Origin: an uncultured Eubacterium sp.
GTDB lineage: Bacteria > Bacillota > Clostridia > Oscillospirales > CAG-272
Direction of reading: 5' to 3'
Assembly: GCA_900544285.1 (NCBI GenBank)
Contig: UQUT01000001.1
Span: 59,004-123,003 of the forward strand
DNA: 64,000 nt
Part shown: positions 1-64,000 of the stretch, piece after piece
Layout: each line of letters begins with the position of its first letter
Numbering within the stretch: the first letter of the stretch is position 1
Program-made: the position numbers and the translations under genes
Notes under the pieces: model-generated
Told to the model about the DNA's origin: nothing
The model's database searches: none
Seen by the model: the letters and a program-made list of their open reading frames with translations, nothing else

Positions 1-2
1 TC

Positions 3-155
3 GGCGTTGCGCTCGGCGGAAGCAACATTCCCGAATACTGGGGCGGCAGAGTCAACGATACACTTTGCGCTTCCATATTCGGCTTTGACAAAGTCTCCAT
101 AAAGGAAATGGCGCAGAAAACAATCGCCTTTTTCCCCGAAAAAACACAGCAGTAA
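3..155 (+). CDS. 3' end of an upstream gene; only the C-terminal 50 aa lie in the window (GVALGGSNIPEYWGGRVNDTLCASIFGFDKVSIKEMAQKTIAFFPEKTQQ). It may be ADP-ribosylglycohydrolase-like or a glycosidase partner of the downstream PfkB kinase.
   Basis: An open frame enters from the window edge and ends at TAA 153-155. The ribosome-binding site AAGGAG for the next gene follows immediately. Confidence 0.3.
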   Translation, partial: GVALGGSNIPEYWGGRVNDTLCASIFGFDKVSIKEMAQKTIAFFPEKTQQ

Positions 156-168
156 GGAGTGAGTCAAT

Positions 169-1059
169 TTGAAAATACTCAGTTTCGGTTCGCTTAATTG
201 CGACTATGTTTACAGTACCGATCATTTCGTGGCTCCCGGAGAAACAATAAGTGCCATCAAGCGCGAGACCTTCTGCGGCGGAAAGGGACTCAATCAGTCG
301 ATTGCCCTTGCAAAGGCGGGCGCAAATGTCTATCACGCAGGTTGCGTCGGCAGTGACGGCGACATGCTCACGGACGCACTTTCTGCGGCAGGCGTTGACA
401 TTCATCTTATAAAAAAGGTCGACGCACCGTCCGGTCATGCTATTATAGAGGTCGACCCGAGCGGGAAAAACCGCATTATAATTTACGGCGGCGCAAACAG
501 GTGCATGACGGAAGAATATGTCGATTCCGTCCTCTCCGAGTTTTCGGAAGGTGATTTCATCGTCCTTCAGAATGAGATAAACGACATAAACCTCATAATG
601 AAAAAAGCAAAGGCAAAGAAGATGAAGGTCGTTCTCAACCCTTCCCCTATGGATGAGGCACTGAAAACGGTCGACACTTCCCTTGTTGATTATATGCTCC
701 TGAACGAAACGGAAGGCTTTGATATGACGGGAAAGACAGATCCGGACGAAATCATATCCGAGCTTGAAAGAAAAGCCCCCGAAATAAGCACAGTGCTTAC
801 TCTCGGCGACAAAGGCGCACGTTACAGCGGCAAGGACGGAAAACATTCTTTCGGGATTTTCCGCGTTCACGCCGTCGATACGACTGCCGCGGGCGACACA
901 TTCACTGGATTTTTCATCTCATCCGTATCATCCGGAAAGACCGCAGAAGAGGCACTTCGCATAGCCTCTGCGGCTTCGGCAATCGCTGTCACAAGAAAAG
1001 GCGCTTCCCCTTCAATACCCACGATGGACGAAGTTGTCGAGTTTCTTAAAAACAACTGA
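169..1059 (+). CDS. rbsK: ribokinase / PfkB-family sugar kinase
   Basis: TTG start sits 8 nt after AAGGAG. Motifs GSLNCD, GGKGLNQS and DTTAAGDTFTGFF match the anion hole and ATP site of ribokinase-type PfkB kinases. Length is 296 aa. Confidence 0.7.
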   Translation: MKILSFGSLNCDYVYSTDHFVAPGETISAIKRETFCGGKGLNQSIALAKAGANVYHAGCVGSDGDMLTDALSAAGVDIHLIKKVDAPSGHAIIEVDPSGKNRIIIYGGANRCMTEEYVDSVLSEFSEGDFIVLQNEINDINLIMKKAKAKKMKVVLNPSPMDEALKTVDTSLVDYMLLNETEGFDMTGKTDPDEIISELERKAPEISTVLTLGDKGARYSGKDGKHSFGIFRVHAVDTTAAGDTFTGFFISSVSSGKTAEEALRIASAASAIAVTRKGASPSIPTMDEVVEFLKNN

Positions 1060-1065
1060 AAATTC

Positions 1066-1108
1066 AAAGAAAAACTGCGTCCCGACAAAACGAGACGCAG
1101 TTTTTTTA
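1066..1108. terminator. bidirectional intrinsic terminator between convergent rbsK and the acyltransferase gene
   Basis: Stem ctgcgtc / gacgcag (1075-1081 and 1094-1100) has an A-run before it and a T-run after it. Confidence 0.6.
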
Positions 1109-1939
1109 TTCGCTGTAAACAAGCTCTTTCCCGTAGACGCGTTCATACACTTCTTTGCAGGCGCGAGCATTTTCGGCGAGCATTCGCTCGGCTTCGATAT
1201 GTGCTCTCACGTCGCCTCTGGGGTATATCGGCGGCATTATATGAATTTCATAACGGATGTTGTCCGGAAGCATGTCGAATTCCGGATCCTTTGCATGAAG
1301 AGTCACAAAGCAAGGAACTATCGGCACGTTGTTTTTTGCAGCATAGTAATATGCGCCTATCTTATACGGGCGCGGCTTCTGATAATTCCACCACATCGCC
1401 TGCTCCGGATAGACAAGAATGAAATCTCCGTTTTTCAGTATTTGTGAGATTGCACCGTCGAGCATTTTCATTGTCAGAAGATTACTGCTCAGCGGCAAGG
1501 TGTCGCAATATTTCAAAAGCCAACCGATCACGCCGGGCATGAAATAATTTCCCTCGCGCACGAGCTTATACATTCTGTGCTTTCCCGGCGCCTTTTCGCC
1601 GGCAAGCTTTACAGCCAGATTCTCCGTGACCGAAAAATGATTGCTTGTAAATATTGCGCCGCCGGTCAAATCCTTGAGATTTTCTCCGCCGTGAACGGTT
1701 ATATCGAATTTGCTCTTGCAGACATTTTTGCAGACCCATTCAACGCCGCGACTGAAAAATCCGTTCAGCTTGAATTTTGCCGTGCTGTGAAGATAGTCAA
1801 CATCGGACGGCATGAGCGTCCTTGCGGGCGGATCCTGTTCAACGTCACAGAAAAAGTAATCACCGCCGAGCTTTTCATAATCCCGTATCTTTTTGAGAAC
1901 AGCCTCTCTGTCTGCCGGAAGTTCGGTTTTACGCTTCAT
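1106..1939 (-). CDS. PlsC-like lysophospholipid / lipid A-type acyltransferase (paralog 1)
   Basis: An NHxxxxE/D acyltransferase motif is present (FTSNHFSVTEN). It is paralogous to the 3697-4482 product over VYPE...W.Y...P...G....A....VPI.P.... Its start overlaps the GT8 stop (ATGA). Confidence 0.55.
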   Translation of the reverse strand: MKRKTELPADREAVLKKIRDYEKLGGDYFFCDVEQDPPARTLMPSDVDYLHSTAKFKLNGFFSRGVEWVCKNVCKSKFDITVHGGENLKDLTGGAIFTSNHFSVTENLAVKLAGEKAPGKHRMYKLVREGNYFMPGVIGWLLKYCDTLPLSSNLLTMKMLDGAISQILKNGDFILVYPEQAMWWNYQKPRPYKIGAYYYAAKNNVPIVPCFVTLHAKDPEFDMLPDNIRYEIHIMPPIYPRGDVRAHIEAERMLAENARACKEVYERVYGKELVYSE

Positions 1940-2877
1940 ACTGTAATCTCCGAAAACATCATAGTTCTGAAATTGCGGTCGCTTTTTGATATTCTTTCAG
2001 CTGACCTGCGAAGGTCGTCGCCCGCCTCGGCGTCACGTCTTTTGTTTTCGTCTCCGAAGTTGTCACGCTCGCGTATGATATTGGCATAGAACGGCGAAGC
2101 TTTTGCGTAATTCCAGAAATGCTCCTGATAAAGTACGCCGGAATAAAGCCAAGGCTTGAAAAACATATTGTAATGAATGAGCCGCAACTTCTCACACGGC
2201 GACGGGTCGACGGACATCTTGTTCCATTCCGTGCCGAGATAATGAACCTTGTCCTTGCAAATGACGTTCAGATAGTCCTGATCGGGACAGATTGTGTCAA
2301 AATGATATGTTTTGAGCATATGCATAAATTTTCCCTGGAGATCCGCCAATCTCATTTCGCGCAGATTCATAAGCAGGACACCGGAATTAAAATATCTTTC
2401 ATATCTGACGCCGACGCCCATGTCCGCATACGTTCTGAACACCTTTTCGCTTGCCACGACCATATCCTGAACCGCCGCAACGAGGTTATCGCCCATATCG
2501 ATCCCGTAAAGCTCGGCTATGTCTTCGAGAACGACCGTATCAGAATCAAGATATATCGCCTTGTCAACGTTCGGAAAAAGCTCCGGAATGAATATTCTGT
2601 AATATATTGAGAGGCTGTAATAATCGCGGAGAGAGAGACTGCTTGCAATGCCGCGTATCTGCGCGGAAACATCGACAAATTTTATGGATATATTTTCATT
2701 CGACATATCCGTTATTATCTTTTCGTTTTCTTCTTCAATTCCGCTGCAAAGCACGTTTATATTGTATTGCATGCCCTTCGATGCGTTTTCTATAAGCGAA
2801 ATCAGCGATACGGACAGATACGGAATGTACCTGTCGTCGCAGGCGTAAAATATCGTGACGGGATTATTCTGTTTCAT
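1936..2877 (-). CDS. glycosyltransferase family 8 (LPS/glycan alpha-glycosyltransferase-like)
   Basis: The DxD motif reads DSDTVV, and the N-terminal region YACDDRY and FNSGVLLMNL are typical of GT8. I chose the internal start MKQNNPV (ATG at 2877) over the longer ORF. Confidence 0.7.
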   Translation of the reverse strand: MKQNNPVTIFYACDDRYIPYLSVSLISLIENASKGMQYNINVLCSGIEEENEKIITDMSNENISIKFVDVSAQIRGIASSLSLRDYYSLSIYYRIFIPELFPNVDKAIYLDSDTVVLEDIAELYGIDMGDNLVAAVQDMVVASEKVFRTYADMGVGVRYERYFNSGVLLMNLREMRLADLQGKFMHMLKTYHFDTICPDQDYLNVICKDKVHYLGTEWNKMSVDPSPCEKLRLIHYNMFFKPWLYSGVLYQEHFWNYAKASPFYANIIRERDNFGDENKRRDAEAGDDLRRSAERISKSDRNFRTMMFSEITV

Positions 2878-3700
2878 TTTGCTTTTCCTCAAATTCTTTC
2901 TTTTTTGCTTTGTATTCGGCGAGAATAGCGTCATACTTTTTCGTCAGTACCTCGCTGACCTTTTCTGTTTCCCATGGCTTTATGTTTCTCGTATGAAAAT
3001 AAGGCAACCAAAGGATTGTTTTCGTGAAGTGCTGAATGACTGTATCCTCCCTGTCATATCTCTTCTGCTCATTGTATTTTCTCGGGAGAATATACTTGCG
3101 TTTTGTGAGCTTATATATCGCTGTCTGATCCGGAAGGAAGATCTTCTTTTTCGCACAGAGCGCAACGGCTTTTTCAAACAGTCCCGTTTTTCGTATCTCT
3201 GCCATGTTAAGAAGAAGAACCCCGGCGTTTATGTAATGATAACCCATGAAGATCTTTCCGTAATAATCAAGCGCGGCGGCATATTCATAGCCTTCGATAT
3301 CTGTATGGAACAGCGGCGAAAGATCGCCGTTTATCACAATGTCGGTGTCAAGATAGAGAACTTTATCGGGAATATCCGGCAATCTGTCGGCAAAGAGACG
3401 CAGAAATGTATACGGCGTATATCCCGTCTGCGAATTCGGCGAGTGACCAAGGTGCGCTCTGTAAAGCTCGCCGACGTCAATAAGACTGACGTTACTTTCG
3501 GAATTTACCGATTTATAAATGCTTTCAACAAATATGCGTTGCGCCTCAGTTATAGGCTCGAAACGCTCTTCGATATCTGTCAGATCCATTGTCAGGATGT
3601 AAGCATTGACGGCTTCCCGCGTATGCTTTACCGTCGATACTGCGGAAATAATAAGTCCGTCAAACATTCTGTCGTTGCCTGCGTACATTACGGAAATCAC
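2864..3700 (-). CDS. glycosyltransferase family 8 (second paralog)
   Basis: YAGNDRMF, DTDIVINGD and NAGVLLLNM are GT8 motifs. This gene overlaps the downstream GT8 by 14 nt and the upstream acyltransferase by 4 nt. Confidence 0.7.
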   Translation of the reverse strand: MISVMYAGNDRMFDGLIISAVSTVKHTREAVNAYILTMDLTDIEERFEPITEAQRIFVESIYKSVNSESNVSLIDVGELYRAHLGHSPNSQTGYTPYTFLRLFADRLPDIPDKVLYLDTDIVINGDLSPLFHTDIEGYEYAAALDYYGKIFMGYHYINAGVLLLNMAEIRKTGLFEKAVALCAKKKIFLPDQTAIYKLTKRKYILPRKYNEQKRYDREDTVIQHFTKTILWLPYFHTRNIKPWETEKVSEVLTKKYDAILAEYKAKKKEFEEKQNETE

Positions 3701-4482
3701 TTTTTTTCCTCCTTTTTTATATACTCAATAAATCTGTAATCACTGTTTTCGGAGTTTTTCAGCATTGATTCATAAGCCGTATCGCGCAGTTTTTTCTCTG
3801 CGTCGCGCGGAGAAAGGGTGCTTTCCGGATAGAACGGACCGTCGATATAAACGGTGACCTTCGGCGGCTTGCCTTCCTTTCTCACTTGAAACGTGCTTGT
3901 CGATACATAAATCGGCACATTATGTTTTACAGGAAAATGAAATGACTTGCTTTCAAAAGGTCTTATTCTCGTATAGTACGGCCAGATGTGCGCCTCAGGA
4001 TATATCGTGACACAGCTTCCCTGCAAAATCCGTTTTTCGATTGCGTCCGTAAATCTTCTGAAGGCATACGGCGACTTCGGTATCGGGAGCGCGCCGCTCA
4101 TAGAGAGAAAATTTCTAGTCCCGAAGGTTGAAAGGTTTTCGGAGTTGACAACAACATACGTCTTTTTCGGAAACATCAGAAGCGACGGAATAAATGCGTC
4201 GCCGATGATGAGTGTATGATTTGCGTAAAGAAAGCAACCGCCTTCGTCCCTGCGTTTCTTTTTCGTCCTGTCGACAATTTTCAGCTTCAGTTTTATCTTG
4301 CAATAAAGAAAAGCTATCGGCGTCATTATGACGCGGTAAACAAAAAACGCAAGTGCCCTCCAGAAAATATTTTTGTGGACATATTTGTATTTCTTCGGCA
4401 CTTCATATCCCGAACGACTGACACCGGCAAACTCATCTTTGAGTTCATCCGAATAATAAATAACTTTCTTCTCTTTTCTCAT
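3697..4482 (-). CDS. PlsC-like acyltransferase (paralog 2)
   Basis: YANHTLIIGD and VTIYPEAHIWPY...NVPIYV resemble the 1106-1939 product. It is the first gene of a four-gene minus-strand operon. Confidence 0.55.
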   Translation of the reverse strand: MRKEKKVIYYSDELKDEFAGVSRSGYEVPKKYKYVHKNIFWRALAFFVYRVIMTPIAFLYCKIKLKLKIVDRTKKKRRDEGGCFLYANHTLIIGDAFIPSLLMFPKKTYVVVNSENLSTFGTRNFLSMSGALPIPKSPYAFRRFTDAIEKRILQGSCVTIYPEAHIWPYYTRIRPFESKSFHFPVKHNVPIYVSTSTFQVRKEGKPPKVTVYIDGPFYPESTLSPRDAEKKLRDTAYESMLKNSENSDYRFIEYIKKEEKK

Positions 4483-4639
4483 GAGCTTCCTTTCAAAAGC
4501 GGAATATCTGGAAAGATCCTATCACATGCGGATCGGGAAAGCAACCTATCGTGCCTCTATTGCCCTTCTATATTCCGAAAATCGCTTATTCTACCGCGAA
4601 AACAAAAGAGTAGAGTCGTAGAATCCGACTCTACTCAAC

Positions 4640-4668
4640 GAAAAAACGCCCTTTTGAGGCGTTTTTTC
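4640..4668. terminator. intrinsic terminator downstream of the tetR-family gene
   Basis: aaaaaacgcc cttttga ggcgtttttt is a perfect hairpin with flanking A and T runs. A second 11-bp hairpin, gagtagagtcg/cgactctactc, lies at 4600-4632. Confidence 0.6.
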
Positions 4669-4688
4669 ATACATATATTTTCTTTAAT

Positions 4689-5264
4689 TCAATTATTGTC
4701 CGCTTTATTCATTTCTTTGCTGCGTTTCATGATTTCATTGGAAAAATCACGGCAAAGATCCGCAAGGCTATAAATCTCTTCTATAGCGTCCTCTTTCATG
4801 CCCTTTTCTATCCATTCAAATGACAGTCCGAACAGCTCGCATTTGAAAAATATGATTGCGGACGCTCTTGCTTTTTCACTTTCGGGGTCTTTGCCGAACA
4901 CCGTTTCAAGATATTTTGTGACGACATATTCGCAGAGCTTCATCATCGACTTTTCATAAATATCTCTGTTTGCCGAGTTATAAATATGTAAAACGGCTTT
5001 CTTGTTTTCAAGTGCGTATCTGAACATGATATTGATGCATTCCCGAAGAGAGTTTACCGTCGGATGCTGCTCGATTATCCTGTCTGCGTCCTCCTTGATT
5101 ATCTCCTCGATTAGTGACGGAATGTCCTGAAAATGATAGTAAAAAGAGTTTCTGTTTATTCCACAGTCTTCAACAATGTCTCTCACGCTTATTTTGCTCA
5201 GCGGTTGCTGATTGAGCAGCTTCATAAACGATGATTTTATCGCCTGCTTTGTGAAATTTGCCAT
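4689..5264 (-). CDS. TetR/AcrR family transcriptional regulator
   Basis: The N-terminal HTH reads ISVRDIVEDCGINRNSFYYHF. Length is 191 aa. Confidence 0.75.
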   Translation of the reverse strand: MANFTKQAIKSSFMKLLNQQPLSKISVRDIVEDCGINRNSFYYHFQDIPSLIEEIIKEDADRIIEQHPTVNSLRECINIMFRYALENKKAVLHIYNSANRDIYEKSMMKLCEYVVTKYLETVFGKDPESEKARASAIIFFKCELFGLSFEWIEKGMKEDAIEEIYSLADLCRDFSNEIMKRSKEMNKADNN

Positions 5265-5475
5265 GCGTTTGCTCCCTTTGTGTTATTTTCCCTGTTATTA
5301 TATCATTTCTCAGCCGAAATTGCAAGCAAAAAGCGCACTGAATGTGCGCTTTTGCCTGCAAATTGTGATTTTAATAAATCATAGCGAGGAAGTCTCTGTA
5401 ATTGTGCGCAATGGCGCTCTGAATTCTTTATTTACAACGTTATAAAACAAAATCGGCGGGTTGCCCCGCCGATTT

Positions 5476-7101
5476 TTAATTGTATGAGAAATATGCAAAG
5501 TCGCCGTTTCCGCCGGTGTAAAGTCCGTTATCCTTTACAAGTGCCGCAACACAGTCTCTCATCATGTAAAGCATCATAGAAACATAATAATCGAAATCGT
5601 CCTTAAGATAAGGCACGCTGTATTTTGAAATTACGCCGACTGCGTCGTCGTGAAGCTTTTTCATTGCCGCCACACGAGCGTCGTATTCTTCCCTGTACTC
5701 GCAGATCATAAGATTTATAAGCTCGCTCAGCTTATCTCCCTCGAAAACAAGTACCGTCGGCTTGTATCTGTCGCCGTCCTTTACAAAGTAGCCGTTATCG
5801 CAGAATCTGTCCAATATATTCTTCTGTGAATCCGTGAAGCCTTCTGTGCTGTATCCGTTTTTCACAAGCTCGCGGATTGCCGGCAGATCGTTTGAACGTA
5901 CACAACATCTATCTTTATAAATCTGTTTTCCGAATATGCCGTTCACATCGACATAGCAGCGCAAGTGCAATTTATTACAGTCATTGGAGATAATTGCTCC
6001 GTTGTCGCCGAAGCCGCACGCGTTTATTCTGCCGCGCCGTGCGCCCTGCTCATATCCGATAAAGCCCCAGTTACCGCCGTCTCTTCTCTTGAATCTGCCC
6101 CATACGTCGCCGTCGACTGTTTCCTTCACCGTTGTTACGAGTTTAAGAAAGAAAAACATTGTCGCGTCCTGCTCGCTCATGGTGCTTTCGCCGATAAACT
6201 CCGCATAGTGCTTTGTCACAAAATCGCTTGCCGTGTGCCAGAATTTTTTGTAATTGTCATAGGCGAAATCCTCGCAGAGAGCATTCACCTCTTCTATGCA
6301 TTCGCTTGGCGCAATGAAGAAATTTGTGATGTATTTTCCGTCGTCGAGCTTGCGGAGAAGCTCGCTTTTTTCAAGAATATCAACCTCTTCCTCCATATAA
6401 GGCGCGGCAATACCCAGCTCTATTGCCAGCTCCTCGACCGTTGACGGATTGTTGTTTGCCTCGCACAGGATATTTACCGGTATTTTTCTCTGAACTGCGC
6501 TCCACGGCAGTCCCGACGGCTGATTTCCAGATGACGAAAAACTCAGTCTTTCCGGGTTATAACTTCTTTTTCCGAATTCTCTTGCCATATACATACCTTC
6601 TTTCAGTTTTTGCCTCGCACGGAAAAGCCTTGTTTTGACCGTGCCTTCCGGGATGCCGAGATTTTTCGCAATATCGCAGACACGTTTGCTCTGTATATAG
6701 TACATAAGCAAAACGTTTCTGTATTCCGAAAGAATGAAAGCCATTTCACGGCGAATAGCTGCTATGTTTTCTTCCCGTATAAGGTCGGAAACAAAGTCGG
6801 AATTGTCCGGAATTTCAAATTCCGAAATATCCGTATCCGAAAGCCTTTCCCTCGCCTTGTGCTTTTCGGTCGCCCAGCCTGCGTAGATATTGCGCACTAT
6901 CTGCCAGACCCAGCCCGAAAAACTGTCGGGGCAAGCCCCTCGGCGCAGCTGCTCGATTATTCCGAGAGCTATGTCCTGCGAAAGCTCCGCCGCCTCCGTC
7001 TCGCTGCCCGTCTTTTTAAGGCAGTAATAATAGACCCTTTCAAAATATTCGGAGGTAAATTCACCAATGCGAAGCTCCGCAAGTTCTTTGCCGCCTTTCA
7101 T
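5476..7101 (-). CDS. ECF-type sigma-70 factor with a roughly 350-aa cytoplasmic C-terminal extension
   Basis: The first ~190 aa carry sigma region 2 (WVWQIVRNIYAGW) and a region 4 HTH (VLLMYYIQSKRVCDIAKNLGIPEGTVKTRLFRARQKL). The remaining ~350 aa contain no TM segment and are Cys-rich. Confidence 0.65.
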   Translation of the reverse strand: MKGGKELAELRIGEFTSEYFERVYYYCLKKTGSETEAAELSQDIALGIIEQLRRGACPDSFSGWVWQIVRNIYAGWATEKHKARERLSDTDISEFEIPDNSDFVSDLIREENIAAIRREMAFILSEYRNVLLMYYIQSKRVCDIAKNLGIPEGTVKTRLFRARQKLKEGMYMAREFGKRSYNPERLSFSSSGNQPSGLPWSAVQRKIPVNILCEANNNPSTVEELAIELGIAAPYMEEEVDILEKSELLRKLDDGKYITNFFIAPSECIEEVNALCEDFAYDNYKKFWHTASDFVTKHYAEFIGESTMSEQDATMFFFLKLVTTVKETVDGDVWGRFKRRDGGNWGFIGYEQGARRGRINACGFGDNGAIISNDCNKLHLRCYVDVNGIFGKQIYKDRCCVRSNDLPAIRELVKNGYSTEGFTDSQKNILDRFCDNGYFVKDGDRYKPTVLVFEGDKLSELINLMICEYREEYDARVAAMKKLHDDAVGVISKYSVPYLKDDFDYYVSMMLYMMRDCVAALVKDNGLYTGGNGDFAYFSYN

Positions 7102-7198
7102 TCTTTTCTCGCCCCCTTTCGCTTAAGAAGTATCGATTTTTCAAATTCGGTTTCAAAAAATTTATCAAAAAAGCTCCGCAGATTACGGAGCTTATAGT

Positions 7199-8002
7199 TT
7201 ATACGGTTTCCCGCAAGCCAAGACTGACAGCCAATTCGTCAAGATAATCAATATGACCGTGATCTGCGCCGTACAGCGTCACATAACCGTCTTTTTCGGC
7301 AGTTATATCTTGTCCCATAAAAATAACACGTTCGCCCTTTTTGAGATATTGCTTATGTCCGTTTTCTGTCAGATCATTGTATTCCTTTACCACAGACTGA
7401 TAATAGAGTTCAAAAAGCTCCTTGGCCTTTTCTATGTTTCCGAGATGACCGTATATCATACTTTCTTCTAATAAAATCAGTAATGAATTCAAGCTATCAA
7501 GCAAGGGATAATTTCTCCTTTTTGCAAGAATGGCGTCTCTGCTGTTTAACACTTCATAAACCGGTAAAACATATTGATCAATTTCATAAATAATGCTGTC
7601 AATAATTTTTACGGTCTTCTTGTGAAGGTCATACCAAGTTTCATTTTGACCGCTGACTCTTCCCAAACGTGAGCGGATTGTGCATTCATACTCGTGGTAA
7701 TATTTTTTCTTTTCTGTATTGGGCTGAAAAGTTCTTTCGGAACATTCCGGTATGCGAATGCCTAAATTTACACAGAGTAGCCCACCCATTCCGTGCGCCG
7801 GCATGCCGCTTTGAAAATTGATTACCTGCGAAATATCTTCCGAAACAAAACGATGAAGCGTTCTGCCGTATTTTTTGAATCCATATGGTTTGATATGCTC
7901 ATAAACCGACGATTCAATTTCATCGACTATGCGAGTTGTATTGATTTTTGCTTTTTTCTTCAAAAAATCAAACACAGATTCCTCCCTGATTTTAACGCAC
8001 AA
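7199..8002 (-). CDS. hypothetical protein
   Basis: A 267-aa ORF with good coding character; I recognise no motif. Confidence 0.45.
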   Translation of the reverse strand: MCVKIREESVFDFLKKKAKINTTRIVDEIESSVYEHIKPYGFKKYGRTLHRFVSEDISQVINFQSGMPAHGMGGLLCVNLGIRIPECSERTFQPNTEKKKYYHEYECTIRSRLGRVSGQNETWYDLHKKTVKIIDSIIYEIDQYVLPVYEVLNSRDAILAKRRNYPLLDSLNSLLILLEESMIYGHLGNIEKAKELFELYYQSVVKEYNDLTENGHKQYLKKGERVIFMGQDITAEKDGYVTLYGADHGHIDYLDELAVSLGLRETV

Positions 8003-8245
8003 TCATTGCAACCATCATTTTTTATTTTTTATATTATCTTTATTCCCACTCTTTTACAGGTGTCTCAAACACCTTGTTTTAAGGGCTTTTTACTGCCCTA
8101 ACAGCCTATTTTAGAGGGGATTTTCTATGTTATATTTGGTCTGTTTTCTTGCGTGTTGCAAGTGAAGTTGCATATAGGTTAAAGGGATAATTGCCTTTGG
8201 CTTTGAAGCCAGTCATTAGACTACATATTCTTTAATATTATACAC

Positions 8246-8280
8246 AAAAAGCCCGGTTTCGTCAACCGGGCTTTTGCTTT
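8246..8280 (-). terminator. intrinsic terminator ending the int-mobC-like transcript
   Basis: gcccggtt tcgtc aaccgggc forms the hairpin, with an A-run on the plus strand (a T-run on the minus strand). Confidence 0.5.
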
Positions 8281-8608
8281 ATACGCTTGTCTTGACATAC
8301 AGGTTATCAACGATTCCCATAATCAATTCTATGTTAGACATTAGCTCATCACCTATATTTTCGCCGCTTCCAATGCGCTGCAATTCTACTAACACCTCAT
8401 TGAGCTTATCGTAAACGGCTCGATGTATTTTGCAGTTGCCCTGAACATAAATCTTCCTATCGAGTAATTTAGATACAATGTAGTCCTGTTTGGTCATTCC
8501 CGATAGTTCAACAACAGTGTTGATTTGATGATCTTCCTCTGATGAAACCCGAAACCCGATTGTCCTATCCCGAAACCTGTTGTGCTTATCGCAATTTTTG
8601 GCTGACAT
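8279..8608 (-). CDS. MobC-like ribbon-helix-helix relaxosome accessory protein (tentative)
   Basis: 109 aa. RTIGFRVSSEEDHQINTVVELSGMTKQDYIV resembles the MobC N-terminal RHH, and LQRIGSGENIG loosely resembles the MobC LxRIGNNLNQ motif. It starts 4 nt after the int stop. Confidence 0.4.
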   Translation of the reverse strand: MSAKNCDKHNRFRDRTIGFRVSSEEDHQINTVVELSGMTKQDYIVSKLLDRKIYVQGNCKIHRAVYDKLNEVLVELQRIGSGENIGDELMSNIELIMGIVDNLYVKTSV

Positions 8609-8612
8609 ATTT

Positions 8613-9719
8613 TTACCCCCTTCTTAGGCTGTCAAGGTCGTTGGCGATTGTTCTTTGAACTTCATCGAATAGATGGCCATAAATGTCCTGCGTGGTTTTA
8701 ACAGATTTATGCCCTATTCGCTTCGATACCTCGAAAATATCGTACTTCTTACTGATTAACAAGGAAACGTGGGAATGGCGTAAACCGTGAACGGTTATCC
8801 TTTTCAGTCCTGCCTCCTGCGTCATATTTTGAAAATTCTTTGTCAGGGTAGACTTTGTAATCTGGAAGATACGCTGATCCGGTTCCGGTTCATATAGCAT
8901 ATCAATATATTCCCTGAGTTCATCGCAAAGGAAAGCAGGCATACTCACTTTTCTAACCGAACTCGGAGTTTTAGGAGTGCTGATTACATCTTGTCGGCCT
9001 ACTCTCTGATAGGTCTTATTAACGGTAATAATCCCTTCCTCCAAGTCAATGTCATTGAGAGTCAAGGCAAGCATTTCGCCTTCTCTGAGGCCACACCAGT
9101 AAAGAACTTCAAAAGCATAGTAGTAATGAGGATTCTGCATAGCGTAGTAGGCAAATTTTTCGTATTCGTCTGCACTCCAGAACTCGACTCTCTTATCCTT
9201 AATGCCCATATTTTTGATGTCAGCAAGGGGGTTTAATTTGAGATACCCCTTGCTGTGAGCATAGTTGATAACCGAATTGAACTGGCTCTGGATTGTTCTA
9301 AGGAACGCCTTAGAGAGAGGTTTCCCGTCCGGTTTGACAACGCTTTTCATTTTAGCCTGCCACGCTGCAATATCATCATCTGTTATATCCGCAATCGGCG
9401 TATCCCGAAAAGTCGGAAAGATGTGCTTTTCAAAGACGTTGTGTTTCGTTCTCAGGGAGGATTCTTTAATATCCTCCCGCTTATGCGACATAAGGTATTC
9501 CTGAAAAACGTCCTCAAATGTTCTCTCATAAGGTGCTTCTTCCTCCTCATTCTCTGCGGTGAGATTTTCAAGAAAATTCTCCTCATAGTCCTTTGCTTCT
9601 CGCTTGCTGTCAAAACCACGCTTGTATTCGGTTTGCGTGGTTCCAGTGTTCGGATCGACATAATTGAATTTTGCAAGCCACTTAACACCCTTTTTTACCT
9701 GATACTTATACTGCGGCAT
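8613..9719 (-). CDS. int: tyrosine site-specific integrase, Tn916 Int family
   Basis: The N-terminal arm-binding domain reads YKYQVKKGVKWLAKFNYVDPNTGTTQTEYKRGF. The C-terminal catalytic region reads HGLRHSHVSLL...GH...Y. Confidence 0.9.
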   Translation of the reverse strand: MPQYKYQVKKGVKWLAKFNYVDPNTGTTQTEYKRGFDSKREAKDYEENFLENLTAENEEEEAPYERTFEDVFQEYLMSHKREDIKESSLRTKHNVFEKHIFPTFRDTPIADITDDDIAAWQAKMKSVVKPDGKPLSKAFLRTIQSQFNSVINYAHSKGYLKLNPLADIKNMGIKDKRVEFWSADEYEKFAYYAMQNPHYYYAFEVLYWCGLREGEMLALTLNDIDLEEGIITVNKTYQRVGRQDVISTPKTPSSVRKVSMPAFLCDELREYIDMLYEPEPDQRIFQITKSTLTKNFQNMTQEAGLKRITVHGLRHSHVSLLISKKYDIFEVSKRIGHKSVKTTQDIYGHLFDEVQRTIANDLDSLRRG

Positions 9720-9733
9720 ATCGCTCGCCTCCT

Positions 9734-9943
9734 TTACTCATCGTCTGTTTGGATTTTTTCTTCAGGTGGGAAGAACCGTTTTGTTAGATACAAAGAATCA
9801 ACCTTGCCTTGAAGCGTTAAATAGCCTGATTTTTCAAGTTCTTTGTTCAAGCGGTCGATTATCTTGTAGGCATACGAGGCTGAAATACCAAGAATTTCAG
9901 CTACCTGTTCAGCGTTAATCAATTTTCTTGTATTGGATTCCAT
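9734..9943 (-). CDS. xis: excisionase (Xis-Tn916-like HTH)
   Basis: 69 aa from the internal ATG at 9943 (MESNTRKLINAEQVAEILGISASYAYKIIDRL). It lies immediately upstream of int, as in Tn916. Confidence 0.7.
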   Translation of the reverse strand: MESNTRKLINAEQVAEILGISASYAYKIIDRLNKELEKSGYLTLQGKVDSLYLTKRFFPPEEKIQTDDE

Positions 9944-10078
9944 ACTGTACCTCCATAAGCATTTCATTCTCAATCGCCTCCTTTTGTGTGGATTTGATTG
10001 TATTGTATTTGAACCTTCTGCAAACGGCAATTATGCGATTTGGGCAATCGCATAATTGCTATCTGCGCCACCTTCGAC

Positions 10079-10633
10079 TTATTTCGTGGGCGGCTTTTCA
10101 GATCTATCCCGAACAACATATTCAAAGCCCGAGTTATCGCATTTGTCGCATTTCTGCTTGATTTTCGCAAAGGGATCATACCGCTTCACAATATAGTCGG
10201 GATTTGATTTGTAGTCTTGCAGGCACCTGCCGCATAAGCACCGGATTTCGCCTTTGTGCTGCGGCTTGTAAACCCACACGCCGAGAGCTTTTTTCAGGCC
10301 ATTGTTAATCCTGCGGAAAACATTATCATCATCAACGATTCCGATATAGCTTACGAGATCTGCCTGATTGATTGTTTTGAGCTGCTCGAGCATAACCATT
10401 GAAGGCTCTCTCAGTCCGAAGCGGTCGCCCAAGATAATATGCGAGGGCAGATACCGCTTCTTTATTGCTGAGGTTAGAGCCGCAATCACGGTTGTCGTAC
10501 TTGCCTGATTTCCTTCATCGCACTGCACGACAAGGACGGGGCGGAGTCCGTTTTGCATAGAGCCTTCATTTTTACCAAAGTCATAAAGGTAAATTTCTCC
10601 ACGCTTTACTTTCTGATTTTCGTTGGTCGCCAT
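10079..10633 (-). CDS. MazF/NdoA (EndoA)-like endoribonuclease toxin domain fused to a C-terminal Cys4 zinc ribbon
   Basis: Residues 10-120 (KRGEIYLYDFGKNEGSMQNGLRPVLVVQCDEGNQASTTTVIAALTSAIKKRYLPSHI...MLEQLKTI) align closely with B. subtilis NdoA. The ~65-aa tail contains CLCGRC...CDKCD. No antitoxin ORF fits in the 67-nt upstream gap. Confidence 0.7.
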   Translation of the reverse strand: MATNENQKVKRGEIYLYDFGKNEGSMQNGLRPVLVVQCDEGNQASTTTVIAALTSAIKKRYLPSHIILGDRFGLREPSMVMLEQLKTINQADLVSYIGIVDDDNVFRRINNGLKKALGVWVYKPQHKGEIRCLCGRCLQDYKSNPDYIVKRYDPFAKIKQKCDKCDNSGFEYVVRDRSEKPPTK

Positions 10634-10700
10634 AATGTATACCTCTCATTTTTAGTATTTGAAAGGTGTTTCGCTGCCGGCTATGAAACAAGTCCCTTCA

Positions 10701-11291
10701 CTAATTCCCAGTGGCACCCCCGTTTTGGTCGGGTGTTTCATAAAACTTTTTGAAATTTTTTATCGCAGATACCAACGATTCGTGGATAGAGGTCTTAGAT
10801 TTACCTTCTTTTTCGGCTATATCCCGTTCAGGTATTTTGTAGATACAGGAAAGGATCAGCCGCCTTCTTTGAGGTTCAGTCAGCATACTCAACGCCTTAT
10901 ATAGCCTTTGATTTCTAAGTTGCAGGTTTTCGATTTCAAACTTTTGCGTAATATAATCGGGAGTAGTTAATTCAGCGTGAAAAGCCTCGCTAACTCCCTC
11001 ATCGTAACCATATGAATCCTCGCAGTTGTTCTGACGGTAGGCATATTTCTTTTCGTTTCTGATATAGTCCCTTCGGATTTCTCTGACTTCGGAATCAAGA
11101 ACGATAAAGGGAGTGTGTGCCGCAATCTGTTCCGGGTATCTTTCAAGAATTTCTCTCTCGGTCAGATGTGAAATAACCGCCCACTTAGGCTCGCCTATGA
11201 ACCCGGGATACTCATACCTCAAATTGATAACTTTGCAGTCATCGGCAAATTGTTCTTCAATGCTTCTTTCGTTTTCAATATTTGTAGACAT
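10701..11291 (-). CDS. sigma-70 region 4-like HTH protein (Tn916 Orf7-like regulator)
   Basis: C-terminal LTEPQRRRLILSCIYKIPERDIAEKEGKSKTSIHESLVSAIKNFKKF is a sigma r4 HTH. I chose the internal start MSTNIENER (ATG at 11291). It sits in the position of orf7 relative to xis and int. Confidence 0.5.
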   Translation of the reverse strand: MSTNIENERSIEEQFADDCKVINLRYEYPGFIGEPKWAVISHLTEREILERYPEQIAAHTPFIVLDSEVREIRRDYIRNEKKYAYRQNNCEDSYGYDEGVSEAFHAELTTPDYITQKFEIENLQLRNQRLYKALSMLTEPQRRRLILSCIYKIPERDIAEKEGKSKTSIHESLVSAIKNFKKFYETPDQNGGATGN

Positions 11292-11605
11292 TTCCGTAAT
11301 CTCCTTGAATTTGAATTTTGTTGGTGAGAACAAAATTCGGAGATCACGGATACCTACATATAAATGCCTGCCACGCTGATATAGACATAGAAACCCCTTC
11401 CGCTTAGCAAAGCGAAAAGGGCTTCTACACAAAAAACAGCCATAGCTTCCAAGATGAACACCTGAAAGCTATGACTGCTTCTTCTTATTCATATTCAATT
11501 CGTTCTGCCTAAGCTACTTGTGTTACTGCCATTAAGGTATAGTAGCTGAAACTGAAATTTCAAGAAAACATTTCATATTTCTCGGCATACCGATTATATC
11601 AGGTC

Positions 11606-11631
11606 GGTTTTACCGTGTCATCGGCAAAACC
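11606..11631. repeat. inverted-repeat hairpin (10-bp stem, 6-nt loop) in a long intergenic region
   Basis: ggttttaccg tgtcat cggcaaaacc, with one G:A mismatch. Confidence 0.5.
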
Positions 11632-11730
11632 CCGCCAATTTGTAGGCATTTTCTTTTCAGCTTCCACTCATACCCTCGATTCACGCCAAAGGCCGTGCTT
11701 CGGGCAGCATACACAGTGTAGCACAAGCAA

Positions 11731-11786
11731 AGTCGGACAATCAGTAGGGATTTAGTCGGACAATGGTCGGACATTAGTCGGACAAG
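11731..11786. repeat. array of 4 direct GTCGGACA repeats (iteron-like)
   Basis: Copies lie at 11732, 11755, 11766 and 11777, spaced 23, 11 and 11 nt. The last copy overlaps the stop of the 11774-12358 gene. Confidence 0.6.
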
Positions 11787-12358
11787 CTTTTGCTCACGAA
11801 GAAATCTGGAATTTCACCGCACATATCAACCTCCTCAATCTGAAATATTCCTTTGAAATAAGGAATCGCATACCCCCATAGGGAAACGCCGAGAAGCATA
11901 ACCGCCTCTTTTTTTCGGTCGTAAAAGGTACTGCGCTCCATATTCAACAATTCAAGCAGTTCGCTTTCGGTGTAGCGAAAAGCCGTGAGATAGCTCTTGG
12001 ATAGTATCTCGTGATAAAGTTTTCCGTTGTTGTGGTAATCGTAGATTTTCCCCATAGCCGTATCTATGAGGTCAATCATCCACTTATTTTCAAACAAGCT
12101 GCATACCCGGTTCTCGAACTCCTGACGCTCTATATCCGGGGCAAACTGCTCTAAATAGACGAGGGCGCTGTTCAGGTCATCCCCGTAATAGATGATTTCT
12201 TCATTTAACCCCTCAGACTTGTTCAGGGTTATCCATACAACATCCCGGTACACACCGAGAAGCATTTTCGTCCTATGCAGTATATCTTCCCGATCCAAGC
12301 GTAACTGCTCGTACATTTTTTGAATCGTCTTAACTGCGACTGTATCTTTTCTTCCCAT
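11774..12358 (-). CDS. hypothetical protein with a C-terminal HTH-like segment (possible ArpU/sigma-r4-like regulator)
   Basis: 194 aa. LNMERSTFYDRKKEAVMLLG looks like a helix-turn-helix. Confidence 0.4.
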   Translation of the reverse strand: MGRKDTVAVKTIQKMYEQLRLDREDILHRTKMLLGVYRDVVWITLNKSEGLNEEIIYYGDDLNSALVYLEQFAPDIERQEFENRVCSLFENKWMIDLIDTAMGKIYDYHNNGKLYHEILSKSYLTAFRYTESELLELLNMERSTFYDRKKEAVMLLGVSLWGYAIPYFKGIFQIEEVDMCGEIPDFFVSKSLSD

Positions 12359-12439
12359 TAGCTCTCCTTATCCGTAAAAAACCGGGCATACTAAAAAGAT
12401 GTTTGGTTTATCGTATCGTGTGTGAAAAAAGTTTCCTGA

Positions 12440-12590
12440 CATTTTTTTGAACTCTCTTGACAAAACACGCAACTTGCGGTATTATATTTACGCAACTTAC
12501 TTGCGTATTGACATTATACGAAATTAACTTGCGCTTGTCAATAGGGACACGCAATATAATTTCAGAAATGTGCGAACTATTTGGAGGGCG
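12440..12590 (+). promoter_or_regulatory. stacked sigma-A-type promoters with palindromic operator sites upstream of the XRE (ImmR-like) gene
   Basis: TTGACA 12458-12463 is followed 16 nt later by TATTAT 12480-12485, with further TTGACA and TTGTCA boxes. Palindrome CGCAAnnTTGCG occurs at 12468-12478, a spaced variant at 12491-12505, and half-sites at 12527-12554. Confidence 0.5.
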
Positions 12591-12595
12591 TAAAA

Positions 12596-13003
12596 ATGAA
12601 ATTCTGCGAAAAAATAAGGGAAGCCCGCAAAAATGCAGGCTTGAAGCAAGACGAGTTTGCAAAAGCAATCGGTGTTTCTCTTAGAACAGTATCCAACTAC
12701 GAATCCGGCGAAAGGTATCCCAAAAAACGGGAAACCTATTATAAGATAGCCGAAGTCCTGAAGGTCGATGTCAACTATCTGCTCACCGATGACGAGGAAT
12801 TTCTGCTCGAGGCAGAAGCGAAGTACGGCACCAAAGGCGCAAGGCAGGCAAAAGCGCTCGTGGCAGAAGTAAGCGGTCTGTTTGCAGGCGGCGAACTTGC
12901 GGACGAAGATCTGGACGAAATGATGAAGGGCATTCAGGAAGCTTACTGGATCGCCAAAGAGAAAAACAAGAAGTACACCCCCAAAAAATACCGCAAAGAG
13001 TAA
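12596..13003 (+). CDS. XRE-family HTH repressor (ImmR-like)
   Basis: MKFCEKIREARKNAGLKQDEFAKAIGVSLRTVSNYESG is a Cro/CI HTH. GGAGGG precedes the ATG at 12596. Confidence 0.8.
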   Translation: MKFCEKIREARKNAGLKQDEFAKAIGVSLRTVSNYESGERYPKKRETYYKIAEVLKVDVNYLLTDDEEFLLEAEAKYGTKGARQAKALVAEVSGLFAGGELADEDLDEMMKGIQEAYWIAKEKNKKYTPKKYRKE

Positions 13004-13086
13004 CGGTTCTATTGAGAGTCCGTTTTTTGGGACATTAGTTATGGGATAATAGAGTTGCGGGCAGTTTAGATTGGAGGTGTTCGCTC

Positions 13087-13602
13087 TTGGATATTCAAAC
13101 ATTAGAAATTGTAAAAAAGGCCAATCGGCTTGTAAATGAGCTTGGTACACGCAATCCGCACAGAATGGCACGGGAACTTGGAATAGCGGTTATCCCGTTG
13201 GATTTTAAGCGGCAGCGTGGTGCATATAAAGTTTTAATGCGAAATCGTTTTATCTTCATCAAAAGCGATCTGCACCCGGTAATGGAAAATATCGTAATGT
13301 TTCACGAGATCGGACACGACACATTACATAGAGAGGAAGCAATCCGGGCAGGCGGCTTTAAGGAGTTCAATATCTTCGATATGCGGGAAAGCCGTATGGA
13401 ATATGAAGCGAACATCTTTGCCTCACAAATCTCCCTGCCGGACGATGAAATCCTTGAATATATTGAGCAGGGATATGATACTCAGCAAATCGCACGGGCT
13501 ATGTGTTCGGATATTAACTTGGTTGCCTTGAAAACAGACACGCTTATCGCACAGGGCTATTGTCTGCGCCATCAGGAATATCGCAATCGGTTTTTGAAAT
13601 AG
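13087..13602 (+). CDS. ImmA/IrrE-family zinc metallopeptidase (anti-repressor protease)
   Basis: The HEIGH motif FHEIGHDTLH is present. TTG start sits 7 nt after GGAGGTG. It lies directly downstream of the XRE repressor, as in ICEBs1 immR-immA. Confidence 0.8.
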   Translation: MDIQTLEIVKKANRLVNELGTRNPHRMARELGIAVIPLDFKRQRGAYKVLMRNRFIFIKSDLHPVMENIVMFHEIGHDTLHREEAIRAGGFKEFNIFDMRESRMEYEANIFASQISLPDDEILEYIEQGYDTQQIARAMCSDINLVALKTDTLIAQGYCLRHQEYRNRFLK

Positions 13603-13611
13603 ATTAACGGA

Positions 13612-15033
13612 ATGGAGAAACCCATTATGAGATATACACTTGAAGAACTATGTACCAAAAAGGAAAATCAGGTCTTTGACCGCAAAAGTGCAAGAAAAGA
13701 CGCCAAAGGATTATCCAATCATATTGTAGCCTTCGCCAATGCGGACGGAGGTACACTTGTTATTGGCGTAGAGGACAACGGCGAAATAACAGGAATTGAC
13801 GCATACACCAACAATATCAATGATATTCTGCGGGTTCCCTTTGACTACTGCAATCCTTCGGTAAGGGTAACTACCGAAACAGTTGAGTGCAAAGACAAGG
13901 ACGGAAATCTGAACCATCTTCTGATTATGACGATTCCCCAAAGTTCTGAGCTTCACGCCAATCAGCAGGACGAGGTTTATTACCGTATGGGTGATAAGTC
14001 AAAGAAACTAAACTTTGATGAGCGCTTGCAGCTTATGTATGCCAAAGGTTCCCGTTACTATGAAGATGAGCCTGTGTTCCGGTCTACGTTAGATGACATT
14101 GATATGGATTTCGTCGCCGAATACTGTAAGAAAATCGGCTACACGAAATCCCCGGAAGAATACATCAGGCAGAACAAAGACTATATTGTAAAGCACGACG
14201 GTCGAGAGGAAATGAGTGGGGCTGCGCTTCTTCTTTTCGGGGCAGATCCACAGCGTTTCTTCCCGAGAGCAAGGGTGCGCTTTATCCGCTATGACGGAAC
14301 AGAAGCCAAGGTCGGCACACAGATGAACGTCATCAAAGATGAGGTTTTCTCCGGTCGTATTCTGGATATGGTTCAGCAGGCGCTTGATTTCGTCCGCAGT
14401 CAAATCAAGGAACGCACTCGGCTCGGCGGCGATGGGCGGTTTGTTACTACGCCCGAATACCCTGAATTTGCTTGGAAAGAAAGCATTGTGAATGCTGTTG
14501 CCCATCGTGATTACAGTATCAAAGGAACCGACATTCAGATTAAAATGTTTGATGACCGGATCACCGTTGAAAGCCCCGGTATTTTACCCGGTATCGTCCG
14601 GCTGAGTAATCTGCGAACCGTACATTTCTCCCGCAATCCAAAAATCGCTGAATTTTTACACCAATATGACTACGTGAAAGAGTTTGGCGAAGGCGTTGAC
14701 CGAATGTTCAAAGAAATGGAAAATGCGGGGCTTCCCGCACCTGAATACAGCGATAATGTCTTTATGCTTAATGTGACGATACGAAATGGGGCAATAAATG
14801 AGAAAAGCGGGGTAATAAATGGGGCAATAAATGGAGCGATAAATCTATCGTCTACCGAAAGGGCAGTTCTCGAAGCAATAATCGACACTCCGAACATTAC
14901 AAAGGAAAAATTGCAAATAGTAACTTCGCTCGGAAAAGGTACAATCGACCGAGCCATCAAAACATTGAAAGAAAAAGAAATTATCAAGCGGGTTGGTTCT
15001 AACAAGAATGGATATTGGGAAATGCTGAAATGA
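13612..15033 (+). CDS. Schlafen-like AlbA_2 (divergent AAA) + HATPase_c_4 + winged-HTH protein (COG2865-like ATP-binding regulator)
   Basis: The N-terminal FANADGGTLVIGVEDNG matches AlbA_2, the middle region NAVAHRDYS...TVESPG matches HATPase_c, and the C-terminal LSSTERAVLEAI...KEKLQIVTSLGKGTIDRAIKTLKEKEIIKR is a winged HTH. The in-frame repeat GAINEKSGVINGAINGAIN lies at 14786-14842. Confidence 0.7.
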   Translation: MEKPIMRYTLEELCTKKENQVFDRKSARKDAKGLSNHIVAFANADGGTLVIGVEDNGEITGIDAYTNNINDILRVPFDYCNPSVRVTTETVECKDKDGNLNHLLIMTIPQSSELHANQQDEVYYRMGDKSKKLNFDERLQLMYAKGSRYYEDEPVFRSTLDDIDMDFVAEYCKKIGYTKSPEEYIRQNKDYIVKHDGREEMSGAALLLFGADPQRFFPRARVRFIRYDGTEAKVGTQMNVIKDEVFSGRILDMVQQALDFVRSQIKERTRLGGDGRFVTTPEYPEFAWKESIVNAVAHRDYSIKGTDIQIKMFDDRITVESPGILPGIVRLSNLRTVHFSRNPKIAEFLHQYDYVKEFGEGVDRMFKEMENAGLPAPEYSDNVFMLNVTIRNGAINEKSGVINGAINGAINLSSTERAVLEAIIDTPNITKEKLQIVTSLGKGTIDRAIKTLKEKEIIKRVGSNKNGYWEMLK

Positions 15034-15103
15034 AGGTATAGAACATAGACTCGCATAGATCGAACCCCATCCGATTGAACACAGGTGAGCAGGTGTGAAT
15101 TTG

Positions 15104-15140
15104 AAAAGCGGAGGCACATTTGAAAGTGCCTCCGCTTTTC
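15104..15140 (+). terminator. intrinsic terminator after the Schlafen-like gene
   Basis: gcggaggcac atttgaaa gtgcctccgc followed by tttt. Confidence 0.6.
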
Positions 15141-15244
15141 ATTTATCACCCTATAAAACGAAGTATAAATCTCTCGTCCGTTGCGAGAACAGTAGCTGTA
15201 ACACTAAAATCTAAAACCGAAGCGAACCCACAGGGCAGCGGTGC

Positions 15245-15793
15245 TTATTTTGCGAGCTTCACGCCTGCCTCAAAAGCTTGATCCAAGAGTTCTGCCGGAA
15301 TTTGGTCAGCCGTTTCGATACCGCAGCCCAAAATGCTGTCTACCAGTTCACAGCCTGCGTCAAGGAATGTCTGATTGGTGGCGGTTCTGACACCTTCATA
15401 ATAAGAAGCATCTGCCGCAAGGTGAGAGAAAACCGTAACAAGTTTTATTCCCGGATGGCGGGGTGCAAAGTTCTCATCTATCAACGGATAAGATCTGTCA
15501 ATCAGTTTTTTTGATTGAGAGCTGATGGAATTAAAGTAAATTGGGAAAGTCGCAACGATTCCGGTTACATCGTTAATCTGTTCAAAAAAAGAAGCCAGAC
15601 CGTCTTTTGTGGCGCAGCCATCGTTGGAACGGCAGTAATTACAGCCCTGACAGCCTTTGATAGCTTCGCTGTTCAGGTCGTAGGTAACGACTTCAGCGCC
15701 AACAGATTTGGCACCTTCAACGACTTTTGCGGCAAGTGCTGCGGAAATCCCGTTTTTTCGAGGACTTCCTGAAAATAATAAAATTTTGCTCAT
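15245..15793 (-). CDS. flavodoxin-like NAD(P)H-dependent FMN reductase / iron-sulfur flavoprotein
   Basis: MSKILLFSGSPRKNG is the flavodoxin-like start, with an internal ATG at 15793. Cys cluster CQGCNYC is present. Confidence 0.6.
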   Translation of the reverse strand: MSKILLFSGSPRKNGISAALAAKVVEGAKSVGAEVVTYDLNSEAIKGCQGCNYCRSNDGCATKDGLASFFEQINDVTGIVATFPIYFNSISSQSKKLIDRSYPLIDENFAPRHPGIKLVTVFSHLAADASYYEGVRTATNQTFLDAGCELVDSILGCGIETADQIPAELLDQAFEAGVKLAK

Positions 15794-15924
15794 AAATAGT
15801 ACCTCATTTCGTTTTTCGTTTCTTGACACAAGTCAGTATATAAATTATACTATATACGAATAATAAATCAAGTACGCAGAAATTTCGTACATAGTACAGA
15901 ATATAATACCGAGGTAACTGAAAT

Positions 15925-16284
15925 ATGGTGAAAATGAGCTTTGAAGAATATCAGCAAATGGTTATAGAGCAGCCTTTTTGCACGGAAAACTGTCCGGTGC
16001 AAATGCTGTTTGATACCTTTTCAAACAAGTGGGTTTTGCGGGTACTTTTTGAGCTAACAAAGGCAGAAAGTATGCGCTTTGGAGAATTGAAAAGCTCTGT
16101 CAATGGGGTTACAAACACAATGCTTTCTTCCACATTAAAGACTTTGGAGGAAACAGGCTTTGTAAACAGAACACAGTTTAATGAAATACCGCCCCACGTT
16201 GAATATTCTCTATCGGATAAAGGGAAAGCCCTGTATCCGATCTTTCTTGAAATTATTAACTGGGCAACTGAATACGGAGTGTAG
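15925..16284 (+). CDS. HxlR-family winged-helix transcriptional regulator
   Basis: CPV...FSNKWVLRVLFEL...MRFGEL...LSSTLKTLEETGFVNR...PPHVEYSLSDKG matches HxlR. It is divergent from the flavoprotein gene. Confidence 0.8.
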   Translation: MVKMSFEEYQQMVIEQPFCTENCPVQMLFDTFSNKWVLRVLFELTKAESMRFGELKSSVNGVTNTMLSSTLKTLEETGFVNRTQFNEIPPHVEYSLSDKGKALYPIFLEIINWATEYGV

Positions 16285-16322
16285 AATAGCAAGGATTGCC
16301 GTAATACACTTGTCCGAAATAA

Positions 16323-16363
16323 AAAGAACCTCCTGTGGCTTTTTTGAGCTTCAGGAGGTTCTT
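16323..16363. repeat. about 41-bp palindromic element, copy A (REP-like; 10-bp stem with a T-rich loop)
   Basis: agaacctcctg tggcttttttgagctt caggaggttcttc. A near-identical copy lies at 18721-18762. Confidence 0.6.
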
Positions 16364-16442
16364 CGAATTTTGTATTAGCATCATTTTTCGTAATTTCACT
16401 CTACAGCTTCATATTTGCTATAAATTTCAAGGCAAGCGTCAG

Positions 16443-17579
16443 CTATTTCAGACAACCCTTTAGCACGGACACAGCCTGATCCACTTCTTCCTTTGTGTTA
16501 TAGCCGTGGATGCCAGTACGGATATATCCACACCTCATTGAACAGGCGATATTGTTCTGCCTGAGTGTTGCATAAGTCTCCTCTATTTTGGACGGACGGA
16601 AAGATACAATGGTAGACCTTGTACTATCCCGTTCCGTACAGGGGACAAGCTCCACCGGAAGTTTGCGAAGCTCCTCAATTAAGTATCCACTGACATTCCA
16701 AGCAGCTTTATGGATTTCATCAAATCCGATCTGCTTCATCAGCAAAAGCGAAGCACGCAGTCCGGCAATTCCCGGCGCATTCGGCAATGAGCCTTCAAAC
16801 CTTGAAGCATCTTCCTTCAGGTCAAACGGATAATTTGTAGAATCCACAAAAGTCTTCATGCTGTCTGCGCCTACAAACGGGGGGATCAGTTCGGGAATCA
16901 GGTCCTTCCTGACGTACAAAAATCCGGTTGCAAAAGGCCCCAGCAGCCATTTAGAAGAAAGCCCGGCCATAACATCGATTTGATACTTTTTCACATCCAT
17001 CGGCATCACGCCAAGCGATTGGGCGCAGTCAACCACCAAATACGCCTGATGTGCCCGACACCAGGCGCCGACGGCTTCCAGATCCGTCTTGAACCCATCG
17101 CCAAATTCCACACTGCTCACCGAAACCGCCCGGGTGCGCTCGTCTGCATATCGTTCCAATAGCTCCGTAGTCAATCCGCCGCCCTGGTGAGGAACAATCC
17201 GTACCTCTATCCCTTTCACCCGTTCCAATTGCATCCAGGGATAGACATTAGAGGAAAACTCCCGGTTACAGAGAATAATATTATCTCCTGCTTGAAGCGG
17301 CAAGGAACCGGCGGCAGAGTTGATGCCGTAGGTCACGCTCTCCGTAAATGCAATCTCTTCCGGAGATGCGCCCATCAACTCCGCCAGCAAGGATTTGCAG
17401 GAAGAAAAAACCTCTTCCGCAAAGCGGTAATATTTCATCGGCATGGTCTGCCGCAGTTTCATACAGGCATTCATCGCCTCCGTCACACAAGGCGCTACCG
17501 GCCCCATAGACGCATTGTCAAAAAACACGCCCCTACTGGTCGTCTGCTGAAAAGCCTCTCGAAACAATTCGATTCCCAT
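16443..17579 (-). CDS. aminotransferase class V / cysteine desulfurase-family PLP enzyme
   Basis: The fold motifs match over SVTYGIN...VVDCAQS...SSKWLLGP. I chose the internal start MGIELF (ATG at 17579), which overlaps the upstream stop in TGATG. Confidence 0.7.
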   Translation of the reverse strand: MGIELFREAFQQTTSRGVFFDNASMGPVAPCVTEAMNACMKLRQTMPMKYYRFAEEVFSSCKSLLAELMGASPEEIAFTESVTYGINSAAGSLPLQAGDNIILCNREFSSNVYPWMQLERVKGIEVRIVPHQGGGLTTELLERYADERTRAVSVSSVEFGDGFKTDLEAVGAWCRAHQAYLVVDCAQSLGVMPMDVKKYQIDVMAGLSSKWLLGPFATGFLYVRKDLIPELIPPFVGADSMKTFVDSTNYPFDLKEDASRFEGSLPNAPGIAGLRASLLLMKQIGFDEIHKAAWNVSGYLIEELRKLPVELVPCTERDSTRSTIVSFRPSKIEETYATLRQNNIACSMRCGYIRTGIHGYNTKEEVDQAVSVLKGCLK

Positions 17580-18109
17580 CACAGTCTCCCGCCTTGTTTG
17601 CTTACAGGACCTTCCGCCTTTCTCACCAAGTCCACCACACGGTATGCCACCAAACGGATACACAGCACCTGAATGGGAATGGTAATCAGGTTTTGCACAA
17701 TACGTGTCGGCAGCAAAACAAGATACCCTTTCCCCGTTAAAAGCATCAGCCAGAATGTCTGCAAGATTACACTGATAAAAACGCTCTCACAGACCACGCA
17801 AAGGATGACACGCCTGATGTCCGCCGGCTTGCGGTATAAAAACACACCGTAAATCACACCGGACAGGATTGCCGAAATCGTCATCGGCGGGAAATACCCA
17901 AATCCGCCCAGCACTGCCACCAGAATATCTCCAATGGCTCCTGCTACACCGCCCCACACCGGGCCGTAAAGCATAGCAACAATCACAAGGGGCAAGAAGG
18001 CAAAACCAATTTTTACAATCGGCAGCGAAATAGAAAGAAAGCGTCCGGCTACCACCTGAGCCGCAACCAACATACCGATAACCACAATTTTTTTAACTTT
18101 AGAATTCAT
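17579..18109 (-). CDS. ECF transporter S component, folate (FolT) family-like
   Basis: 176 aa, about 5 TM. RFLSISLPIVKIGFAFLPLVIVAMLYGPVWGGVAGAIGDIL...GYFPPMTISAILSGVIYGVFLYRK matches the FolT-family pattern. Confidence 0.65.
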   Translation of the reverse strand: MNSKVKKIVVIGMLVAAQVVAGRFLSISLPIVKIGFAFLPLVIVAMLYGPVWGGVAGAIGDILVAVLGGFGYFPPMTISAILSGVIYGVFLYRKPADIRRVILCVVCESVFISVILQTFWLMLLTGKGYLVLLPTRIVQNLITIPIQVLCIRLVAYRVVDLVRKAEGPVSKQGGRL

Positions 18110-18149
18110 TAAAATATACCTCCAGAATTAGAATAAATCGACTGCGTGT

Positions 18150-18375
18150 TTGAAAACAGAAAAAACCTCCTTTTTATGTAGAATCCGCTACATAAATGGA
18201 GGCAGTTCGACTATTCTTCTTCCAGAATATGTAGCAACGGGATGCGGACTCTGCACCGCCAGTGAATGCTTCACTGTTCGTCCCACCGCCAACTCCCCGT
18301 CCGGTGGGCACTTCGTGCCGATTGGCACACGCACAAAACCCTACTTTGCTGTTCGAATACCTGAATTCATAGGTA
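18150..18375 (-). ncRNA. structured 5' leader ending in an intrinsic terminator (18155-18203). It is a candidate riboswitch, possibly THF-like given the folT context.
   Basis: A -10-like box tatact lies at ~18380-18395. The leader holds nested hairpins GUGCCAAUCGGCAC and CAGUGAAGCAUUCACUG, the direct repeat UGGCGGUG x2, and fragments AGUAGG, CACGAAG and GCAUCC. The terminator is cctccatttatgtag-cggattc-tacataaaaaggagg plus UUUUUU, ending 40 nt before the ATG. Confidence 0.35.
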
Positions 18376-18720
18376 TCCGATTAGTATAGTATAGCATATT
18401 TTTTCAGAAAAGAAAAGGTTATTCTTTCCATCAAATATAGATATTCATAATATGGGTATTCATAAATTCCAATTTTATTTTCTCAAGCATAGAGGCAATA
18501 AATTAAGCTCTGATATATAGTGGAAAATGCTTCGCTTTCCTGCACTTCCTTCTGAACGGCGACTATCCTCTTTTCCATTATAGCGTTTTCACGCTTCTCT
18601 GCAGCGGTAACTATCTCTTTCGATTTGTAATTGGTGGTAGAACCGAGGCCACCAGCTTTATCACCCCGATAATCTTGTGCTGTTTCTATACGGAAATGTT
18701 TGCCAGAATATTGAGAAGAA

Positions 18721-18762
18721 GAGAACCTCTTGTGGCTTTTTTGAACTTCAGGAGGTTCTTCA
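18721..18762. repeat. about 41-bp palindromic element, copy B
   Basis: agaacctcttg tggcttttttgaactt caggaggttcttc. It has 2 mismatches relative to copy A and the same orientation. Confidence 0.6.
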
Positions 18763-18811
18763 CAATCCGAGTTTTATATTCGCCAAACAGTTTGAAAGGC
18801 TGTCATTAAGA

Positions 18812-19213
18812 CTATATCATCCCTATCACTTCTGCTGCTTTTGGCAAAAATATGATGAGTCCCACGATTGCTGCCCCTATCGCCAATATCAAGACTCCGC
18901 CAGCAGCTACATCTTTCGCCAGTTTCGCCTTTTCATTCTTATAGGGCATTACCATATCCACAACAGTTTCAATCGCTGTATTGAACAACTCTCCACTGAT
19001 TACGACAGCAAAACAGAGAATGCAGGCAACCCATTCATACCGATTGATTTTTAACAGCATCCCCATAACGATCACTAACAACATAATGACGACATGGATC
19101 TTCATATTTCTTTCGCTTAAAAAGGACGAAACGATTCCCTGTCCTGCGTATTTGAAACTATTCGCTAACTTTTTCGCTTTCGTTTTTACCACTCCGTTTT
19201 TCTTTGGATTCAT
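18812..19213 (-). CDS. dgkA: diacylglycerol / undecaprenol kinase (DgkA family)
   Basis: A 133-aa 3-TM protein with the typical DgkA size and hydrophobicity. ELFNTAIE is present. Confidence 0.7.
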   Translation of the reverse strand: MNPKKNGVVKTKAKKLANSFKYAGQGIVSSFLSERNMKIHVVIMLLVIVMGMLLKINRYEWVACILCFAVVISGELFNTAIETVVDMVMPYKNEKAKLAKDVAAGGVLILAIGAAIVGLIIFLPKAAEVIGMI

Positions 19214-19857
19214 TTCGTTTCCTCTTTTAAGACAAATTTGTCAACCGCACTCACATAGATAATCAAATAGGAAATTGAAATCAGGAAGCCTGCCAATACA
19301 TCGCTTGTGTAATGAACGCCTAAATAAATCCTGCTGACGCCAATTGCAATAATCAGGATACTCAGCACTGCTATGGCAGACCATTTCAAGTGCTTGTTCG
19401 TTACATACCTGTAGATCAGGTAAATGATAAATCCATAGAAAGCCATACTCACCATTGAATGCCCAGACGGGAAGCTGTAACCAACCTCATCAATAATCCT
19501 GTATTCAATCGGTCTTGGCCTTTGGACGATTTGCTTCAGCAACAGATTCAAGCCGGTTATAAGACCAAGATTGACGGCAATCGACATCCCGACCTTTTTA
19601 TCCTTAATAAAGATAAAGAGAAGAACCGTGAGTGCAAGCAACACAAAGGCTCCGCCGAAATTTGTAATAACTTTTGCTATGGGCGTAGCAAAATCTGATA
19701 TTAAAAACTTTGAAATAATCTGATACCCGATAATATCGCCGTTCATAATTTCCTGCCGGAATACATCTTCCGCTAAAGCCAAAAAGCCTATTAAACACCC
19801 AAACAGGATGATCCACTTCAAATTATGAATAACAAATGCCTTTATTTTTTCGAACAT
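19210..19857 (-). CDS. PAP2-family phosphatase (BcrC/undecaprenyl-diphosphatase-like)
   Basis: KQIVQRPRP, PSGHS and SRIYLGVHYTSDV are the three PAP2 signature motifs. Confidence 0.8.
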   Translation of the reverse strand: MFEKIKAFVIHNLKWIILFGCLIGFLALAEDVFRQEIMNGDIIGYQIISKFLISDFATPIAKVITNFGGAFVLLALTVLLFIFIKDKKVGMSIAVNLGLITGLNLLLKQIVQRPRPIEYRIIDEVGYSFPSGHSMVSMAFYGFIIYLIYRYVTNKHLKWSAIAVLSILIIAIGVSRIYLGVHYTSDVLAGFLISISYLIIYVSAVDKFVLKEETK

Positions 19858-19884
19858 GGATACCTCCGAATTTTGTTTCCGTTC

Positions 19885-21102
19885 TTATGCCTCTTTTGGA
19901 GTATGCAGCTTCAACGCAAGCAGGATTGCGGATAACAGTGATAACATACCGCCGAACACAAACGGCGCAAACACGCCGATCCCGTCCCAAAGCAGACCTG
20001 CGATCACGCTTGCCGGAAGCAAAGCGATTCCCGCCAATGTGGAGTGCAGGCCGAGCATTGTCCCTTTAAGCTGCGGCGGTGCGATTTCTGCAATAAACGC
20101 CCGTTCCGCCCCTGCGGTCATCGCCGTATAAATACCGTAGACCACAAAAATCAAAATCATAAACGGTTTGGAATTGCAGAAAGCAAACCCGAAATAGACA
20201 AGCGAGAAGGTAAGATACCCGCCCACAAGCAAACGCTTCCTGCCGATTTTGTCCGAGAGCTTGCCGCAGGGAATGGCTAACAGCGAAGCGGTCAGATTGT
20301 AGATAAAATACAGCAGGATGGTGGTGCTGCTGTCAAAGCCTATATCCGAAGCCCTGAGAAGCAGAAAGCTGTTTGAGGAATTGCCGAGCGTAAATAAAAA
20401 TGTAATGGCAAGGTAAAGTTTCAGTCTGCCGTCCAGCTTTGAGATATTCTTCCAAAAGTGTTCCCGTTGCACGGTTTCCCGTTTCTCCTTTTTCTCTTGA
20501 ACAAAGAAAAACAGAAGGAGTGCAATCACAATCGGGATGATGGAAACAGCGAACACTGTTTTGTAGCCGCTGGTGCCCGCACCGATATTCTTCATCAGGA
20601 GAAACGCCAATAGAATCCCGATGGCCGAGCCTGCCATATCAAGCATTTTGTGAATCCCGAAGGCTTTGCCCATACTGTTTTTATCGGCGCTCTCCGAAAC
20701 CATTACATCTCTCGGGGCAGTCCGGATTCCTTTGCCGAAACGGTCAATCACCCTTGCGGCAAGGATACCGCCCCAAGATCCGGCGAACAGCAGCGCCGCC
20801 TTATATAACAGCCCGGTGGCATACCCGCTGAACGCAATCGCTTTCTTGTGCTGAAAACGGTCGCTGATATATCCGCTGAACACCTTTAAGAGACTGGCGA
20901 CGCTTTCCGCAATTCCCTCAATGATACCGACCAGCACAGGCGTTGCCCCGAACACCGCCGTCAGGTACAGCGGAATCAATGGGTAGACCATTTCACTGGA
21001 TATATCCGCAAAACAGCTAATCAGCCCGAGTATGATAATGTTTTGGGTTCCCTTAACAATCAGTTCTTTGCTCTTTTTAGTTTTTTGTTCCATTGCTCTC
21101 AC
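19885..21102 (-). CDS. MFS transporter
   Basis: 12 TM. The D-R-x-G-R-K/R-like loop reads VIDRFGKGIRTAPRD. Confidence 0.75.
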   Translation of the reverse strand: MRAMEQKTKKSKELIVKGTQNIIILGLISCFADISSEMVYPLIPLYLTAVFGATPVLVGIIEGIAESVASLLKVFSGYISDRFQHKKAIAFSGYATGLLYKAALLFAGSWGGILAARVIDRFGKGIRTAPRDVMVSESADKNSMGKAFGIHKMLDMAGSAIGILLAFLLMKNIGAGTSGYKTVFAVSIIPIVIALLLFFFVQEKKEKRETVQREHFWKNISKLDGRLKLYLAITFLFTLGNSSNSFLLLRASDIGFDSSTTILLYFIYNLTASLLAIPCGKLSDKIGRKRLLVGGYLTFSLVYFGFAFCNSKPFMILIFVVYGIYTAMTAGAERAFIAEIAPPQLKGTMLGLHSTLAGIALLPASVIAGLLWDGIGVFAPFVFGGMLSLLSAILLALKLHTPKEA

Positions 21103-21557
21103 CCCTCAATCAGCTTTTTCACGTCCGGGAATCCAGACCGGGACTGCTGTTTTGACCGCAGATACAATTCATTCAGAATCCGGCAAAACTCGTTTCTATC
21201 TTCTTCGGGCAGTTCTGACAACAGCCATTCATAAAAGGCTTGCTCGAGCGAAACTTTAGAGTTCCGCAGGTTTTCTGCCTTTTCGGTCGCATAGAGCAGT
21301 TGGCTGCGCCCGTCTGCCGGATTTTCCTTGCGAATGAGATACCCCTTTGCCTCCAGACTGGCGGCTTGTCGTGCGGCAGCCCCCTTGTCAATCTTCAATT
21401 CTTCCCTGATTTGTGCCTGTGTAAGTTCGGGATGATGGCGGAGCAGATGAATGAAATCAAACTCTGCTGTACCAATTCCGTCCTCTTTCATAGTCTGTAC
21501 CGTGAACTTGCTGACCTCACGGGCAATCTTTGTAATCTGTCTTTTGCTGTAATCCAT
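21099..21557 (-). CDS. MarR-family transcriptional regulator
   Basis: The winged HTH reads LTQAQIREELKIDKGAAARQAASLEAKGYLIR. ATGA overlap with the MFS gene. Confidence 0.8.
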   Translation of the reverse strand: MDYSKRQITKIAREVSKFTVQTMKEDGIGTAEFDFIHLLRHHPELTQAQIREELKIDKGAAARQAASLEAKGYLIRKENPADGRSQLLYATEKAENLRNSKVSLEQAFYEWLLSELPEEDRNEFCRILNELYLRSKQQSRSGFPDVKKLIEG

Positions 21558-21733
21558 ATCGCACCTCTCTTGGATAGATGTAGTATCAACTATATTTATA
21601 TGATACTACATCTTCTTTAAAAAATCAAGGTGCTTTATCGACAATTCTTCTTGATTAAATCATAGAAGAAAAGTATACTATAAAGGGATATACTACATTC
21701 AAGTATAGTTTTGCGGATGAAATCACGAGGTGG

Positions 21734-23497
21734 ATGGTTATGGATATTTTCGATGTATTAACGCTCATAGGAGGCTTATGCCTGTTCCTTTTCGGTATGA
21801 ATTTGATGGGAGACTCTTTAGCAAGAAGCGCCGGGAATAGGCTTGAAATTGTTATCGGCAAACTGACGACCGGGAAATTGGCGGGGCTGCTCACTGGTCT
21901 TGGCGTTACGGCGGTGATCCAAAGTTCATCGGCTACAACGGTTATGGTGGTTGGCCTGGTCAATTCCAGATTGATGAGTCTAAAACAGGCCATTCACGTA
22001 ATTATGGGTGCGAATATCGGCACAACCGTTACGGCGTGGATTCTCAGCTTAAGCGGTATTTCCGGCAGCAACATCTTCCTGAAACTCCTAAAACCTTCCT
22101 CCTTCACGCCAATTCTCGCCCTGATCGGTATCATTTTCCTGATGTTTACAAAGAGCAATAAAAAGAAAGACATCGGCATGGTTTTGCTGGGATTTGCCAC
22201 GCTGATGTTCGGGATGGAAACCATGACCGGCGCTGTCTCCGGGCTGAGGGATATTCCCGCTTTTCAGGAATTGTTCATTATGTTCAAGAACCCGATTTTG
22301 GGCGTGCTTGTTGGTGCGATTCTCACCGCAATCATTCAGTCGAGTTCCGCTTCTGTGGGAATCCTTCAGGCACTTGCGGCAACCGGCGTCGTTTCTTACG
22401 GAGCTGCCATTCCGATTATTATGGGACAGAATATCGGAACCTGCATTACAGCGATTCTTTCCTCCGTGGGTACAACAAAGAATGCCAAAAGAGCTGCTCT
22501 CGTGCATTTATCCTTTAACGTGATAGGAACTGTCGTTTGTCTCGGGATTTTCTCGGTTGTAAAGGTTTTGTTTGCCCCGACAATGCTGAATGCTCCTGCT
22601 ACATATGCGGGCATCGCCACGGCGCACTCTATTTTCAACATCGCCTGCACCCTGATTCTCCTGCCTATGTCGGGGCTGCTCGAGAAACTTGCGTACAAAC
22701 TTGTTCCAGACACCAAACTCCCGGAAAACATTTCTCAGCTTGATAACAGACTTCTCGCAACACCTGCCCTGGCTTTGGAATGCGCCCACAACCTGACTTT
22801 TGAAATGGCTAAGGTTGCCACCGACGCACTTCGGAATAGTATCCAGTGCCTTTCCAACTATGACAAGGAAAAAGCACAGGCTATTCGTGCTGCTGAGGAC
22901 GAAACCGACCACTATGAAGATGTTATTGGCAGTTATCTTGTAAAAGTGAGTACAAAACGGCTCAACGACGCAGATGGGGCAACTGCTTCTATGTTGCTAA
23001 GAGTCATCGGAGATTTTGAACGGATCTCCGATCACGCCGTAAACATACTGGAATCTGCGGAGGAAATGCGGGAGAAAGGCATTGCATTCTCCGACAGCGC
23101 AAAATCAGAACTGGATTCTCTCTCAGAGGCGACACTTGAAATCATTTCCTTGTCATACCGGGCCTTTGTTGACGAAAATGCGGAGCAGGCGACGCTTGTG
23201 GAACCACTTGAACAGGTGATTGACAGGCTGAAGGAACTGCTTCGGGCACGACATATTGATCGTTTGCGTATTGGTGATTGCAGCATTGAAGCAGGTTTCG
23301 TATGGAGCGATTTAATTACCAATATGGAAAGGGTTTCCGACCACTGTTCCAATATTGCAGGCTGTGTGATGGATACCAAGGATCAGAATATGAACCTGCA
23401 CTCGTCTTTGAAAATGCTGAGAATTGATAACGACAGTTACCGGCAGAAGTATGACGAATACACCAAGAAGTATTTTTCATTTATGCAGAATCTTTGA
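21734..23497 (+). CDS. Na+/phosphate cotransporter family protein (NptA-like with PhoU-like C-terminal domains)
   Basis: Duplicated QSSSAT and QSSSAS motifs, GANIGTT and GQNIGTC. The C-terminal region is soluble and PhoU-like. Confidence 0.8.
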   Translation: MVMDIFDVLTLIGGLCLFLFGMNLMGDSLARSAGNRLEIVIGKLTTGKLAGLLTGLGVTAVIQSSSATTVMVVGLVNSRLMSLKQAIHVIMGANIGTTVTAWILSLSGISGSNIFLKLLKPSSFTPILALIGIIFLMFTKSNKKKDIGMVLLGFATLMFGMETMTGAVSGLRDIPAFQELFIMFKNPILGVLVGAILTAIIQSSSASVGILQALAATGVVSYGAAIPIIMGQNIGTCITAILSSVGTTKNAKRAALVHLSFNVIGTVVCLGIFSVVKVLFAPTMLNAPATYAGIATAHSIFNIACTLILLPMSGLLEKLAYKLVPDTKLPENISQLDNRLLATPALALECAHNLTFEMAKVATDALRNSIQCLSNYDKEKAQAIRAAEDETDHYEDVIGSYLVKVSTKRLNDADGATASMLLRVIGDFERISDHAVNILESAEEMREKGIAFSDSAKSELDSLSEATLEIISLSYRAFVDENAEQATLVEPLEQVIDRLKELLRARHIDRLRIGDCSIEAGFVWSDLITNMERVSDHCSNIAGCVMDTKDQNMNLHSSLKMLRIDNDSYRQKYDEYTKKYFSFMQNL

Positions 23498-23531
23498 CAC
23501 CATATTTTTAGAAGAAAAGTCTCACAATTAC

Positions 23532-23560
23532 TTGACAATTATCATATAATGCAATATACT
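23532..23560 (+). promoter_or_regulatory. sigma-A-type promoter for the CDF transporter leader
   Basis: TTGACA, then 17 nt, then TATACT. Confidence 0.55.
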
Positions 23561-23604
23561 ATAACTTAATCTTTGCACTGTATTACATTCTTTTGCAGAA
23601 TGCG

Positions 23605-23730
23605 AGATCAACAGTACAAACTGAGTAGGCGATAATCTTTCTGATTATGGGGCTGGGCCGTTATCGGCAGCAGGTTGTATGTTCACACACCTGCGGGACA
23701 GTTGTATGTTCCGTAGGTGTGTTTTTTATA
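23605..23730 (+). ncRNA. candidate NiCo (czcD-type) metal riboswitch with a terminator expression platform
   Basis: The leader contains CAGUACAAACUGAGUAGGC and GGGACAGU, and sits upstream of a CDF metal exporter. The terminator is acacacctgcgg...ccgtaggtgtgt plus UUUUUU at 23685-23728. The ATG lies 85 nt further on. Confidence 0.45.
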
Positions 23731-23813
23731 CCCTTTTTGGAACGGTTAAATCTCAAGGTGCCTATAAGAGAAATCATCACCGCCGCATAAAGCGGAAGAA
23801 GGAGGATTCTTTT

Positions 23814-24770
23814 ATGACTACTAACAACAAACACCGCACCGATATGGTTTCCGGAAAACCGGCCGTCAACGAACAGGCGGTCATCCGGAACCTGTCTTTG
23901 GTGAGCGTGATCGGCAACGCTCTCCTGTCCGGCTTCAAAATCATTGCAGGAATTGTGGGGCATTCCGGTGCCATGATTTCCGATGCTGTTCATTCCTTTT
24001 CCGATGTACTTACTACCATCATTGCATACATCGGTGTGAAGGTTTCCAAAAAAGCGGCAGACCGGGCGCATCCCTATGGTCACGAGCGCATGGAATGCGT
24101 CGCTTCCCTGCTTTTGAGTCTGATGCTGATGGCTACAGGCGTTGGGATCGGCGCAGTCGGTTTGAAAAACATTCTTTCCGGGCATTACGAAACCCTTGAA
24201 ATCCCCGGTGCGATTGCTCTGGCTGCTGCTATTGTCTCCATTATCGGAAAAGAAGCCATGTACTGGTACACCCGGCACTACGCCAAGCTCATCAATTCCG
24301 CAGCGTTTATGGCCGACGCCTGGCACCATCGCTCCGACGCTTTTTCCTCTGTCGGTTCTTTAATCGGAATCGGCGGCGCTATGCTGGGATTCCCGGTGCT
24401 GGACTCTGTTGCCAGCGTGGTGATCTGCCTGTTCATTTTGAAGGTGGGATATGACATCCTGAAGGATTCCATTTCCAAAATGCTGGATACCTCCTGCGGC
24501 CAGACCTATGAGAAGGATTTGCGGGAGTTTGTAGAGGCGCAGGACGGCGTTGTCTGCGTGGATTTGCTTCGCACAAGGATGTTCGGCAACAAAATCTACA
24601 TTGATTTGGAGATTGAATTGGACGGCAATTTGCTTCTGCGGGACAGCCATGCCATCGCTGAACGGGTTCATAACCTTGTGGAAACCAAATATCCGGAGAT
24701 AAAGCACATTATGATCCATGTGAATCCGGCTGAATATTCTACATCCGAGACTTCTCAGGATATGAAGTAA
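23814..24770 (+). CDS. cation diffusion facilitator (CDF) family divalent-metal efflux transporter
   Basis: 6 TM plus a C-terminal cytoplasmic domain. AVHSFSDVL and HPYGHERME are present. ATG at 23814 follows GGAAGAAGGAGG. Confidence 0.8.
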   Translation: MTTNNKHRTDMVSGKPAVNEQAVIRNLSLVSVIGNALLSGFKIIAGIVGHSGAMISDAVHSFSDVLTTIIAYIGVKVSKKAADRAHPYGHERMECVASLLLSLMLMATGVGIGAVGLKNILSGHYETLEIPGAIALAAAIVSIIGKEAMYWYTRHYAKLINSAAFMADAWHHRSDAFSSVGSLIGIGGAMLGFPVLDSVASVVICLFILKVGYDILKDSISKMLDTSCGQTYEKDLREFVEAQDGVVCVDLLRTRMFGNKIYIDLEIELDGNLLLRDSHAIAERVHNLVETKYPEIKHIMIHVNPAEYSTSETSQDMK

Positions 24771-24886
24771 ATGTAAAAGCCTTAGTTTATAGTAAGTAGA
24801 GTTTACCACTATATAGATATTCCAGACTTTACGATGGGGCAGTCTGCTTACATAAAACAATCATTTTCTTAACTCTTACAAATCAA

Positions 24887-24933
24887 GGCCGCCATTCTCC
24901 TGTGAGAGTGGCGGCCTTGTCTTCTGTTTTTTT
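24887..24933. terminator. intrinsic terminator between CDF and pdxT
   Basis: aaggccgcca ttctcctgtgagag tggcggcctt plus a T-run. Compare the similar hairpin at 27691-27722. Confidence 0.6.
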
Positions 24934-24953
24934 GTCCGGTTTTGTAAACATTC

Positions 24954-25532
24954 TTAACGCTCAATATCCTGTGCAACCATCTTTATAAAATATTGGTGAA
25001 CAGAAAGGTCATCATTTAATTCCGGATGGAACGCCGTCACAAGCTGGTTGTTCTGGCGAGCTGCCACAATATGACCGTCCACGGTGGCTAAAGCCTGTGC
25101 CTCCCCGGAAACTTTTTCGATATATGGCGCACGGATAAAGGTCATAGGGATTTTCCCGATGCCCTGAAACGCCGCTTCCGTGTAAAAACTGCCAAGCTGT
25201 CTCCCGTACGCATTTCGCACCGCCGTAATATCCATTGTCGCAAAATGCACCCTATCATCGTTTTGTATTGTTTTCGCAAGCAAAAGGAGTCCCGCACAGG
25301 TGCCGAACACCGGAAAGCCCTCCGTTATCCTCTTTTTCAGCGGTTCAGAAAGGCCAAGCTCATACATCAGCTTGCCCTGCACGGTACTCTCACCGCCGGG
25401 GATAATCAGCCCATCGAAGGACTGTTCCAAATCCTCTTTTTTTCGGATTTCCATAGAGGAAACGCCAAGCCGGGACAGCATCTGCTCATGCTCGATAAAC
25501 GCCCCTTGCAGGGCAAGTACAGCAATCCGCAT
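24954..25532 (-). CDS. pdxT: pyridoxal 5'-phosphate synthase glutaminase subunit
   Basis: [10 protein letters not shown]...GGESTV...FGTCAG...HPE matches a class I glutamine amidotransferase of the PdxT type. Confidence 0.9.
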
Positions 25533-25535
25533 CCC

Positions 25536-26411
25536 TTATTTTCCTCTCTCCGCCATCAGCAGTTCAATCTCCTGCTCATTAATTCCAACCATTGCTTCGC
25601 CCAAATCTTCCGACAGTTGTGCAAGCATTTTTGCGTCTGTAAAATTGGTTACTGCCTTCACAATCGCTGCGGCTCTTTTTTCGGGGTTGCCCGACTTGAA
25701 AATGCCCGAGCCTACAAAGACGCCCTCTGCACCGAGCTGCATCATAAGGGCTGCGTCTGCCGGAGTAGCCACACCGCCTGCGGCAAAGTTTACTACAGGG
25801 AGCTTTTTGTGTTCGTGAACATACTGTACCAGTTCATAAGGAACCTGAAGCTGCTTTGCTGTATCGAACAATTCGTCCTCTGCCATAGAACCAATCCTGC
25901 GGATTTCAGCCTGCATCATTCTCATATGCCGTACAGCCTGAACAACATCTCCTGTACCGGGTTCGCCCTTTGTGCGGATCATAGACGCCCCCTCATTGAT
26001 ACGGCGCAGTGCTTCCCCAAGATCTTTGGCACCGCAAACAAAGGGTACGTCAAACTTGGTTTTGTCAATGTGGTATTTATCATCTGCCGGGGAGAGAACC
26101 TCCGACTCATCAATGTAATCAATCTCAATCGCCTGAAGGATCTGCGCTTCGGCAAAGTGGCCGATACGGCATTTCGCCATAACGGGAATCGACACAGCTT
26201 CCTGTATCCCTTTAATCATTTTGGGATCGCTCATACGGGATACGCCGCCTGCCGCACGGATATCCGCAGGGATTCTTTCCAAAGCCATAACAGCACAGGC
26301 ACCCGCCGCTTCTGCAATCTTGGCCTGTTCCGGGGTGGTAACGTCCATAATAACGCCGCCCTTTAACATCTGGGCAAGATTTTTATTCAGTTCATATCTT
26401 TTTTCTGACAT
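25536..26411 (-). CDS. pdxS: pyridoxal 5'-phosphate synthase lyase subunit
   Basis: [13 protein letters not shown]...[24 protein letters not shown] is the PdxS/SNZ signature. I chose the internal start MSEKRYEL (ATG at 26411). Confidence 0.9.
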
Positions 26412-26504
26412 TTTCGTTGTCCTCCTTGATTTTATTACTTTCATAGGATACAATATATTTGACCATATTGAAATAGCCAAAACAGGAGAATAATATATAG
26501 CCAG

Positions 26505-27587
26505 ATGAACTACACAATTGACATCAACCTGCAAATGCCTGCATATCTTCAGTTATACAATCAAATCAAAGCGGATATTGTAAAGGGGATTTATCCCTAT
26601 GGCAGCAAAGTCCCTTCTAAGCGTACAATGGCAGTGGAAACAGGGATAAGCACCATAACCGTAGAACACGCCTACGCTCTGCTTTGCGAAGAAGGATATA
26701 TTGAATCCCGGGAACGAAGTGGTTTCTTTGTCGTTTTTCGGTTAGTCGATGGTTTTGCTTCCACGCCTCAAAAGCCAGTGCCTCCAAAGATTTTACCCCA
26801 TTCCCATCACGCCAACCTTGAATTTCCGTTTTCCATTTTGACAAAGGCCATGCGCCGTGTGATGAGCGATTACGGCGAAAATATCTTAATCAAATCGCCA
26901 AACTCCGGCTGCGTGGAGCTTCGGGAAACGCTCAGGCAGTATTTAGCACGCAATCGTGGCATTTATATTGACACCGAGCAGATTATCATCGGCTCCGGGG
27001 CAGAATATTTATATACCCTGATTGTCGGGATTTTGGGGCAGGAACAAATCTTTGCACTGGAATCGCCGTCTTATGAAAAAATAGAACAGGTGTATCAGGC
27101 GGCAGGGATAACCTGCGACCTGCTGCCGCTTGGTTCGGATGGGATCGAAAGTTCCGCACTGGCTCAGACAAAAGCGACTGTTCTGCACCTGTCCCCTTAC
27201 CGGAGTTTTCCAACCGGGATTACGGCATCGGCGTCCAAGAGATATGAATACATCCGGTGGGCGGAACAACCCGGGCATTTTCTTGTTGAGGATGACTTTG
27301 AATCCGAGTTTACGATTTCAACCAAGCCGGAAGAAACGCTGTTTTCACTCTCTGAAAATGATAACGTGATCTATCTCAATACATTTTCCCAAACAATTTC
27401 GCCGTCCTTACGCATGGGGTATATGGTACTTCCGAAGCGGCTTGTAAACATCTTTTCTGAAAAACTCGGATTTTACTCCTGCACCGTGCCAACCTTCGAG
27501 CAGCTTGTATTGGCAAAACTGATTTCGGAGGGGGACTTTGAAAGGCATATCAACCGGATTCGGAGAGCGAAACGAAAGAATATATGA
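26505..27587 (+). pseudogene. pdxR: MocR/GntR-family PLP-dependent regulator (PdxR-like). It looks truncated: 360 aa against the usual 450-480.
   Basis: The N-terminal GntR HTH (KVPSKRTMAVETGISTITVEHAY) is followed by an aminotransferase-fold domain. The protein ends at ...ERHINRIRRAKRKNI, lacking the ~100-aa C-terminal lobe. It is divergent from pdxST, as expected for PdxR. Confidence 0.6.
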
Positions 27588-27782
27588 TTGCGTCATCGTG
27601 GAAAAAGATTTTTTGAATGGGAATCATCAAGTTTTGTATTCAAGCTAAATTTCAATGGCAGCAGCGAGAATTCCGTCAATTAAAAGACCGCCTTCCCATA
27701 TGAGAGTGGCGGTCTTGCATTTTACTTGTGCGGCACTTTTTCGTATACACTTACTTACCACATACGAAAATTCGTATTGGTT

Positions 27783-29354
27783 TCAGTGACATCTTTTACA
27801 CGGCGTATATCCCATACTTTGAGCTTCTTCGAGTGTCACCTGACGGGGATTTTTCATATTACTACAGCTTGAATAGCTATGATATTTTGAGCCAGAAGAA
27901 GGTATCCATACCATTTCCGTTACTTCATCGTCCGGCTCGGGTTCTGTATAGAGGGGCGGATCTTCTTCCGGCACGACGGTACTGGAAGGTGGGTTGACTG
28001 TTTCTGGCTCACTTGGAGTGGTTGGCACGGTTTCTGAGCTTTCAGGCTCATCAGACTTATCCTCTCCATATATGCCCAACTCACCGATATTTAAGGTTTC
28101 AACGCTCACCTTGTCATTATAACAATTTATCTTGAATGAAGCGTCTGTATCGTTTGTAATATTCAAATCCACCGAACCGTTAACAGAATCCGAGTCTGCA
28201 CTACAGAAATTAAGTGTATATTTCCCTGATTTAATTCTGTACTCAAATTCACCATCTTCTCCGTGCTTCAATGTTTCTGTATGACCGTCAATTTCCATTT
28301 TAACATCATAAGTGCTGAATATTAGATTTGGGACAAAATCAATTTCAATTTTGAGAGTATATTTTTCATATGGTTTATGTGTAACAATCTTCACCTCAGC
28401 GTTAGGAGGAAAAGTTGCATTTTTATCAAAAGTTTCTGTTCCGTTAATGGAAATAAGGTTTTCAAAGGTGGATTCTGTTATATCTGGATCAAGGTCAAAC
28501 GCTTCATCTGTCATTATTTCCATAAATCCCGCTTCATCAAATGCCTCGATAATCAATTCTGTATCCATACTCTTGGCCTCATCAGAAGAAAACGGAACGC
28601 CAATATTCTTAAATGAATGATATGTAATGACTATTTTCGATGAATTCTTAAACTCAACATTTCCTTCAAAGTCAGATACACCATTAATCGAAACAGATTC
28701 AACAATACCATCCCTATCCGCTTCTGAGATTTCTAAATCTTCAATTACTCCCAAAGAAATATTAGTAAAGCCAGACCGCCGAAAATCGTCCTTTACTATT
28801 TCGTATTCTTTTCCTATGCACTCTTTCGCACTATACGGAGTATCAACATTAAAAAAGTTCTCATAGGTTGGAATGTTTGTAGGAGACTTATTAAGCCAAG
28901 AATAACTCGAGATATACGGCACTACAAGCACTATGGATACGGCAAGAATCAAATATTTTAGCCAAGCTTCATTATACTTAATTTTTCCTTTATGTAAAAG
29001 CAAAGCTACAACCAACCCGCATAGTTGCAGTACAGAAAAAATGATTGGAGGAACCTTTCCATTACCTAATGCAATTAATAAAAGAAACGCAGATACGGAT
29101 ATCGCAATGGTCTCAATTTTGCAGAATAGATCTATTTTGTTCCAATAATCTGTAAATTTCCCCTTCGCTTTATTAGCAATAGATGGCTTTCGAGCCAAAG
29201 GGGTAGATGTAATCTGAGGCGCACTTTCTTTTTTATCCGGTTCTCCCTTATATTTTGCAGATGAAACGAACGTTTCCGTTTCAACTTTCATCCCGCAAAA
29301 TGGGCAAAAGTTAGAATCCTTTTTAAGTTCAGCACCGCATTTAGAGCATTTCAT
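27783..29354 (-). CDS. membrane protein: N-terminal zinc ribbon, 3 TM, large extracytoplasmic region, C-terminal Ada-type Cys4 module
   Basis: The N-terminus reads CSKCGAELKKDSNFCPFCG and TM helices follow. The C-terminus reads KYHSYSSCSNMKNPRQVTLEEAQSMGYTPCKRCH, which shares the pattern of the Ada_Zn_binding domain (yCRPSC...aGfRPCKRC). Confidence 0.5.
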   Translation of the reverse strand: MKCSKCGAELKKDSNFCPFCGMKVETETFVSSAKYKGEPDKKESAPQITSTPLARKPSIANKAKGKFTDYWNKIDLFCKIETIAISVSAFLLLIALGNGKVPPIIFSVLQLCGLVVALLLHKGKIKYNEAWLKYLILAVSIVLVVPYISSYSWLNKSPTNIPTYENFFNVDTPYSAKECIGKEYEIVKDDFRRSGFTNISLGVIEDLEISEADRDGIVESVSINGVSDFEGNVEFKNSSKIVITYHSFKNIGVPFSSDEAKSMDTELIIEAFDEAGFMEIMTDEAFDLDPDITESTFENLISINGTETFDKNATFPPNAEVKIVTHKPYEKYTLKIEIDFVPNLIFSTYDVKMEIDGHTETLKHGEDGEFEYRIKSGKYTLNFCSADSDSVNGSVDLNITNDTDASFKINCYNDKVSVETLNIGELGIYGEDKSDEPESSETVPTTPSEPETVNPPSSTVVPEEDPPLYTEPEPDDEVTEMVWIPSSGSKYHSYSSCSNMKNPRQVTLEEAQSMGYTPCKRCH

Positions 29355-29615
29355 TTGCTATCCCTCCTTTTACACTCTCAGTTTTGTTCTGTTGGCGCAA
29401 CAGGCGGTATAAGTATTTAACCATTATAAACATCCTTTCTCTTTGTATTATTATGTTCTTCAAAATCTGAAGGCACACCACAATTCGCATAGAATCTGGC
29501 ACCGCCTTGAATTTGATCTCCACAGTTTGAACCGAATGCTACTATAGCTCACCATCTCTCCTTTATATTTCTGAATTCGCCAAGATTGTTTCATCGTTCT
29601 TGACTTATTTTTTGC

Positions 29616-30656
29616 TTATGGGTGGCAGTTACCGCAGGGATCATAGCCTCGAGCAATTACATCGTCTCGGCTTCCTGTAAAATATTCCTTATTGCTCTCT
29701 TTCATTCGGCCTACCGATGAGCAGGAAGGATAGTGGAATTTCTTTGTGTTTTTATTAAGAATATACGTGGTTTCCTGCTTGTTTTCTTCCGGTTGCTGAT
29801 TTACAGTCGGTTGTTCTTCATTTGGCACTTCTTTCGATCCGCCTATATAAGAACTTTCGCCTGTCGCATAGTCTATTGAGATCTGCGGCTGCGCATTGTA
29901 AACAAAGACATTGAAACAAATACCGTCGCCATCATCTTCAACAGAATACGCTTCCATTTGAACCCCGTTGGCGACAAGGTTTTTCCCGTCGTAGATAGGA
30001 GTAACCCGATAGAGGACGTGGTAATTTGTTTCCTTTACGAAGTCGGCAACCATATTCTCGAATGGCAGCATACCATCAACATTCATATACCGAGTACCTG
30101 TTATCAGATTCTTCGTATTCGCATTCTCTCCACTTAGCTGAAAACCGATTAAATGGCAGCGGTTATATAGGTACTTTCCGTCAACGCAATCATATTTAAC
30201 CGTGTGCCATCCGGTAGGCTTGACCTGCCCGATACTCCCACGATCTTCGGTTGGCATTAAATCTTGACCAATGCAGGCCATCGCAATTCCACATCTGCCG
30301 AGGTTGTCAAGGTCGCTATAATATTCATACGATTGCGTCGTATAATCATCATCGCTGAAATACGGCACATTATCGTTGACTGCCACATAGGGCGATCCTG
30401 CGAAAGCAGGAATACTCGACAACGAGACTGCTTTATTTTCGGTTGGTATAGAGGGCTTTTCAGTAGGCGTTGAATCTGTGCTGACTTCCGGTTCTGAGTC
30501 CGGTATTGATTGTTCGCTCTCGGTTGGTTTCGTCAGCTCAATACTCGACGATGAATCCGATATATCAGAACTTATTTCATCAGGGATTTCACCGCACCCG
30601 GAAAAGATAATGCTCACCGCCAGAAGAAGCGATAAAAGCCACGTCATTTTCTTCAT
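29616..30656 (-). CDS. lipoprotein DNA/RNA non-specific endonuclease (EndA/NucA-like) with a C-terminal Ada-type Cys4 module
   Basis: The lipobox reads MKKMTWLLSLLLAVSIIFSGC. NRCHLIGFQLSGENANTKNLITGT is a DRGH-type beta-beta-alpha-Me nuclease motif. The C-terminus KFHYPSCSSVGRMKESNKEYFTGSRDDVIARGYDPCGNCHP matches the tail of the 27783 product. Confidence 0.7.
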   Translation of the reverse strand: MKKMTWLLSLLLAVSIIFSGCGEIPDEISSDISDSSSSIELTKPTESEQSIPDSEPEVSTDSTPTEKPSIPTENKAVSLSSIPAFAGSPYVAVNDNVPYFSDDDYTTQSYEYYSDLDNLGRCGIAMACIGQDLMPTEDRGSIGQVKPTGWHTVKYDCVDGKYLYNRCHLIGFQLSGENANTKNLITGTRYMNVDGMLPFENMVADFVKETNYHVLYRVTPIYDGKNLVANGVQMEAYSVEDDGDGICFNVFVYNAQPQISIDYATGESSYIGGSKEVPNEEQPTVNQQPEENKQETTYILNKNTKKFHYPSCSSVGRMKESNKEYFTGSRDDVIARGYDPCGNCHP

Positions 30657-31060
30657 TTTTCAAAAATCTCCTTTGTTATTTTTTCGTGCGATTTTCCCGT
30701 GAACTCGAATAAAGATACCGATTTGAAGCCGTTTTGTGTCGGCTCAAAATCGAGCTGATAATCGCTCGGATATTTTCGATTCCACCAATAGACAATAATC
30801 CTATCAATTTCATTCAAATGCTCTTTTACCGAGAAGTTCTCAATAAAATAATCTGCTTCATCTTTTCCCTCAACGGGGAAATGGTCGAAAAGGGTGTAGC
30901 GGATACCCGCCGACGAAATGAGTTTTTCAGAAAATTTATTTATAAACAGATTGCCGTTAAGAGAAGCCCCTATATCTTCAAGAATTTTCTCGTCACGGCT
31001 GAGCCGCCTATGATTGAACAGCATACCCTTGTTGTCATCTAAAAGAAAAATAACGGTCAT
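30653..31060 (-). CDS. small cytoplasmic hypothetical protein, translationally coupled to the nuclease (candidate nuclease inhibitor or immunity protein)
   Basis: 135 aa from ATG 31060, preceded by GGGAGGTG. Its stop overlaps the nuclease start (ATGA). No signal peptide is present. Confidence 0.4.
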   Translation of the reverse strand: MTVIFLLDDNKGMLFNHRRLSRDEKILEDIGASLNGNLFINKFSEKLISSAGIRYTLFDHFPVEGKDEADYFIENFSVKEHLNEIDRIIVYWWNRKYPSDYQLDFEPTQNGFKSVSLFEFTGKSHEKITKEIFEK

Positions 31061-31300
31061 TGAAACACCTCCCACGAATAGTGATAATTACGCTATACAG
31101 CATAAAAATAAGCAGACCGTCAAAACACAAATCGAATCGACGGTCTGCTTCATATTCAAAACGAAACAAGTGAAAATAGTGTAAGTAGAAATATGATTTT
31201 ACGGCTCATTTTCTCCTCCATATTTACTCAATGTCTCATTTCGCATATGGTTCTTGTATGCAGCGTCGTTCAGGTAATGTCTTGACTGAAACTGTTCCTT

Positions 31301-32701
31301 TTATTCAGGCTGAGGAACAGGAGGAATCGGAGGTGCGGGTGGAACCGTACCGAACAACGCTTGCAGTTCGGGAACTGTTTCCGCCACCATCCAATTTGCC
31401 ATTCCTTGCTTCCAGACAAGACTCTGCTTTGTAAATGTTCCAGCAACAACCATCTGCGACAAGGTTCCAATATCATACGGGCCAGTTGTCTGCCCGTTTA
31501 TTGCAATATGGAAAGAGACTGTTGGAATTGGAGGAGGAACCATACCTGCCTGCGGTGGCATTGCACCGCTTTGTGGTTGGTTCATTCCATTCATCATATT
31601 GTTCATTGTGCCTGCAATATTTTGGCCAACGGCACCGCCTACTGCCATTCCTGCCATCATAGCAGCAGGATTAAAGCCTGCACCGCCCCCACCTAAATCA
31701 ACTCCGCCTGCACCGTTAGCGCCCATCTGCCCCAAAGCGTTAGCACCTGCAACACCAACATCTGTTTGAGCTTCAACTTGGTAAGCAGCAAAATTAGCTG
31801 TTTGAGTCGCTTTGTGTTGAGCATAAGCCCCTTCTTCACGCTGAATACGAAGTGATTCCTCATAGTTGAGAGCTTCAATTCTTTGCTTATCTTCAATATT
31901 TTTAATTTGAGCGGCAGCTTGCGCTCTCGTTGTAGCGGCACTAACCTCTTGGGTTACGCTCATAAGCTGACGATAACCGTCACTTGATTTATCCAAGTCA
32001 ATAGCCGAAATATCAACGCCGGACACGTCCACCCCAAAATCTTGGCGTAATCTCTGCGAAAGAGCTTTTTCAACTATATCGTTGATTTCTGCGGTCTTGC
32101 GTTCAATCTGAATTACGGGAATATTATACTCGGCAGGGGCATTTGCAACTGTATTTTTCACATTTCTTATAACAGCGTCTTTAATCTGATTTTGAAAATT
32201 TGTCAATGTAAATTCTGCAAGCCTATGCAGTTTGATAAACTCCTGATAATCAGATATTTTGAAGCTGATTGTACCACGAACAGCCGTTGGTACTCCAAAA
32301 TCCAAGAAACGAGGATCATATACATCAAAAAATGGAACACCAAACTTCACCTGAATAATGTGCGCAAGATTGATGAAATATACCTCTGCTTGGAACGGGG
32401 TTCCGCCTTCAAAAGCTAACCCAACTAAGCTCGCAAGAACAGGCAGGTTCGCCGTCTTTATCGTTTGGTCAAACGGGCCGACGATGAAATCCTGCATTGT
32501 TCCATTTTCTTGTTTATAGACAAAGACCGCAACTTCACCGTCTTTGACTCTTAACGATGAACCCCAACGAATAGCATTTTCTCGATTATTGTTTCCTTTT
32601 TCTGAACCTACCGGATGCCACTTCCAAATCAAATATGACGGCTCATCACAGCGAATTTCATCCATAAATCCGCCTGCTTTGGGTTTATTAAACAATGCCA
32701 T
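31301..32701 (-). CDS. SPFH/band-7 domain protein with a G/M/N/Q-rich low-complexity linker and a C-terminal DUF4339 (GYF-like) domain
   Basis: The N-terminus reads MALFNKPKAGGFMDEIRCDEPSYLIWKWHP, a COG4260-type SPFH. The C-terminus reads FHIAINGQTTGPYDIGTLSQMVVAGTFTKQSLVWKQGMANWM. I chose the internal start at 32701. Confidence 0.6.
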   Translation of the reverse strand: MALFNKPKAGGFMDEIRCDEPSYLIWKWHPVGSEKGNNNRENAIRWGSSLRVKDGEVAVFVYKQENGTMQDFIVGPFDQTIKTANLPVLASLVGLAFEGGTPFQAEVYFINLAHIIQVKFGVPFFDVYDPRFLDFGVPTAVRGTISFKISDYQEFIKLHRLAEFTLTNFQNQIKDAVIRNVKNTVANAPAEYNIPVIQIERKTAEINDIVEKALSQRLRQDFGVDVSGVDISAIDLDKSSDGYRQLMSVTQEVSAATTRAQAAAQIKNIEDKQRIEALNYEESLRIQREEGAYAQHKATQTANFAAYQVEAQTDVGVAGANALGQMGANGAGGVDLGGGGAGFNPAAMMAGMAVGGAVGQNIAGTMNNMMNGMNQPQSGAMPPQAGMVPPPIPTVSFHIAINGQTTGPYDIGTLSQMVVAGTFTKQSLVWKQGMANWMVAETVPELQALFGTVPPAPPIPPVPQPE

Positions 32702-32754
32702 AAAAATACCTCCTAAAATTTTTTGATTTCTGCTCTCTAACACAAGCCGTACCA

Positions 32755-33618
32755 TCATTTGATTTTTATTTTCAGTTCCTTCATTTTGTCAAAATACATC
32801 TTTTGGATTCCGGCAAAAGCAGGATCATTAGGGAATACTATTTCTGCCTTTTTATACACCTGTTCCATTTTTGCTACCCACGCATTACTGATTGTTCTGC
32901 CAATAGTCGCACCCGTTTCGGCTTGACCATTACTATTGATTCGGTTTGTAAATGTGTTTTTAGACAAACTCACATCAATATTGGCAATAGCAAGCATCAT
33001 AAATTCTAAACAGTCATCAATAGAGTTAGGAATAGGAAAATTTCTTATCAATGAAAGTTTTTGAACATCTGCCTTATCTGCTGCAAGATAAACGCTTAAT
33101 GCACCGCCTAATCCCTTTTTTCGAGATCCTTCAATCGCCATTAGCTGATCCTTAAATGCCTGAACGGATGATACCGCCGCCCTTCCAGTTATTCTTACGC
33201 CACAATCTGGGCAAATAGCTGTTGTCTCGCTGATAACACTTCCGCAATTCGGGCACTTGAAAATCTTTCCGACAAATTCCTGCTGCCTTTGGGAAGGGTT
33301 CGGCTGAGGCGGGGTAGGTGGTGTTTCTTGTGCGGCCGGGGTAGACGTTGTGCCAACCGGCGCACCACATCCGTGGCAGAATTTTGCGCCCGCATTAAGT
33401 TTTGTGCCGCAGTTAGAGCAGAACATATATGTACCCTCTTTCTTTGTAGTATCGGATTGATATGAAATGTTCTCATCTTCATTCCCATCATCGGAATCAT
33501 TATCCGAAATACTTTCGATTTTTGCTTGAACTTTTCCAATGGTGGATTGAATATCAAACGGTAATGCACCTGAAAGCCCTTTCAAAAGTCCTTTTTTCTC
33601 TTTGCTCATAATTTTCAC
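32755..33618 (-). CDS. double zinc-ribbon protein
   Basis: CSNCGTKLNAGAKFCHGCG and CPNCGSVISETTAICPDCG are followed by a ~150-aa domain I cannot assign. Confidence 0.5.
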   Translation of the reverse strand: MKIMSKEKKGLLKGLSGALPFDIQSTIGKVQAKIESISDNDSDDGNEDENISYQSDTTKKEGTYMFCSNCGTKLNAGAKFCHGCGAPVGTTSTPAAQETPPTPPQPNPSQRQQEFVGKIFKCPNCGSVISETTAICPDCGVRITGRAAVSSVQAFKDQLMAIEGSRKKGLGGALSVYLAADKADVQKLSLIRNFPIPNSIDDCLEFMMLAIANIDVSLSKNTFTNRINSNGQAETGATIGRTISNAWVAKMEQVYKKAEIVFPNDPAFAGIQKMYFDKMKELKIKIK

Positions 33619-33670
33619 CTCAAAAATTTGTTATCCTCTATCGCTTTGCTTGTCTGAAAAGGAACGGTTT

Positions 33671-33967
33671 TTATTCAGCCTTACCAGTATTGATTTCTCC
33701 AACAAGGTAAGCGTTTAATTCATCTGCCGAAATCTCATAGAATTTCAAAAGAGGCTTTGTTTCTGGATTTTTTGAAAATACTAAGAAACAAGCAAGAAAG
33801 GTACTCCACGACATCTTTCGTTTTCTGTTTTCTACGGCAACTAATGTCTGCCTACTAACACCGATAATCTCTGCTAACTTTGCTTGTGAAAGTGAAGCTT
33901 TCGCTCGCAAGGTAGCTAAATTCTGTGTCATATTATCAATCAAGTTCTCTTTTACAGCTTCATTCAT
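33671..33967 (-). CDS. XRE-family HTH regulator
   Basis: LSQAKLAEIIGVSRQTLVAVENRKRK is the HTH. It is divergent from the integrase. Confidence 0.7.
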   Translation of the reverse strand: MNEAVKENLIDNMTQNLATLRAKASLSQAKLAEIIGVSRQTLVAVENRKRKMSWSTFLACFLVFSKNPETKPLLKFYEISADELNAYLVGEINTGKAE

Positions 33968-33994
33968 AGACCAACCCTCCTACGTAAAATAGGA

Positions 33995-34014
33995 TTTTCG
34001 TGAAGTATGCTACT
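33995..34014. repeat. left copy of a perfect 20-bp inverted repeat flanking the integrase gene
   Basis: ttttcgtgaagtatgctact. Its exact reverse complement lies at 35427-35446. Confidence 0.8.
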
Positions 34015-34225
34015 TGACGGGAGAATACTCCGACACAAATAGACACTATAATTATACTTATTGTTGTCGGATTTGTCAATATGACGCACGAAAATTCCGG
34101 TTTTTTTCGGATTTTCTTTATCAGACGGTCGAAAAAGCAGGTCTTTTCTCCCCTAAAAGCTCTCAAACACGGGTTTATCGCCGTCAGAATTTCCGTCAGC
34201 ATTACATAGAAAGGAGGCATTTCTT

Positions 34226-35356
34226 ATGTCAAAAAAAGGTGAAAACATTTATAAGCGAAAGGACGGAAGATGGGAAGGTCGGTATATCAAGCTCTATGAC
34301 GCTGACGGAAAAGCAAAATACGGTTATCTCTATGGGAAAACCTACGGTGAAACCAAAACCAAGCTGCAAGAAAAACAAGCGCAGATCTGCCGGGGGCAGC
34401 TTCCCCAAGTATCAAAAATCGCTTTGTATTCGGATATACTTACGGCTTGGCTTCAATCCACCCGTATCAATGTAAAGGAATCTACCTACGTTCGGTATAA
34501 GCAGCTTATCGACCGCCACATTATCCCGCCTTTGGGGAAATACGTTGTCGGCAAAATCAGTACGCAGTTGATTGAAAAGTTTGTAGAGGAAAAGATAAAA
34601 AGCGGTCGTTTGGACGGGAAAGGCGGCCTGTCGCCTAAGACGGTAACGGATATTATCACGATTGTAAAAAGTTCAATGGAATATGCTTCTTATAATGGGT
34701 TCCCGGTGGCCTGCAATCTGAGTAAGCTGTCTGTAAAAAAGAAAGAAAAAGAGATGAGGGTTTTGTCGGCACAAGAACAGAAGCAGCTAACCTCAACCCT
34801 CCTTGAAGAAACGGATCTTTGTAAATTGGGGGTGCTTCTCAGCCTATATACCGGGATACGGATTGGGGAACTCTGCGCTTTACGATGGGAGAATCTGAAC
34901 CCCAACGACAAAACCCTTCGGGTGCGGGAAACAATGCAGCGTATTCAAAGCTCTGAGCCGAGCGAACGGTCTAAGACTAAAATCGTGATAACCGAGCCGA
35001 AAAGCAAATGCTCGATTCGGGATATTCCACTGCCCGATTTTCTGCTTCAAATCATACGCCAGTTTCAAGGAACGCCGAAGGCTTTTATCTTAACCGGGGA
35101 AAGAAACAGGTATATCGAACCCCGTACAATGCAAAACCGCTTTCAGCGCTATGTCCGGGAAAGTGGAATAAAAGAAGCAAATTATCACGCCCTCCGTCAC
35201 ACCTTCGCCACAAGGTGCGTGGAGGTCGGATTTGAAATAAAGAGTCTGAGCGAAATTCTCGGTCACGCCAATGTCAATATTACACTCAATCGCTATGTTC
35301 ACTCTTCCTTTGATCTCAAAACGCAGAATATGAATAAGCTCGCTATCGTTGCTTAA
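34226..35356 (+). CDS. int: tyrosine site-specific integrase (Tn916/phage Int family)
   Basis: The N-terminal arm-binding domain reads NIYKRKDGRWEGRYIKLYDADGKAKYGY. The C-terminal catalytic box reads HALRHTFATRCVEVGFEIKSLSEILGHANVNITLNRYVH. Confidence 0.9.
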   Translation: MSKKGENIYKRKDGRWEGRYIKLYDADGKAKYGYLYGKTYGETKTKLQEKQAQICRGQLPQVSKIALYSDILTAWLQSTRINVKESTYVRYKQLIDRHIIPPLGKYVVGKISTQLIEKFVEEKIKSGRLDGKGGLSPKTVTDIITIVKSSMEYASYNGFPVACNLSKLSVKKKEKEMRVLSAQEQKQLTSTLLEETDLCKLGVLLSLYTGIRIGELCALRWENLNPNDKTLRVRETMQRIQSSEPSERSKTKIVITEPKSKCSIRDIPLPDFLLQIIRQFQGTPKAFILTGERNRYIEPRTMQNRFQRYVRESGIKEANYHALRHTFATRCVEVGFEIKSLSEILGHANVNITLNRYVHSSFDLKTQNMNKLAIVA

Positions 35357-35426
35357 CGCCGTCAAAATTGTAGTCAGTAATCCCCGAGAATGCCTGTATT
35401 GCAGGGATTTCCGGGGATTTTACTTT

Positions 35427-35446
35427 GAGTAGCATACTTCACGAAA
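35427..35446. repeat. right copy of the perfect 20-bp inverted repeat
   Basis: agtagcatacttcacgaaaa. It follows a stem-loop, aatccccg...cggggatt, placed just after the int stop. Confidence 0.8.
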
Positions 35447-35536
35447 ACAACAAGTGCTTTTTCTCCCTTTAATTTGGGTTGATTTTTTCAATATGTAAGC
35501 AAGACGCCGCCTTAACAGGCAGCGTCTTTTTTGTGT

Positions 35537-37273
35537 TTAATAGGCAGGCACACCGTAGCCGAGTATCTCGTAATAGCCGATGGAATACTCCCGGAGTCTC
35601 ACGCTGTCGCCTGAGTTTCCCTCAACGGTATAAACCTTTCCGTTTTCGACCTTTTGGACGATACCTGTATGGTCAGATTCCCCGTCCTGCGGGCCGGATT
35701 CACCATCGGGCGAGTCCCAATCAAAAAAGATAATCATACCGGGGGCAGGTTCATTGGAACCGTCAAGCCATTGGCCTCGATCCTTAAACCACTGCACACC
35801 GTTGACACAGCCTGCGTATTTGGGTATTACCCCTGCGTCGATATAGCCGCACTCATTGGCAACCCAACTGACGAAGCAGGCACACCATTCCACTCTGGAA
35901 TTGAAACCATACCAACTCCAATAGGGTTCGCCGCCCAAGTTTCCAACCTGAGAGAGCGCAACTGTAACAATCTGCCCCTCGTCATAGGAAATCCCATAGA
36001 GAACCGCAGACCATAGGGAATTGTTCTCGTCGGCAAGCAGCTCGGCAAGATAGCCTTTCTGTTCTTCATTAAATCCATACTGAGCCGCCATTTCATCGGC
36101 GGTTTTGTGCGAAACCGTAATATATAGGTAGGTCTGCGTGACCGTACTTTCGGTTTCAACAATATTGCCGTGGCCATCATCGGTTTCGGTAATCATCGTT
36201 TCGGTATTGGTTTCTGTCCGGGAGGATATTTCGTTCATTTCCCAAAAGATGTCCTTCATAAGTTGTTTTTTTGAATCGTCCATCGTGGCGACTTCCTGTG
36301 GGTTGTCGGGATCAGTATTGGTTTTTACGGCATACACCGCAAGCACCTCTTTCCAAACAGCCCTGCTGCCACTCATTTCAAGAACATCGTAGGATACTGA
36401 ATCTTTTTTCTCCTGAAGCTTAGCATCGTAATCGGAATTGATCTCCTGCACTACGGTCTGCATTGTCATACCTGTGCCGGAATCTTCTCCCGAAAAGAAG
36501 ATCCCAAATACAGAACCGAGAAGCAGACCAATCAGACAAATCACAATAATCACAACAACCGCAACCCACCCTCCGGCAGCAATAGCGGCGACCAATGCTT
36601 TTGTGGCGGCAATAATCGCCTTGACTGCCGCAATCGTCGCTTTTACGGCGGCTTTCACCCCAACGGCAACAGCCTTTGCGGTTGCTCTCGCCGCCTGAAT
36701 CGCTCTCTGCGTTGCTTTCACCGTGGCCTGCGCCGTTTTCTGTGCCGCCTTTGCAGCCTGCTGTGTAGTTTTAACGGCTGTTTTAGCGGTGCGCTCTGCG
36801 GTTTTGACTGTTTTCTGCGCTGTTTTAGCCGAACCCCTGCCAACGGTTTTAATCGTCTTTTTCCCCGCAGATCGGGCAGACTGCTTCACCGTCTTTTTCG
36901 TTTCCTGAACTGCTTTCACTCCTTTGTTTCGGGGAGTGCGGATAGATTGCTTTTCAAGGGATTGCGCCGCCCGTTTCTCCTTAAATTTCTGAATCCCATC
37001 TTTTGCTTTTGAGATATTCTGTTTGGTGGTTTCCAGACCTTTGCGCCCCTGCTTATCAAACTGGCGGGCAGCTTCGTGGGTAATGCGGTCAGCACCGCCC
37101 TCAATCCGGTTGGAAGCGTATTCTTCCGCACTACTCTCCTGAGCGTGGGTAGAATGTTCCGCTTTTTCTTTGGTTTGAATAAAGGCGGATTTCATTCTTT
37201 CTGCGGCAACCGCCGATTTGTTTATCGTCTTGATCGTGCCTTTGACCATATCCCTCGTCTTTATATCAGGCAT
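35537..37273 (-). CDS. conjugative cell-wall hydrolase: K/A/T-rich repeat region, TM, C-terminal CHAP (NlpC/P60-like) amidase domain (Tn916 Orf14-like)
   Basis: The C-terminus reads WCACFVSWVANECG...H.. and fits a CHAP Cys-His domain. Residues ~150-250 form KTxxK/AAxKA repeats. I chose ATG 37273, preceded by GGAAAGGAGG. Confidence 0.65.
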   Translation of the reverse strand: MPDIKTRDMVKGTIKTINKSAVAAERMKSAFIQTKEKAEHSTHAQESSAEEYASNRIEGGADRITHEAARQFDKQGRKGLETTKQNISKAKDGIQKFKEKRAAQSLEKQSIRTPRNKGVKAVQETKKTVKQSARSAGKKTIKTVGRGSAKTAQKTVKTAERTAKTAVKTTQQAAKAAQKTAQATVKATQRAIQAARATAKAVAVGVKAAVKATIAAVKAIIAATKALVAAIAAGGWVAVVVIIVICLIGLLLGSVFGIFFSGEDSGTGMTMQTVVQEINSDYDAKLQEKKDSVSYDVLEMSGSRAVWKEVLAVYAVKTNTDPDNPQEVATMDDSKKQLMKDIFWEMNEISSRTETNTETMITETDDGHGNIVETESTVTQTYLYITVSHKTADEMAAQYGFNEEQKGYLAELLADENNSLWSAVLYGISYDEGQIVTVALSQVGNLGGEPYWSWYGFNSRVEWCACFVSWVANECGYIDAGVIPKYAGCVNGVQWFKDRGQWLDGSNEPAPGMIIFFDWDSPDGESGPQDGESDHTGIVQKVENGKVYTVEGNSGDSVRLREYSIGYYEILGYGVPAY

Positions 37274-37389
37274 AAAAACCTCCTTTCCGAGCGCCCTGTT
37301 ACGCTCTAAAATGAAAAAGAGGGGTAAAGGTACAAACACCTTACCCCTCAAAGTGCGGGCGCTGAAAAGCCGCTTGTTTCAAGGGCTTT

Positions 37390-37752
37390 TTACCCTCTAT
37401 TTTTCGACTCTGTACGCTTCTTTCTTGCGTACTCGGCCTGCTGCCGCTTATACGCTTTCTCCGCACACTTTTCGCAATATTTTTTCTTGTTGTTTCGCTT
37501 GATAATGGGAGTACCGCAGGCAACGCACCTGTCAGGGTGTGTTCCGAGTATCTCTGCTTCAAGCAACGGCTCAGCCGGAAGCACGGCATTTCGGAAATAC
37601 TTACATAATAAGGAATAGGAAATACTCTGCACACAAACGCAGGGTTCTCCGTCATCGAGAAGCAAGCAGTTTCCTCCGTCATAATTAGCGCAAAGCCTTT
37701 TAATCAAGGCGTTGGATCTCTGCCGCTGCTTGGGCGTCATCTGCGGAAGCAT
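37390..37752 (-). CDS. cysteine-rich VLP-domain protein (conserved small ICE protein)
   Basis: LIKRLCANYDGGNCLLLDDGEPCVCVQSISYSLLCKYFRNAVLP, and a second Cys cluster CVACG...CEKC. Confidence 0.5.
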   Translation of the reverse strand: MLPQMTPKQRQRSNALIKRLCANYDGGNCLLLDDGEPCVCVQSISYSLLCKYFRNAVLPAEPLLEAEILGTHPDRCVACGTPIIKRNNKKKYCEKCAEKAYKRQQAEYARKKRTESKNRG

Positions 37753-38533
37753 TCAGCGAACCTTCCTCCATAATCTTTTTAGCGACAACAACAAGCCTGC
37801 CGTTGGTATGGGAATACTCACAGGTGGAAAGGGTAATCAGCTTATCACCGTATTCTGCCGACACTCCGGTATCATACAGCGAAAGCTCTTTGCATTTCTC
37901 AATAAACGCCGTAAATTCCTCCGGCGACTGAGCGTTGGTAAAGCGGTAGAATTTGAAGGAATCAGGGCTGTCGGTATAAACCACGGTTTTGAAAACCGCA
38001 ACAATCTCATATTCGCACTTCTCGGTCAGGGTATTAAATGTGACCGTCTTGTGATTTTTCCAGAAATCCTCGCTTTTGAATTTCTCGAGATTGGCAAACA
38101 TACTGCCGTTTTTCATATTGTGGCCGTAGATTACGATATTGTCCGAAGGTGCCTGCACATCGCAGTCCTCCTGCACATAGGGGCAGCCATAGTCGGTATA
38201 TCCTTTATCAAATCCGTGTTTGAGATAGAAATTCGGGTTGTCTACCGTCTGCATAACAGGGTAGTTGATATTCGTATCTTCCACACGAACCCAACCGACC
38301 AAATCGCTGTTCTGGCGATAAAGCTCCGTCAGTTCCGGCAAAATGGCTGCGTCCTCAGAATACTGGATTGGTTCGGTCGGTTCTGTTTCAGGTTTCTCCA
38401 CAATCTGAGCAAGGGAACCGTACATCTGCGCCTGTTCCTTTTCCTCCTGAAAGTGGTCGATTATAAAATAGGTGCTTGTGCCGAGCAGGGCAACAAACGC
38501 CGCAATTAAAATGATACAAATGGTCTTTTTCAT
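37700..38533 (-). CDS. srtB: class B sortase
   Basis: IVIYGHNM is the catalytic His region, LITLSTCEYS is the TLxTC Cys motif, and NGRLVVVAKK carries the Arg. The N-terminus has a TM anchor. Confidence 0.75.
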   Translation of the reverse strand: MKKTICIILIAAFVALLGTSTYFIIDHFQEEKEQAQMYGSLAQIVEKPETEPTEPIQYSEDAAILPELTELYRQNSDLVGWVRVEDTNINYPVMQTVDNPNFYLKHGFDKGYTDYGCPYVQEDCDVQAPSDNIVIYGHNMKNGSMFANLEKFKSEDFWKNHKTVTFNTLTEKCEYEIVAVFKTVVYTDSPDSFKFYRFTNAQSPEEFTAFIEKCKELSLYDTGVSAEYGDKLITLSTCEYSHTNGRLVVVAKKIMEEGSLNASADDAQAAAEIQRLD

Positions 38534-39291
38534 CGTGTATTCCTTTCTTCGTTTATTCTTCTGACGGCAATCTCATAGTAATGGCTGTCGATTTCACAGC
38601 CGATAAAGCGCCGTTTGTTCCGAATGGCCGCAATCGCTGTCGTTCCCGTCCCCAAGTACGGATCGAGAAGAAAATCCCCCTGTTTGGAGGAAAGCTGAAC
38701 CAGCCATTCGACGCACTCCACATTTTTAATCGTGGGGTGGTAAATTCCGTTTTTCTTCTGCCATACCGAATTATAGGTGGATTTGGGATAAGCGGAACCG
38801 AACCAACAGCTATCGAGCCGAAACCGATAACCCTCTTTTGGCTTTTTTATCCGTTTAACAAGCTGCGTCTTTTCAAACTTCCTTCGCCCTTTGTGGCAGA
38901 AGATTACCCATTCCGAATTGTTGGCATAGCTGCCGCTTAAATCCCCAATTCCTCCGAGCGTCCCTTTTTCAATCACAAGGCAGTTTTTAATGATGAACCC
39001 TGCGTTTATCAGGGAATGATAATGAAGGGGGTATCTGTCGAATCGGGTAAAGAAATATGCGTGGGCATTGTCTTTCAGCACACGGTAGCATTCGTCTGCC
39101 AACCAATCGTAGTCAATTCCTTCGTCCCCTTTCAGGGGATTATGCCTATTCCTTGTAAAATGGTTGACATACTGAATCCCATAAGGCGGATCGGTGATAA
39201 TCAAGTCGATGGAATTGCCGGGGAGCTGCCCGAACAACTCCCCGCAATCCATACAGTAGACCTTGTTTTCCTCAACTCGCATTTTCTTCAC
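38530..39291 (-). CDS. orphan DNA methyltransferase (beta-class N6A/N4C, DPPY)
   Basis: Motif IV reads IITDPPYG, and motif I FLLDPYLGTGTT follows it, which is the beta-class permutation. No restriction endonuclease gene is adjacent. Confidence 0.8.
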   Translation of the reverse strand: MKKMRVEENKVYCMDCGELFGQLPGNSIDLIITDPPYGIQYVNHFTRNRHNPLKGDEGIDYDWLADECYRVLKDNAHAYFFTRFDRYPLHYHSLINAGFIIKNCLVIEKGTLGGIGDLSGSYANNSEWVIFCHKGRRKFEKTQLVKRIKKPKEGYRFRLDSCWFGSAYPKSTYNSVWQKKNGIYHPTIKNVECVEWLVQLSSKQGDFLLDPYLGTGTTAIAAIRNKRRFIGCEIDSHYYEIAVRRINEERNTR

Positions 39292-41611
39292 CGAATTTGG
39301 TAGTCATCAGCTTGTAAAGCTTGGTGTTTTTGGGGAACTTGTTTGCAAACGGAACAATGCTTGAACCTACCTTGATTAAGCCGTGTCCGGCCTCCACATT
39401 GGTAATATACGACATTTGCATATCGGAGATATTCAGAAGCCTGCCAAGCTCAATTCTGTCGGTACTTGCTTGATTTGCCATAATCAAAAATTCGCTGTTG
39501 CTGAGCATTGTCCTTGCCGTGTGACTCTGCAAGAGGTCGTCCACATTTTGAGTGATACCCGTCGCATAAGCGCCGTATTTCCTCACTCGTTTCCACAAGG
39601 TGAATAGGAAGTTTGCGGAATACTCGTGCTGAAACAGAAGGTAGATCTCATCAATAAAGATGAAGGTATTTTTGCCCTTTGCACGGTTCTGCGTAATACG
39701 ATTGAGAATGGAATCCAGAACCACGAGCATTCCGATGGGCATTAACTGCTTGCCGAGGTCGAGAATATCATAGCATATCAGACGGCTTCCGGTATTCACA
39801 TTCGTATGCTTCGCAAAGGTGTTCAGGCTGCCGTTGGTAAACAGCTCAATGGCAAGGGCGATCTCCTGCGCTTCGGGTTCCTCCTGTTTCAAGAGTTCAT
39901 TTCTGAAATCCTGCAAGGTCGGCACTTCGCCCTGATAATCATTCTGCTGATAGGTGCGGTAAACCGAAGCGGTACAACGGTCGATAATGGATTTCTGCTT
40001 TGCACCGAGGTTCGTCCCGCCGATAAGCTGTTCGCAAAGAGACATAATAAACTCGGATTTGAGAATAACCGGGTTCGCCCCATCGCCGTATTCCTTTGTC
40101 ATATCCATAGCGTTGATATGGTTTTGAGAAGTGGCGGAGATGTGGATTACTTCACCGCCGAGCGCCTTGACAAGCGGAGAATATTCCCGCTCAGGATCAA
40201 TTATAACCACATCTGAATCGGAGGATAGAATGACATTCTCAATCTCGCCTTTTGCGGCGAAGGATTTACCACTGCCTGACACGCCGAGGATAAAGGAATT
40301 GCCGTTGAGAAGCTGTTTGCGGTCGGCAATAATCATATTTTTGCTGATGACATTCTGCCCGTAGTAGATTCCGTTCTCGTGAAAAATATCCTGTACCCGG
40401 AATGGGATAAAGACCGCCAAAGATTCGGTGGTCAGGGTGCGGAAGGTATCAATCTTTCTCACGCCAAACGGCATAGCCGTGTTCAGACCGTCCATCTGCT
40501 GAAATTTCAGGATACCAAACTGACACAGGTGCTTTCTCGCCGTGGTGAGCAGGGCTTCGGTGTCGTTGTCGAGCTGTTCCTTGGTATCCGCCGTATGCAC
40601 AAGAGTCAGAACGGCAAACATCATTCTCTGATCCCTTGTGGTCAAATCGTCGAGAAACTCCTTCATTTCCTTTTTCTGCTGTTCCATATCATAAGGCACG
40701 GTTGCCGAAAAGTTGTTGTTGGAATTTTGTCTCCTTTGCCAATTCGTTATATTCGTTTCAACCCCAAGCAGGCGGTTTTCTGCTTCTTTCACCGCTTCAT
40801 CGGTGGGAACAGGCACAACGTCAATCGACATCATCAGGTTACGGTTCAGATCGGTCAGCTCGGCTACCATACTATCCTTAATATAGGAGGCGTATTCCCG
40901 TAAAAAAAGAACCCTCCCAAAACGGTTTCCCATCTTGAAAAAGTCCTTCTCAAATTCCATTGTATCGGGGCAGATATAGTCTTTGAAGCTGTGCCCCTTT
41001 TTTCGAGTTTCCTTCATGTCGAACCGATAGGCCGTTTCCTCGCCCACACGGTAGAAATCGTGAAAGATACGCAGTCTTTCATCGGTTTCCAGTTCCACGC
41101 ATTTACTGCCGAGCCTGCCGAAGTGGGCAATCAGATCCGCACCGACACGGGCAAAGTAGTTTCGTGCGTCCTCCACATTCTTTTTATTGACCGAAATGGT
41201 CATATACTTATCCTGCACGATGGCATTGGCACCCGTGGCCTTTTCAAGCAGAATTTTGTTGTATTCCTCCCGGTACTCGTCGAGCCTGTCGCCTTTTAGG
41301 GGAATGAGAATGTTTTTCTCAAAATCAAGGCGGTTGAGCCTGCGGTTGTTGATGGTGATTTTGGTCGTTGCGCCGGAGTCAAGGGAATTGAGCAGTTCCG
41401 AGTATTCAAGGAACATCGCTTCTTTATCTTCACGGCTTGCAACGGCGTAATTTATATCTGAAAACTTAAAGGTCTTGGAAAACTTGTCCTTTCCGATCTG
41501 GAAGATACCGTCATCATAAATCACGGTGACGGGGATTACATCCTGAACGCCCTTCGGCACGACAAACTTTTCCTTCTCCTGCTTGCGAAGATTGGTAAGT
41601 GTTTTAATCAT
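39272..41611 (-). CDS. VirB4-family conjugative transfer ATPase (Tn916 Orf16 / PrgJ-like)
   Basis: 779 aa. Walker A reads GVSGSGKSF, and the C-terminal ATPase core reads IFIDEIYLLFQ. Confidence 0.85.
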   Translation of the reverse strand: MIKTLTNLRKQEKEKFVVPKGVQDVIPVTVIYDDGIFQIGKDKFSKTFKFSDINYAVASREDKEAMFLEYSELLNSLDSGATTKITINNRRLNRLDFEKNILIPLKGDRLDEYREEYNKILLEKATGANAIVQDKYMTISVNKKNVEDARNYFARVGADLIAHFGRLGSKCVELETDERLRIFHDFYRVGEETAYRFDMKETRKKGHSFKDYICPDTMEFEKDFFKMGNRFGRVLFLREYASYIKDSMVAELTDLNRNLMMSIDVVPVPTDEAVKEAENRLLGVETNITNWQRRQNSNNNFSATVPYDMEQQKKEMKEFLDDLTTRDQRMMFAVLTLVHTADTKEQLDNDTEALLTTARKHLCQFGILKFQQMDGLNTAMPFGVRKIDTFRTLTTESLAVFIPFRVQDIFHENGIYYGQNVISKNMIIADRKQLLNGNSFILGVSGSGKSFAAKGEIENVILSSDSDVVIIDPEREYSPLVKALGGEVIHISATSQNHINAMDMTKEYGDGANPVILKSEFIMSLCEQLIGGTNLGAKQKSIIDRCTASVYRTYQQNDYQGEVPTLQDFRNELLKQEEPEAQEIALAIELFTNGSLNTFAKHTNVNTGSRLICYDILDLGKQLMPIGMLVVLDSILNRITQNRAKGKNTFIFIDEIYLLFQHEYSANFLFTLWKRVRKYGAYATGITQNVDDLLQSHTARTMLSNSEFLIMANQASTDRIELGRLLNISDMQMSYITNVEAGHGLIKVGSSIVPFANKFPKNTKLYKLMTTKFGEENAS

Positions 41612-41979
41612 TTCGACTTCATAGCCTCCTTTATTTTTGCGTCAATACCCGGCTTCATCAGCTCATAGTAGGTATTGGTGGAATGGAAGGTGAGTTTTTT
41701 CGGGGTGAGAAACTCCGATTTAATCCACGCATAGATGAATTTTTCTGCGGTCATTCCGTTGTATTTGACAAATCCAAGCGCCGCAAAGGGCGCTGCGCCC
41801 AAAATGCAGATCCACGAAACGGTTTCGGTGCCGACATAGGGCTTGAGCAGAAAATACAGCCCAACCGCTACAACGCAGGCGCAGGCAGAAAAGATAAACT
41901 GCCTGAGCGATAAACCGAAAAACATCGATTCCGTATAGTTTCTGATTTCTCTGTTGATTTTTACTTCCAATTCAGCCAC
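41608..41979 (-). CDS. PrgI-family (VirB3-like) conjugal transfer membrane protein
   Basis: A 123-aa protein with 2 TM. Its start overlaps the VirB4 gene. Confidence 0.55.
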   Translation of the reverse strand: MAELEVKINREIRNYTESMFFGLSLRQFIFSACACVVAVGLYFLLKPYVGTETVSWICILGAAPFAALGFVKYNGMTAEKFIYAWIKSEFLTPKKLTFHSTNTYYELMKPGIDAKIKEAMKSK

Positions 41980-41985
41980 CTCCGA

Positions 41986-42486
41986 TTATCGTTCAAAGCT
42001 TTGAGAACCTATGTTCTTCTGCTTGAAGGCAGCAAGAATATCGGTACCGTCGTAACCGTTTTCAATCATCTTTTCCATCGTCACACCGTTCTGCCTGCAA
42101 AACTGCATATACTTTTTCAGCCCATCGGGGTAATCGGTTTCCATATCCTCTGCCGACAAACAATCCCAAACGCAGTAATGGGCGTCGGGCAGCATACCGA
42201 CAAGGCGATACCCATCTTCCAGATGGTTAAACAGGCTGTTGTCGTTAAACAGCAAGGTAGAATCGTATTGCTTCACCGACTGATCGGGGTTCTCTGCAAA
42301 CGGGTTAAAAGAAATCGCTTCATCTGCGTTTACCGCATAAGCGAGAGCGTCCTTTTCATTCCCGTCCTTCACAAGCAGATAAAAAAGCTCATAGCTGCCG
42401 CCAAGTTCCCGGTTTTCCTGATAAACTGTCAGGCGTTTCAGGATACGCTCGGTGTATCTCATCATTTTTGCATTGTTGAAATTCAT
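41986..42486 (-). CDS. hypothetical conjugative-element protein
   Basis: 166 aa from the internal start MNFNNAKMM, which overlaps the upstream stop (ATGA-type). Confidence 0.4.
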   Translation of the reverse strand: MNFNNAKMMRYTERILKRLTVYQENRELGGSYELFYLLVKDGNEKDALAYAVNADEAISFNPFAENPDQSVKQYDSTLLFNDNSLFNHLEDGYRLVGMLPDAHYCVWDCLSAEDMETDYPDGLKKYMQFCRQNGVTMEKMIENGYDGTDILAAFKQKNIGSQSFER

Positions 42487-42653
42487 ACTGTACCTCTTTC
42501 TTTTTCTTTTGCCTGCCGGATTTCTTCGGCGCATACACATTCGTCGGCAAGGCACTTGACCTTGCCTTTTCGTCTGCCGCCGTAGTACAGGCAATATCTG
42601 CAATCGCAATCTTCAAGGGTGTAGCCCTTGAATTTGTTGTAAATCCGTTTCAT
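42483..42653 (-). CDS. small Cys-rich protein (56 aa; below the ORF-track cutoff)
   Basis: MKRIYNKFKGYTLEDCDCRYCLYYGGRRKGKVKCLADECVCAEEIRQAKEKERGTV has 8 Cys. It is translationally coupled to the downstream ORF. Confidence 0.35.
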   Translation of the reverse strand: MKRIYNKFKGYTLEDCDCRYCLYYGGRRKGKVKCLADECVCAEEIRQAKEKERGTV

Positions 42654-42664
42654 TTGCTTCTCCT

Positions 42665-43501
42665 TTATAAGCCCATCATCTCTCGGATAATGCGGTCGCT
42701 CATTTTTACCGCCCCGACCAAAACAAGCATATTAAAAAGCAGTTCTCCGATATATGACCACACCTGCGTAACTGCCGCAGCGTTGGGATCGACTACCGGG
42801 GGCGAAGAAGCGAACAGCGAGAAGATGATACACGCCAACACGATAACAGCCCCTTCCAGACAAACGGCGCAGTAGCTTTTGATAAAGCTCTTGCCCACAT
42901 TCTGGCTCGGCTCTCCTGCAAAGGTGGAAAGCGGAATCGGGGCGAGCGCCGTATACATATATAATTTGAAAAATCTCCCGTACACGGTCATTATTAAAAG
43001 GAAGGACATTACCGTGATGAACAATCCGCCGATGAGCGTAACCGCCCAAAGGGGAATCGACTCGAAAAAGCCGCAGCTTTCAATGGTATCAATCATCGAC
43101 TGCGGCAGGGGGGTTTGCTGCGCCGTGGAAAATCCTGCGGCGGTCATAATGGTGGAGATTGTACCCTGTACGATATTGAACAGGGCAAGCATTAACTCCA
43201 TACCATAGGTGATCCCCGCCTTTGCGAGAGCGAACCGGATAAACAGCTTTAAGGCGTGTTCCGGTTTCTTGACTTCACTGAAACTGCCGCAGGTGCGTAC
43301 CATACCAACCACAAAAAACAGCACAAGCAAGGCAAGGCCGATTGCCTGAACCGCACCGTTGATATTGACGATTACGCCCCATATCCCGCCGCCTTTGAAA
43401 TTCTGCGGGGTGGTGGTGATGAGCTGCCAAATTTCAGCAAGTTTTTCATTCCAAGTCTCGAGGGCGTTTTGGAGATTTTGAACTACCCAGTTATCTGACA
43501 C
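42665..43501 (-). CDS. VirB6/TrbL-like polytopic conjugal transfer membrane protein
   Basis: 278 aa, about 6 TM, in the T4SS gene block. Confidence 0.5.
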   Translation of the reverse strand: MSDNWVVQNLQNALETWNEKLAEIWQLITTTPQNFKGGGIWGVIVNINGAVQAIGLALLVLFFVVGMVRTCGSFSEVKKPEHALKLFIRFALAKAGITYGMELMLALFNIVQGTISTIMTAAGFSTAQQTPLPQSMIDTIESCGFFESIPLWAVTLIGGLFITVMSFLLIMTVYGRFFKLYMYTALAPIPLSTFAGEPSQNVGKSFIKSYCAVCLEGAVIVLACIIFSLFASSPPVVDPNAAAVTQVWSYIGELLFNMLVLVGAVKMSDRIIREMMGL

Positions 43502-43505
43502 AAAA

Positions 43506-43931
43506 TCACCTCTCTCTTTCCTGTTTCCTGCGTCGTTCCGTCAGGTCTTTCTTTACATCGTCAAGGGTGGGAAGCGCACCGAAATAGTCGAACTTATCGT
43601 TCAAAGATTTCTCAATCAGATTTTCTGTGTTTCCACCCGATTTCAAATGTTCAATCAGCCCCATAATCTCGTGGGGGTATAGGCAGTGCTGTTCAGTCAG
43701 CCACAGGATTTCGCCCACGGCTTTATCCCCAACCTGTCTCTGTGCAAAATACAGCGCCGAGAATATTCGGTCGAGCCACTTTTGAACAGCCTGCTCATAC
43801 GGTTCCGGCTTGAAATTGATATACTGCTCTGAATTTACATTTTCATCTGCAAACGCAATCCATTTCTGGATTATCTTCTGGCCGCACCGGAATCGGTTTT
43901 CCATATTGATTTCAAATTCTTTTCTAAGCAT
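43506..43931 (-). CDS. hypothetical conjugative-element protein
   Basis: A 141-aa soluble protein in the T4SS operon. Confidence 0.4.
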   Translation of the reverse strand: MLRKEFEINMENRFRCGQKIIQKWIAFADENVNSEQYINFKPEPYEQAVQKWLDRIFSALYFAQRQVGDKAVGEILWLTEQHCLYPHEIMGLIEHLKSGGNTENLIEKSLNDKFDYFGALPTLDDVKKDLTERRRKQERER

Positions 43932-44015
43932 TGCTGCCTCCTTAAAAACAAAAAAAAGAGGGGTGTTCCTGAAAATGAATCCAGGAACACCCCTCGTGCA
44001 AGTGTCGTTTATGAA

Positions 44016-44375
44016 TCAGCCCGTGATTAAGGTTAAAATTTCTTTTGCGAAAACAATGATGACGCCGCCCGCCAAGGTCAGAAAGCCGTTCGCTCGCTGC
44101 GAAGGATCGTGGGATTTCAACGAAAGTCCTACCTGTACGATACCAAAGCCGAGCAGAATCATACCGATTGCCCGAATGAATCCAAAGATAAAATCGGACA
44201 GGTTATTGACTACGGTTAGCGGATCTCCGCCTGCCGCAAAAGCCGTCAGGGACATACTCATCACGACAGTCAGCGTCACAACGAGTACGCAGTAAAAACG
44301 AAAGCCACGTTTAACCTTTCCGGCCATAGGCAGCTTATTGGTTTCCTTCTTCTGGTTTCTATTAAAAAGAGTCAT
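44016..44375 (-). CDS. Maff2-family small membrane protein
   Basis: 119 aa from the internal ATG 44375. The signal/TM region and Gly-rich TM helices are typical of Maff2, which normally sits beside the T4CP. Confidence 0.5.
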   Translation of the reverse strand: MTLFNRNQKKETNKLPMAGKVKRGFRFYCVLVVTLTVVMSMSLTAFAAGGDPLTVVNNLSDFIFGFIRAIGMILLGFGIVQVGLSLKSHDPSQRANGFLTLAGGVIIVFAKEILTLITG

Positions 44376-44376
44376 T

Positions 44377-46185
44377 TTAAGTTCCTCCATATTCTTGATT
44401 TGATATTTCAAAGTCCTCATCGGACAAAAGTTCATAGTTGGTTTCCGAAAGTTCCATTTCGGGGATTGTATCGAGGTCAACCCGTAGGGGTTCGATGGTC
44501 GCCACAGATTTTGTGACTTGGCCGTGCTGATATACGCCTGCTTTCCCGTCTGCGGTATAGGCCACATTGGGGTGTTTGAGAATGTCATACTTCAAATCCA
44601 TTACCGGGCGCTCGCCACGGATAAAGAGAATCGCATATTGGTTATCGAGCATTCTAACTTCGTCAGGGGTGAGTAGCTCACGACCGGAAATCTGATAATT
44701 GGTCGAGTAGTTTCCGCTTCGCCCTGAACTTTTACCAAAGGTATTGGTATCAATCGTTTCTTTGCCGAGCAGTTCCGACACATATTTGTGCGTGCTTTGC
44801 TCGTTACCGCCAAGATATAAAAATTCATCGCAGTTGCCCACAATGCTTTCCCACTGTTTTTCAAACAGCGCCTTTAACTGCGCCAGATTTTGCAGGATAA
44901 TCGAAACCGACACCCCACGGGAACGCATTACCGAGAGGATTTTATCAAAATCGTCCGGCAAGCTGACATTGGCAAATTCGTCCATCAGGAAGTGGACGCT
45001 GACCGGCAAGCAGCCGCCGTGAACGTGGTCGGCAGAATAGAAAAGCTGCTGAAACAGTTGGGTGTAGAGGATCGATACCAAAAAGTTGAAGCTTGAATCG
45101 TTATCCGGTATCAGGGCGAACAGCGCAACCTTTTTCTCACCGAGAGAAGCAAGGTCAAGCTCATCGGTAGAGGTCAGCGCCGCAAGGCTTTCAAGATTGA
45201 ATTTTTCGAGCCGTGCGGCAAGGGTAATCTGGATAGATTTCAAGGTCTTTGCCGAGCCGGAGTGGTAGGAACGATAATACTTCAAGGCGATATGGTCGGG
45301 ATTGTCGAGTTCCAAATCCGCAAACAGATTATCAAGAGGCGAAGGGCGGTTATCCTCCTCGTCCTCAATCGCTGCGGCTCTGAGCATTTCCATTACCATC
45401 GCAAAGTTTTGTTCTTCTTCCGGCGCTTCATAGTGCAAATAAAAAATAAGGGAGAGCAGCAACATACTCGCCGCTGTGTCCCAAAAGGGATCGTTGGATT
45501 GCGAACCCTTTGGTGTGGTACTCTTAAACAGGTTGGTCACAAGGCGCTGAATATCATTGTCGTTGTGAAGATAGACAAACGGGTTATAGCAGTGGCTCTT
45601 CTCCATAGAGATTAAGTCAAGCACCCGGATTTCGGTTCCTGTCTTTTCAAGAAGCTTTCCTACATCACGCAGAATTTCCCCTTTCGGATCTAAAATCACT
45701 TGTGACGAATTGCTCGTCTGCATTAGGTTTGGTTTACAATAGAATCTCGTTTTACCTGCCCCTGATCCGCCGCATACCAAAGTATTGATATTGCGGCGGT
45801 GTTTTTTCGCATTCAACCCGATTCGGACGTTCTGCGTCATTATCTTGTTTTCTGAGGGCGGGCTTTGACGGTATTTTTTATCAATGGCTTTGGCGTTGCC
45901 CCATTTTGCCGAGCCGTGTTCTTCACGCCTGCGGTAATTCCTTCTTGTTGAAAAATAAACGCCAATCCCCATTCCATAGAGCAAAAGCAAAACGAGGACA
46001 GTTCTTACACTGTCCCCGCATAGCTCAATCTGAAATGGGTTGTTGAAAACGGTTAAAAGGTTCGGCAGTATTTCCGGCAGGCCGCCCTTAACGGACGGGG
46101 CAATCAATAAGCCGAGCCACACAATGGGAATGATACCCACAAGCGAGAGAATGATTGCGGATTGCCTGTCGTTATCTCGTTTCAC
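44377..46185 (-). CDS. VirD4/TraG-type type IV coupling protein (TcpA-like)
   Basis: N-terminal TM segments, then Walker A VCGGSGAGKTRF. Length is 602 aa. Confidence 0.85.
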   Translation of the reverse strand: MKRDNDRQSAIILSLVGIIPIVWLGLLIAPSVKGGLPEILPNLLTVFNNPFQIELCGDSVRTVLVLLLLYGMGIGVYFSTRRNYRRREEHGSAKWGNAKAIDKKYRQSPPSENKIMTQNVRIGLNAKKHRRNINTLVCGGSGAGKTRFYCKPNLMQTSNSSQVILDPKGEILRDVGKLLEKTGTEIRVLDLISMEKSHCYNPFVYLHNDNDIQRLVTNLFKSTTPKGSQSNDPFWDTAASMLLLSLIFYLHYEAPEEEQNFAMVMEMLRAAAIEDEEDNRPSPLDNLFADLELDNPDHIALKYYRSYHSGSAKTLKSIQITLAARLEKFNLESLAALTSTDELDLASLGEKKVALFALIPDNDSSFNFLVSILYTQLFQQLFYSADHVHGGCLPVSVHFLMDEFANVSLPDDFDKILSVMRSRGVSVSIILQNLAQLKALFEKQWESIVGNCDEFLYLGGNEQSTHKYVSELLGKETIDTNTFGKSSGRSGNYSTNYQISGRELLTPDEVRMLDNQYAILFIRGERPVMDLKYDILKHPNVAYTADGKAGVYQHGQVTKSVATIEPLRVDLDTIPEMELSETNYELLSDEDFEISNQEYGGT

Positions 46186-46378
46186 GACCGGAATCCTTTT
46201 CTATCACTTTGAATTTCTTTTTTGGGGCGTGACCGAATTTGATAATCAATTCGTCAACGGCGTCGGTTGCTTTTCCCTCCCGTTTCAGGTCGGTCTTTTT
46301 ATCGTTCAGGGAACGAATGACAACGCCGTGTTCATAATCATCCAAAGCGACGTGATAGCGTTCTTCTCTCATCTGCAT
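46172..46378 (-). CDS. small hypothetical protein
   Basis: 68 aa. It overlaps the T4CP start by 14 nt. Confidence 0.3.
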   Translation of the reverse strand: MQMREERYHVALDDYEHGVVIRSLNDKKTDLKREGKATDAVDELIIKFGHAPKKKFKVIEKDSGRETR

Positions 46379-46387
46379 ATCCTCCGG

Positions 46388-47275
46388 TTATCTCTCCTGT
46401 TCCTTTGAGCGTTCCGCTTTCTGGCGGTACAGCTCATCAGAAACACGGGCGGCGATTTCCTTGTACGCCTTTTGGGATTTGCCGAGTTCGGCTTTAATCT
46501 CTTTCGGCGTTTTGTTTTTCAGTTCGTCTGGGATACGGTCAATGGCGAAGTTTTGGGTATCCACCCCATATTTCTTGCAAAGCATATACCCAATGCACAC
46601 CGCCTGAAATCCCATATCCCTGCGGCTGTACGCTTCGCTGTTCATTGAAAGCTGAGCGTGGCCGAGTTCCTGCGCCACACACTGGCACAGCGCCACGCTG
46701 TCGCCAATATCCTTTTTTACATAGAGCGTCTGATCTTCATTTTTATAGAAAGCGCCCATATCAGGATAAGGCAGCTCGTCCACGCTTTCGATATTGATGG
46801 GTGCGGTGTCGAGCATAACCGCCACAAGCTTTCTCGGATCACGGTTGACCGTCGGGGCGGCAGGCCGTTTCCCATTGGTCTGCGAAACATCAAGCACCCG
46901 TTTCATATTGAAATCAATGCCGGTGGTTTGATCCTTTTTGGTGTACTCGTAGGGATCGAGAATAATAAAGGTCTTGGAACCCTTGTTTACCTTTACTCCT
47001 TCCGTCACCCAATCGTTAAACTCCTTGACCTGACTTGCCTGCGGGAACTGCTTATACATCAAAAGGGCATTGTTCGCCGTATAGCGATCCATCCGGCTTT
47101 GCACGTCAAGGTAGGCTTTGAATTTATCGGGGGATTGTACGACCTCCGAAGCGGTATCGTCGAGCATTTTATAGACCGCCTGTTTCTCTGCCTTCATTTT
47201 CTCTTTATATTCCTCCGGCGAAAGTCTCGGCGGCTGAGCGCCGCTACCTTTCTTCGGATTAAAATTGTTGGTCAT
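46388..47275 (-). CDS. ArdC-like antirestriction protein (ssDNA-binding N-domain plus zincin-like metalloprotease-like C-domain)
   Basis: The N-terminus reads NALLMYKQFPQASQVKEFNDW. The C-terminus carries the ELGHA motif. Confidence 0.6.
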   Translation of the reverse strand: MTNNFNPKKGSGAQPPRLSPEEYKEKMKAEKQAVYKMLDDTASEVVQSPDKFKAYLDVQSRMDRYTANNALLMYKQFPQASQVKEFNDWVTEGVKVNKGSKTFIILDPYEYTKKDQTTGIDFNMKRVLDVSQTNGKRPAAPTVNRDPRKLVAVMLDTAPINIESVDELPYPDMGAFYKNEDQTLYVKKDIGDSVALCQCVAQELGHAQLSMNSEAYSRRDMGFQAVCIGYMLCKKYGVDTQNFAIDRIPDELKNKTPKEIKAELGKSQKAYKEIAARVSDELYRQKAERSKEQER

Positions 47276-47280
47276 AATGA

Positions 47281-48108
47281 TTACCTCTCTTTCGGTTTTT
47301 CAGATTTCACAGGTTGGGGAGGCTGCGCCTGCCCCTGCGGTTGCGATTTCAGGGATTCCTCTTTGGAACTTTCCGGCTCGGTGCGCTCGGCCTGTTTTTC
47401 AGCCTTTGCCGCCGCCTTGTATCGGTTCAGGTTTTCTTTGACCGAAGATCTCACTCGGGAAACCCTGAGCCTGTCGGCTGTATCCATCGCCTTTTGTTCC
47501 AAAGAAGCAAAGCCCTTCTGCACTTTCTCGAATACACGGCTGAGTCTTGATAAAATGCCTTTATCGGTTCTGGCGTGTTCCGCTTGCTTTGCGGCTCTCC
47601 CGGTAAACAGAAGCCCCACATTTTTCAAATGCCCCTTTGCGCTTTGCAGTTCTGAGTGCATAGAGGACAACTTTGCCGTATCCTGCGCCATCTCCTGAGA
47701 CAGCCTGCGGAACAAAGAGGACAGCTTATCAAACATTTCGGGGATTTTCATCGCTCTGACCGATCCGGCAAGAGCGTCTTTGCCTTTCTCCCGGAATGCC
47801 CGCATTGCGTCCCCGGCAGATTTGATGAGATTATCCTTCATCGTCTTGACGGCGGTAAAGCCCTGACGAACTTTATCCTCTGTTTTCTGAACAAGGGTTT
47901 GGCACTTGCTGCGTAGGGTGCTGTTGTGAATCAAATTGATTTCCCGGCGCATATCCTGAAGCTCACCGAGCATTCCTGAAAGTGTTGCCTGCATATCGCC
48001 TATATACCCAACGAGCGACTGCACTTCGCTTTTCTCTCTCGTCAGGCCGTTTTTTTCAAGGGTATCCAACAACTCCGCAATTTGCGGGTGTTCATTGAGA
48101 TTATCCAT
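47281..48108 (-). CDS. coiled-coil hypothetical protein with a conserved C-terminal tail shared with the next gene
   Basis: 275 aa. The tail reads SVKENLNRYKAAAKAEKQAERTEPE...KPKER. Confidence 0.45.
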   Translation of the reverse strand: MDNLNEHPQIAELLDTLEKNGLTREKSEVQSLVGYIGDMQATLSGMLGELQDMRREINLIHNSTLRSKCQTLVQKTEDKVRQGFTAVKTMKDNLIKSAGDAMRAFREKGKDALAGSVRAMKIPEMFDKLSSLFRRLSQEMAQDTAKLSSMHSELQSAKGHLKNVGLLFTGRAAKQAEHARTDKGILSRLSRVFEKVQKGFASLEQKAMDTADRLRVSRVRSSVKENLNRYKAAAKAEKQAERTEPESSKEESLKSQPQGQAQPPQPVKSEKPKER

Positions 48109-48114
48109 TTAGTT

Positions 48115-48966
48115 TCACCTCTCTTTGGGTTTCTTCGATTTTTTCGGCTGCGTGTGAACCGTCTGACGGTTCGGCTCGGGGGATTTTGGCTTTTCCTTTG
48201 CAGCCTCCGGCTCGGTGCGCTCTGCTTCCTTCTCCGCTTTTGCGGCAGCACGGTATCGGTCGAGTTTTTCTTTGACCGAAGGCTTTTTATCCGCCGCCTT
48301 TGCGATACCCTTATCAGTGTGCGTACCTGTCGTTTCTGAGTCTCGCTCGGACGGAGGGCTTTTGTCCGTCTTTGCGACCGAAGGGTTTTGGTGGGAATTG
48401 CCCTCCTTCTGAGAAGGCTTGCCCATCGCTTCTTCCACAATGAGTTCGCCCCTTGTCTTGGCAGGAACTTCTTTTGCAGCCGCCTCCCGGTCTGTAACCG
48501 CTTTTTCTGCTTCGGTAACAATAGAAGCCTTATCCACTTTACCGAGTTCAAAGCGGTCGGAGATCCTTTGGATTTTTGCTGCGTCCTCCGCACGGGCGAT
48601 AATGTCTATCGTCGCCGTATCACTCTTGGTATTTTTATCCCGCAGAACGCAATAGAGGACGCCATATTTTTTTGCCTGCTCGGTAAACTTTTGCAGGTCT
48701 TTCTGCTCAAACGAAAAGACTTTGAGTTCCTTGCCGGATTTAATCATATTGGTCAGCCGAGCCTTGCCCCTCGTCTTATTCGACTGGCTGATTTCCTGCT
48801 TCAGCACCGAAGCTAACAGGACGGCGATATTCTTCGCCGCCGAGCCTGTGAGTTTTGCAGCTACTTCAAATCCTTCAAGCGAAAGCCTGACGATTTGTTC
48901 TGCTGCGTCACCGCCGTTTACCATAGTTCCGACTCTCCTTTCTCTGAGATTTTTCTTCTTCTGCAA
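48115..48966 (-). CDS. PcfB/DUF3801-like conjugative element protein
   Basis: The N-terminal domain reads GGDAAEQIVRLSLEGFEVAAKLTGSAAKNIAVLL...KVFSF. The tail reads SVKEKLDRYRAAAKAEKEAERTEPE...KPKER. Confidence 0.5.
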   Translation of the reverse strand: MQKKKNLRERRVGTMVNGGDAAEQIVRLSLEGFEVAAKLTGSAAKNIAVLLASVLKQEISQSNKTRGKARLTNMIKSGKELKVFSFEQKDLQKFTEQAKKYGVLYCVLRDKNTKSDTATIDIIARAEDAAKIQRISDRFELGKVDKASIVTEAEKAVTDREAAAKEVPAKTRGELIVEEAMGKPSQKEGNSHQNPSVAKTDKSPPSERDSETTGTHTDKGIAKAADKKPSVKEKLDRYRAAAKAEKEAERTEPEAAKEKPKSPEPNRQTVHTQPKKSKKPKER

Positions 48967-50290
48967 TTACTTGCTCGAGATTGTGTTCGACAACTTTTGA
49001 TCGCTCTGCAATCCCGTCGCAAAGCTTCACTTCCTTGCGAAGCTCTTTGAGTCGTTCGGAAAGCGCCGAGATTTCTCCTTTCGCCTTAGACAGCTCACCG
49101 TCGGTGATGTTTACTTTTCGTATTTCATTTCGGAGGCGGTTTCTTCCGGCGGTTCGGGATTTAATCTCTGCTTCAACCGAGTGCTTATATGCGAAAAGCT
49201 GCTCGTCCGTACTGATTTGGTGCTTGCCGAGCAGCCTGACTTGCTGTGAGAACTGTTCAAGCTTCATCAAATCGTCTTTGAGAAGATAATGAAGCCGTGC
49301 GGGGTTCTGTTGTTTTTGGTTGTACTTTGGAAGATAACCGAGCCGGTAGCAGTAGTGGAGGTACAGGCCGTAAAGACCGCCCACCTTTTTGATTTTCTGT
49401 TCCCTTGTCGGGAGGCGGTACTGCCGGACACGATAGGTTTTCGGTTGAAAAGGGTGAAAAGCGATATTATCCCGGTTCTGTATGAGTCGTTCAAGGATTC
49501 GCTCTTTGGTATATTCCTCTCCGAGCCGATAGGTGCGGATTGGTTTTTCATCGCCCTTTGGGGTGACGGTGCAGTATTTCCGGTTCGGGTTGAAATTGGA
49601 ACGATAGCCCATCACGCCGAGTTCATATTGGAACTGCCGCAGGTTATGGCTCATCGCTATTGCTTCATCAATCGCTTTTCTGGCGTTGTTGTACCGGGTG
49701 GGCATACCCGCCTCGTCCTTTTTGGTAAGATAGGCGGGGGATCTGTGCAGTTCGGGATTTTTAACGATGGAAAGCTTATGCGAAAGGCAAATCTCATCAG
49801 CAATATGCCGGAAGTAGTACCAAGATTTCTCCTTGTTTTGCAGACGCTTCCCATCAACGAAGGAAACGGAATTGATAACGAAATGGCAGTGGAGGTGCTT
49901 TGTGTTCAAATGGGTGGTTACGACCACCTGAAAGCGGCTGCCCCACATCTTATTTGCAAACTCCATTCCGATCTGCTGCGCCTGTTCAGGTGTGACTTCA
50001 TCTTCCTTAAAACTCAGATACCCGTGATAGGCTTGAATCCCGTCCGGTTTTTCAAACTGTTCCTTGACTGAAATGAACTGGTCACGGGCGGTGGCCACAT
50101 TACAGTTGATCCCTTCGCTGAAAAATTCGTGTTCGGTTTTTTCTTCGTCCTTTGCGTAGGCAAGCACATCTTTGAGCGCCTGATATTCTTCGGGCGTGTA
50201 TTCGGGATTGGCGGTCTTTTCGGGATTTGTCGCATAGTCGAGAACCTGCCCGAGCCGTTCTGTTACCTTCCAAAGCTTTGTTACTGCCAT
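48908..50290 (-). CDS. relaxase / mobilization nuclease (MobA/MobL, MOB_P-type)
   Basis: The histidine triad reads HLNTKHLHCHFVINSV. Length is 460 aa. It lies immediately downstream of mobC. Confidence 0.8.
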   Translation of the reverse strand: MAVTKLWKVTERLGQVLDYATNPEKTANPEYTPEEYQALKDVLAYAKDEEKTEHEFFSEGINCNVATARDQFISVKEQFEKPDGIQAYHGYLSFKEDEVTPEQAQQIGMEFANKMWGSRFQVVVTTHLNTKHLHCHFVINSVSFVDGKRLQNKEKSWYYFRHIADEICLSHKLSIVKNPELHRSPAYLTKKDEAGMPTRYNNARKAIDEAIAMSHNLRQFQYELGVMGYRSNFNPNRKYCTVTPKGDEKPIRTYRLGEEYTKERILERLIQNRDNIAFHPFQPKTYRVRQYRLPTREQKIKKVGGLYGLYLHYCYRLGYLPKYNQKQQNPARLHYLLKDDLMKLEQFSQQVRLLGKHQISTDEQLFAYKHSVEAEIKSRTAGRNRLRNEIRKVNITDGELSKAKGEISALSERLKELRKEVKLCDGIAERSKVVEHNLEQVIAEEEKSQRKESRNYGKRR

Positions 50291-50622
50291 TTCAAATCGC
50301 TTTTTTCAGGACGGAGGAATACCCGTTCCACATCAGCCTGAAATTTATGCCAACGGAGGGCTTCGGCTTTTAACATCTGCGTGTCGATGAAGCCGAGAGC
50401 GTTTGCTTTAATGGCAAGCTGATTGATATTGTTGCCGATAGCGGAGAGTTCCCGCATAGCGTCGTAGAACCTCTCGTCCGGTTTCTCTCTCGGCTCATAT
50501 CCACGAATGAGCAGACGGACGAGCGCCGCTTCGGTCAGGCAGGCTTTCTTTGCTTTCTTCTGCAAATCCTGAGCCTCCTGACGGTTCATCAAAAAATGCT
50601 TCTCGATATTTCTTCTGTTCAA
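50281..50622 (-). CDS. mobC: MobC relaxosome accessory protein
   Basis: LSAIGNNINQLAIKANALG is the canonical MobC motif. Confidence 0.75.
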   Translation of the reverse strand: MNRRNIEKHFLMNRQEAQDLQKKAKKACLTEAALVRLLIRGYEPREKPDERFYDAMRELSAIGNNINQLAIKANALGFIDTQMLKAEALRWHKFQADVERVFLRPEKSDLKWQ

Positions 50623-50751
50623 AACTCATCGTCCTCCTTTCGGGCGGTCTGGCTGTGATGGGTACGGCTGATTTGCAGAAGGCACATTGTCGTAACAGCG
50701 ACAACGCCGCCGAGCAGCAAGCCTATCATAAAGAATAGAAATTCATACATT

Positions 50752-50888
50752 GTAAAAATCCTTTCTGAAATGGGGGTATTAGGGGCAAGCCCCTAACGAG
50801 TTTTACTGTTTTGGACGAACCTGTCCATAAACAGTCTGCTCGCTAAGATAATGCAGTTCCTCCGGGCTGCCCCGCATACCCCTGAAAT
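50752..50888. promoter_or_regulatory. candidate oriT / promoter region upstream of mobC and the relaxase
   Basis: A perfect palindrome GGGGCAAGCCCC lies at 50783-50794. An additional imperfect inverted repeat, ccgggctgccccg, is present in this region. This is the usual oriT position for MobC-MobA modules. Confidence 0.3.
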
Positions 50889-51953
50889 TTATCGTTCTCT
50901 ATCTGCCTTTTCGGGCTTGATTGGTTCGATTTTTATGCCGTAATCGGTTTCAATGAACCTTTCCGGCTGACGGAAAAGCCTCTGATATTTGAGGGCTTGT
51001 TCAGGGGTTAAGCTGTCGTATTTTTCATCGGCTACATTGGATCGGGCAATAAAAAAGTCCCCGTGAACAATGTCGGAGACTTCTCGTGGATCTGTAATAA
51101 TGAAGCATTTTTCAATTTTCCAACCGTCCTTGCCGCCCTTTTCGTCCGCCATAAGACCTTCCATTCGCAGGCAGCGGTCAACCCCGTCAAGGGAAGCGCC
51201 GTAGATAGAATACCCGTTCATATTGGGCTGAAACGCCTTATTATCCGAGCTGACTTCATAGGTTCGTTCAAACTCGCTGTGGGGTGTGCGGAAGGTATCG
51301 ACGGTAAAAACAATGTGTCCCTTGCAGTGATGGCCTTCCCGTTCCATCTGCCGGAAGTGGTTTTTCAACCCCTCATAGTCCACTTCATATTTCTGCGGTT
51401 CTGCATAAACGGCACGGTTTTTCGGCAAATCATTCTGCTTTCCGTCCCGGTTGCAGACGATGGCGGCGTCATCTTCAAAGGGCATATACTCATCAAGACC
51501 GCCGCCGACCAGTTCTTTCATCGCCTCATAGGTGTTGGGGATCTCCATAACAACCGGGGCTTTACCAACCGGAACAAAGAGAACGGAAATGGTTTCTTCC
51601 TTTGTCAAGCAGGAAAAGCGCTCGCTGATTTTGCATTTCTCCGGTTCAAAATCCACCTTCCTAAACTCGAAGGAATCGCAAAAATGAAATTCGCTTTCTC
51701 CATTCTCTGCAATCACTTCCACCACATCGGATACCGAAAGGGAACGGGCTTTATACCCTTTGGGGTGGTTTTGGTTGAATTTTTGATAGACATCTTCAAG
51801 GGTTTTGCAGTTGACGTCCCCCTCGAAAACCTTGTCGTAAACGCTGCTGTTGATCTGATTGCTGCCCTGAAATTTCGGCAGACTCTCATATCTCATAAAG
51901 GCGATGTTCTTGGTATCACGGTCGGTATTAACCTGATAGATTCGTATTTTCAT
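50889..51953 (-). CDS. YodL-like/DUF3846-type conjugative element protein
   Basis: The N-terminus MKIRIYQVNTDRDTKNIAFMRYESL resembles the YodL-like domain seen in Firmicutes ICEs. Confidence 0.4.
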   Translation of the reverse strand: MKIRIYQVNTDRDTKNIAFMRYESLPKFQGSNQINSSVYDKVFEGDVNCKTLEDVYQKFNQNHPKGYKARSLSVSDVVEVIAENGESEFHFCDSFEFRKVDFEPEKCKISERFSCLTKEETISVLFVPVGKAPVVMEIPNTYEAMKELVGGGLDEYMPFEDDAAIVCNRDGKQNDLPKNRAVYAEPQKYEVDYEGLKNHFRQMEREGHHCKGHIVFTVDTFRTPHSEFERTYEVSSDNKAFQPNMNGYSIYGASLDGVDRCLRMEGLMADEKGGKDGWKIEKCFIITDPREVSDIVHGDFFIARSNVADEKYDSLTPEQALKYQRLFRQPERFIETDYGIKIEPIKPEKADRER

Positions 51954-52915
51954 CGCTCAAAACTCCTCTCTTTGGATTTGTGAATACCCATCTGAATACA
52001 AAGAAAATCATTGTAGTCGTTGCCTTTGGGCGGCGGCTCGTCAATGATTTCATACTTTCCCGGCAGAATTGCTTTTAACGCTGCGGTCGCTTTTCTGCCC
52101 GTATTGTCGTTGTCAAAATGGATATGAATTTTCTTGATATGCGGTCTTTCCGCAAGGTATCGGACGAGGGCGGCGGGGGTAGTGCTTTCCTCGATTTTCT
52201 CTTTCGGGAGGTACACCCCGGCGAGCGATACAAGGTTTTCCTTGTGCCAATCCCTGCCGGAGAGCCGTGCAAGCGTAGCGTAGGAGAGCAGGTCGATGGC
52301 GCACTCAAACAGGTGTACTTCTTCGCTTTCGCTCTCGGCTATCCGAAAAGAATAGTGCTTGTCGCTGCCGGAACAATCCCCTAAAATGCGGCGGCTTCCG
52401 GTCGCCCGGTATGCGGCATATCTCGGTTTCTGCTTCTCATCAAAGCCGACAAACACAAGGTTATGATAGGGCAGACTCTCAAAAATCAAGCCCCGGTCAA
52501 TGCACTCGCCTATGATGGAATAGTCAATGCCCCTGCCAAAAAGGTACTCGGTAATTCTATCGTTGGAAGCACTTTTTTCAGGCAGAAGCAAGACCTTCGG
52601 CTTTTCTTCCTGTTTCGGTCTGACCGTCAGGGAGGGCATAACCGCCGCCTTGCCCATCAGGGTTTCTACCGCTTCTACAAACGAACAGCCCTTTACCTTA
52701 ACGAGATAATCAAGGGCGTTGTAGCCGCCGATCCGCCGTGACCACCACATCCATTTCCCGTTTGAAATCTTCAAGCTGTCGTGGGTGCGGGTGGTATAGT
52801 TGTTGCCGGAAATCCGCACAAGCTCGTGGGGTTCAAAGGCTTGCAGGTAAGTCAAAAGGTCAATCTGCCGAGCCTGTTCGATCACCTCCGGTTCGATATA
52901 TGGCAAGAAAATCAC
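51950..52915 (-). CDS. Toprim-domain primase-like protein (DUF3991/Toprim)
   Basis: The C-terminal Toprim reads IHIHFDNDNTGRKA...DYNDFL. Length is 321 aa. Confidence 0.6.
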   Translation of the reverse strand: MIFLPYIEPEVIEQARQIDLLTYLQAFEPHELVRISGNNYTTRTHDSLKISNGKWMWWSRRIGGYNALDYLVKVKGCSFVEAVETLMGKAAVMPSLTVRPKQEEKPKVLLLPEKSASNDRITEYLFGRGIDYSIIGECIDRGLIFESLPYHNLVFVGFDEKQKPRYAAYRATGSRRILGDCSGSDKHYSFRIAESESEEVHLFECAIDLLSYATLARLSGRDWHKENLVSLAGVYLPKEKIEESTTPAALVRYLAERPHIKKIHIHFDNDNTGRKATAALKAILPGKYEIIDEPPPKGNDYNDFLCIQMGIHKSKERSFER

Positions 52916-53241
52916 CTGCTTTCCCGGTTCTTTTCTCGCTTGATGACATCATTTGCCCGTGTTTCAATGGAATCTCTGACAGTATCCATATGCTCGACTT
53001 CTCTGTCCTTGAACTCCTTATACACATCGTCAAGAGGGCAAGGCGACCGGAGCAAAGCTTTCGCCTGTTTGGGGGTAAGTTCCAGTTCCTCCATTGCCAT
53101 CACAATATCCTCCCGCATTGTATATTCATAGGTGTGGTTCAAAATTTCAGAAGGCGGCTGATTCAAAAGCCAATCCCTGTATTTGTCCTGTTCGGCTCTC
53201 ATTTTCTCATAGAGAAGGGTATTATAATCGGTTTCGCCCAT
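52912..53241 (-). CDS. hypothetical protein
   Basis: 109 aa. Its stop overlaps the Toprim gene start. Confidence 0.35.
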   Translation of the reverse strand: MGETDYNTLLYEKMRAEQDKYRDWLLNQPPSEILNHTYEYTMREDIVMAMEELELTPKQAKALLRSPCPLDDVYKEFKDREVEHMDTVRDSIETRANDVIKREKNRESR

Positions 53242-53348
53242 CGTGCGAACACCTCCTTAAGCAAAAAAATATAGCCGCCTGATTTCCTAAGAAAACCAAG
53301 CGGCTATGTAATTTAATATTGCAGAATAGGAAGCGGAGAAATAAACCT

Positions 53349-53810
53349 TTATGCTTTTTTTCGTGTTTTCCAAGTCTGATAAAGAATATCTTTCAGCACT
53401 AACATTGCGTCCTGCTCATTAAACTGATATTCCGTTTTCAGTTCATTGAGCATTAAATTGATTCGCCGTGCATAGTCGGGAACATTGACCTCCTGCTGAT
53501 ATTGAAGCAAAACCGGGTACTTTTTTCCCCAAGCCGAAGTCCAGTCAATCCTTTCTTCTATCTTTTCATCGGTCTTTTCAATAATCTCCTGTATTTCGCT
53601 GAGTTCCACATCAAACTCTATCAAATCGTCTAAGGCGATATGATAGAGCTTTGCCATCTTCTTCGATTGATAAATATCGGGTACGGTTTCATTAGTTTCC
53701 CATTTAGAAATGGTCTGTCGGCTCACCCCAAGTTTTTCAGCAACTTCCTCTTGCGATAAACCGCATTTCTTTCGTGCGTGAAATAGACTATTGCCTAAAT
53801 TCATTCTCAA
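53349..53810 (-). CDS. XRE-family HTH transcriptional regulator
   Basis: The HTH reads LSQEEVAEKLGVSRQTISKWETNETVP. Confidence 0.7.
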   Translation of the reverse strand: MRMNLGNSLFHARKKCGLSQEEVAEKLGVSRQTISKWETNETVPDIYQSKKMAKLYHIALDDLIEFDVELSEIQEIIEKTDEKIEERIDWTSAWGKKYPVLLQYQQEVNVPDYARRINLMLNELKTEYQFNEQDAMLVLKDILYQTWKTRKKA

Positions 53811-54010
53811 TCCCTCCTGCCGTTTGATACCTTAATTATAAAGAACGGCAAGATGAATAGCCACCAACTGTGTTTTCCATTTTTGCCCGATAACTTTACA
53901 ATATCCGATTTTCGTATTCTGTTTCAGGTAACATACCACGAACCAGCACCTTCATTTGTCGGAGAGTTGGGGTATGTAAATGCGGTATGGGGGTTCCATA
54001 CCGCAAAGGG

Positions 54011-55426
54011 TTATCGCTCATAAGACGGATCTTTGTGTTTTGTATTCGTGCGGGACGGTATCGAGAGCAGCTCTCTTGTGCGTTCTCCAAGCTGCTTTTC
54101 AATCGCCGCAAGCCTTTCTTCGGGCAGATTGAGCGAAGGGTGGCGGTGGAACCGGAAGCCCACCATCTTGCGAAGCTGCGCCTTCTGCCTTGCGCCCATC
54201 ACCTCTTTGCAGACCTCCTCATAGGAAATCCGGTAAGGGTTGGAACGGGTTTTAGCGTATTCTTTCAGCCCTTTGAAATCATCGGGCATAGCGAAATTGA
54301 ACAGCGACAATCCGTTGTCGAAAATGGGGGCGGGGGCGATAATCTCCCCGGTGTGGTTATCCCGGAGAACGCCGAAGTTCCCGAAATGTCTGTCCTCATT
54401 ATAGATGAGGGCGTCGAAAACAAGCATACTGCAAAGCTGCTCATAGAAATCATCACCCAAAGTTTTGTAGTAATCCAAACAGCTTTTCAGCGTGATTTTT
54501 TTCAGGATACGGCCAATGGGAACAAAGGAAACATTGATGTCCGTAAAGAGTTTACACTTGGAGGCGAGGATACCTTTCCAATTCTCCAAATCATATTCGA
54601 CGTAATTTAAGCCCATTGTTTTTGCAACCTGACAGGCATAGTATTCGCTGTAAGGCTCGTTTCCGGTATTTGCCGCACCCTCCGTTCCGCCTTTATACAA
54701 ATAAATACTGTCGCCCTCAACAAACCGCCAAGCCTTCCTCAGCATACCGTTTGTAGTCAGCTCGGGAGAGGTCGAAAAGGCTTCGTTGCTTCCACCGATT
54801 CCTGTATAGGCGACCAAAGACAGCGCTTCGGAAAAGCGGTTTTCATATAGGTTATACTCGGCAAATTTACCCGCAAAATCGGCGGGTACTACCCAATAGC
54901 TGTCGTTGAGCGACAGCCCCATACATACGTCGATAATCCCTTTGGTATTGTTCACGCTGAGTCCCAATGTTTTCAAGATTTCATCGACGAACTGACGGTT
55001 TTTGGGGATTACCCGTTTTTCAAGCCACTTCACAATTCCCTCATCGGTCAGTTCCAAATCAAGGGGAAACAAGTGATTGTTTTCGGTATCCGCAGATAGA
55101 ATATTCGCCTGTAAGCCCTCCAATCCCCGTTCTTCGAGGGAGAAGGTAATCAAATCTTCGTCATAAAGGCGAAGGGAATAAATGTTGGTCATTGTCTGAT
55201 TCCTTTCTTCCAATAGGATATTCAAATCCTTGCCGAGCGCTTCGGCAATCCGTATCATCATATCGAGGGAGAGATTCTGAGCGCCGCTTTCTATGCGGCA
55301 GATGTTGGATCTCTGCGTCCCAATCAGGCGTGCAAGTTGCGCCTGCGACAGCCCTTTTTCAAGCCGTGCCTGCGTCAATTTTTGAATTACACTCTGCCGG
55401 GAAGCCAATAAATCTTTCTCCGTCAC
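54011..55426 (-). CDS. HipA-like Ser/Thr kinase with a fused N-terminal XRE HTH (YjjJ/HipH-like architecture)
   Basis: The N-terminus reads LSQAQLARLIGTQRSNICRIESG. The catalytic core reads VFDALIYNEDRHFGNFGVL, a HipA D-x-H-x-x-N loop. Confidence 0.65.
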   Translation of the reverse strand: MTEKDLLASRQSVIQKLTQARLEKGLSQAQLARLIGTQRSNICRIESGAQNLSLDMMIRIAEALGKDLNILLEERNQTMTNIYSLRLYDEDLITFSLEERGLEGLQANILSADTENNHLFPLDLELTDEGIVKWLEKRVIPKNRQFVDEILKTLGLSVNNTKGIIDVCMGLSLNDSYWVVPADFAGKFAEYNLYENRFSEALSLVAYTGIGGSNEAFSTSPELTTNGMLRKAWRFVEGDSIYLYKGGTEGAANTGNEPYSEYYACQVAKTMGLNYVEYDLENWKGILASKCKLFTDINVSFVPIGRILKKITLKSCLDYYKTLGDDFYEQLCSMLVFDALIYNEDRHFGNFGVLRDNHTGEIIAPAPIFDNGLSLFNFAMPDDFKGLKEYAKTRSNPYRISYEEVCKEVMGARQKAQLRKMVGFRFHRHPSLNLPEERLAAIEKQLGERTRELLSIPSRTNTKHKDPSYER

Positions 55427-55495
55427 AGAACCCCTCCCCTCGATTATTTTTCAGTATATATGTTATCATATATGATAACACTTGTCAAGAGGGGG

Positions 55496-58400
55496 TTATC
55501 GCTCGTAGGCTTTTTCCCTGCGTTCCGGCGCTTCGTCGCCCTCGTCAAGTTCGCCGTCTACAAGCTCATTCCCACGCTTGTCTACATTGAGCAATCCGTT
55601 TAATACATTCAAACGCTCTGTTTTTTCGGTCAGTTCCGGCTCCTTATCAAAGGGTTTTTCAACCTCTATTTTTGCGGTAGCAAGCTGCTTTTCGGTGGTT
55701 TCAAGTTCCTGCTTTTCCATTTCCAACAATTCGGGGATTTTTTCAATAACATTGTCGATTCGGGTGATATTGCCGATGGCGTCTGTACCCAAAGACACGC
55801 TGCGGGATACGCTGCCCTTGATTTTCACCTGATACACTTTCTGGAAAGGTTCAAACGAGAGTTCCAAATCAAACCCCCTGTACCTGCCGAGAGAAACCGG
55901 ATCAGGCGAAGTCATTTCACCGCACGAGTCTATGATTTTCTTTCCCGCTTCCGCCTTTTCAGAATAAGAAACACCCTTTACCTCCATACCGACAAAGCGG
56001 TCATCGGTAGGTTTCGGGTGTTCGCTTGCCCTGCGAATATCGCTCTCCAGACCGGAAATCATTTCCTTCGCCCGAGCAATCTGCTTCGGGTAATATTTGA
56101 TGATTTTATCCTCCAAAGCGTATTTTTCAGTCAGATAGTTGGATTTTAAGAGCCTGAGCTTCTGCACCTGAATATCCAAATCCATCTTTTCTTTGATATA
56201 TGGGTTTCCGGTTGAAAGCATTTTCAGCTCTGCATAGGAGAGCGCCGTTTCGTCTATATCCTCGCAAGACCGGACGGGGGATTTACCCGTCATAATCTGC
56301 GAAGCAAATTTCTGCTTGCCCTCTACAAGCTGCCAACAATATGCGTCAAAGGTTTCCTCCGTCACATATCGGTAAAGGCCAACTTTTGAGTTTTCGTTGC
56401 CCTGCCGCACCGTTCTGCCTGCCCGCTGTTCCAGATCCGAAGGCCGCCACGGGCAGTCAAGATCGTGGGAAGCAATCAGCTTATTTTGAACATTGGTGCC
56501 TGCGCCCATCTTCTGCGTGGAACCGAGAAGGATTCGCACTTCGCCCCGGCGAACCTTTTTGAATAGTTCCTGTTTCTTCACTTCGGTATCTGCCTCGTGA
56601 ATAAACTTGATTTCTGATTCGGGGATACCACGCCCGATGAGCTTTTTGCGAATATCCGTGTAGACCGAAAATTCACTTTCACCCTTTGGGGTGGAAAGGT
56701 CGCAAAAGAGAAGCTGCGTAGATTTTTTATCAGCAGTTTCTTCCCAAATGTGGTAGACCTCCTGCACACAGGCATTGACTTTGCTGCCCTCTTCATCGGG
56801 CAGTAAGGGGTTCATCATTCTCTGATCGAGGGCAAGCTTTCTGCCGTCGTTGGTCACTTTGAGCATATTGTCAACGCTTGCATTTACCCCGCCGTCCCGT
56901 ATTTTTTCAGCCCGTTCCGCAAGGGAGGCAACCATATCCTTTTGAATTTGAGAGGGCTTGACGGCGATGTTGTGGTATTCCACTTCCGGCACGGGCAAAT
57001 GAAGCATATCCGCCGTTTGAATGTCCGCAACCTCTTTGAACATTGCCATCAGCTCGGGGAGATTGTTAAATCTTGCAAAGCGTGTCTTTGCCCGGTATCC
57101 TGTTCCTTCAGGGGTTAATTCCACGGCTGTAACGGTTTCACCGAAGCTGGAAGCCCACGAATCAAAATGCTGTAAATCGTGTTCTTGCAGGGTTCGATAC
57201 TGCAAATAGCGCTGAATGGTATAGAGTTCTACCATACTGTTTGAAATCGGCGTACCTGTCGCAAAGACTGTGCCACGTCCTCCGGTGATCTCGTCCAAGT
57301 AGCGGCACTTCATAAATAAGTCGCTCGATTTTTGTGCCTCCGTCTGAGCAATACCGCCCACATTTCTCATTTTCGTATAGAGAAACAGGTTCTTGTAATA
57401 GTGGCTCTCGTCGATGAAAATACGGTCAACGCCGAGTTCTTCAAAGGTAACTACATCATCCTTTCTCGATTGGTCGTTTAGTTTTTCCAGTTTTACGGTA
57501 AGGGATTTCTTGGTCTTTTCAAGCTGTTTGACCGAGAACCTGCTGCCCTTATTCCGCTTTATATCCGTAATCCCGGCGACAATATCGTCAAGCTGCTGCT
57601 GTAAAACGGCTCTTTGCCGTTCTATGCTCATCGGGATTTTTTCAAATTGGCTGTGTCCGATGATAATTGCGTCGTAGTCGCCCGTGGCGATTCTGCCGCA
57701 AAACCGTTTGCGGTTTTTCATCTCAAAATCTTTTTTCGTTGCTACTAAAATATTGGCGGCAGGATAGAGCTGCAAGAACTCCGCCGCCCATTGTTCGGTC
57801 AGGTGGTTGGGTACGACAAAAAGGGATTTGCTGCAAAGCCCCAACCGTTTGGATTCCATAGCGGCGGCGGTCATTTCAAAGGTTTTGCCTGCGCCAACGG
57901 CGTGTGCCAAAAGGGTATTACCGCCGTAAAGGATATGGGCAACCGCATTTTTCTGATGTTCCCTGAGTGTGATTTCGGGGTTCATTCCGGTAAAAGCAAT
58001 ATGGCTTCCGTCATACTCACGGGGACGGATGGAATTGAATTTGTCGTTGTAGAGCCGCACAAGCTTTTCCCGCCTTGTGGGATCACGCCATATCCAATCC
58101 TGAAAGCCCTGCTTGATGAGTTCCTGCTTCGATTGAGCGATAGCCGTTTCTTTTTTATTGAGAACCGCTTTCTTTTTGCCCTCATCGTCCTCGATATAAT
58201 CGAAAACACGGACGTCCTTCATATTCAGCGTTTCTTCAATGATTTTGTAGGCGTTGACTCGCTGTGTTCCATAGGTGTTGTAGGCTTTCAGGTTGCTTCG
58301 GTCGGAAGATTTTCCTTCGACATTCCATTCACCCGTCAGCTTGGAGTAGTGAACCTTGATGTTCCACCTTGCATAAACAGGGGTATCCAAAAACTCGTAG

Positions 58401-61400
58401 ATGAATTTCTGCACGATTTCTTCGGGCAGCCAAGTTGTGCCGAGCTGCACGAAAATCTCACTTGCGGTCAAGTCCCTCGGCTGTACTTTTTCAAGCGCCT
58501 CCACATTGACCGTGTAATCTTCGGGGTAGACTTCGGCGGATTTTCTCGCCCACGCAAGTTTCTGGCGCACATTCCCGGAGAGGTACTCGTCCGCCATCAG
58601 GTACTTTTGCTCGTCGCTGTCTCCATAGCCATACATTGGATTTAAGAAGATAACGCCTTTCAAGTCCTGATAGATTTCCTGTTCGGTTTTGCCGGAGAGC
58701 GAACACATATATTCCATATCTACAAAGGCTTTTTCCGCCATAGACACGGCGAGCGCTTCGCTTGCGGTATCCACCGAAGTTATGGGAATGTGCGGTTTGA
58801 TCGTCCGCTTGGTAAAAATATCTGCCTTGCGTTCCAACTCTCCATCGTCGCCCAATATCTCGAGCGCCGAGAGCAAAGAGAACGAACCGTCCTGCGAAAA
58901 GGCAGAAACATTGGCTCGGCTGTTTATCAGCCCGTACTTTTTAGAAAAGGTATCATACAGGGTGTTGAGCTTCTGCTGTTCGGCTGTAATCTCCCCATCG
59001 GGGAAATCCAAAGTCTGAATTTCAATCAGGTTTCTCACACAATCCCGAATGGCAATCATACCCTTAATTCGATTTTCAGCCGTGGCGGAACATTCGACGG
59101 GAGTCATCCGGGAATTTTCACGGTAATAGATTTTATCGTCTACCACCGTGTAAGAAAAGTTGCGTACATTGGGATCTGCGGGAATGGAGGTATCTTCTTC
59201 CTCCAATTCTTCGTCTGCTTCGTACTCGGTTATCTCGGCGTGGATACCGGAAATCGCTTCTTCAAGCTGTTCTGCAAGGCCGGTATTCTCATAGGGTACG
59301 ACGGTATTTTCCTCGCCAAATCTGCCCGATACGGTTTTCCATTCGCCAAGCACCATTTCAGGGTGGTCTACAAAATAGGAGTTCATCTTCACACCGTTTT
59401 CATCGGTATTCAGATGTACCCACTCCGGCTCAATATCGATGAGCCTGTCCCTTTTTTGGAGAATGAGAATATCCGAAACAACCTCTGTTCCGGCGTTCCC
59501 CTTAAAGGTGTTGTTGGGCAAGCGAACCGCACCAAGCAGGTCAGCTCGCTGTGCAATATATTTTCGGATTGCGGGGTTTTCCTTATCCATTGTCCCCTTG
59601 CTCGTGATGAGCGCCATCACGCCGCCCGGCCTTAATTTGTCTAAGGATTTCGCAAAAAAGTAGTCGTGGATCAAAAAGTTGTGTTTGTTGTACCGCTTGT
59701 CGTTGATCCGAATATCTCCAAACGGCACGTTGCCGATTACAGCGTCGAAGAAGCTGTCGGGGATATTTGCTTCTTCAAAGGGCTGTGCCGCAATCGAGGT
59801 TTTCTGATAAAGCTGCTGAGCGATACCCGCCGAAATCTTGTCGATTTCCACGCCGTACATCTTAGCGTTTTGTATTGACTGCGGCAGCATACCGATAAAG
59901 TTGCCGATCCCGCAGGAAGGTTCTAAGATATTGCCCTCCCGAAAGCCCATCTGCTCCATCGCTTTGTAGATTGCGGAAATGACAACGGGCGGGGTGTAGA
60001 AAGCGGTCAGAACGCTGCCTTTGGCGCTTTCGTACTCGTCGGGGGATAGTGCCTGATACAGTTCGATAAACTCGTCCGCCCAAGAGGAATTGTTTTCATC
60101 AAAGGCTTCTGGAATACCGCCCCACCCTACATACTGCGATAGGATTTCCTGTTCTTCGGGGGTGGCGAAGCGGTTTTCAAACTCACACTCGTTCAGCACA
60201 TTGATTGCCGCCATATTTCTGCGGAACCGTTCTTTTTTCCCTGCTTCGGGTATTTCGTGGGAGGCAAGGTCAAAGGTGTGCCGCTCAGACATCGGGATTT
60301 CAGGGTGCAAATCAAAGGTCTGCACCCGTGAGCGTTTCGGCTGAGTAAAGGCCGGGGCAAGGGGTTTTTCTTCCGGTTGTTCAGGTGCGGGTGCTTCCTG
60401 TTTTGCCCGTTCCACATAGAGCCATTCGGCAGATTCCTTTTCTGAAACCTCTTTTTTCACCTGTTCCAGATAATCGTTTGCCTGCCATTCGCTCGTAAAT
60501 TCTTCGCTGACGCCCTCATCATCAACATAGATTTCTTCCCGTATATCGTCCCATACGGCATAGCCCTCATCAGTTTCGATGACGAAAAACCGTTCATAGG
60601 ATTCCACCGCACTTTCTGCGGCGATTTCCTCCGCCTGCCTGAGCATTTCATCTGCCCTGTCCTTTGCAAGATAGGGCGAATCAATGATTTCTATGCCCTG
60701 CGGCGGCGGATCAAGCTCGCCTATAAAATCCTGCGGTATGGTGTTCCCGTCTTTGTCTTTATACAGAACGAGGGTGAAGGGAACGCCGTAAAAATTCTCC
60801 TCCTTAACATCTTTTTCAAGCTGATATGGGCTTGTGTACTCAATGCTCTCCCGCACCGAACCGTCGGTGTGGAGATAGTCGATCCTGCCGATTGGCTGCG
60901 ACTGTACCGGATCTTCCTTATTGGTCGAGACGATATTTCGGGTAATGCGCTCTCCGTTTTCCAAAGAGCAGACCGCCACATCAAAGCCCCGGTCGAGCAG
61001 CATATTGGTATAGGTTTGCAGGCTGTGGGCAGGCAGGCCGCACATCGGCACACGATGTTCCTCACCGAAACGGCGGGTAGTCAGGGTAAGGCCGAGTGCT
61101 TCCGATACTTGATTGGCGTCCTCCTCAAACGCTTCATAGAAATTGCCAAGCTGAAACAGAACAATGCTGCCGGGGTTTTCGCCCTTTGCGTCAAGGTAAT
61201 CCTGCCAGATAGCAGTAACGGCGCTGTCCTCCTGCGAAATGGCAGAAGGGATATGGCCATTCTTTTCCTGCTCGGCGGCCCGTTCAATCCGGGCAATCAC
61301 ATCTTCGGGCAGATTCTCCACATAGTAGTGAATTTCCCCTTCGGGGCTGATATGGGCGATATTCTGATAATCGCCGTTTACTTCAACGGCTCGGTTCCAA

Positions 61401-64000
61401 ACGGTAAGCCCGTTGCCGAGATACCCCATTCCAATGTCGTATGATCCTTTTTCTTCGGGATTTGCGTTGAAATCTTCCTCTGTGCTTTCCAAGCCAAGAT
61501 ATTCACTGAGTCCAGCTTCTTGAATTGCGTTCACATAGTCGTCTTTGAGAATAGAATCCTCTGTAACAACCGCCAAGACTTTGCTTGCCCTATCATCTTC
61601 AAACGAATAGTGAGGGCTGATACTGCGGGAAGTCACATAGAACTTTTTGATATTGCCGTCGTAATCCTTTACGGCCTGCTGAAAGTCCCGCAGATCTTCC
61701 ACCGTGAAAATGCCCTGTGTTACCCAATACACTTCGCTGCCGTTTACAATGTCGGCTTCTTTGAAGCGCATATGATGGGGAATGCGTTTTTCAAATTCAA
61801 CGGCGCTGAACAGGGGTTCCGGTGTTTCTTCTGTTTTTTCTTCGGGTGGTAATTCCTTGACCTTCAAGTGGTCGTTCATCGGGTTTTCCTGCACCCTGCG
61901 GTCAAACTCGCCCCGTTCTATTTCTTTTTGAAATAAGGGGAACTGCGTATCGAACAGCATTACCCGGTTTTCGTCAAAGGAGAGGATTTCATATTCGTCC
62001 GCACCCATATATACCGTATCGCCAAGATGATATACATAGCGGTCGGTTGCAACGGGTTCAGCCTCTAAGCCGCCCGTCATCTGCGCTTCATAGCGGTCAA
62101 TATCATGCTCGGTTATCCATTCTGGTTTCTCTGGCAGAAGGGCATACAGTTCCCGCATTTTAGCAATCTGCTGTTCGACATTTTCCGCCCACAAATGCTT
62201 TTCTGCACGGTTGCCGTTCCCTAAGAAATACTCGCAGTCCGAGCGCAGACGGGAGAGCAGGCGATATTCGTTTTCAAAGTTTTGCACGGCGGGTTCTTCC
62301 TCTTGCGGCGGCGCAGCCGAGAGGATTTCCCGGTTTTTTCGTTCTTCGGCAAGCTCGGCACGACGTTCTTCCTGCTTTTGCAGCCAAGAGGGGTAAACCT
62401 CTTTTTCTTTCGGGTTGAGATAACGGTCAAGGCGGATCAGTTCAGCAATCCGCTTTTCAACCTGATTCCAAGTCAGATTGATATGCGGTTTCTCAGCGCC
62501 AATCCCTTTTGAAATGCGAATCCCTTTCCCGTCGTGCTGTTCATCAATGCCTGCGCCGACAATTACGGGGTAGGAACCGCCCCAACCGTATTCCTCTTTG
62601 AGAAAATCGGCATTTTCCTTTGCTGACAGGCTTTTTTCAAACCGTTCGTAAATCCTGAACTTGCCTTCGGATACGCCGCTTCCACGAGTGAGAACTGCGT
62701 CGATAATCTCCTGAGAAAAAGTAAAGGCGGAGGTTTTTTCCTCCGCCTGCGTTTCCAGTAGATTCATCTGCCCGCCGATTGAGGGCAGGGGTTTTTGTGT
62801 GTCCCGCAGCTCTCCGAGCAGCCGCATAGCTTCAAAATGTTGGGCAATCACGCCCCAATCATAAAAGCTCTGCGCCGTTCTGCTTAAATAGCTGCCTTCC
62901 CAAAGATGAAGCACATTCTGATAGGTTTTGTACCCCACACGCCGCCCGTCGTTCAATATTACTTCGGTATAGTCGTTGTTGAAAATACCCTTGATATATT
63001 CAGTACGGGCGGCATTGTCAGTGATACCCTCATAAAAAGCACGAATTTCATCTTTTGAAGCCTTCAAATGAGGGGTTGTGCCGAGAATTTCCCGAATGGT
63101 ATCGTCCCTGCCGAAAAACGGCAGGCTTTTATCCTCGTGTTCCCGGTCGTAGTAATCTAAGCGAAAATCACTTCCGCTTTCACGATCTCCTGCACCCGGT
63201 TCCGAAGATTGTTCATTCCCTGCACCCATTTCATCGTATCCGCCGCTTTCAGGCTCTCGGTCAAGCCCTCCTGCGCCGCCATTTTCTTCAACAGGGATTC
63301 CTCCATCTGGAGAGCCGTCTGTTCGGTCTGCACCAGATGTGCGGTCAGGGTGCAGCTCGTCAGAAGATTGTAATAGAGGATTCGGTGCTGTTCTTTCAGG
63401 TATTTCTTCCTCATCTGAGCGTACCTGCCCATCGTCACCTCCGGCTGTTCGGGCATTGTCAGGTCGGGAAGATTGTAGTCTCCCTGCATTGTATAGGTCA
63501 GTTCGGCCATCGTCAAAACTCCTTTCACTTTTCTTTTCAGCTATATTGTAATCGGCTCTGCCGTTTCCTGCAATTATGCGATTTTGCTTATCGAGAGCGA
63601 GAACAGTGCGGGAGATTTCACTAAGCCCCATCTCCGCAATATCGCTCGTGGCAAAGCCGAGGGCATTCAAGGTTTCGGACGTGTTGAACTGCGACACGCC
63701 TGCAAAAAAACCGGAGGGATAGATCTCCGAAGTGTCAATCCCCAAACGGGACATCATCATATATGCGATACTGTGGGTAACAAGTTCTTCATAAAGTTGC
63801 CCGGATTCTTCGGCGGAGAGATAGGCAATATCGCTGTCGCCGCCGATCTGCATAAAGTCTTGCAGATAATCGGGCAGGTTATCTTCGGCTGCGTTTTTAG
63901 CAGCGGAGAGGACGGCGCTTTTCAGATCGTCCTTGTTTTCCAACTCACCGAAGGTATTTTCAAGGGTATCAATGACCTCCTGCTCATACTCCGGTTTCAT
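55496..64000 (-). CDS. giant multidomain protein (>2834 aa, 5' end beyond the window): N6-adenine DNA methyltransferase + SNF2/DEAH helicase + MutS-domain-I-like segment. It is ICE anti-restriction/SNF2-methylase-like.
   Basis: MTase motif I reads EPSCGIGNFIG (~59890-59940) and motif IV reads GNVPFG (~59711-59735). The helicase Walker A reads LLAHAVGAGKTFE (~57880), the DEAH box reads FIDESHYYKN (~57395), and the helicase-C region reads ASHDLDCPWRPSDLEQRAGRTVRQGN. The MutS_I-like segment reads LGNFYEAFEEDANQVSEALGLTLTTR...PMCGLPAHSL...VAVC (~60940-61170). Confidence 0.85.
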   Translation of the reverse strand: MKPEYEQEVIDTLENTFGELENKDDLKSAVLSAAKNAAEDNLPDYLQDFMQIGGDSDIAYLSAEESGQLYEELVTHSIAYMMMSRLGIDTSEIYPSGFFAGVSQFNTSETLNALGFATSDIAEMGLSEISRTVLALDKQNRIIAGNGRADYNIAEKKSERSFDDGRTDLYNAGRLQSSRPDNARTAGGDDGQVRSDEEEIPERTAPNPLLQSSDELHPDRTSGADRTDGSPDGGIPVEENGGAGGLDREPESGGYDEMGAGNEQSSEPGAGDRESGSDFRLDYYDREHEDKSLPFFGRDDTIREILGTTPHLKASKDEIRAFYEGITDNAARTEYIKGIFNNDYTEVILNDGRRVGYKTYQNVLHLWEGSYLSRTAQSFYDWGVIAQHFEAMRLLGELRDTQKPLPSIGGQMNLLETQAEEKTSAFTFSQEIIDAVLTRGSGVSEGKFRIYERFEKSLSAKENADFLKEEYGWGGSYPVIVGAGIDEQHDGKGIRISKGIGAEKPHINLTWNQVEKRIAELIRLDRYLNPKEKEVYPSWLQKQEERRAELAEERKNREILSAAPPQEEEPAVQNFENEYRLLSRLRSDCEYFLGNGNRAEKHLWAENVEQQIAKMRELYALLPEKPEWITEHDIDRYEAQMTGGLEAEPVATDRYVYHLGDTVYMGADEYEILSFDENRVMLFDTQFPLFQKEIERGEFDRRVQENPMNDHLKVKELPPEEKTEETPEPLFSAVEFEKRIPHHMRFKEADIVNGSEVYWVTQGIFTVEDLRDFQQAVKDYDGNIKKFYVTSRSISPHYSFEDDRASKVLAVVTEDSILKDDYVNAIQEAGLSEYLGLESTEEDFNANPEEKGSYDIGMGYLGNGLTVWNRAVEVNGDYQNIAHISPEGEIHYYVENLPEDVIARIERAAEQEKNGHIPSAISQEDSAVTAIWQDYLDAKGENPGSIVLFQLGNFYEAFEEDANQVSEALGLTLTTRRFGEEHRVPMCGLPAHSLQTYTNMLLDRGFDVAVCSLENGERITRNIVSTNKEDPVQSQPIGRIDYLHTDGSVRESIEYTSPYQLEKDVKEENFYGVPFTLVLYKDKDGNTIPQDFIGELDPPPQGIEIIDSPYLAKDRADEMLRQAEEIAAESAVESYERFFVIETDEGYAVWDDIREEIYVDDEGVSEEFTSEWQANDYLEQVKKEVSEKESAEWLYVERAKQEAPAPEQPEEKPLAPAFTQPKRSRVQTFDLHPEIPMSERHTFDLASHEIPEAGKKERFRRNMAAINVLNECEFENRFATPEEQEILSQYVGWGGIPEAFDENNSSWADEFIELYQALSPDEYESAKGSVLTAFYTPPVVISAIYKAMEQMGFREGNILEPSCGIGNFIGMLPQSIQNAKMYGVEIDKISAGIAQQLYQKTSIAAQPFEEANIPDSFFDAVIGNVPFGDIRINDKRYNKHNFLIHDYFFAKSLDKLRPGGVMALITSKGTMDKENPAIRKYIAQRADLLGAVRLPNNTFKGNAGTEVVSDILILQKRDRLIDIEPEWVHLNTDENGVKMNSYFVDHPEMVLGEWKTVSGRFGEENTVVPYENTGLAEQLEEAISGIHAEITEYEADEELEEEDTSIPADPNVRNFSYTVVDDKIYYRENSRMTPVECSATAENRIKGMIAIRDCVRNLIEIQTLDFPDGEITAEQQKLNTLYDTFSKKYGLINSRANVSAFSQDGSFSLLSALEILGDDGELERKADIFTKRTIKPHIPITSVDTASEALAVSMAEKAFVDMEYMCSLSGKTEQEIYQDLKGVIFLNPMYGYGDSDEQKYLMADEYLSGNVRQKLAWARKSAEVYPEDYTVNVEALEKVQPRDLTASEIFVQLGTTWLPEEIVQKFIYEFLDTPVYARWNIKVHYSKLTGEWNVEGKSSDRSNLKAYNTYGTQRVNAYKIIEETLNMKDVRVFDYIEDDEGKKKAVLNKKETAIAQSKQELIKQGFQDWIWRDPTRREKLVRLYNDKFNSIRPREYDGSHIAFTGMNPEITLREHQKNAVAHILYGGNTLLAHAVGAGKTFEMTAAAMESKRLGLCSKSLFVVPNHLTEQWAAEFLQLYPAANILVATKKDFEMKNRKRFCGRIATGDYDAIIIGHSQFEKIPMSIERQRAVLQQQLDDIVAGITDIKRNKGSRFSVKQLEKTKKSLTVKLEKLNDQSRKDDVVTFEELGVDRIFIDESHYYKNLFLYTKMRNVGGIAQTEAQKSSDLFMKCRYLDEITGGRGTVFATGTPISNSMVELYTIQRYLQYRTLQEHDLQHFDSWASSFGETVTAVELTPEGTGYRAKTRFARFNNLPELMAMFKEVADIQTADMLHLPVPEVEYHNIAVKPSQIQKDMVASLAERAEKIRDGGVNASVDNMLKVTNDGRKLALDQRMMNPLLPDEEGSKVNACVQEVYHIWEETADKKSTQLLFCDLSTPKGESEFSVYTDIRKKLIGRGIPESEIKFIHEADTEVKKQELFKKVRRGEVRILLGSTQKMGAGTNVQNKLIASHDLDCPWRPSDLEQRAGRTVRQGNENSKVGLYRYVTEETFDAYCWQLVEGKQKFASQIMTGKSPVRSCEDIDETALSYAELKMLSTGNPYIKEKMDLDIQVQKLRLLKSNYLTEKYALEDKIIKYYPKQIARAKEMISGLESDIRRASEHPKPTDDRFVGMEVKGVSYSEKAEAGKKIIDSCGEMTSPDPVSLGRYRGFDLELSFEPFQKVYQVKIKGSVSRSVSLGTDAIGNITRIDNVIEKIPELLEMEKQELETTEKQLATAKIEVEKPFDKEPELTEKTERLNVLNGLLNVDKRGNELVDGELDEGDEAPERREKAYER

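What the first reader, a model, noticed from the sequence alone, without database searches (positions are those of the whole stretch)
55496..64000. Giant (>8.5 kb) ORF fusing N6-adenine MTase, SNF2 helicase and a MutS-domain-I-like module in the ICE leading region
Three modules are readable in sequence:
- N6-MTase motifs I and IV
- a full SNF2/DEAH helicase core
- a stretch (LGNFYEAFEEDANQVSEALGLTLTTR..PMCGLPAHSL..VAVC) that matches the signature of MutS N-terminal mismatch-recognition domain I (FYE.F..DA...L.L.LT.R......PM.G.P.......L...G..VA.C)

Large SNF2-methylase genes are known on Tn5252/ICESa2603-type elements as presumptive anti-restriction factors. A MutS-I-like DNA-recognition module inside one is not something I know to be described. 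It suggests mismatch or structure-directed targeting of the methylase-translocase. The gene is the first transcribed gene seen on the minus-strand ICE operon, and its 5' end lies beyond the window.
Basis: partly seen in the sequence, partly recalled or inferred. Interest (0 to 1): 0.7.

Follow-up and report, generated by a model that had tools for sequence, protein, structure and literature searches.

The report
ICE polyvalent anti-restriction protein with MutS-I
The giant gene is real and does contain a genuine MutS mismatch-recognition domain ahead of a DNA methylase-SNF2 motor, but this "polyvalent protein" layout on conjugative elements of gut Firmicutes was described in 2017, so it is an ordinary member of a known class.

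Summary
Observation confirmed. Window 55496-64000 (-) is one uninterrupted 2834-codon frame. It contains:
- LPD11, residues 576-641
- one MutS domain I, residues 922-1032 (Pfam E 1.3e-21; model matches Taq and E. coli MutS domain I), with the Phe-x-Glu mismatch wedge intact (F954, E956)
- a gamma-class N6-adenine MTase with intact motifs
- an SNF2-type ATPase

The C-terminal 1630 residues match "DarB-like antirestriction" (PHROG E = 0) and phage P1 DarB directly.

The gene is cut by the window edge. All 40+ homologues whose 5' end is on the contig have about 113 more N-terminal residues forming an ArdC-N-like header.

The gene lies in a Clostridia-type ICE, on the side of the relaxase operon expected to be the leading region.

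The novelty claim fails. Iyer et al. [quoted passage not shown]

Small additions from this work:
- MutS-I sits in a swappable central cassette, present in 17 of 51 related loci.
- Phe-x-Glu is kept in all 18 copies.
- Some metagenomic relatives carry tandem MutS-I copies of which only one keeps the motif.

No experiment addresses what the module does. Interest is low.

The parts
55496..64000 (-). Giant polyvalent-protein gene: 2834 codons plus stop in the window. The 5' end, about 113 codons encoding an ArdC-N-like header, lies beyond the window edge.
   Evidence: Searches show the open frame. It aligns over residues 1-2834 with the 3010-aa L002 protein at 77% identity. Homologues start 113 codons upstream.
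62393..62704 (-). Residues 433-536: conserved module of unknown function that contains an EEYGWGGS motif.
   Evidence: phrog_38613, E 2.1e-10. Motif position.
62078..62275 (-). LPD11 (large polyvalent-protein-associated domain 11), residues 576-641.
   Evidence: Pfam PF18824, E 2.2e-29, covering 2-69 of 69 profile positions. Also phrog_15551.
60374..61825 (-). Variable central cassette, residues about 726-1209. It is present, replaced or deleted among homologues, and it carries the MutS-I module.
   Evidence: BLASTP coverage map of 51 related loci.
60905..61237 (-). Single MutS domain I module, residues 922-1032.
   Evidence: Pfam MutS_I E 1.3e-21. NCBIfam MutS E 4e-25. PDB MutS E 1.4e-14. Family HMM E 7e-50, one copy only. 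AF2 model at pLDDT 85 matches Taq and E. coli MutS domain I, Foldseek E 6e-10, TMq 0.74.
61133..61141 (-). Phe-x-Glu mismatch-wedge motif (F954-Y955-E956 within GNFYEAF).
   Evidence: Aligned to the F-Y-E of GDFYELF in E. coli MutS. F-x-E is present in 18 of 18 family copies. In alignment A3 the Glu is invariant and the Phe is at least 90% conserved.
59990..60127 (-). LPD36-like helical region with the GxGU motif (GWGG 1292-1295) and the TP motif (FYTP 1334-1337), preceding the MTase core.
   Evidence: Motifs read from the sequence. They match the LPD36 and TP-motif description in PMC5512222. No profile test was available.
59441..60064 (-). Gamma-class N6-adenine DNA methyltransferase, residues about 1313-1520. 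Motif I is EPSCGIGNF (1360-1368) and motif IV is NVPF (1424-1427).
   Evidence: Pfam Eco57I E 3.8e-7. PADLOC MTase_II hits. Motif IV is conserved in 38 of 38 long homologues.
56285..57973 (-). SNF2-type SF2 ATPase, residues about 2010-2572. Walker A is GAGKT (2036), motif II is DESH (2197) and motif VI is QRAGRTVRQG (2525).
   Evidence: Pfam ResIII, SNF2-rel_dom and Helicase_C. Motif positions and conservation.
55544..60427 (-). DarB-like antirestriction super-module, residues 1192-2819: LPD36-like region, MTase, SNF2 and a C-terminal helical tail.
   Evidence: phrog_10089 'DarB-like antirestriction', E 0, 1618 bits. tblastn gives 38% identity over 95% to annotated DarB-like phage proteins, and hits P1 darB at E 3e-23.

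Best explanation
This is a conjugative-element 'polyvalent protein' in the sense of Iyer et al. 2017. It is one giant modular polypeptide made by a Clostridia-type ICE to protect its DNA on entering a new host.

Proposed mechanism:
1. The protein is either produced very early in the recipient from the leading side of the element, or carried in with the transferred strand. (Inferred.)
2. Its DNA-binding modules dock it onto the incoming element DNA. These are an ArdC-N-like ssDNA-binding header, just outside the window, and the MutS-I module with an intact Phe-x-Glu wedge. Likely docking sites are single-stranded stretches and irregular duplex such as unpaired or mispaired bases, hairpins and ss/ds junctions. 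(Inferred from homology.)
3. The DarB-like module then acts on that DNA. The SNF2 motor translocates along the DNA and the fused gamma-class N6-adenine methylase modifies it in cis. This shields it from host restriction, as shown genetically for phage P1 DarB against type I enzymes. (Homology is shown here; activity is inferred.)

MutS-I is an optional targeting accessory. It is not part of a mismatch-repair machine.
For: - Domain content: LPD11, MutS_I, N6-MTase, SNF2 and Helicase_C.
- DarB-like match: E 0 over residues 1192-2819, plus a direct hit to P1 darB and to annotated DarB-like phage proteins.
- MTase and ATPase catalytic motifs are intact and conserved in 37-38 of 38 long homologues.
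- MutS-I has the fold and the Phe-x-Glu motif. The motif is kept in 18 of 18 family copies.
- The ArdC-N-like header is present in every homologue whose 5' end is on the contig. It is linked by hhalign (96%, E 5e-9) to a window ORF with a borderline Pfam ArdcN hit.
- ICE context: tyrosine integrase, VirB4-like ATPase, PrgI, coupling protein, relaxase, MobC/NikA, YodL, Toprim.
- The gene lies upstream of, and is co-oriented towards, the mobC-relaxase junction. This fits the leading-region orientation rule (PMC11541004).
- The architecture and the proposed role are published (PMC5512222).
Against: - There are no experimental data for this protein or for any MutS-I-bearing polyvalent protein. None turned up in the papers retrieved by the related literature searches.
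- In MutS, isolated domain I binds DNA only as part of a dimeric clamp with domain IV. A lone domain I may therefore bind weakly or do something else.
- Two thirds of the related loci lack MutS-I, including about 20 complete proteins of 2559-2605 aa. It is therefore dispensable for the core function.
- oriT was not located, so the 'leading region' assignment is an inference.
- The ArdC-N assignment of the header is indirect. There was no direct Pfam or PDB hit.
- There is no evidence that the protein is a T4SS substrate.
Confidence: 0.7

Rival explanations
1. MutS-I acts as an anti-mismatch-repair decoy. It occupies mispairs or loops on incoming or recombining DNA so that host MutS-MutL cannot trigger anti-recombination or strand excision. 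The MTase-SNF2 part works independently.
For: The module is closest to genuine bacterial MutS domain I, at 40-50% identity to canonical MutS N-termini. It keeps the exact mismatch-contacting Phe-x-Glu in 18 of 18 copies.
Against: - The ICE integrates with a tyrosine integrase, so it does not depend on homeologous recombination.
- A single domain I lacks the clamp and ATPase domains that give MutS its affinity. No MutS_II-V hits were found.
- The module is optional in the family.
- No literature support was found.
Confidence: 0.1
2. The gene is a host-benefiting defence or exclusion factor carried as ICE cargo, working in a BREX-, DISARM- or type I/III R-M-like way. The MTase-SNF2 marks self DNA and helps attack incoming phages or rival elements.
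For: There are partial hits of the helicase C-lobe and the MTase to DrmD, BrxHI/II, PLD-helicase, DpdE and MAD2 models. Iyer et al. note that hosts may capture polyvalent proteins.
Against: - All defence-model hits cover only 70-200 residues and score far below the curated cutoffs, for example DrmD 36 bits against 610.
- No nuclease, PLD or other effector domain was detected.
- No partner defence genes lie next to it. Its downstream neighbours are an HTH/HipA_C-like ORF, a second HTH ORF, DUF3848, Toprim and YodL.
- The full-length best match is DarB-like antirestriction.
- LPD11 and the ArdC-N-like header are hallmarks of invader-side polyvalent proteins.
Confidence: 0.08
3. The MutS-I module is a structurally retained but functionally inert passenger or spacer within a recombining cassette, with no DNA-recognition role.
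For: It lies in the most variable part of the protein. It is absent from about two thirds of related loci, and those versions remain full-length.
Against: - Phe-x-Glu and other core residues are strictly kept wherever the module is present as a single copy. In alignment A3 the Glu, D, A, G, P and G columns are invariant.
- The module recurs independently in other polyvalent architectures, for example with MuF_C/LPD25/AAA_28, with DUF285, and as duplicates before an MTase-SNF2.
- Both points argue for selection on function.
Confidence: 0.07

Closest known systems
Polyvalent proteins of conjugative elements with ArdC-N, MutS-I and the LPD36-MTase-SWI2/SNF2 module (Iyer, Burroughs, Anand, de Souza, Aravind 2017, J Bacteriol, PMC5512222)
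   Same: - Giant multidomain polypeptide on a T4SS-bearing element of Firmicutes.
- Carries an LPD domain (LPD11) and an internal MutS-I.
- Has a gamma-class adenine MTase preceded by the GxGU and TP motifs and followed by an SNF2 ATPase.
- Homologues have an ArdC-N-like N-terminal header.
   Different: - No difference in kind.
- This lineage has no zincin MPTase domain.
- Its header is too divergent for a direct Pfam ArdcN hit.
- MutS-I is shown here to sit in an optional central cassette, with Phe-x-Glu always retained. I did not find these details stated in the paper's passages on MutS-I that I read.
Phage P1 DarB and 'DarB-like antirestriction' proteins of phages (phrog_10089)
   Same: - An N6-adenine MTase fused to an SF2/SNF2 ATPase with a long C-terminal tail.
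- Direct sequence homology: PHROG E 0, P1 darB E 3e-23, and 38% identity over 95% of the C-terminal 1643 residues (1192-2834) to Erwinia, Pseudomonas and Klebsiella phage proteins.
- Presumed cis-protection of incoming DNA from restriction.
   Different: - DarB is packaged in a phage head. This protein is on an ICE and carries about 1200 extra N-terminal residues (ArdC-N-like header, LPD11, MutS-I).
- P1 DarB itself is only about 27% identical, over the MTase and the first helicase lobe.
SNF2/COG4646 methylase-helicase genes of Tn5252/ICESa2603-family and Tn1549-related ICEs (e.g. PMC7168690)
   Same: A conserved, very large ICE gene encoding a putative adenine methylase plus helicase. It is found in Firmicutes ICEs.
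   Different: I could not fetch those sequences for a domain-by-domain comparison. The papers consulted describe them only as methylase plus helicase and do not mention MutS-I.
Bacterial MutS (mismatch-repair ATPase)
   Same: Domain I shows 28-35% structural-alignment identity and the same fold (TMq 0.74, rmsd 1.5 Å to Taq MutS). The Phe-x-Glu mismatch wedge is conserved.
   Different: There is no connector, core/lever, clamp or ABC ATPase domain (MutS_II-V). The domain is internal rather than N-terminal. The protein is not a MutS family member; only the domain is shared.

Membership tests
Polyvalent proteins of conjugative elements (Iyer et al. 2017) | Very large single polypeptide that combines several unrelated domains and is encoded by a phage or conjugative element | tested here: met
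   At least 2834 aa with LPD11, MutS_I, MTase and SNF2. It sits in an ICE with integrase, T4SS, coupling protein and relaxase.
Polyvalent proteins of conjugative elements (Iyer et al. 2017) | Presence of large-polyvalent-protein-associated (LPD) domains | tested here: met
   LPD11 (PF18824), E 2.2e-29, full profile length.
Polyvalent proteins of conjugative elements (Iyer et al. 2017) | N-terminal ArdC-N ssDNA-binding header, present in 93% of conjugative-type members | tested here: inconclusive
   The N-terminus lies outside the window. Homologues have a 113-aa header with no direct Pfam or PDB ArdC hit. The header is homologous (hhalign 96%, E 5e-9) to window ORF 46388-47275, which scores just below the Pfam ArdcN cutoff (21.9 against 22.6 bits).
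Polyvalent proteins of conjugative elements (Iyer et al. 2017) | LPD36 - EcoKI/TaqI-like adenine MTase - SWI2/SNF2 ATPase module | tested here: met
   The MTase and SNF2 profiles match. The GxGU motif (GWGG 1292), the TP motif (1336-1337) and an NPP(Y/F)-type motif (NVPF 1424) are in the described order. LPD36 itself was checked by motif only, not by profile.
DarB-like antirestriction proteins | Sequence homology to P1 DarB and DarB-like proteins across MTase and helicase | tested here: met
   phrog_10089, E 0, 1618 bits, residues 1192-2819. P1 darB E 3e-23, and annotated DarB-like phage proteins at 38% identity over 95%.
DarB-like antirestriction proteins | Intact catalytic motifs of the methylase and the ATPase | tested here: met
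   EPSCGIGNF, NVPF, GAGKT, DESH and QRAGRTVRQG are present. They are conserved in 37-38 of 38 long homologues, and motif VI in 29 of 38 by a strict regular expression.
DarB-like antirestriction proteins | Protects the co-delivered DNA in cis from type I restriction | not testable with these tools
   Requires conjugation assays into restricting recipients.
MutS mismatch-repair ATPases | Domain I with the Phe-x-Glu mismatch-binding motif | tested here: met
   Residues F954 and E956.
MutS mismatch-repair ATPases | Connector, lever, clamp and ABC ATPase domains (MutS_II to MutS_V) | tested here: not met
   No such Pfam or NCBIfam matches anywhere in the 2834 aa. The MutS equivalog models match only their own positions 2-85.
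DISARM / BREX / other SNF2-MTase defence systems | Full-length match to a defence-system component model, with partner genes nearby | tested here: not met
   Only 70-200-residue partial hits, far below the cutoffs. The downstream neighbours are an HTH/HipA_C-like ORF, a second HTH ORF and transfer or leading-type genes, not defence partners.

The most novel reading that the evidence does not exclude
The lone MutS-I module, with its strictly conserved Phe-x-Glu wedge, may be a real structure sensor. It would steer the DarB-like methylase-translocase to mispaired or extrahelical bases in folded regions of the incoming single strand, such as hairpin ssDNA promoters, ssi sites or primer-template junctions. 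Alternatively it could blind host MutS to them. The tandem MutS-I arrays seen in metagenomic relatives keep the motif in only one copy. They may mimic the asymmetric MutS dimer within one chain. Neither idea has been tested experimentally, and I did not find the second one in the passages of Iyer et al. 2017 that I read.
Probability: 0.15. Interest if true: 0.55.

Novelty: already known. Interest (0 to 1): 0.15.

Why it matters
This is mainly an annotation result. The giant ORF should be labelled a DarB-like polyvalent anti-restriction protein of a Clostridia ICE, not a new MutS-related system.

A modest open point remains. Nobody has tested what a free-standing MutS domain I does on an invading element. 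This family offers natural with-cassette and without-cassette variants, and a clear point-mutation target (F954 and E956). That makes the question experimentally approachable in gut Firmicutes ICEs.

Tried and rejected
- Word-index homologue search with the 128-aa MutS-I segment. It returned only 11 short, frameshifted fragments and was of little use for architecture.
- First AF2 run on residues 901-1080 with those fragments. pLDDT was 54, so it was discarded. A second run with a 36-sequence alignment gave pLDDT 85. That alignment includes genuine MutS N-terminal fragments, so the fold match is not fully independent of the sequence match.
- Direct identification of the upstream header as ArdC-N. 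Pfam at E up to 10 gave nothing. A profile search of the PDB gave only chance RAG1 and FOX hits. Only the indirect hhalign link held.
- PLSDB plasmids searched by tblastn with MutS-I. All listed hits were under 60% identity, and those with an annotated feature under the match were genuine mutS on chromids or mis-assigned replicons. No close plasmid counterpart was found.
- Search for a second, degenerate MutS-I copy in the window protein, using a family HMM with --max. None was found.
- Defence-system reading. PADLOC and NCBIfam gave only sub-threshold partial hits.
- Literature searches for experimental work on MutS domain I in conjugative elements (0 papers; only the comparative-genomics papers).
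- Comparison with the Tn5252/ICESa2603 SNF2 proteins at sequence level.
Full report

Yes. The minus-strand frame from 64000 down to the stop at 55496-55498 is open for 2834 codons.

Pfam finds the following:
- LPD11 at residues 576-641, E 2.2e-29
- MutS_I at 930-1017, E 1.3e-21, 77 bits against a cutoff of 20.6, profile positions 2-89 of 113
- an Eco57I-type N6-adenine MTase at 1397-1488
- ResIII and SNF2-related domains at 2010-2204
- Helicase_C at 2458-2534

The NCBIfam MutS equivalog models match only through their own first 85 positions (E 4e-25). The only solved structures that the whole protein hits by sequence are MutS proteins (E about 1e-12 to 1e-14). In the HMMER alignment, the F-Y-E of GNFYEAF lies on the F-Y-E of E. 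coli GDFYELF. These are the Phe-36 and Glu-38 mismatch-contacting residues (numbering from general knowledge of MutS).

A family-specific HMM delimits a single copy at residues 922-1032, which is nt 60905-61237. An AlphaFold2 model of 920-1037 with a 36-sequence alignment reached pLDDT 85 and pTM 0.77. Its best PDB matches are Taq and E. coli MutS domain I (Foldseek E 6e-10, TMq 0.74, rmsd 1.5 Å over 98 columns). One caveat applies: the alignment included real MutS fragments.

MTase motifs I (EPSCGIGNF, 1360) and IV (NVPF, 1424) are present. So are the helicase motifs GAGKT, DESH and QRAGRTVRQG. They are conserved in nearly all long homologues. The helicase motif II is DESH, not DEAH. The N-to-C order is LPD11, MutS-I, MTase, SNF2.

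**2. The true gene is longer.**

A scan of one genome per species found 51 related loci. Almost all are gut or rumen Clostridia, including Dorea, Ruminococcus, Roseburia, Lachnospiraceae and Oscillospiraceae.

In every locus that includes the 5' end, the frame continues about 113 codons upstream of the position equivalent to the window's first ATG. It starts MARKYDLISELY...QLL(I/V)(Y/F)AQRPDATAV...RWVNRGAKGIAVF. The window therefore cuts off the N-terminal domain.

That header gives no direct Pfam or PDB hit. Its profile does match window ORF 46388-47275 with hhalign probability 96%, E 5e-9. That ORF scores just under the Pfam ArdcN cutoff (E 2.2e-4). I call the header ArdC-N-like, as an inference.

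In three loci examined (L001, L002, L007), a co-directional ORF of 311-377 aa ends 15 nt before the start codon. The giant gene is therefore not the first gene of its transcription unit.

**3. Context.**

From about 34.2 kb to the window end, the DNA is an integrative conjugative element. Its genes are:

| Coordinates | Gene or domain |
|---|---|
| 34226-35356 | tyrosine integrase |
| 35537-37351 | CHAP hydrolase |
| 37700-38533 | sortase |
| 38530-39291 | orphan N6_N4 MTase |
| 39272-41611 | VirB4-like ATPase |
| 41608-41979 | PrgI |
| 44377-46185 | coupling protein |
| 46388-47275 | ArdC-N-like ORF |
| 47281-48108 | DUF6674 |
| 48115-48966 | DUF3801 |
| 48908-50290 | relaxase |
| 50281-50622 | NikA/MobC |
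| 50889-51953 | YodL/DUF3846 |
| 51950-52915 | DUF3991/Toprim |
| 52912-53241 | DUF3848 |
| 53349-53810 and 54011-55426 | two HTH proteins, the second carrying a HipA_C-like part |
| 55496-64000 | the giant gene |

Housekeeping-type genes lie to the left.

All the transfer genes and the giant gene are on the minus strand. If oriT lies, as is usual, just upstream of mobC, then the giant gene is on the leading side. There is a nested inverted repeat at 50752-50806. The gene would then be transcribed towards oriT. That is the orientation reported for leading-region anti-defence genes (PMC11541004). This is plausible, but it has not been demonstrated.

**4. What the protein is.**

The C-terminal 1630 residues match PHROG 10089, 'DarB-like antirestriction', with E 0 and 1618 bits. 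By tblastn, the C-terminal 1643 residues (1192-2834) show 38% identity over 95% of their length to annotated DarB-like proteins of Erwinia and Ochrobactrum phages and to unannotated counterparts in Pseudomonas and Klebsiella phages. They also hit phage P1 darB itself, E 3e-23.

Defence-system libraries give only short, sub-threshold hits to generic helicase and MTase parts.

Upstream of the MTase core are the GxGU motif (GWGG 1292-1295) and the TP motif (FYTP 1334-1337). Iyer et al. describe both for the LPD36-MTase module.

Together with LPD11 and the ArdC-N-like header, this is a textbook 'polyvalent protein' of a conjugative element.

**5. Is the MutS-I module new?**

No. [quoted passage not shown] In it they make these points:
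- It co-occurs with ArdC-N in about 80% of cases.
- It is the only occurrence of the domain outside MutS.
- It was probably derived from cellular MutS.
- It may recognise short ssDNA stretches of the replicating element soon after entry.

The same paper describes the MTase-SNF2-LPD36 module, with DarB as its archetype. A 2018 paper repeats the MutS-I point (PMC6222260). The large SNF2/COG4646 methylase-helicase gene is also a recognised conserved gene of Tn5252- and Tn1549-type ICEs (PMC7168690).

**6. What this analysis adds.**

- The family has a conserved N-terminal part (window residues 1 to about 725), a variable central cassette (about 726-1209) and a conserved DarB-like part (1210-2834). 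MutS-I lies in the cassette. It is present in 17 of 51 related loci. The common 2559-aa form lacks the cassette.
- Phe-x-Glu is retained in 18 of 18 copies of this family and in 42 of 57 copies found either internally or in multi-copy proteins among the best hits of a 1.84-billion-protein search. In that search, 9688 proteins match at E up to 1e-3. The top 50 or so are non-MutS proteins with the domain at internal positions.
- Several metagenomic relatives carry two or three tandem MutS-I copies in other polyvalent architectures: 2xMutS-I with N6_Mtase and SNF2, MuF_C with LPD25, 2xMutS-I and AAA_28, and DUF285 with 3xMutS-I. Often only one copy keeps Phe-x-Glu. This recalls the asymmetry of MutS dimers.

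These are incremental observations.

**7. Mechanism and rivals.**

- Best reading (confidence about 0.7): a DarB-like cis-acting anti-restriction methylase-translocase, tethered to the incoming DNA by the ArdC-N-like and MutS-I modules. Homology, intact motifs and context are shown here. Delivery, timing, DNA-structure preference and anti-restriction activity are inferred.
- Rivals: an anti-MMR decoy role for MutS-I (0.1), a captured defence or exclusion function (0.08), and an inert passenger module (0.07).

**8. Verdict.**

The interpretation as something undescribed is not. This is a known kind, with close homologues in dozens of public genomes. Interest is 0.15.

Noticed in passing
Proteins P0025, P0031, P0048, P0049, P0054, P0064 from the representative search (not in the window): Metagenomic non-MutS proteins carry 2-3 tandem MutS-I domains in varied polyvalent architectures, for example MuF_C with LPD25, 2xMutS-I and AAA_28, or DUF285 with 3xMutS-I. 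In several of them only one copy keeps Phe-x-Glu (FFE/SYE, TYQ/FYE, RCH/FYH/FYE). This recalls the asymmetric MutS dimer or MSH2-MSH6.
   Followed up: partly
window 54011-55426 (-): A 471-aa ORF directly downstream of the giant gene fuses an Xre-type HTH (E 1.5e-12) to a sub-threshold HipA_C-like kinase region (E 1.6e-5). It may be a toxin-antitoxin-like or regulatory kinase on the presumed leading side of the ICE.
   Followed up: no
window 46388-47275 (-): A stand-alone 295-aa ORF inside the transfer operon has a borderline ArdcN hit (21.9 bits against a 22.6 cutoff). It is homologous (hhalign 96%) to the N-terminal header of the giant protein's homologues, so the ICE appears to carry two ArdC-N-like modules.
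   Followed up: partly
window 38530-39291 (-): An orphan N6_N4 DNA methylase (E 7.8e-33) sits between the sortase and VirB4-like genes. It is a second methylase on the same ICE.
   Followed up: no
window 50752-50806: A nested inverted repeat lies in the gap between the YodL/DUF3846 gene and mobC. A 12-nt imperfect pair flanks a perfect TTAGGGGC/GCCCCTAA hairpin, with no T-run after it. It is a candidate oriT or regulatory hairpin. A small 43-codon hydrophobic ORF starts just after it.
   Followed up: partly
window 27783-33618 (-) and 13612-15033 (+): Left of the integrase lies a cluster of zinc-ribbon proteins, an SPFH/Band-7 protein with a GYF_2 domain and an NS-type endonuclease. Further left is a Schlafen AlbA_2 protein with a HATPase_c_4 domain. 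These may be defence-island-like cargo or chromosomal genes.
   Followed up: no
L001, L002, L007 about 2650-7650 (+): In homologous loci a roughly 1400-aa ORF and a 311-377-aa ORF without Pfam hits precede the polyvalent gene on the same strand. In L002 an ankyrin-repeat protein follows the gene, instead of the HTH/HipA-like gene seen in the window.
   Followed up: no
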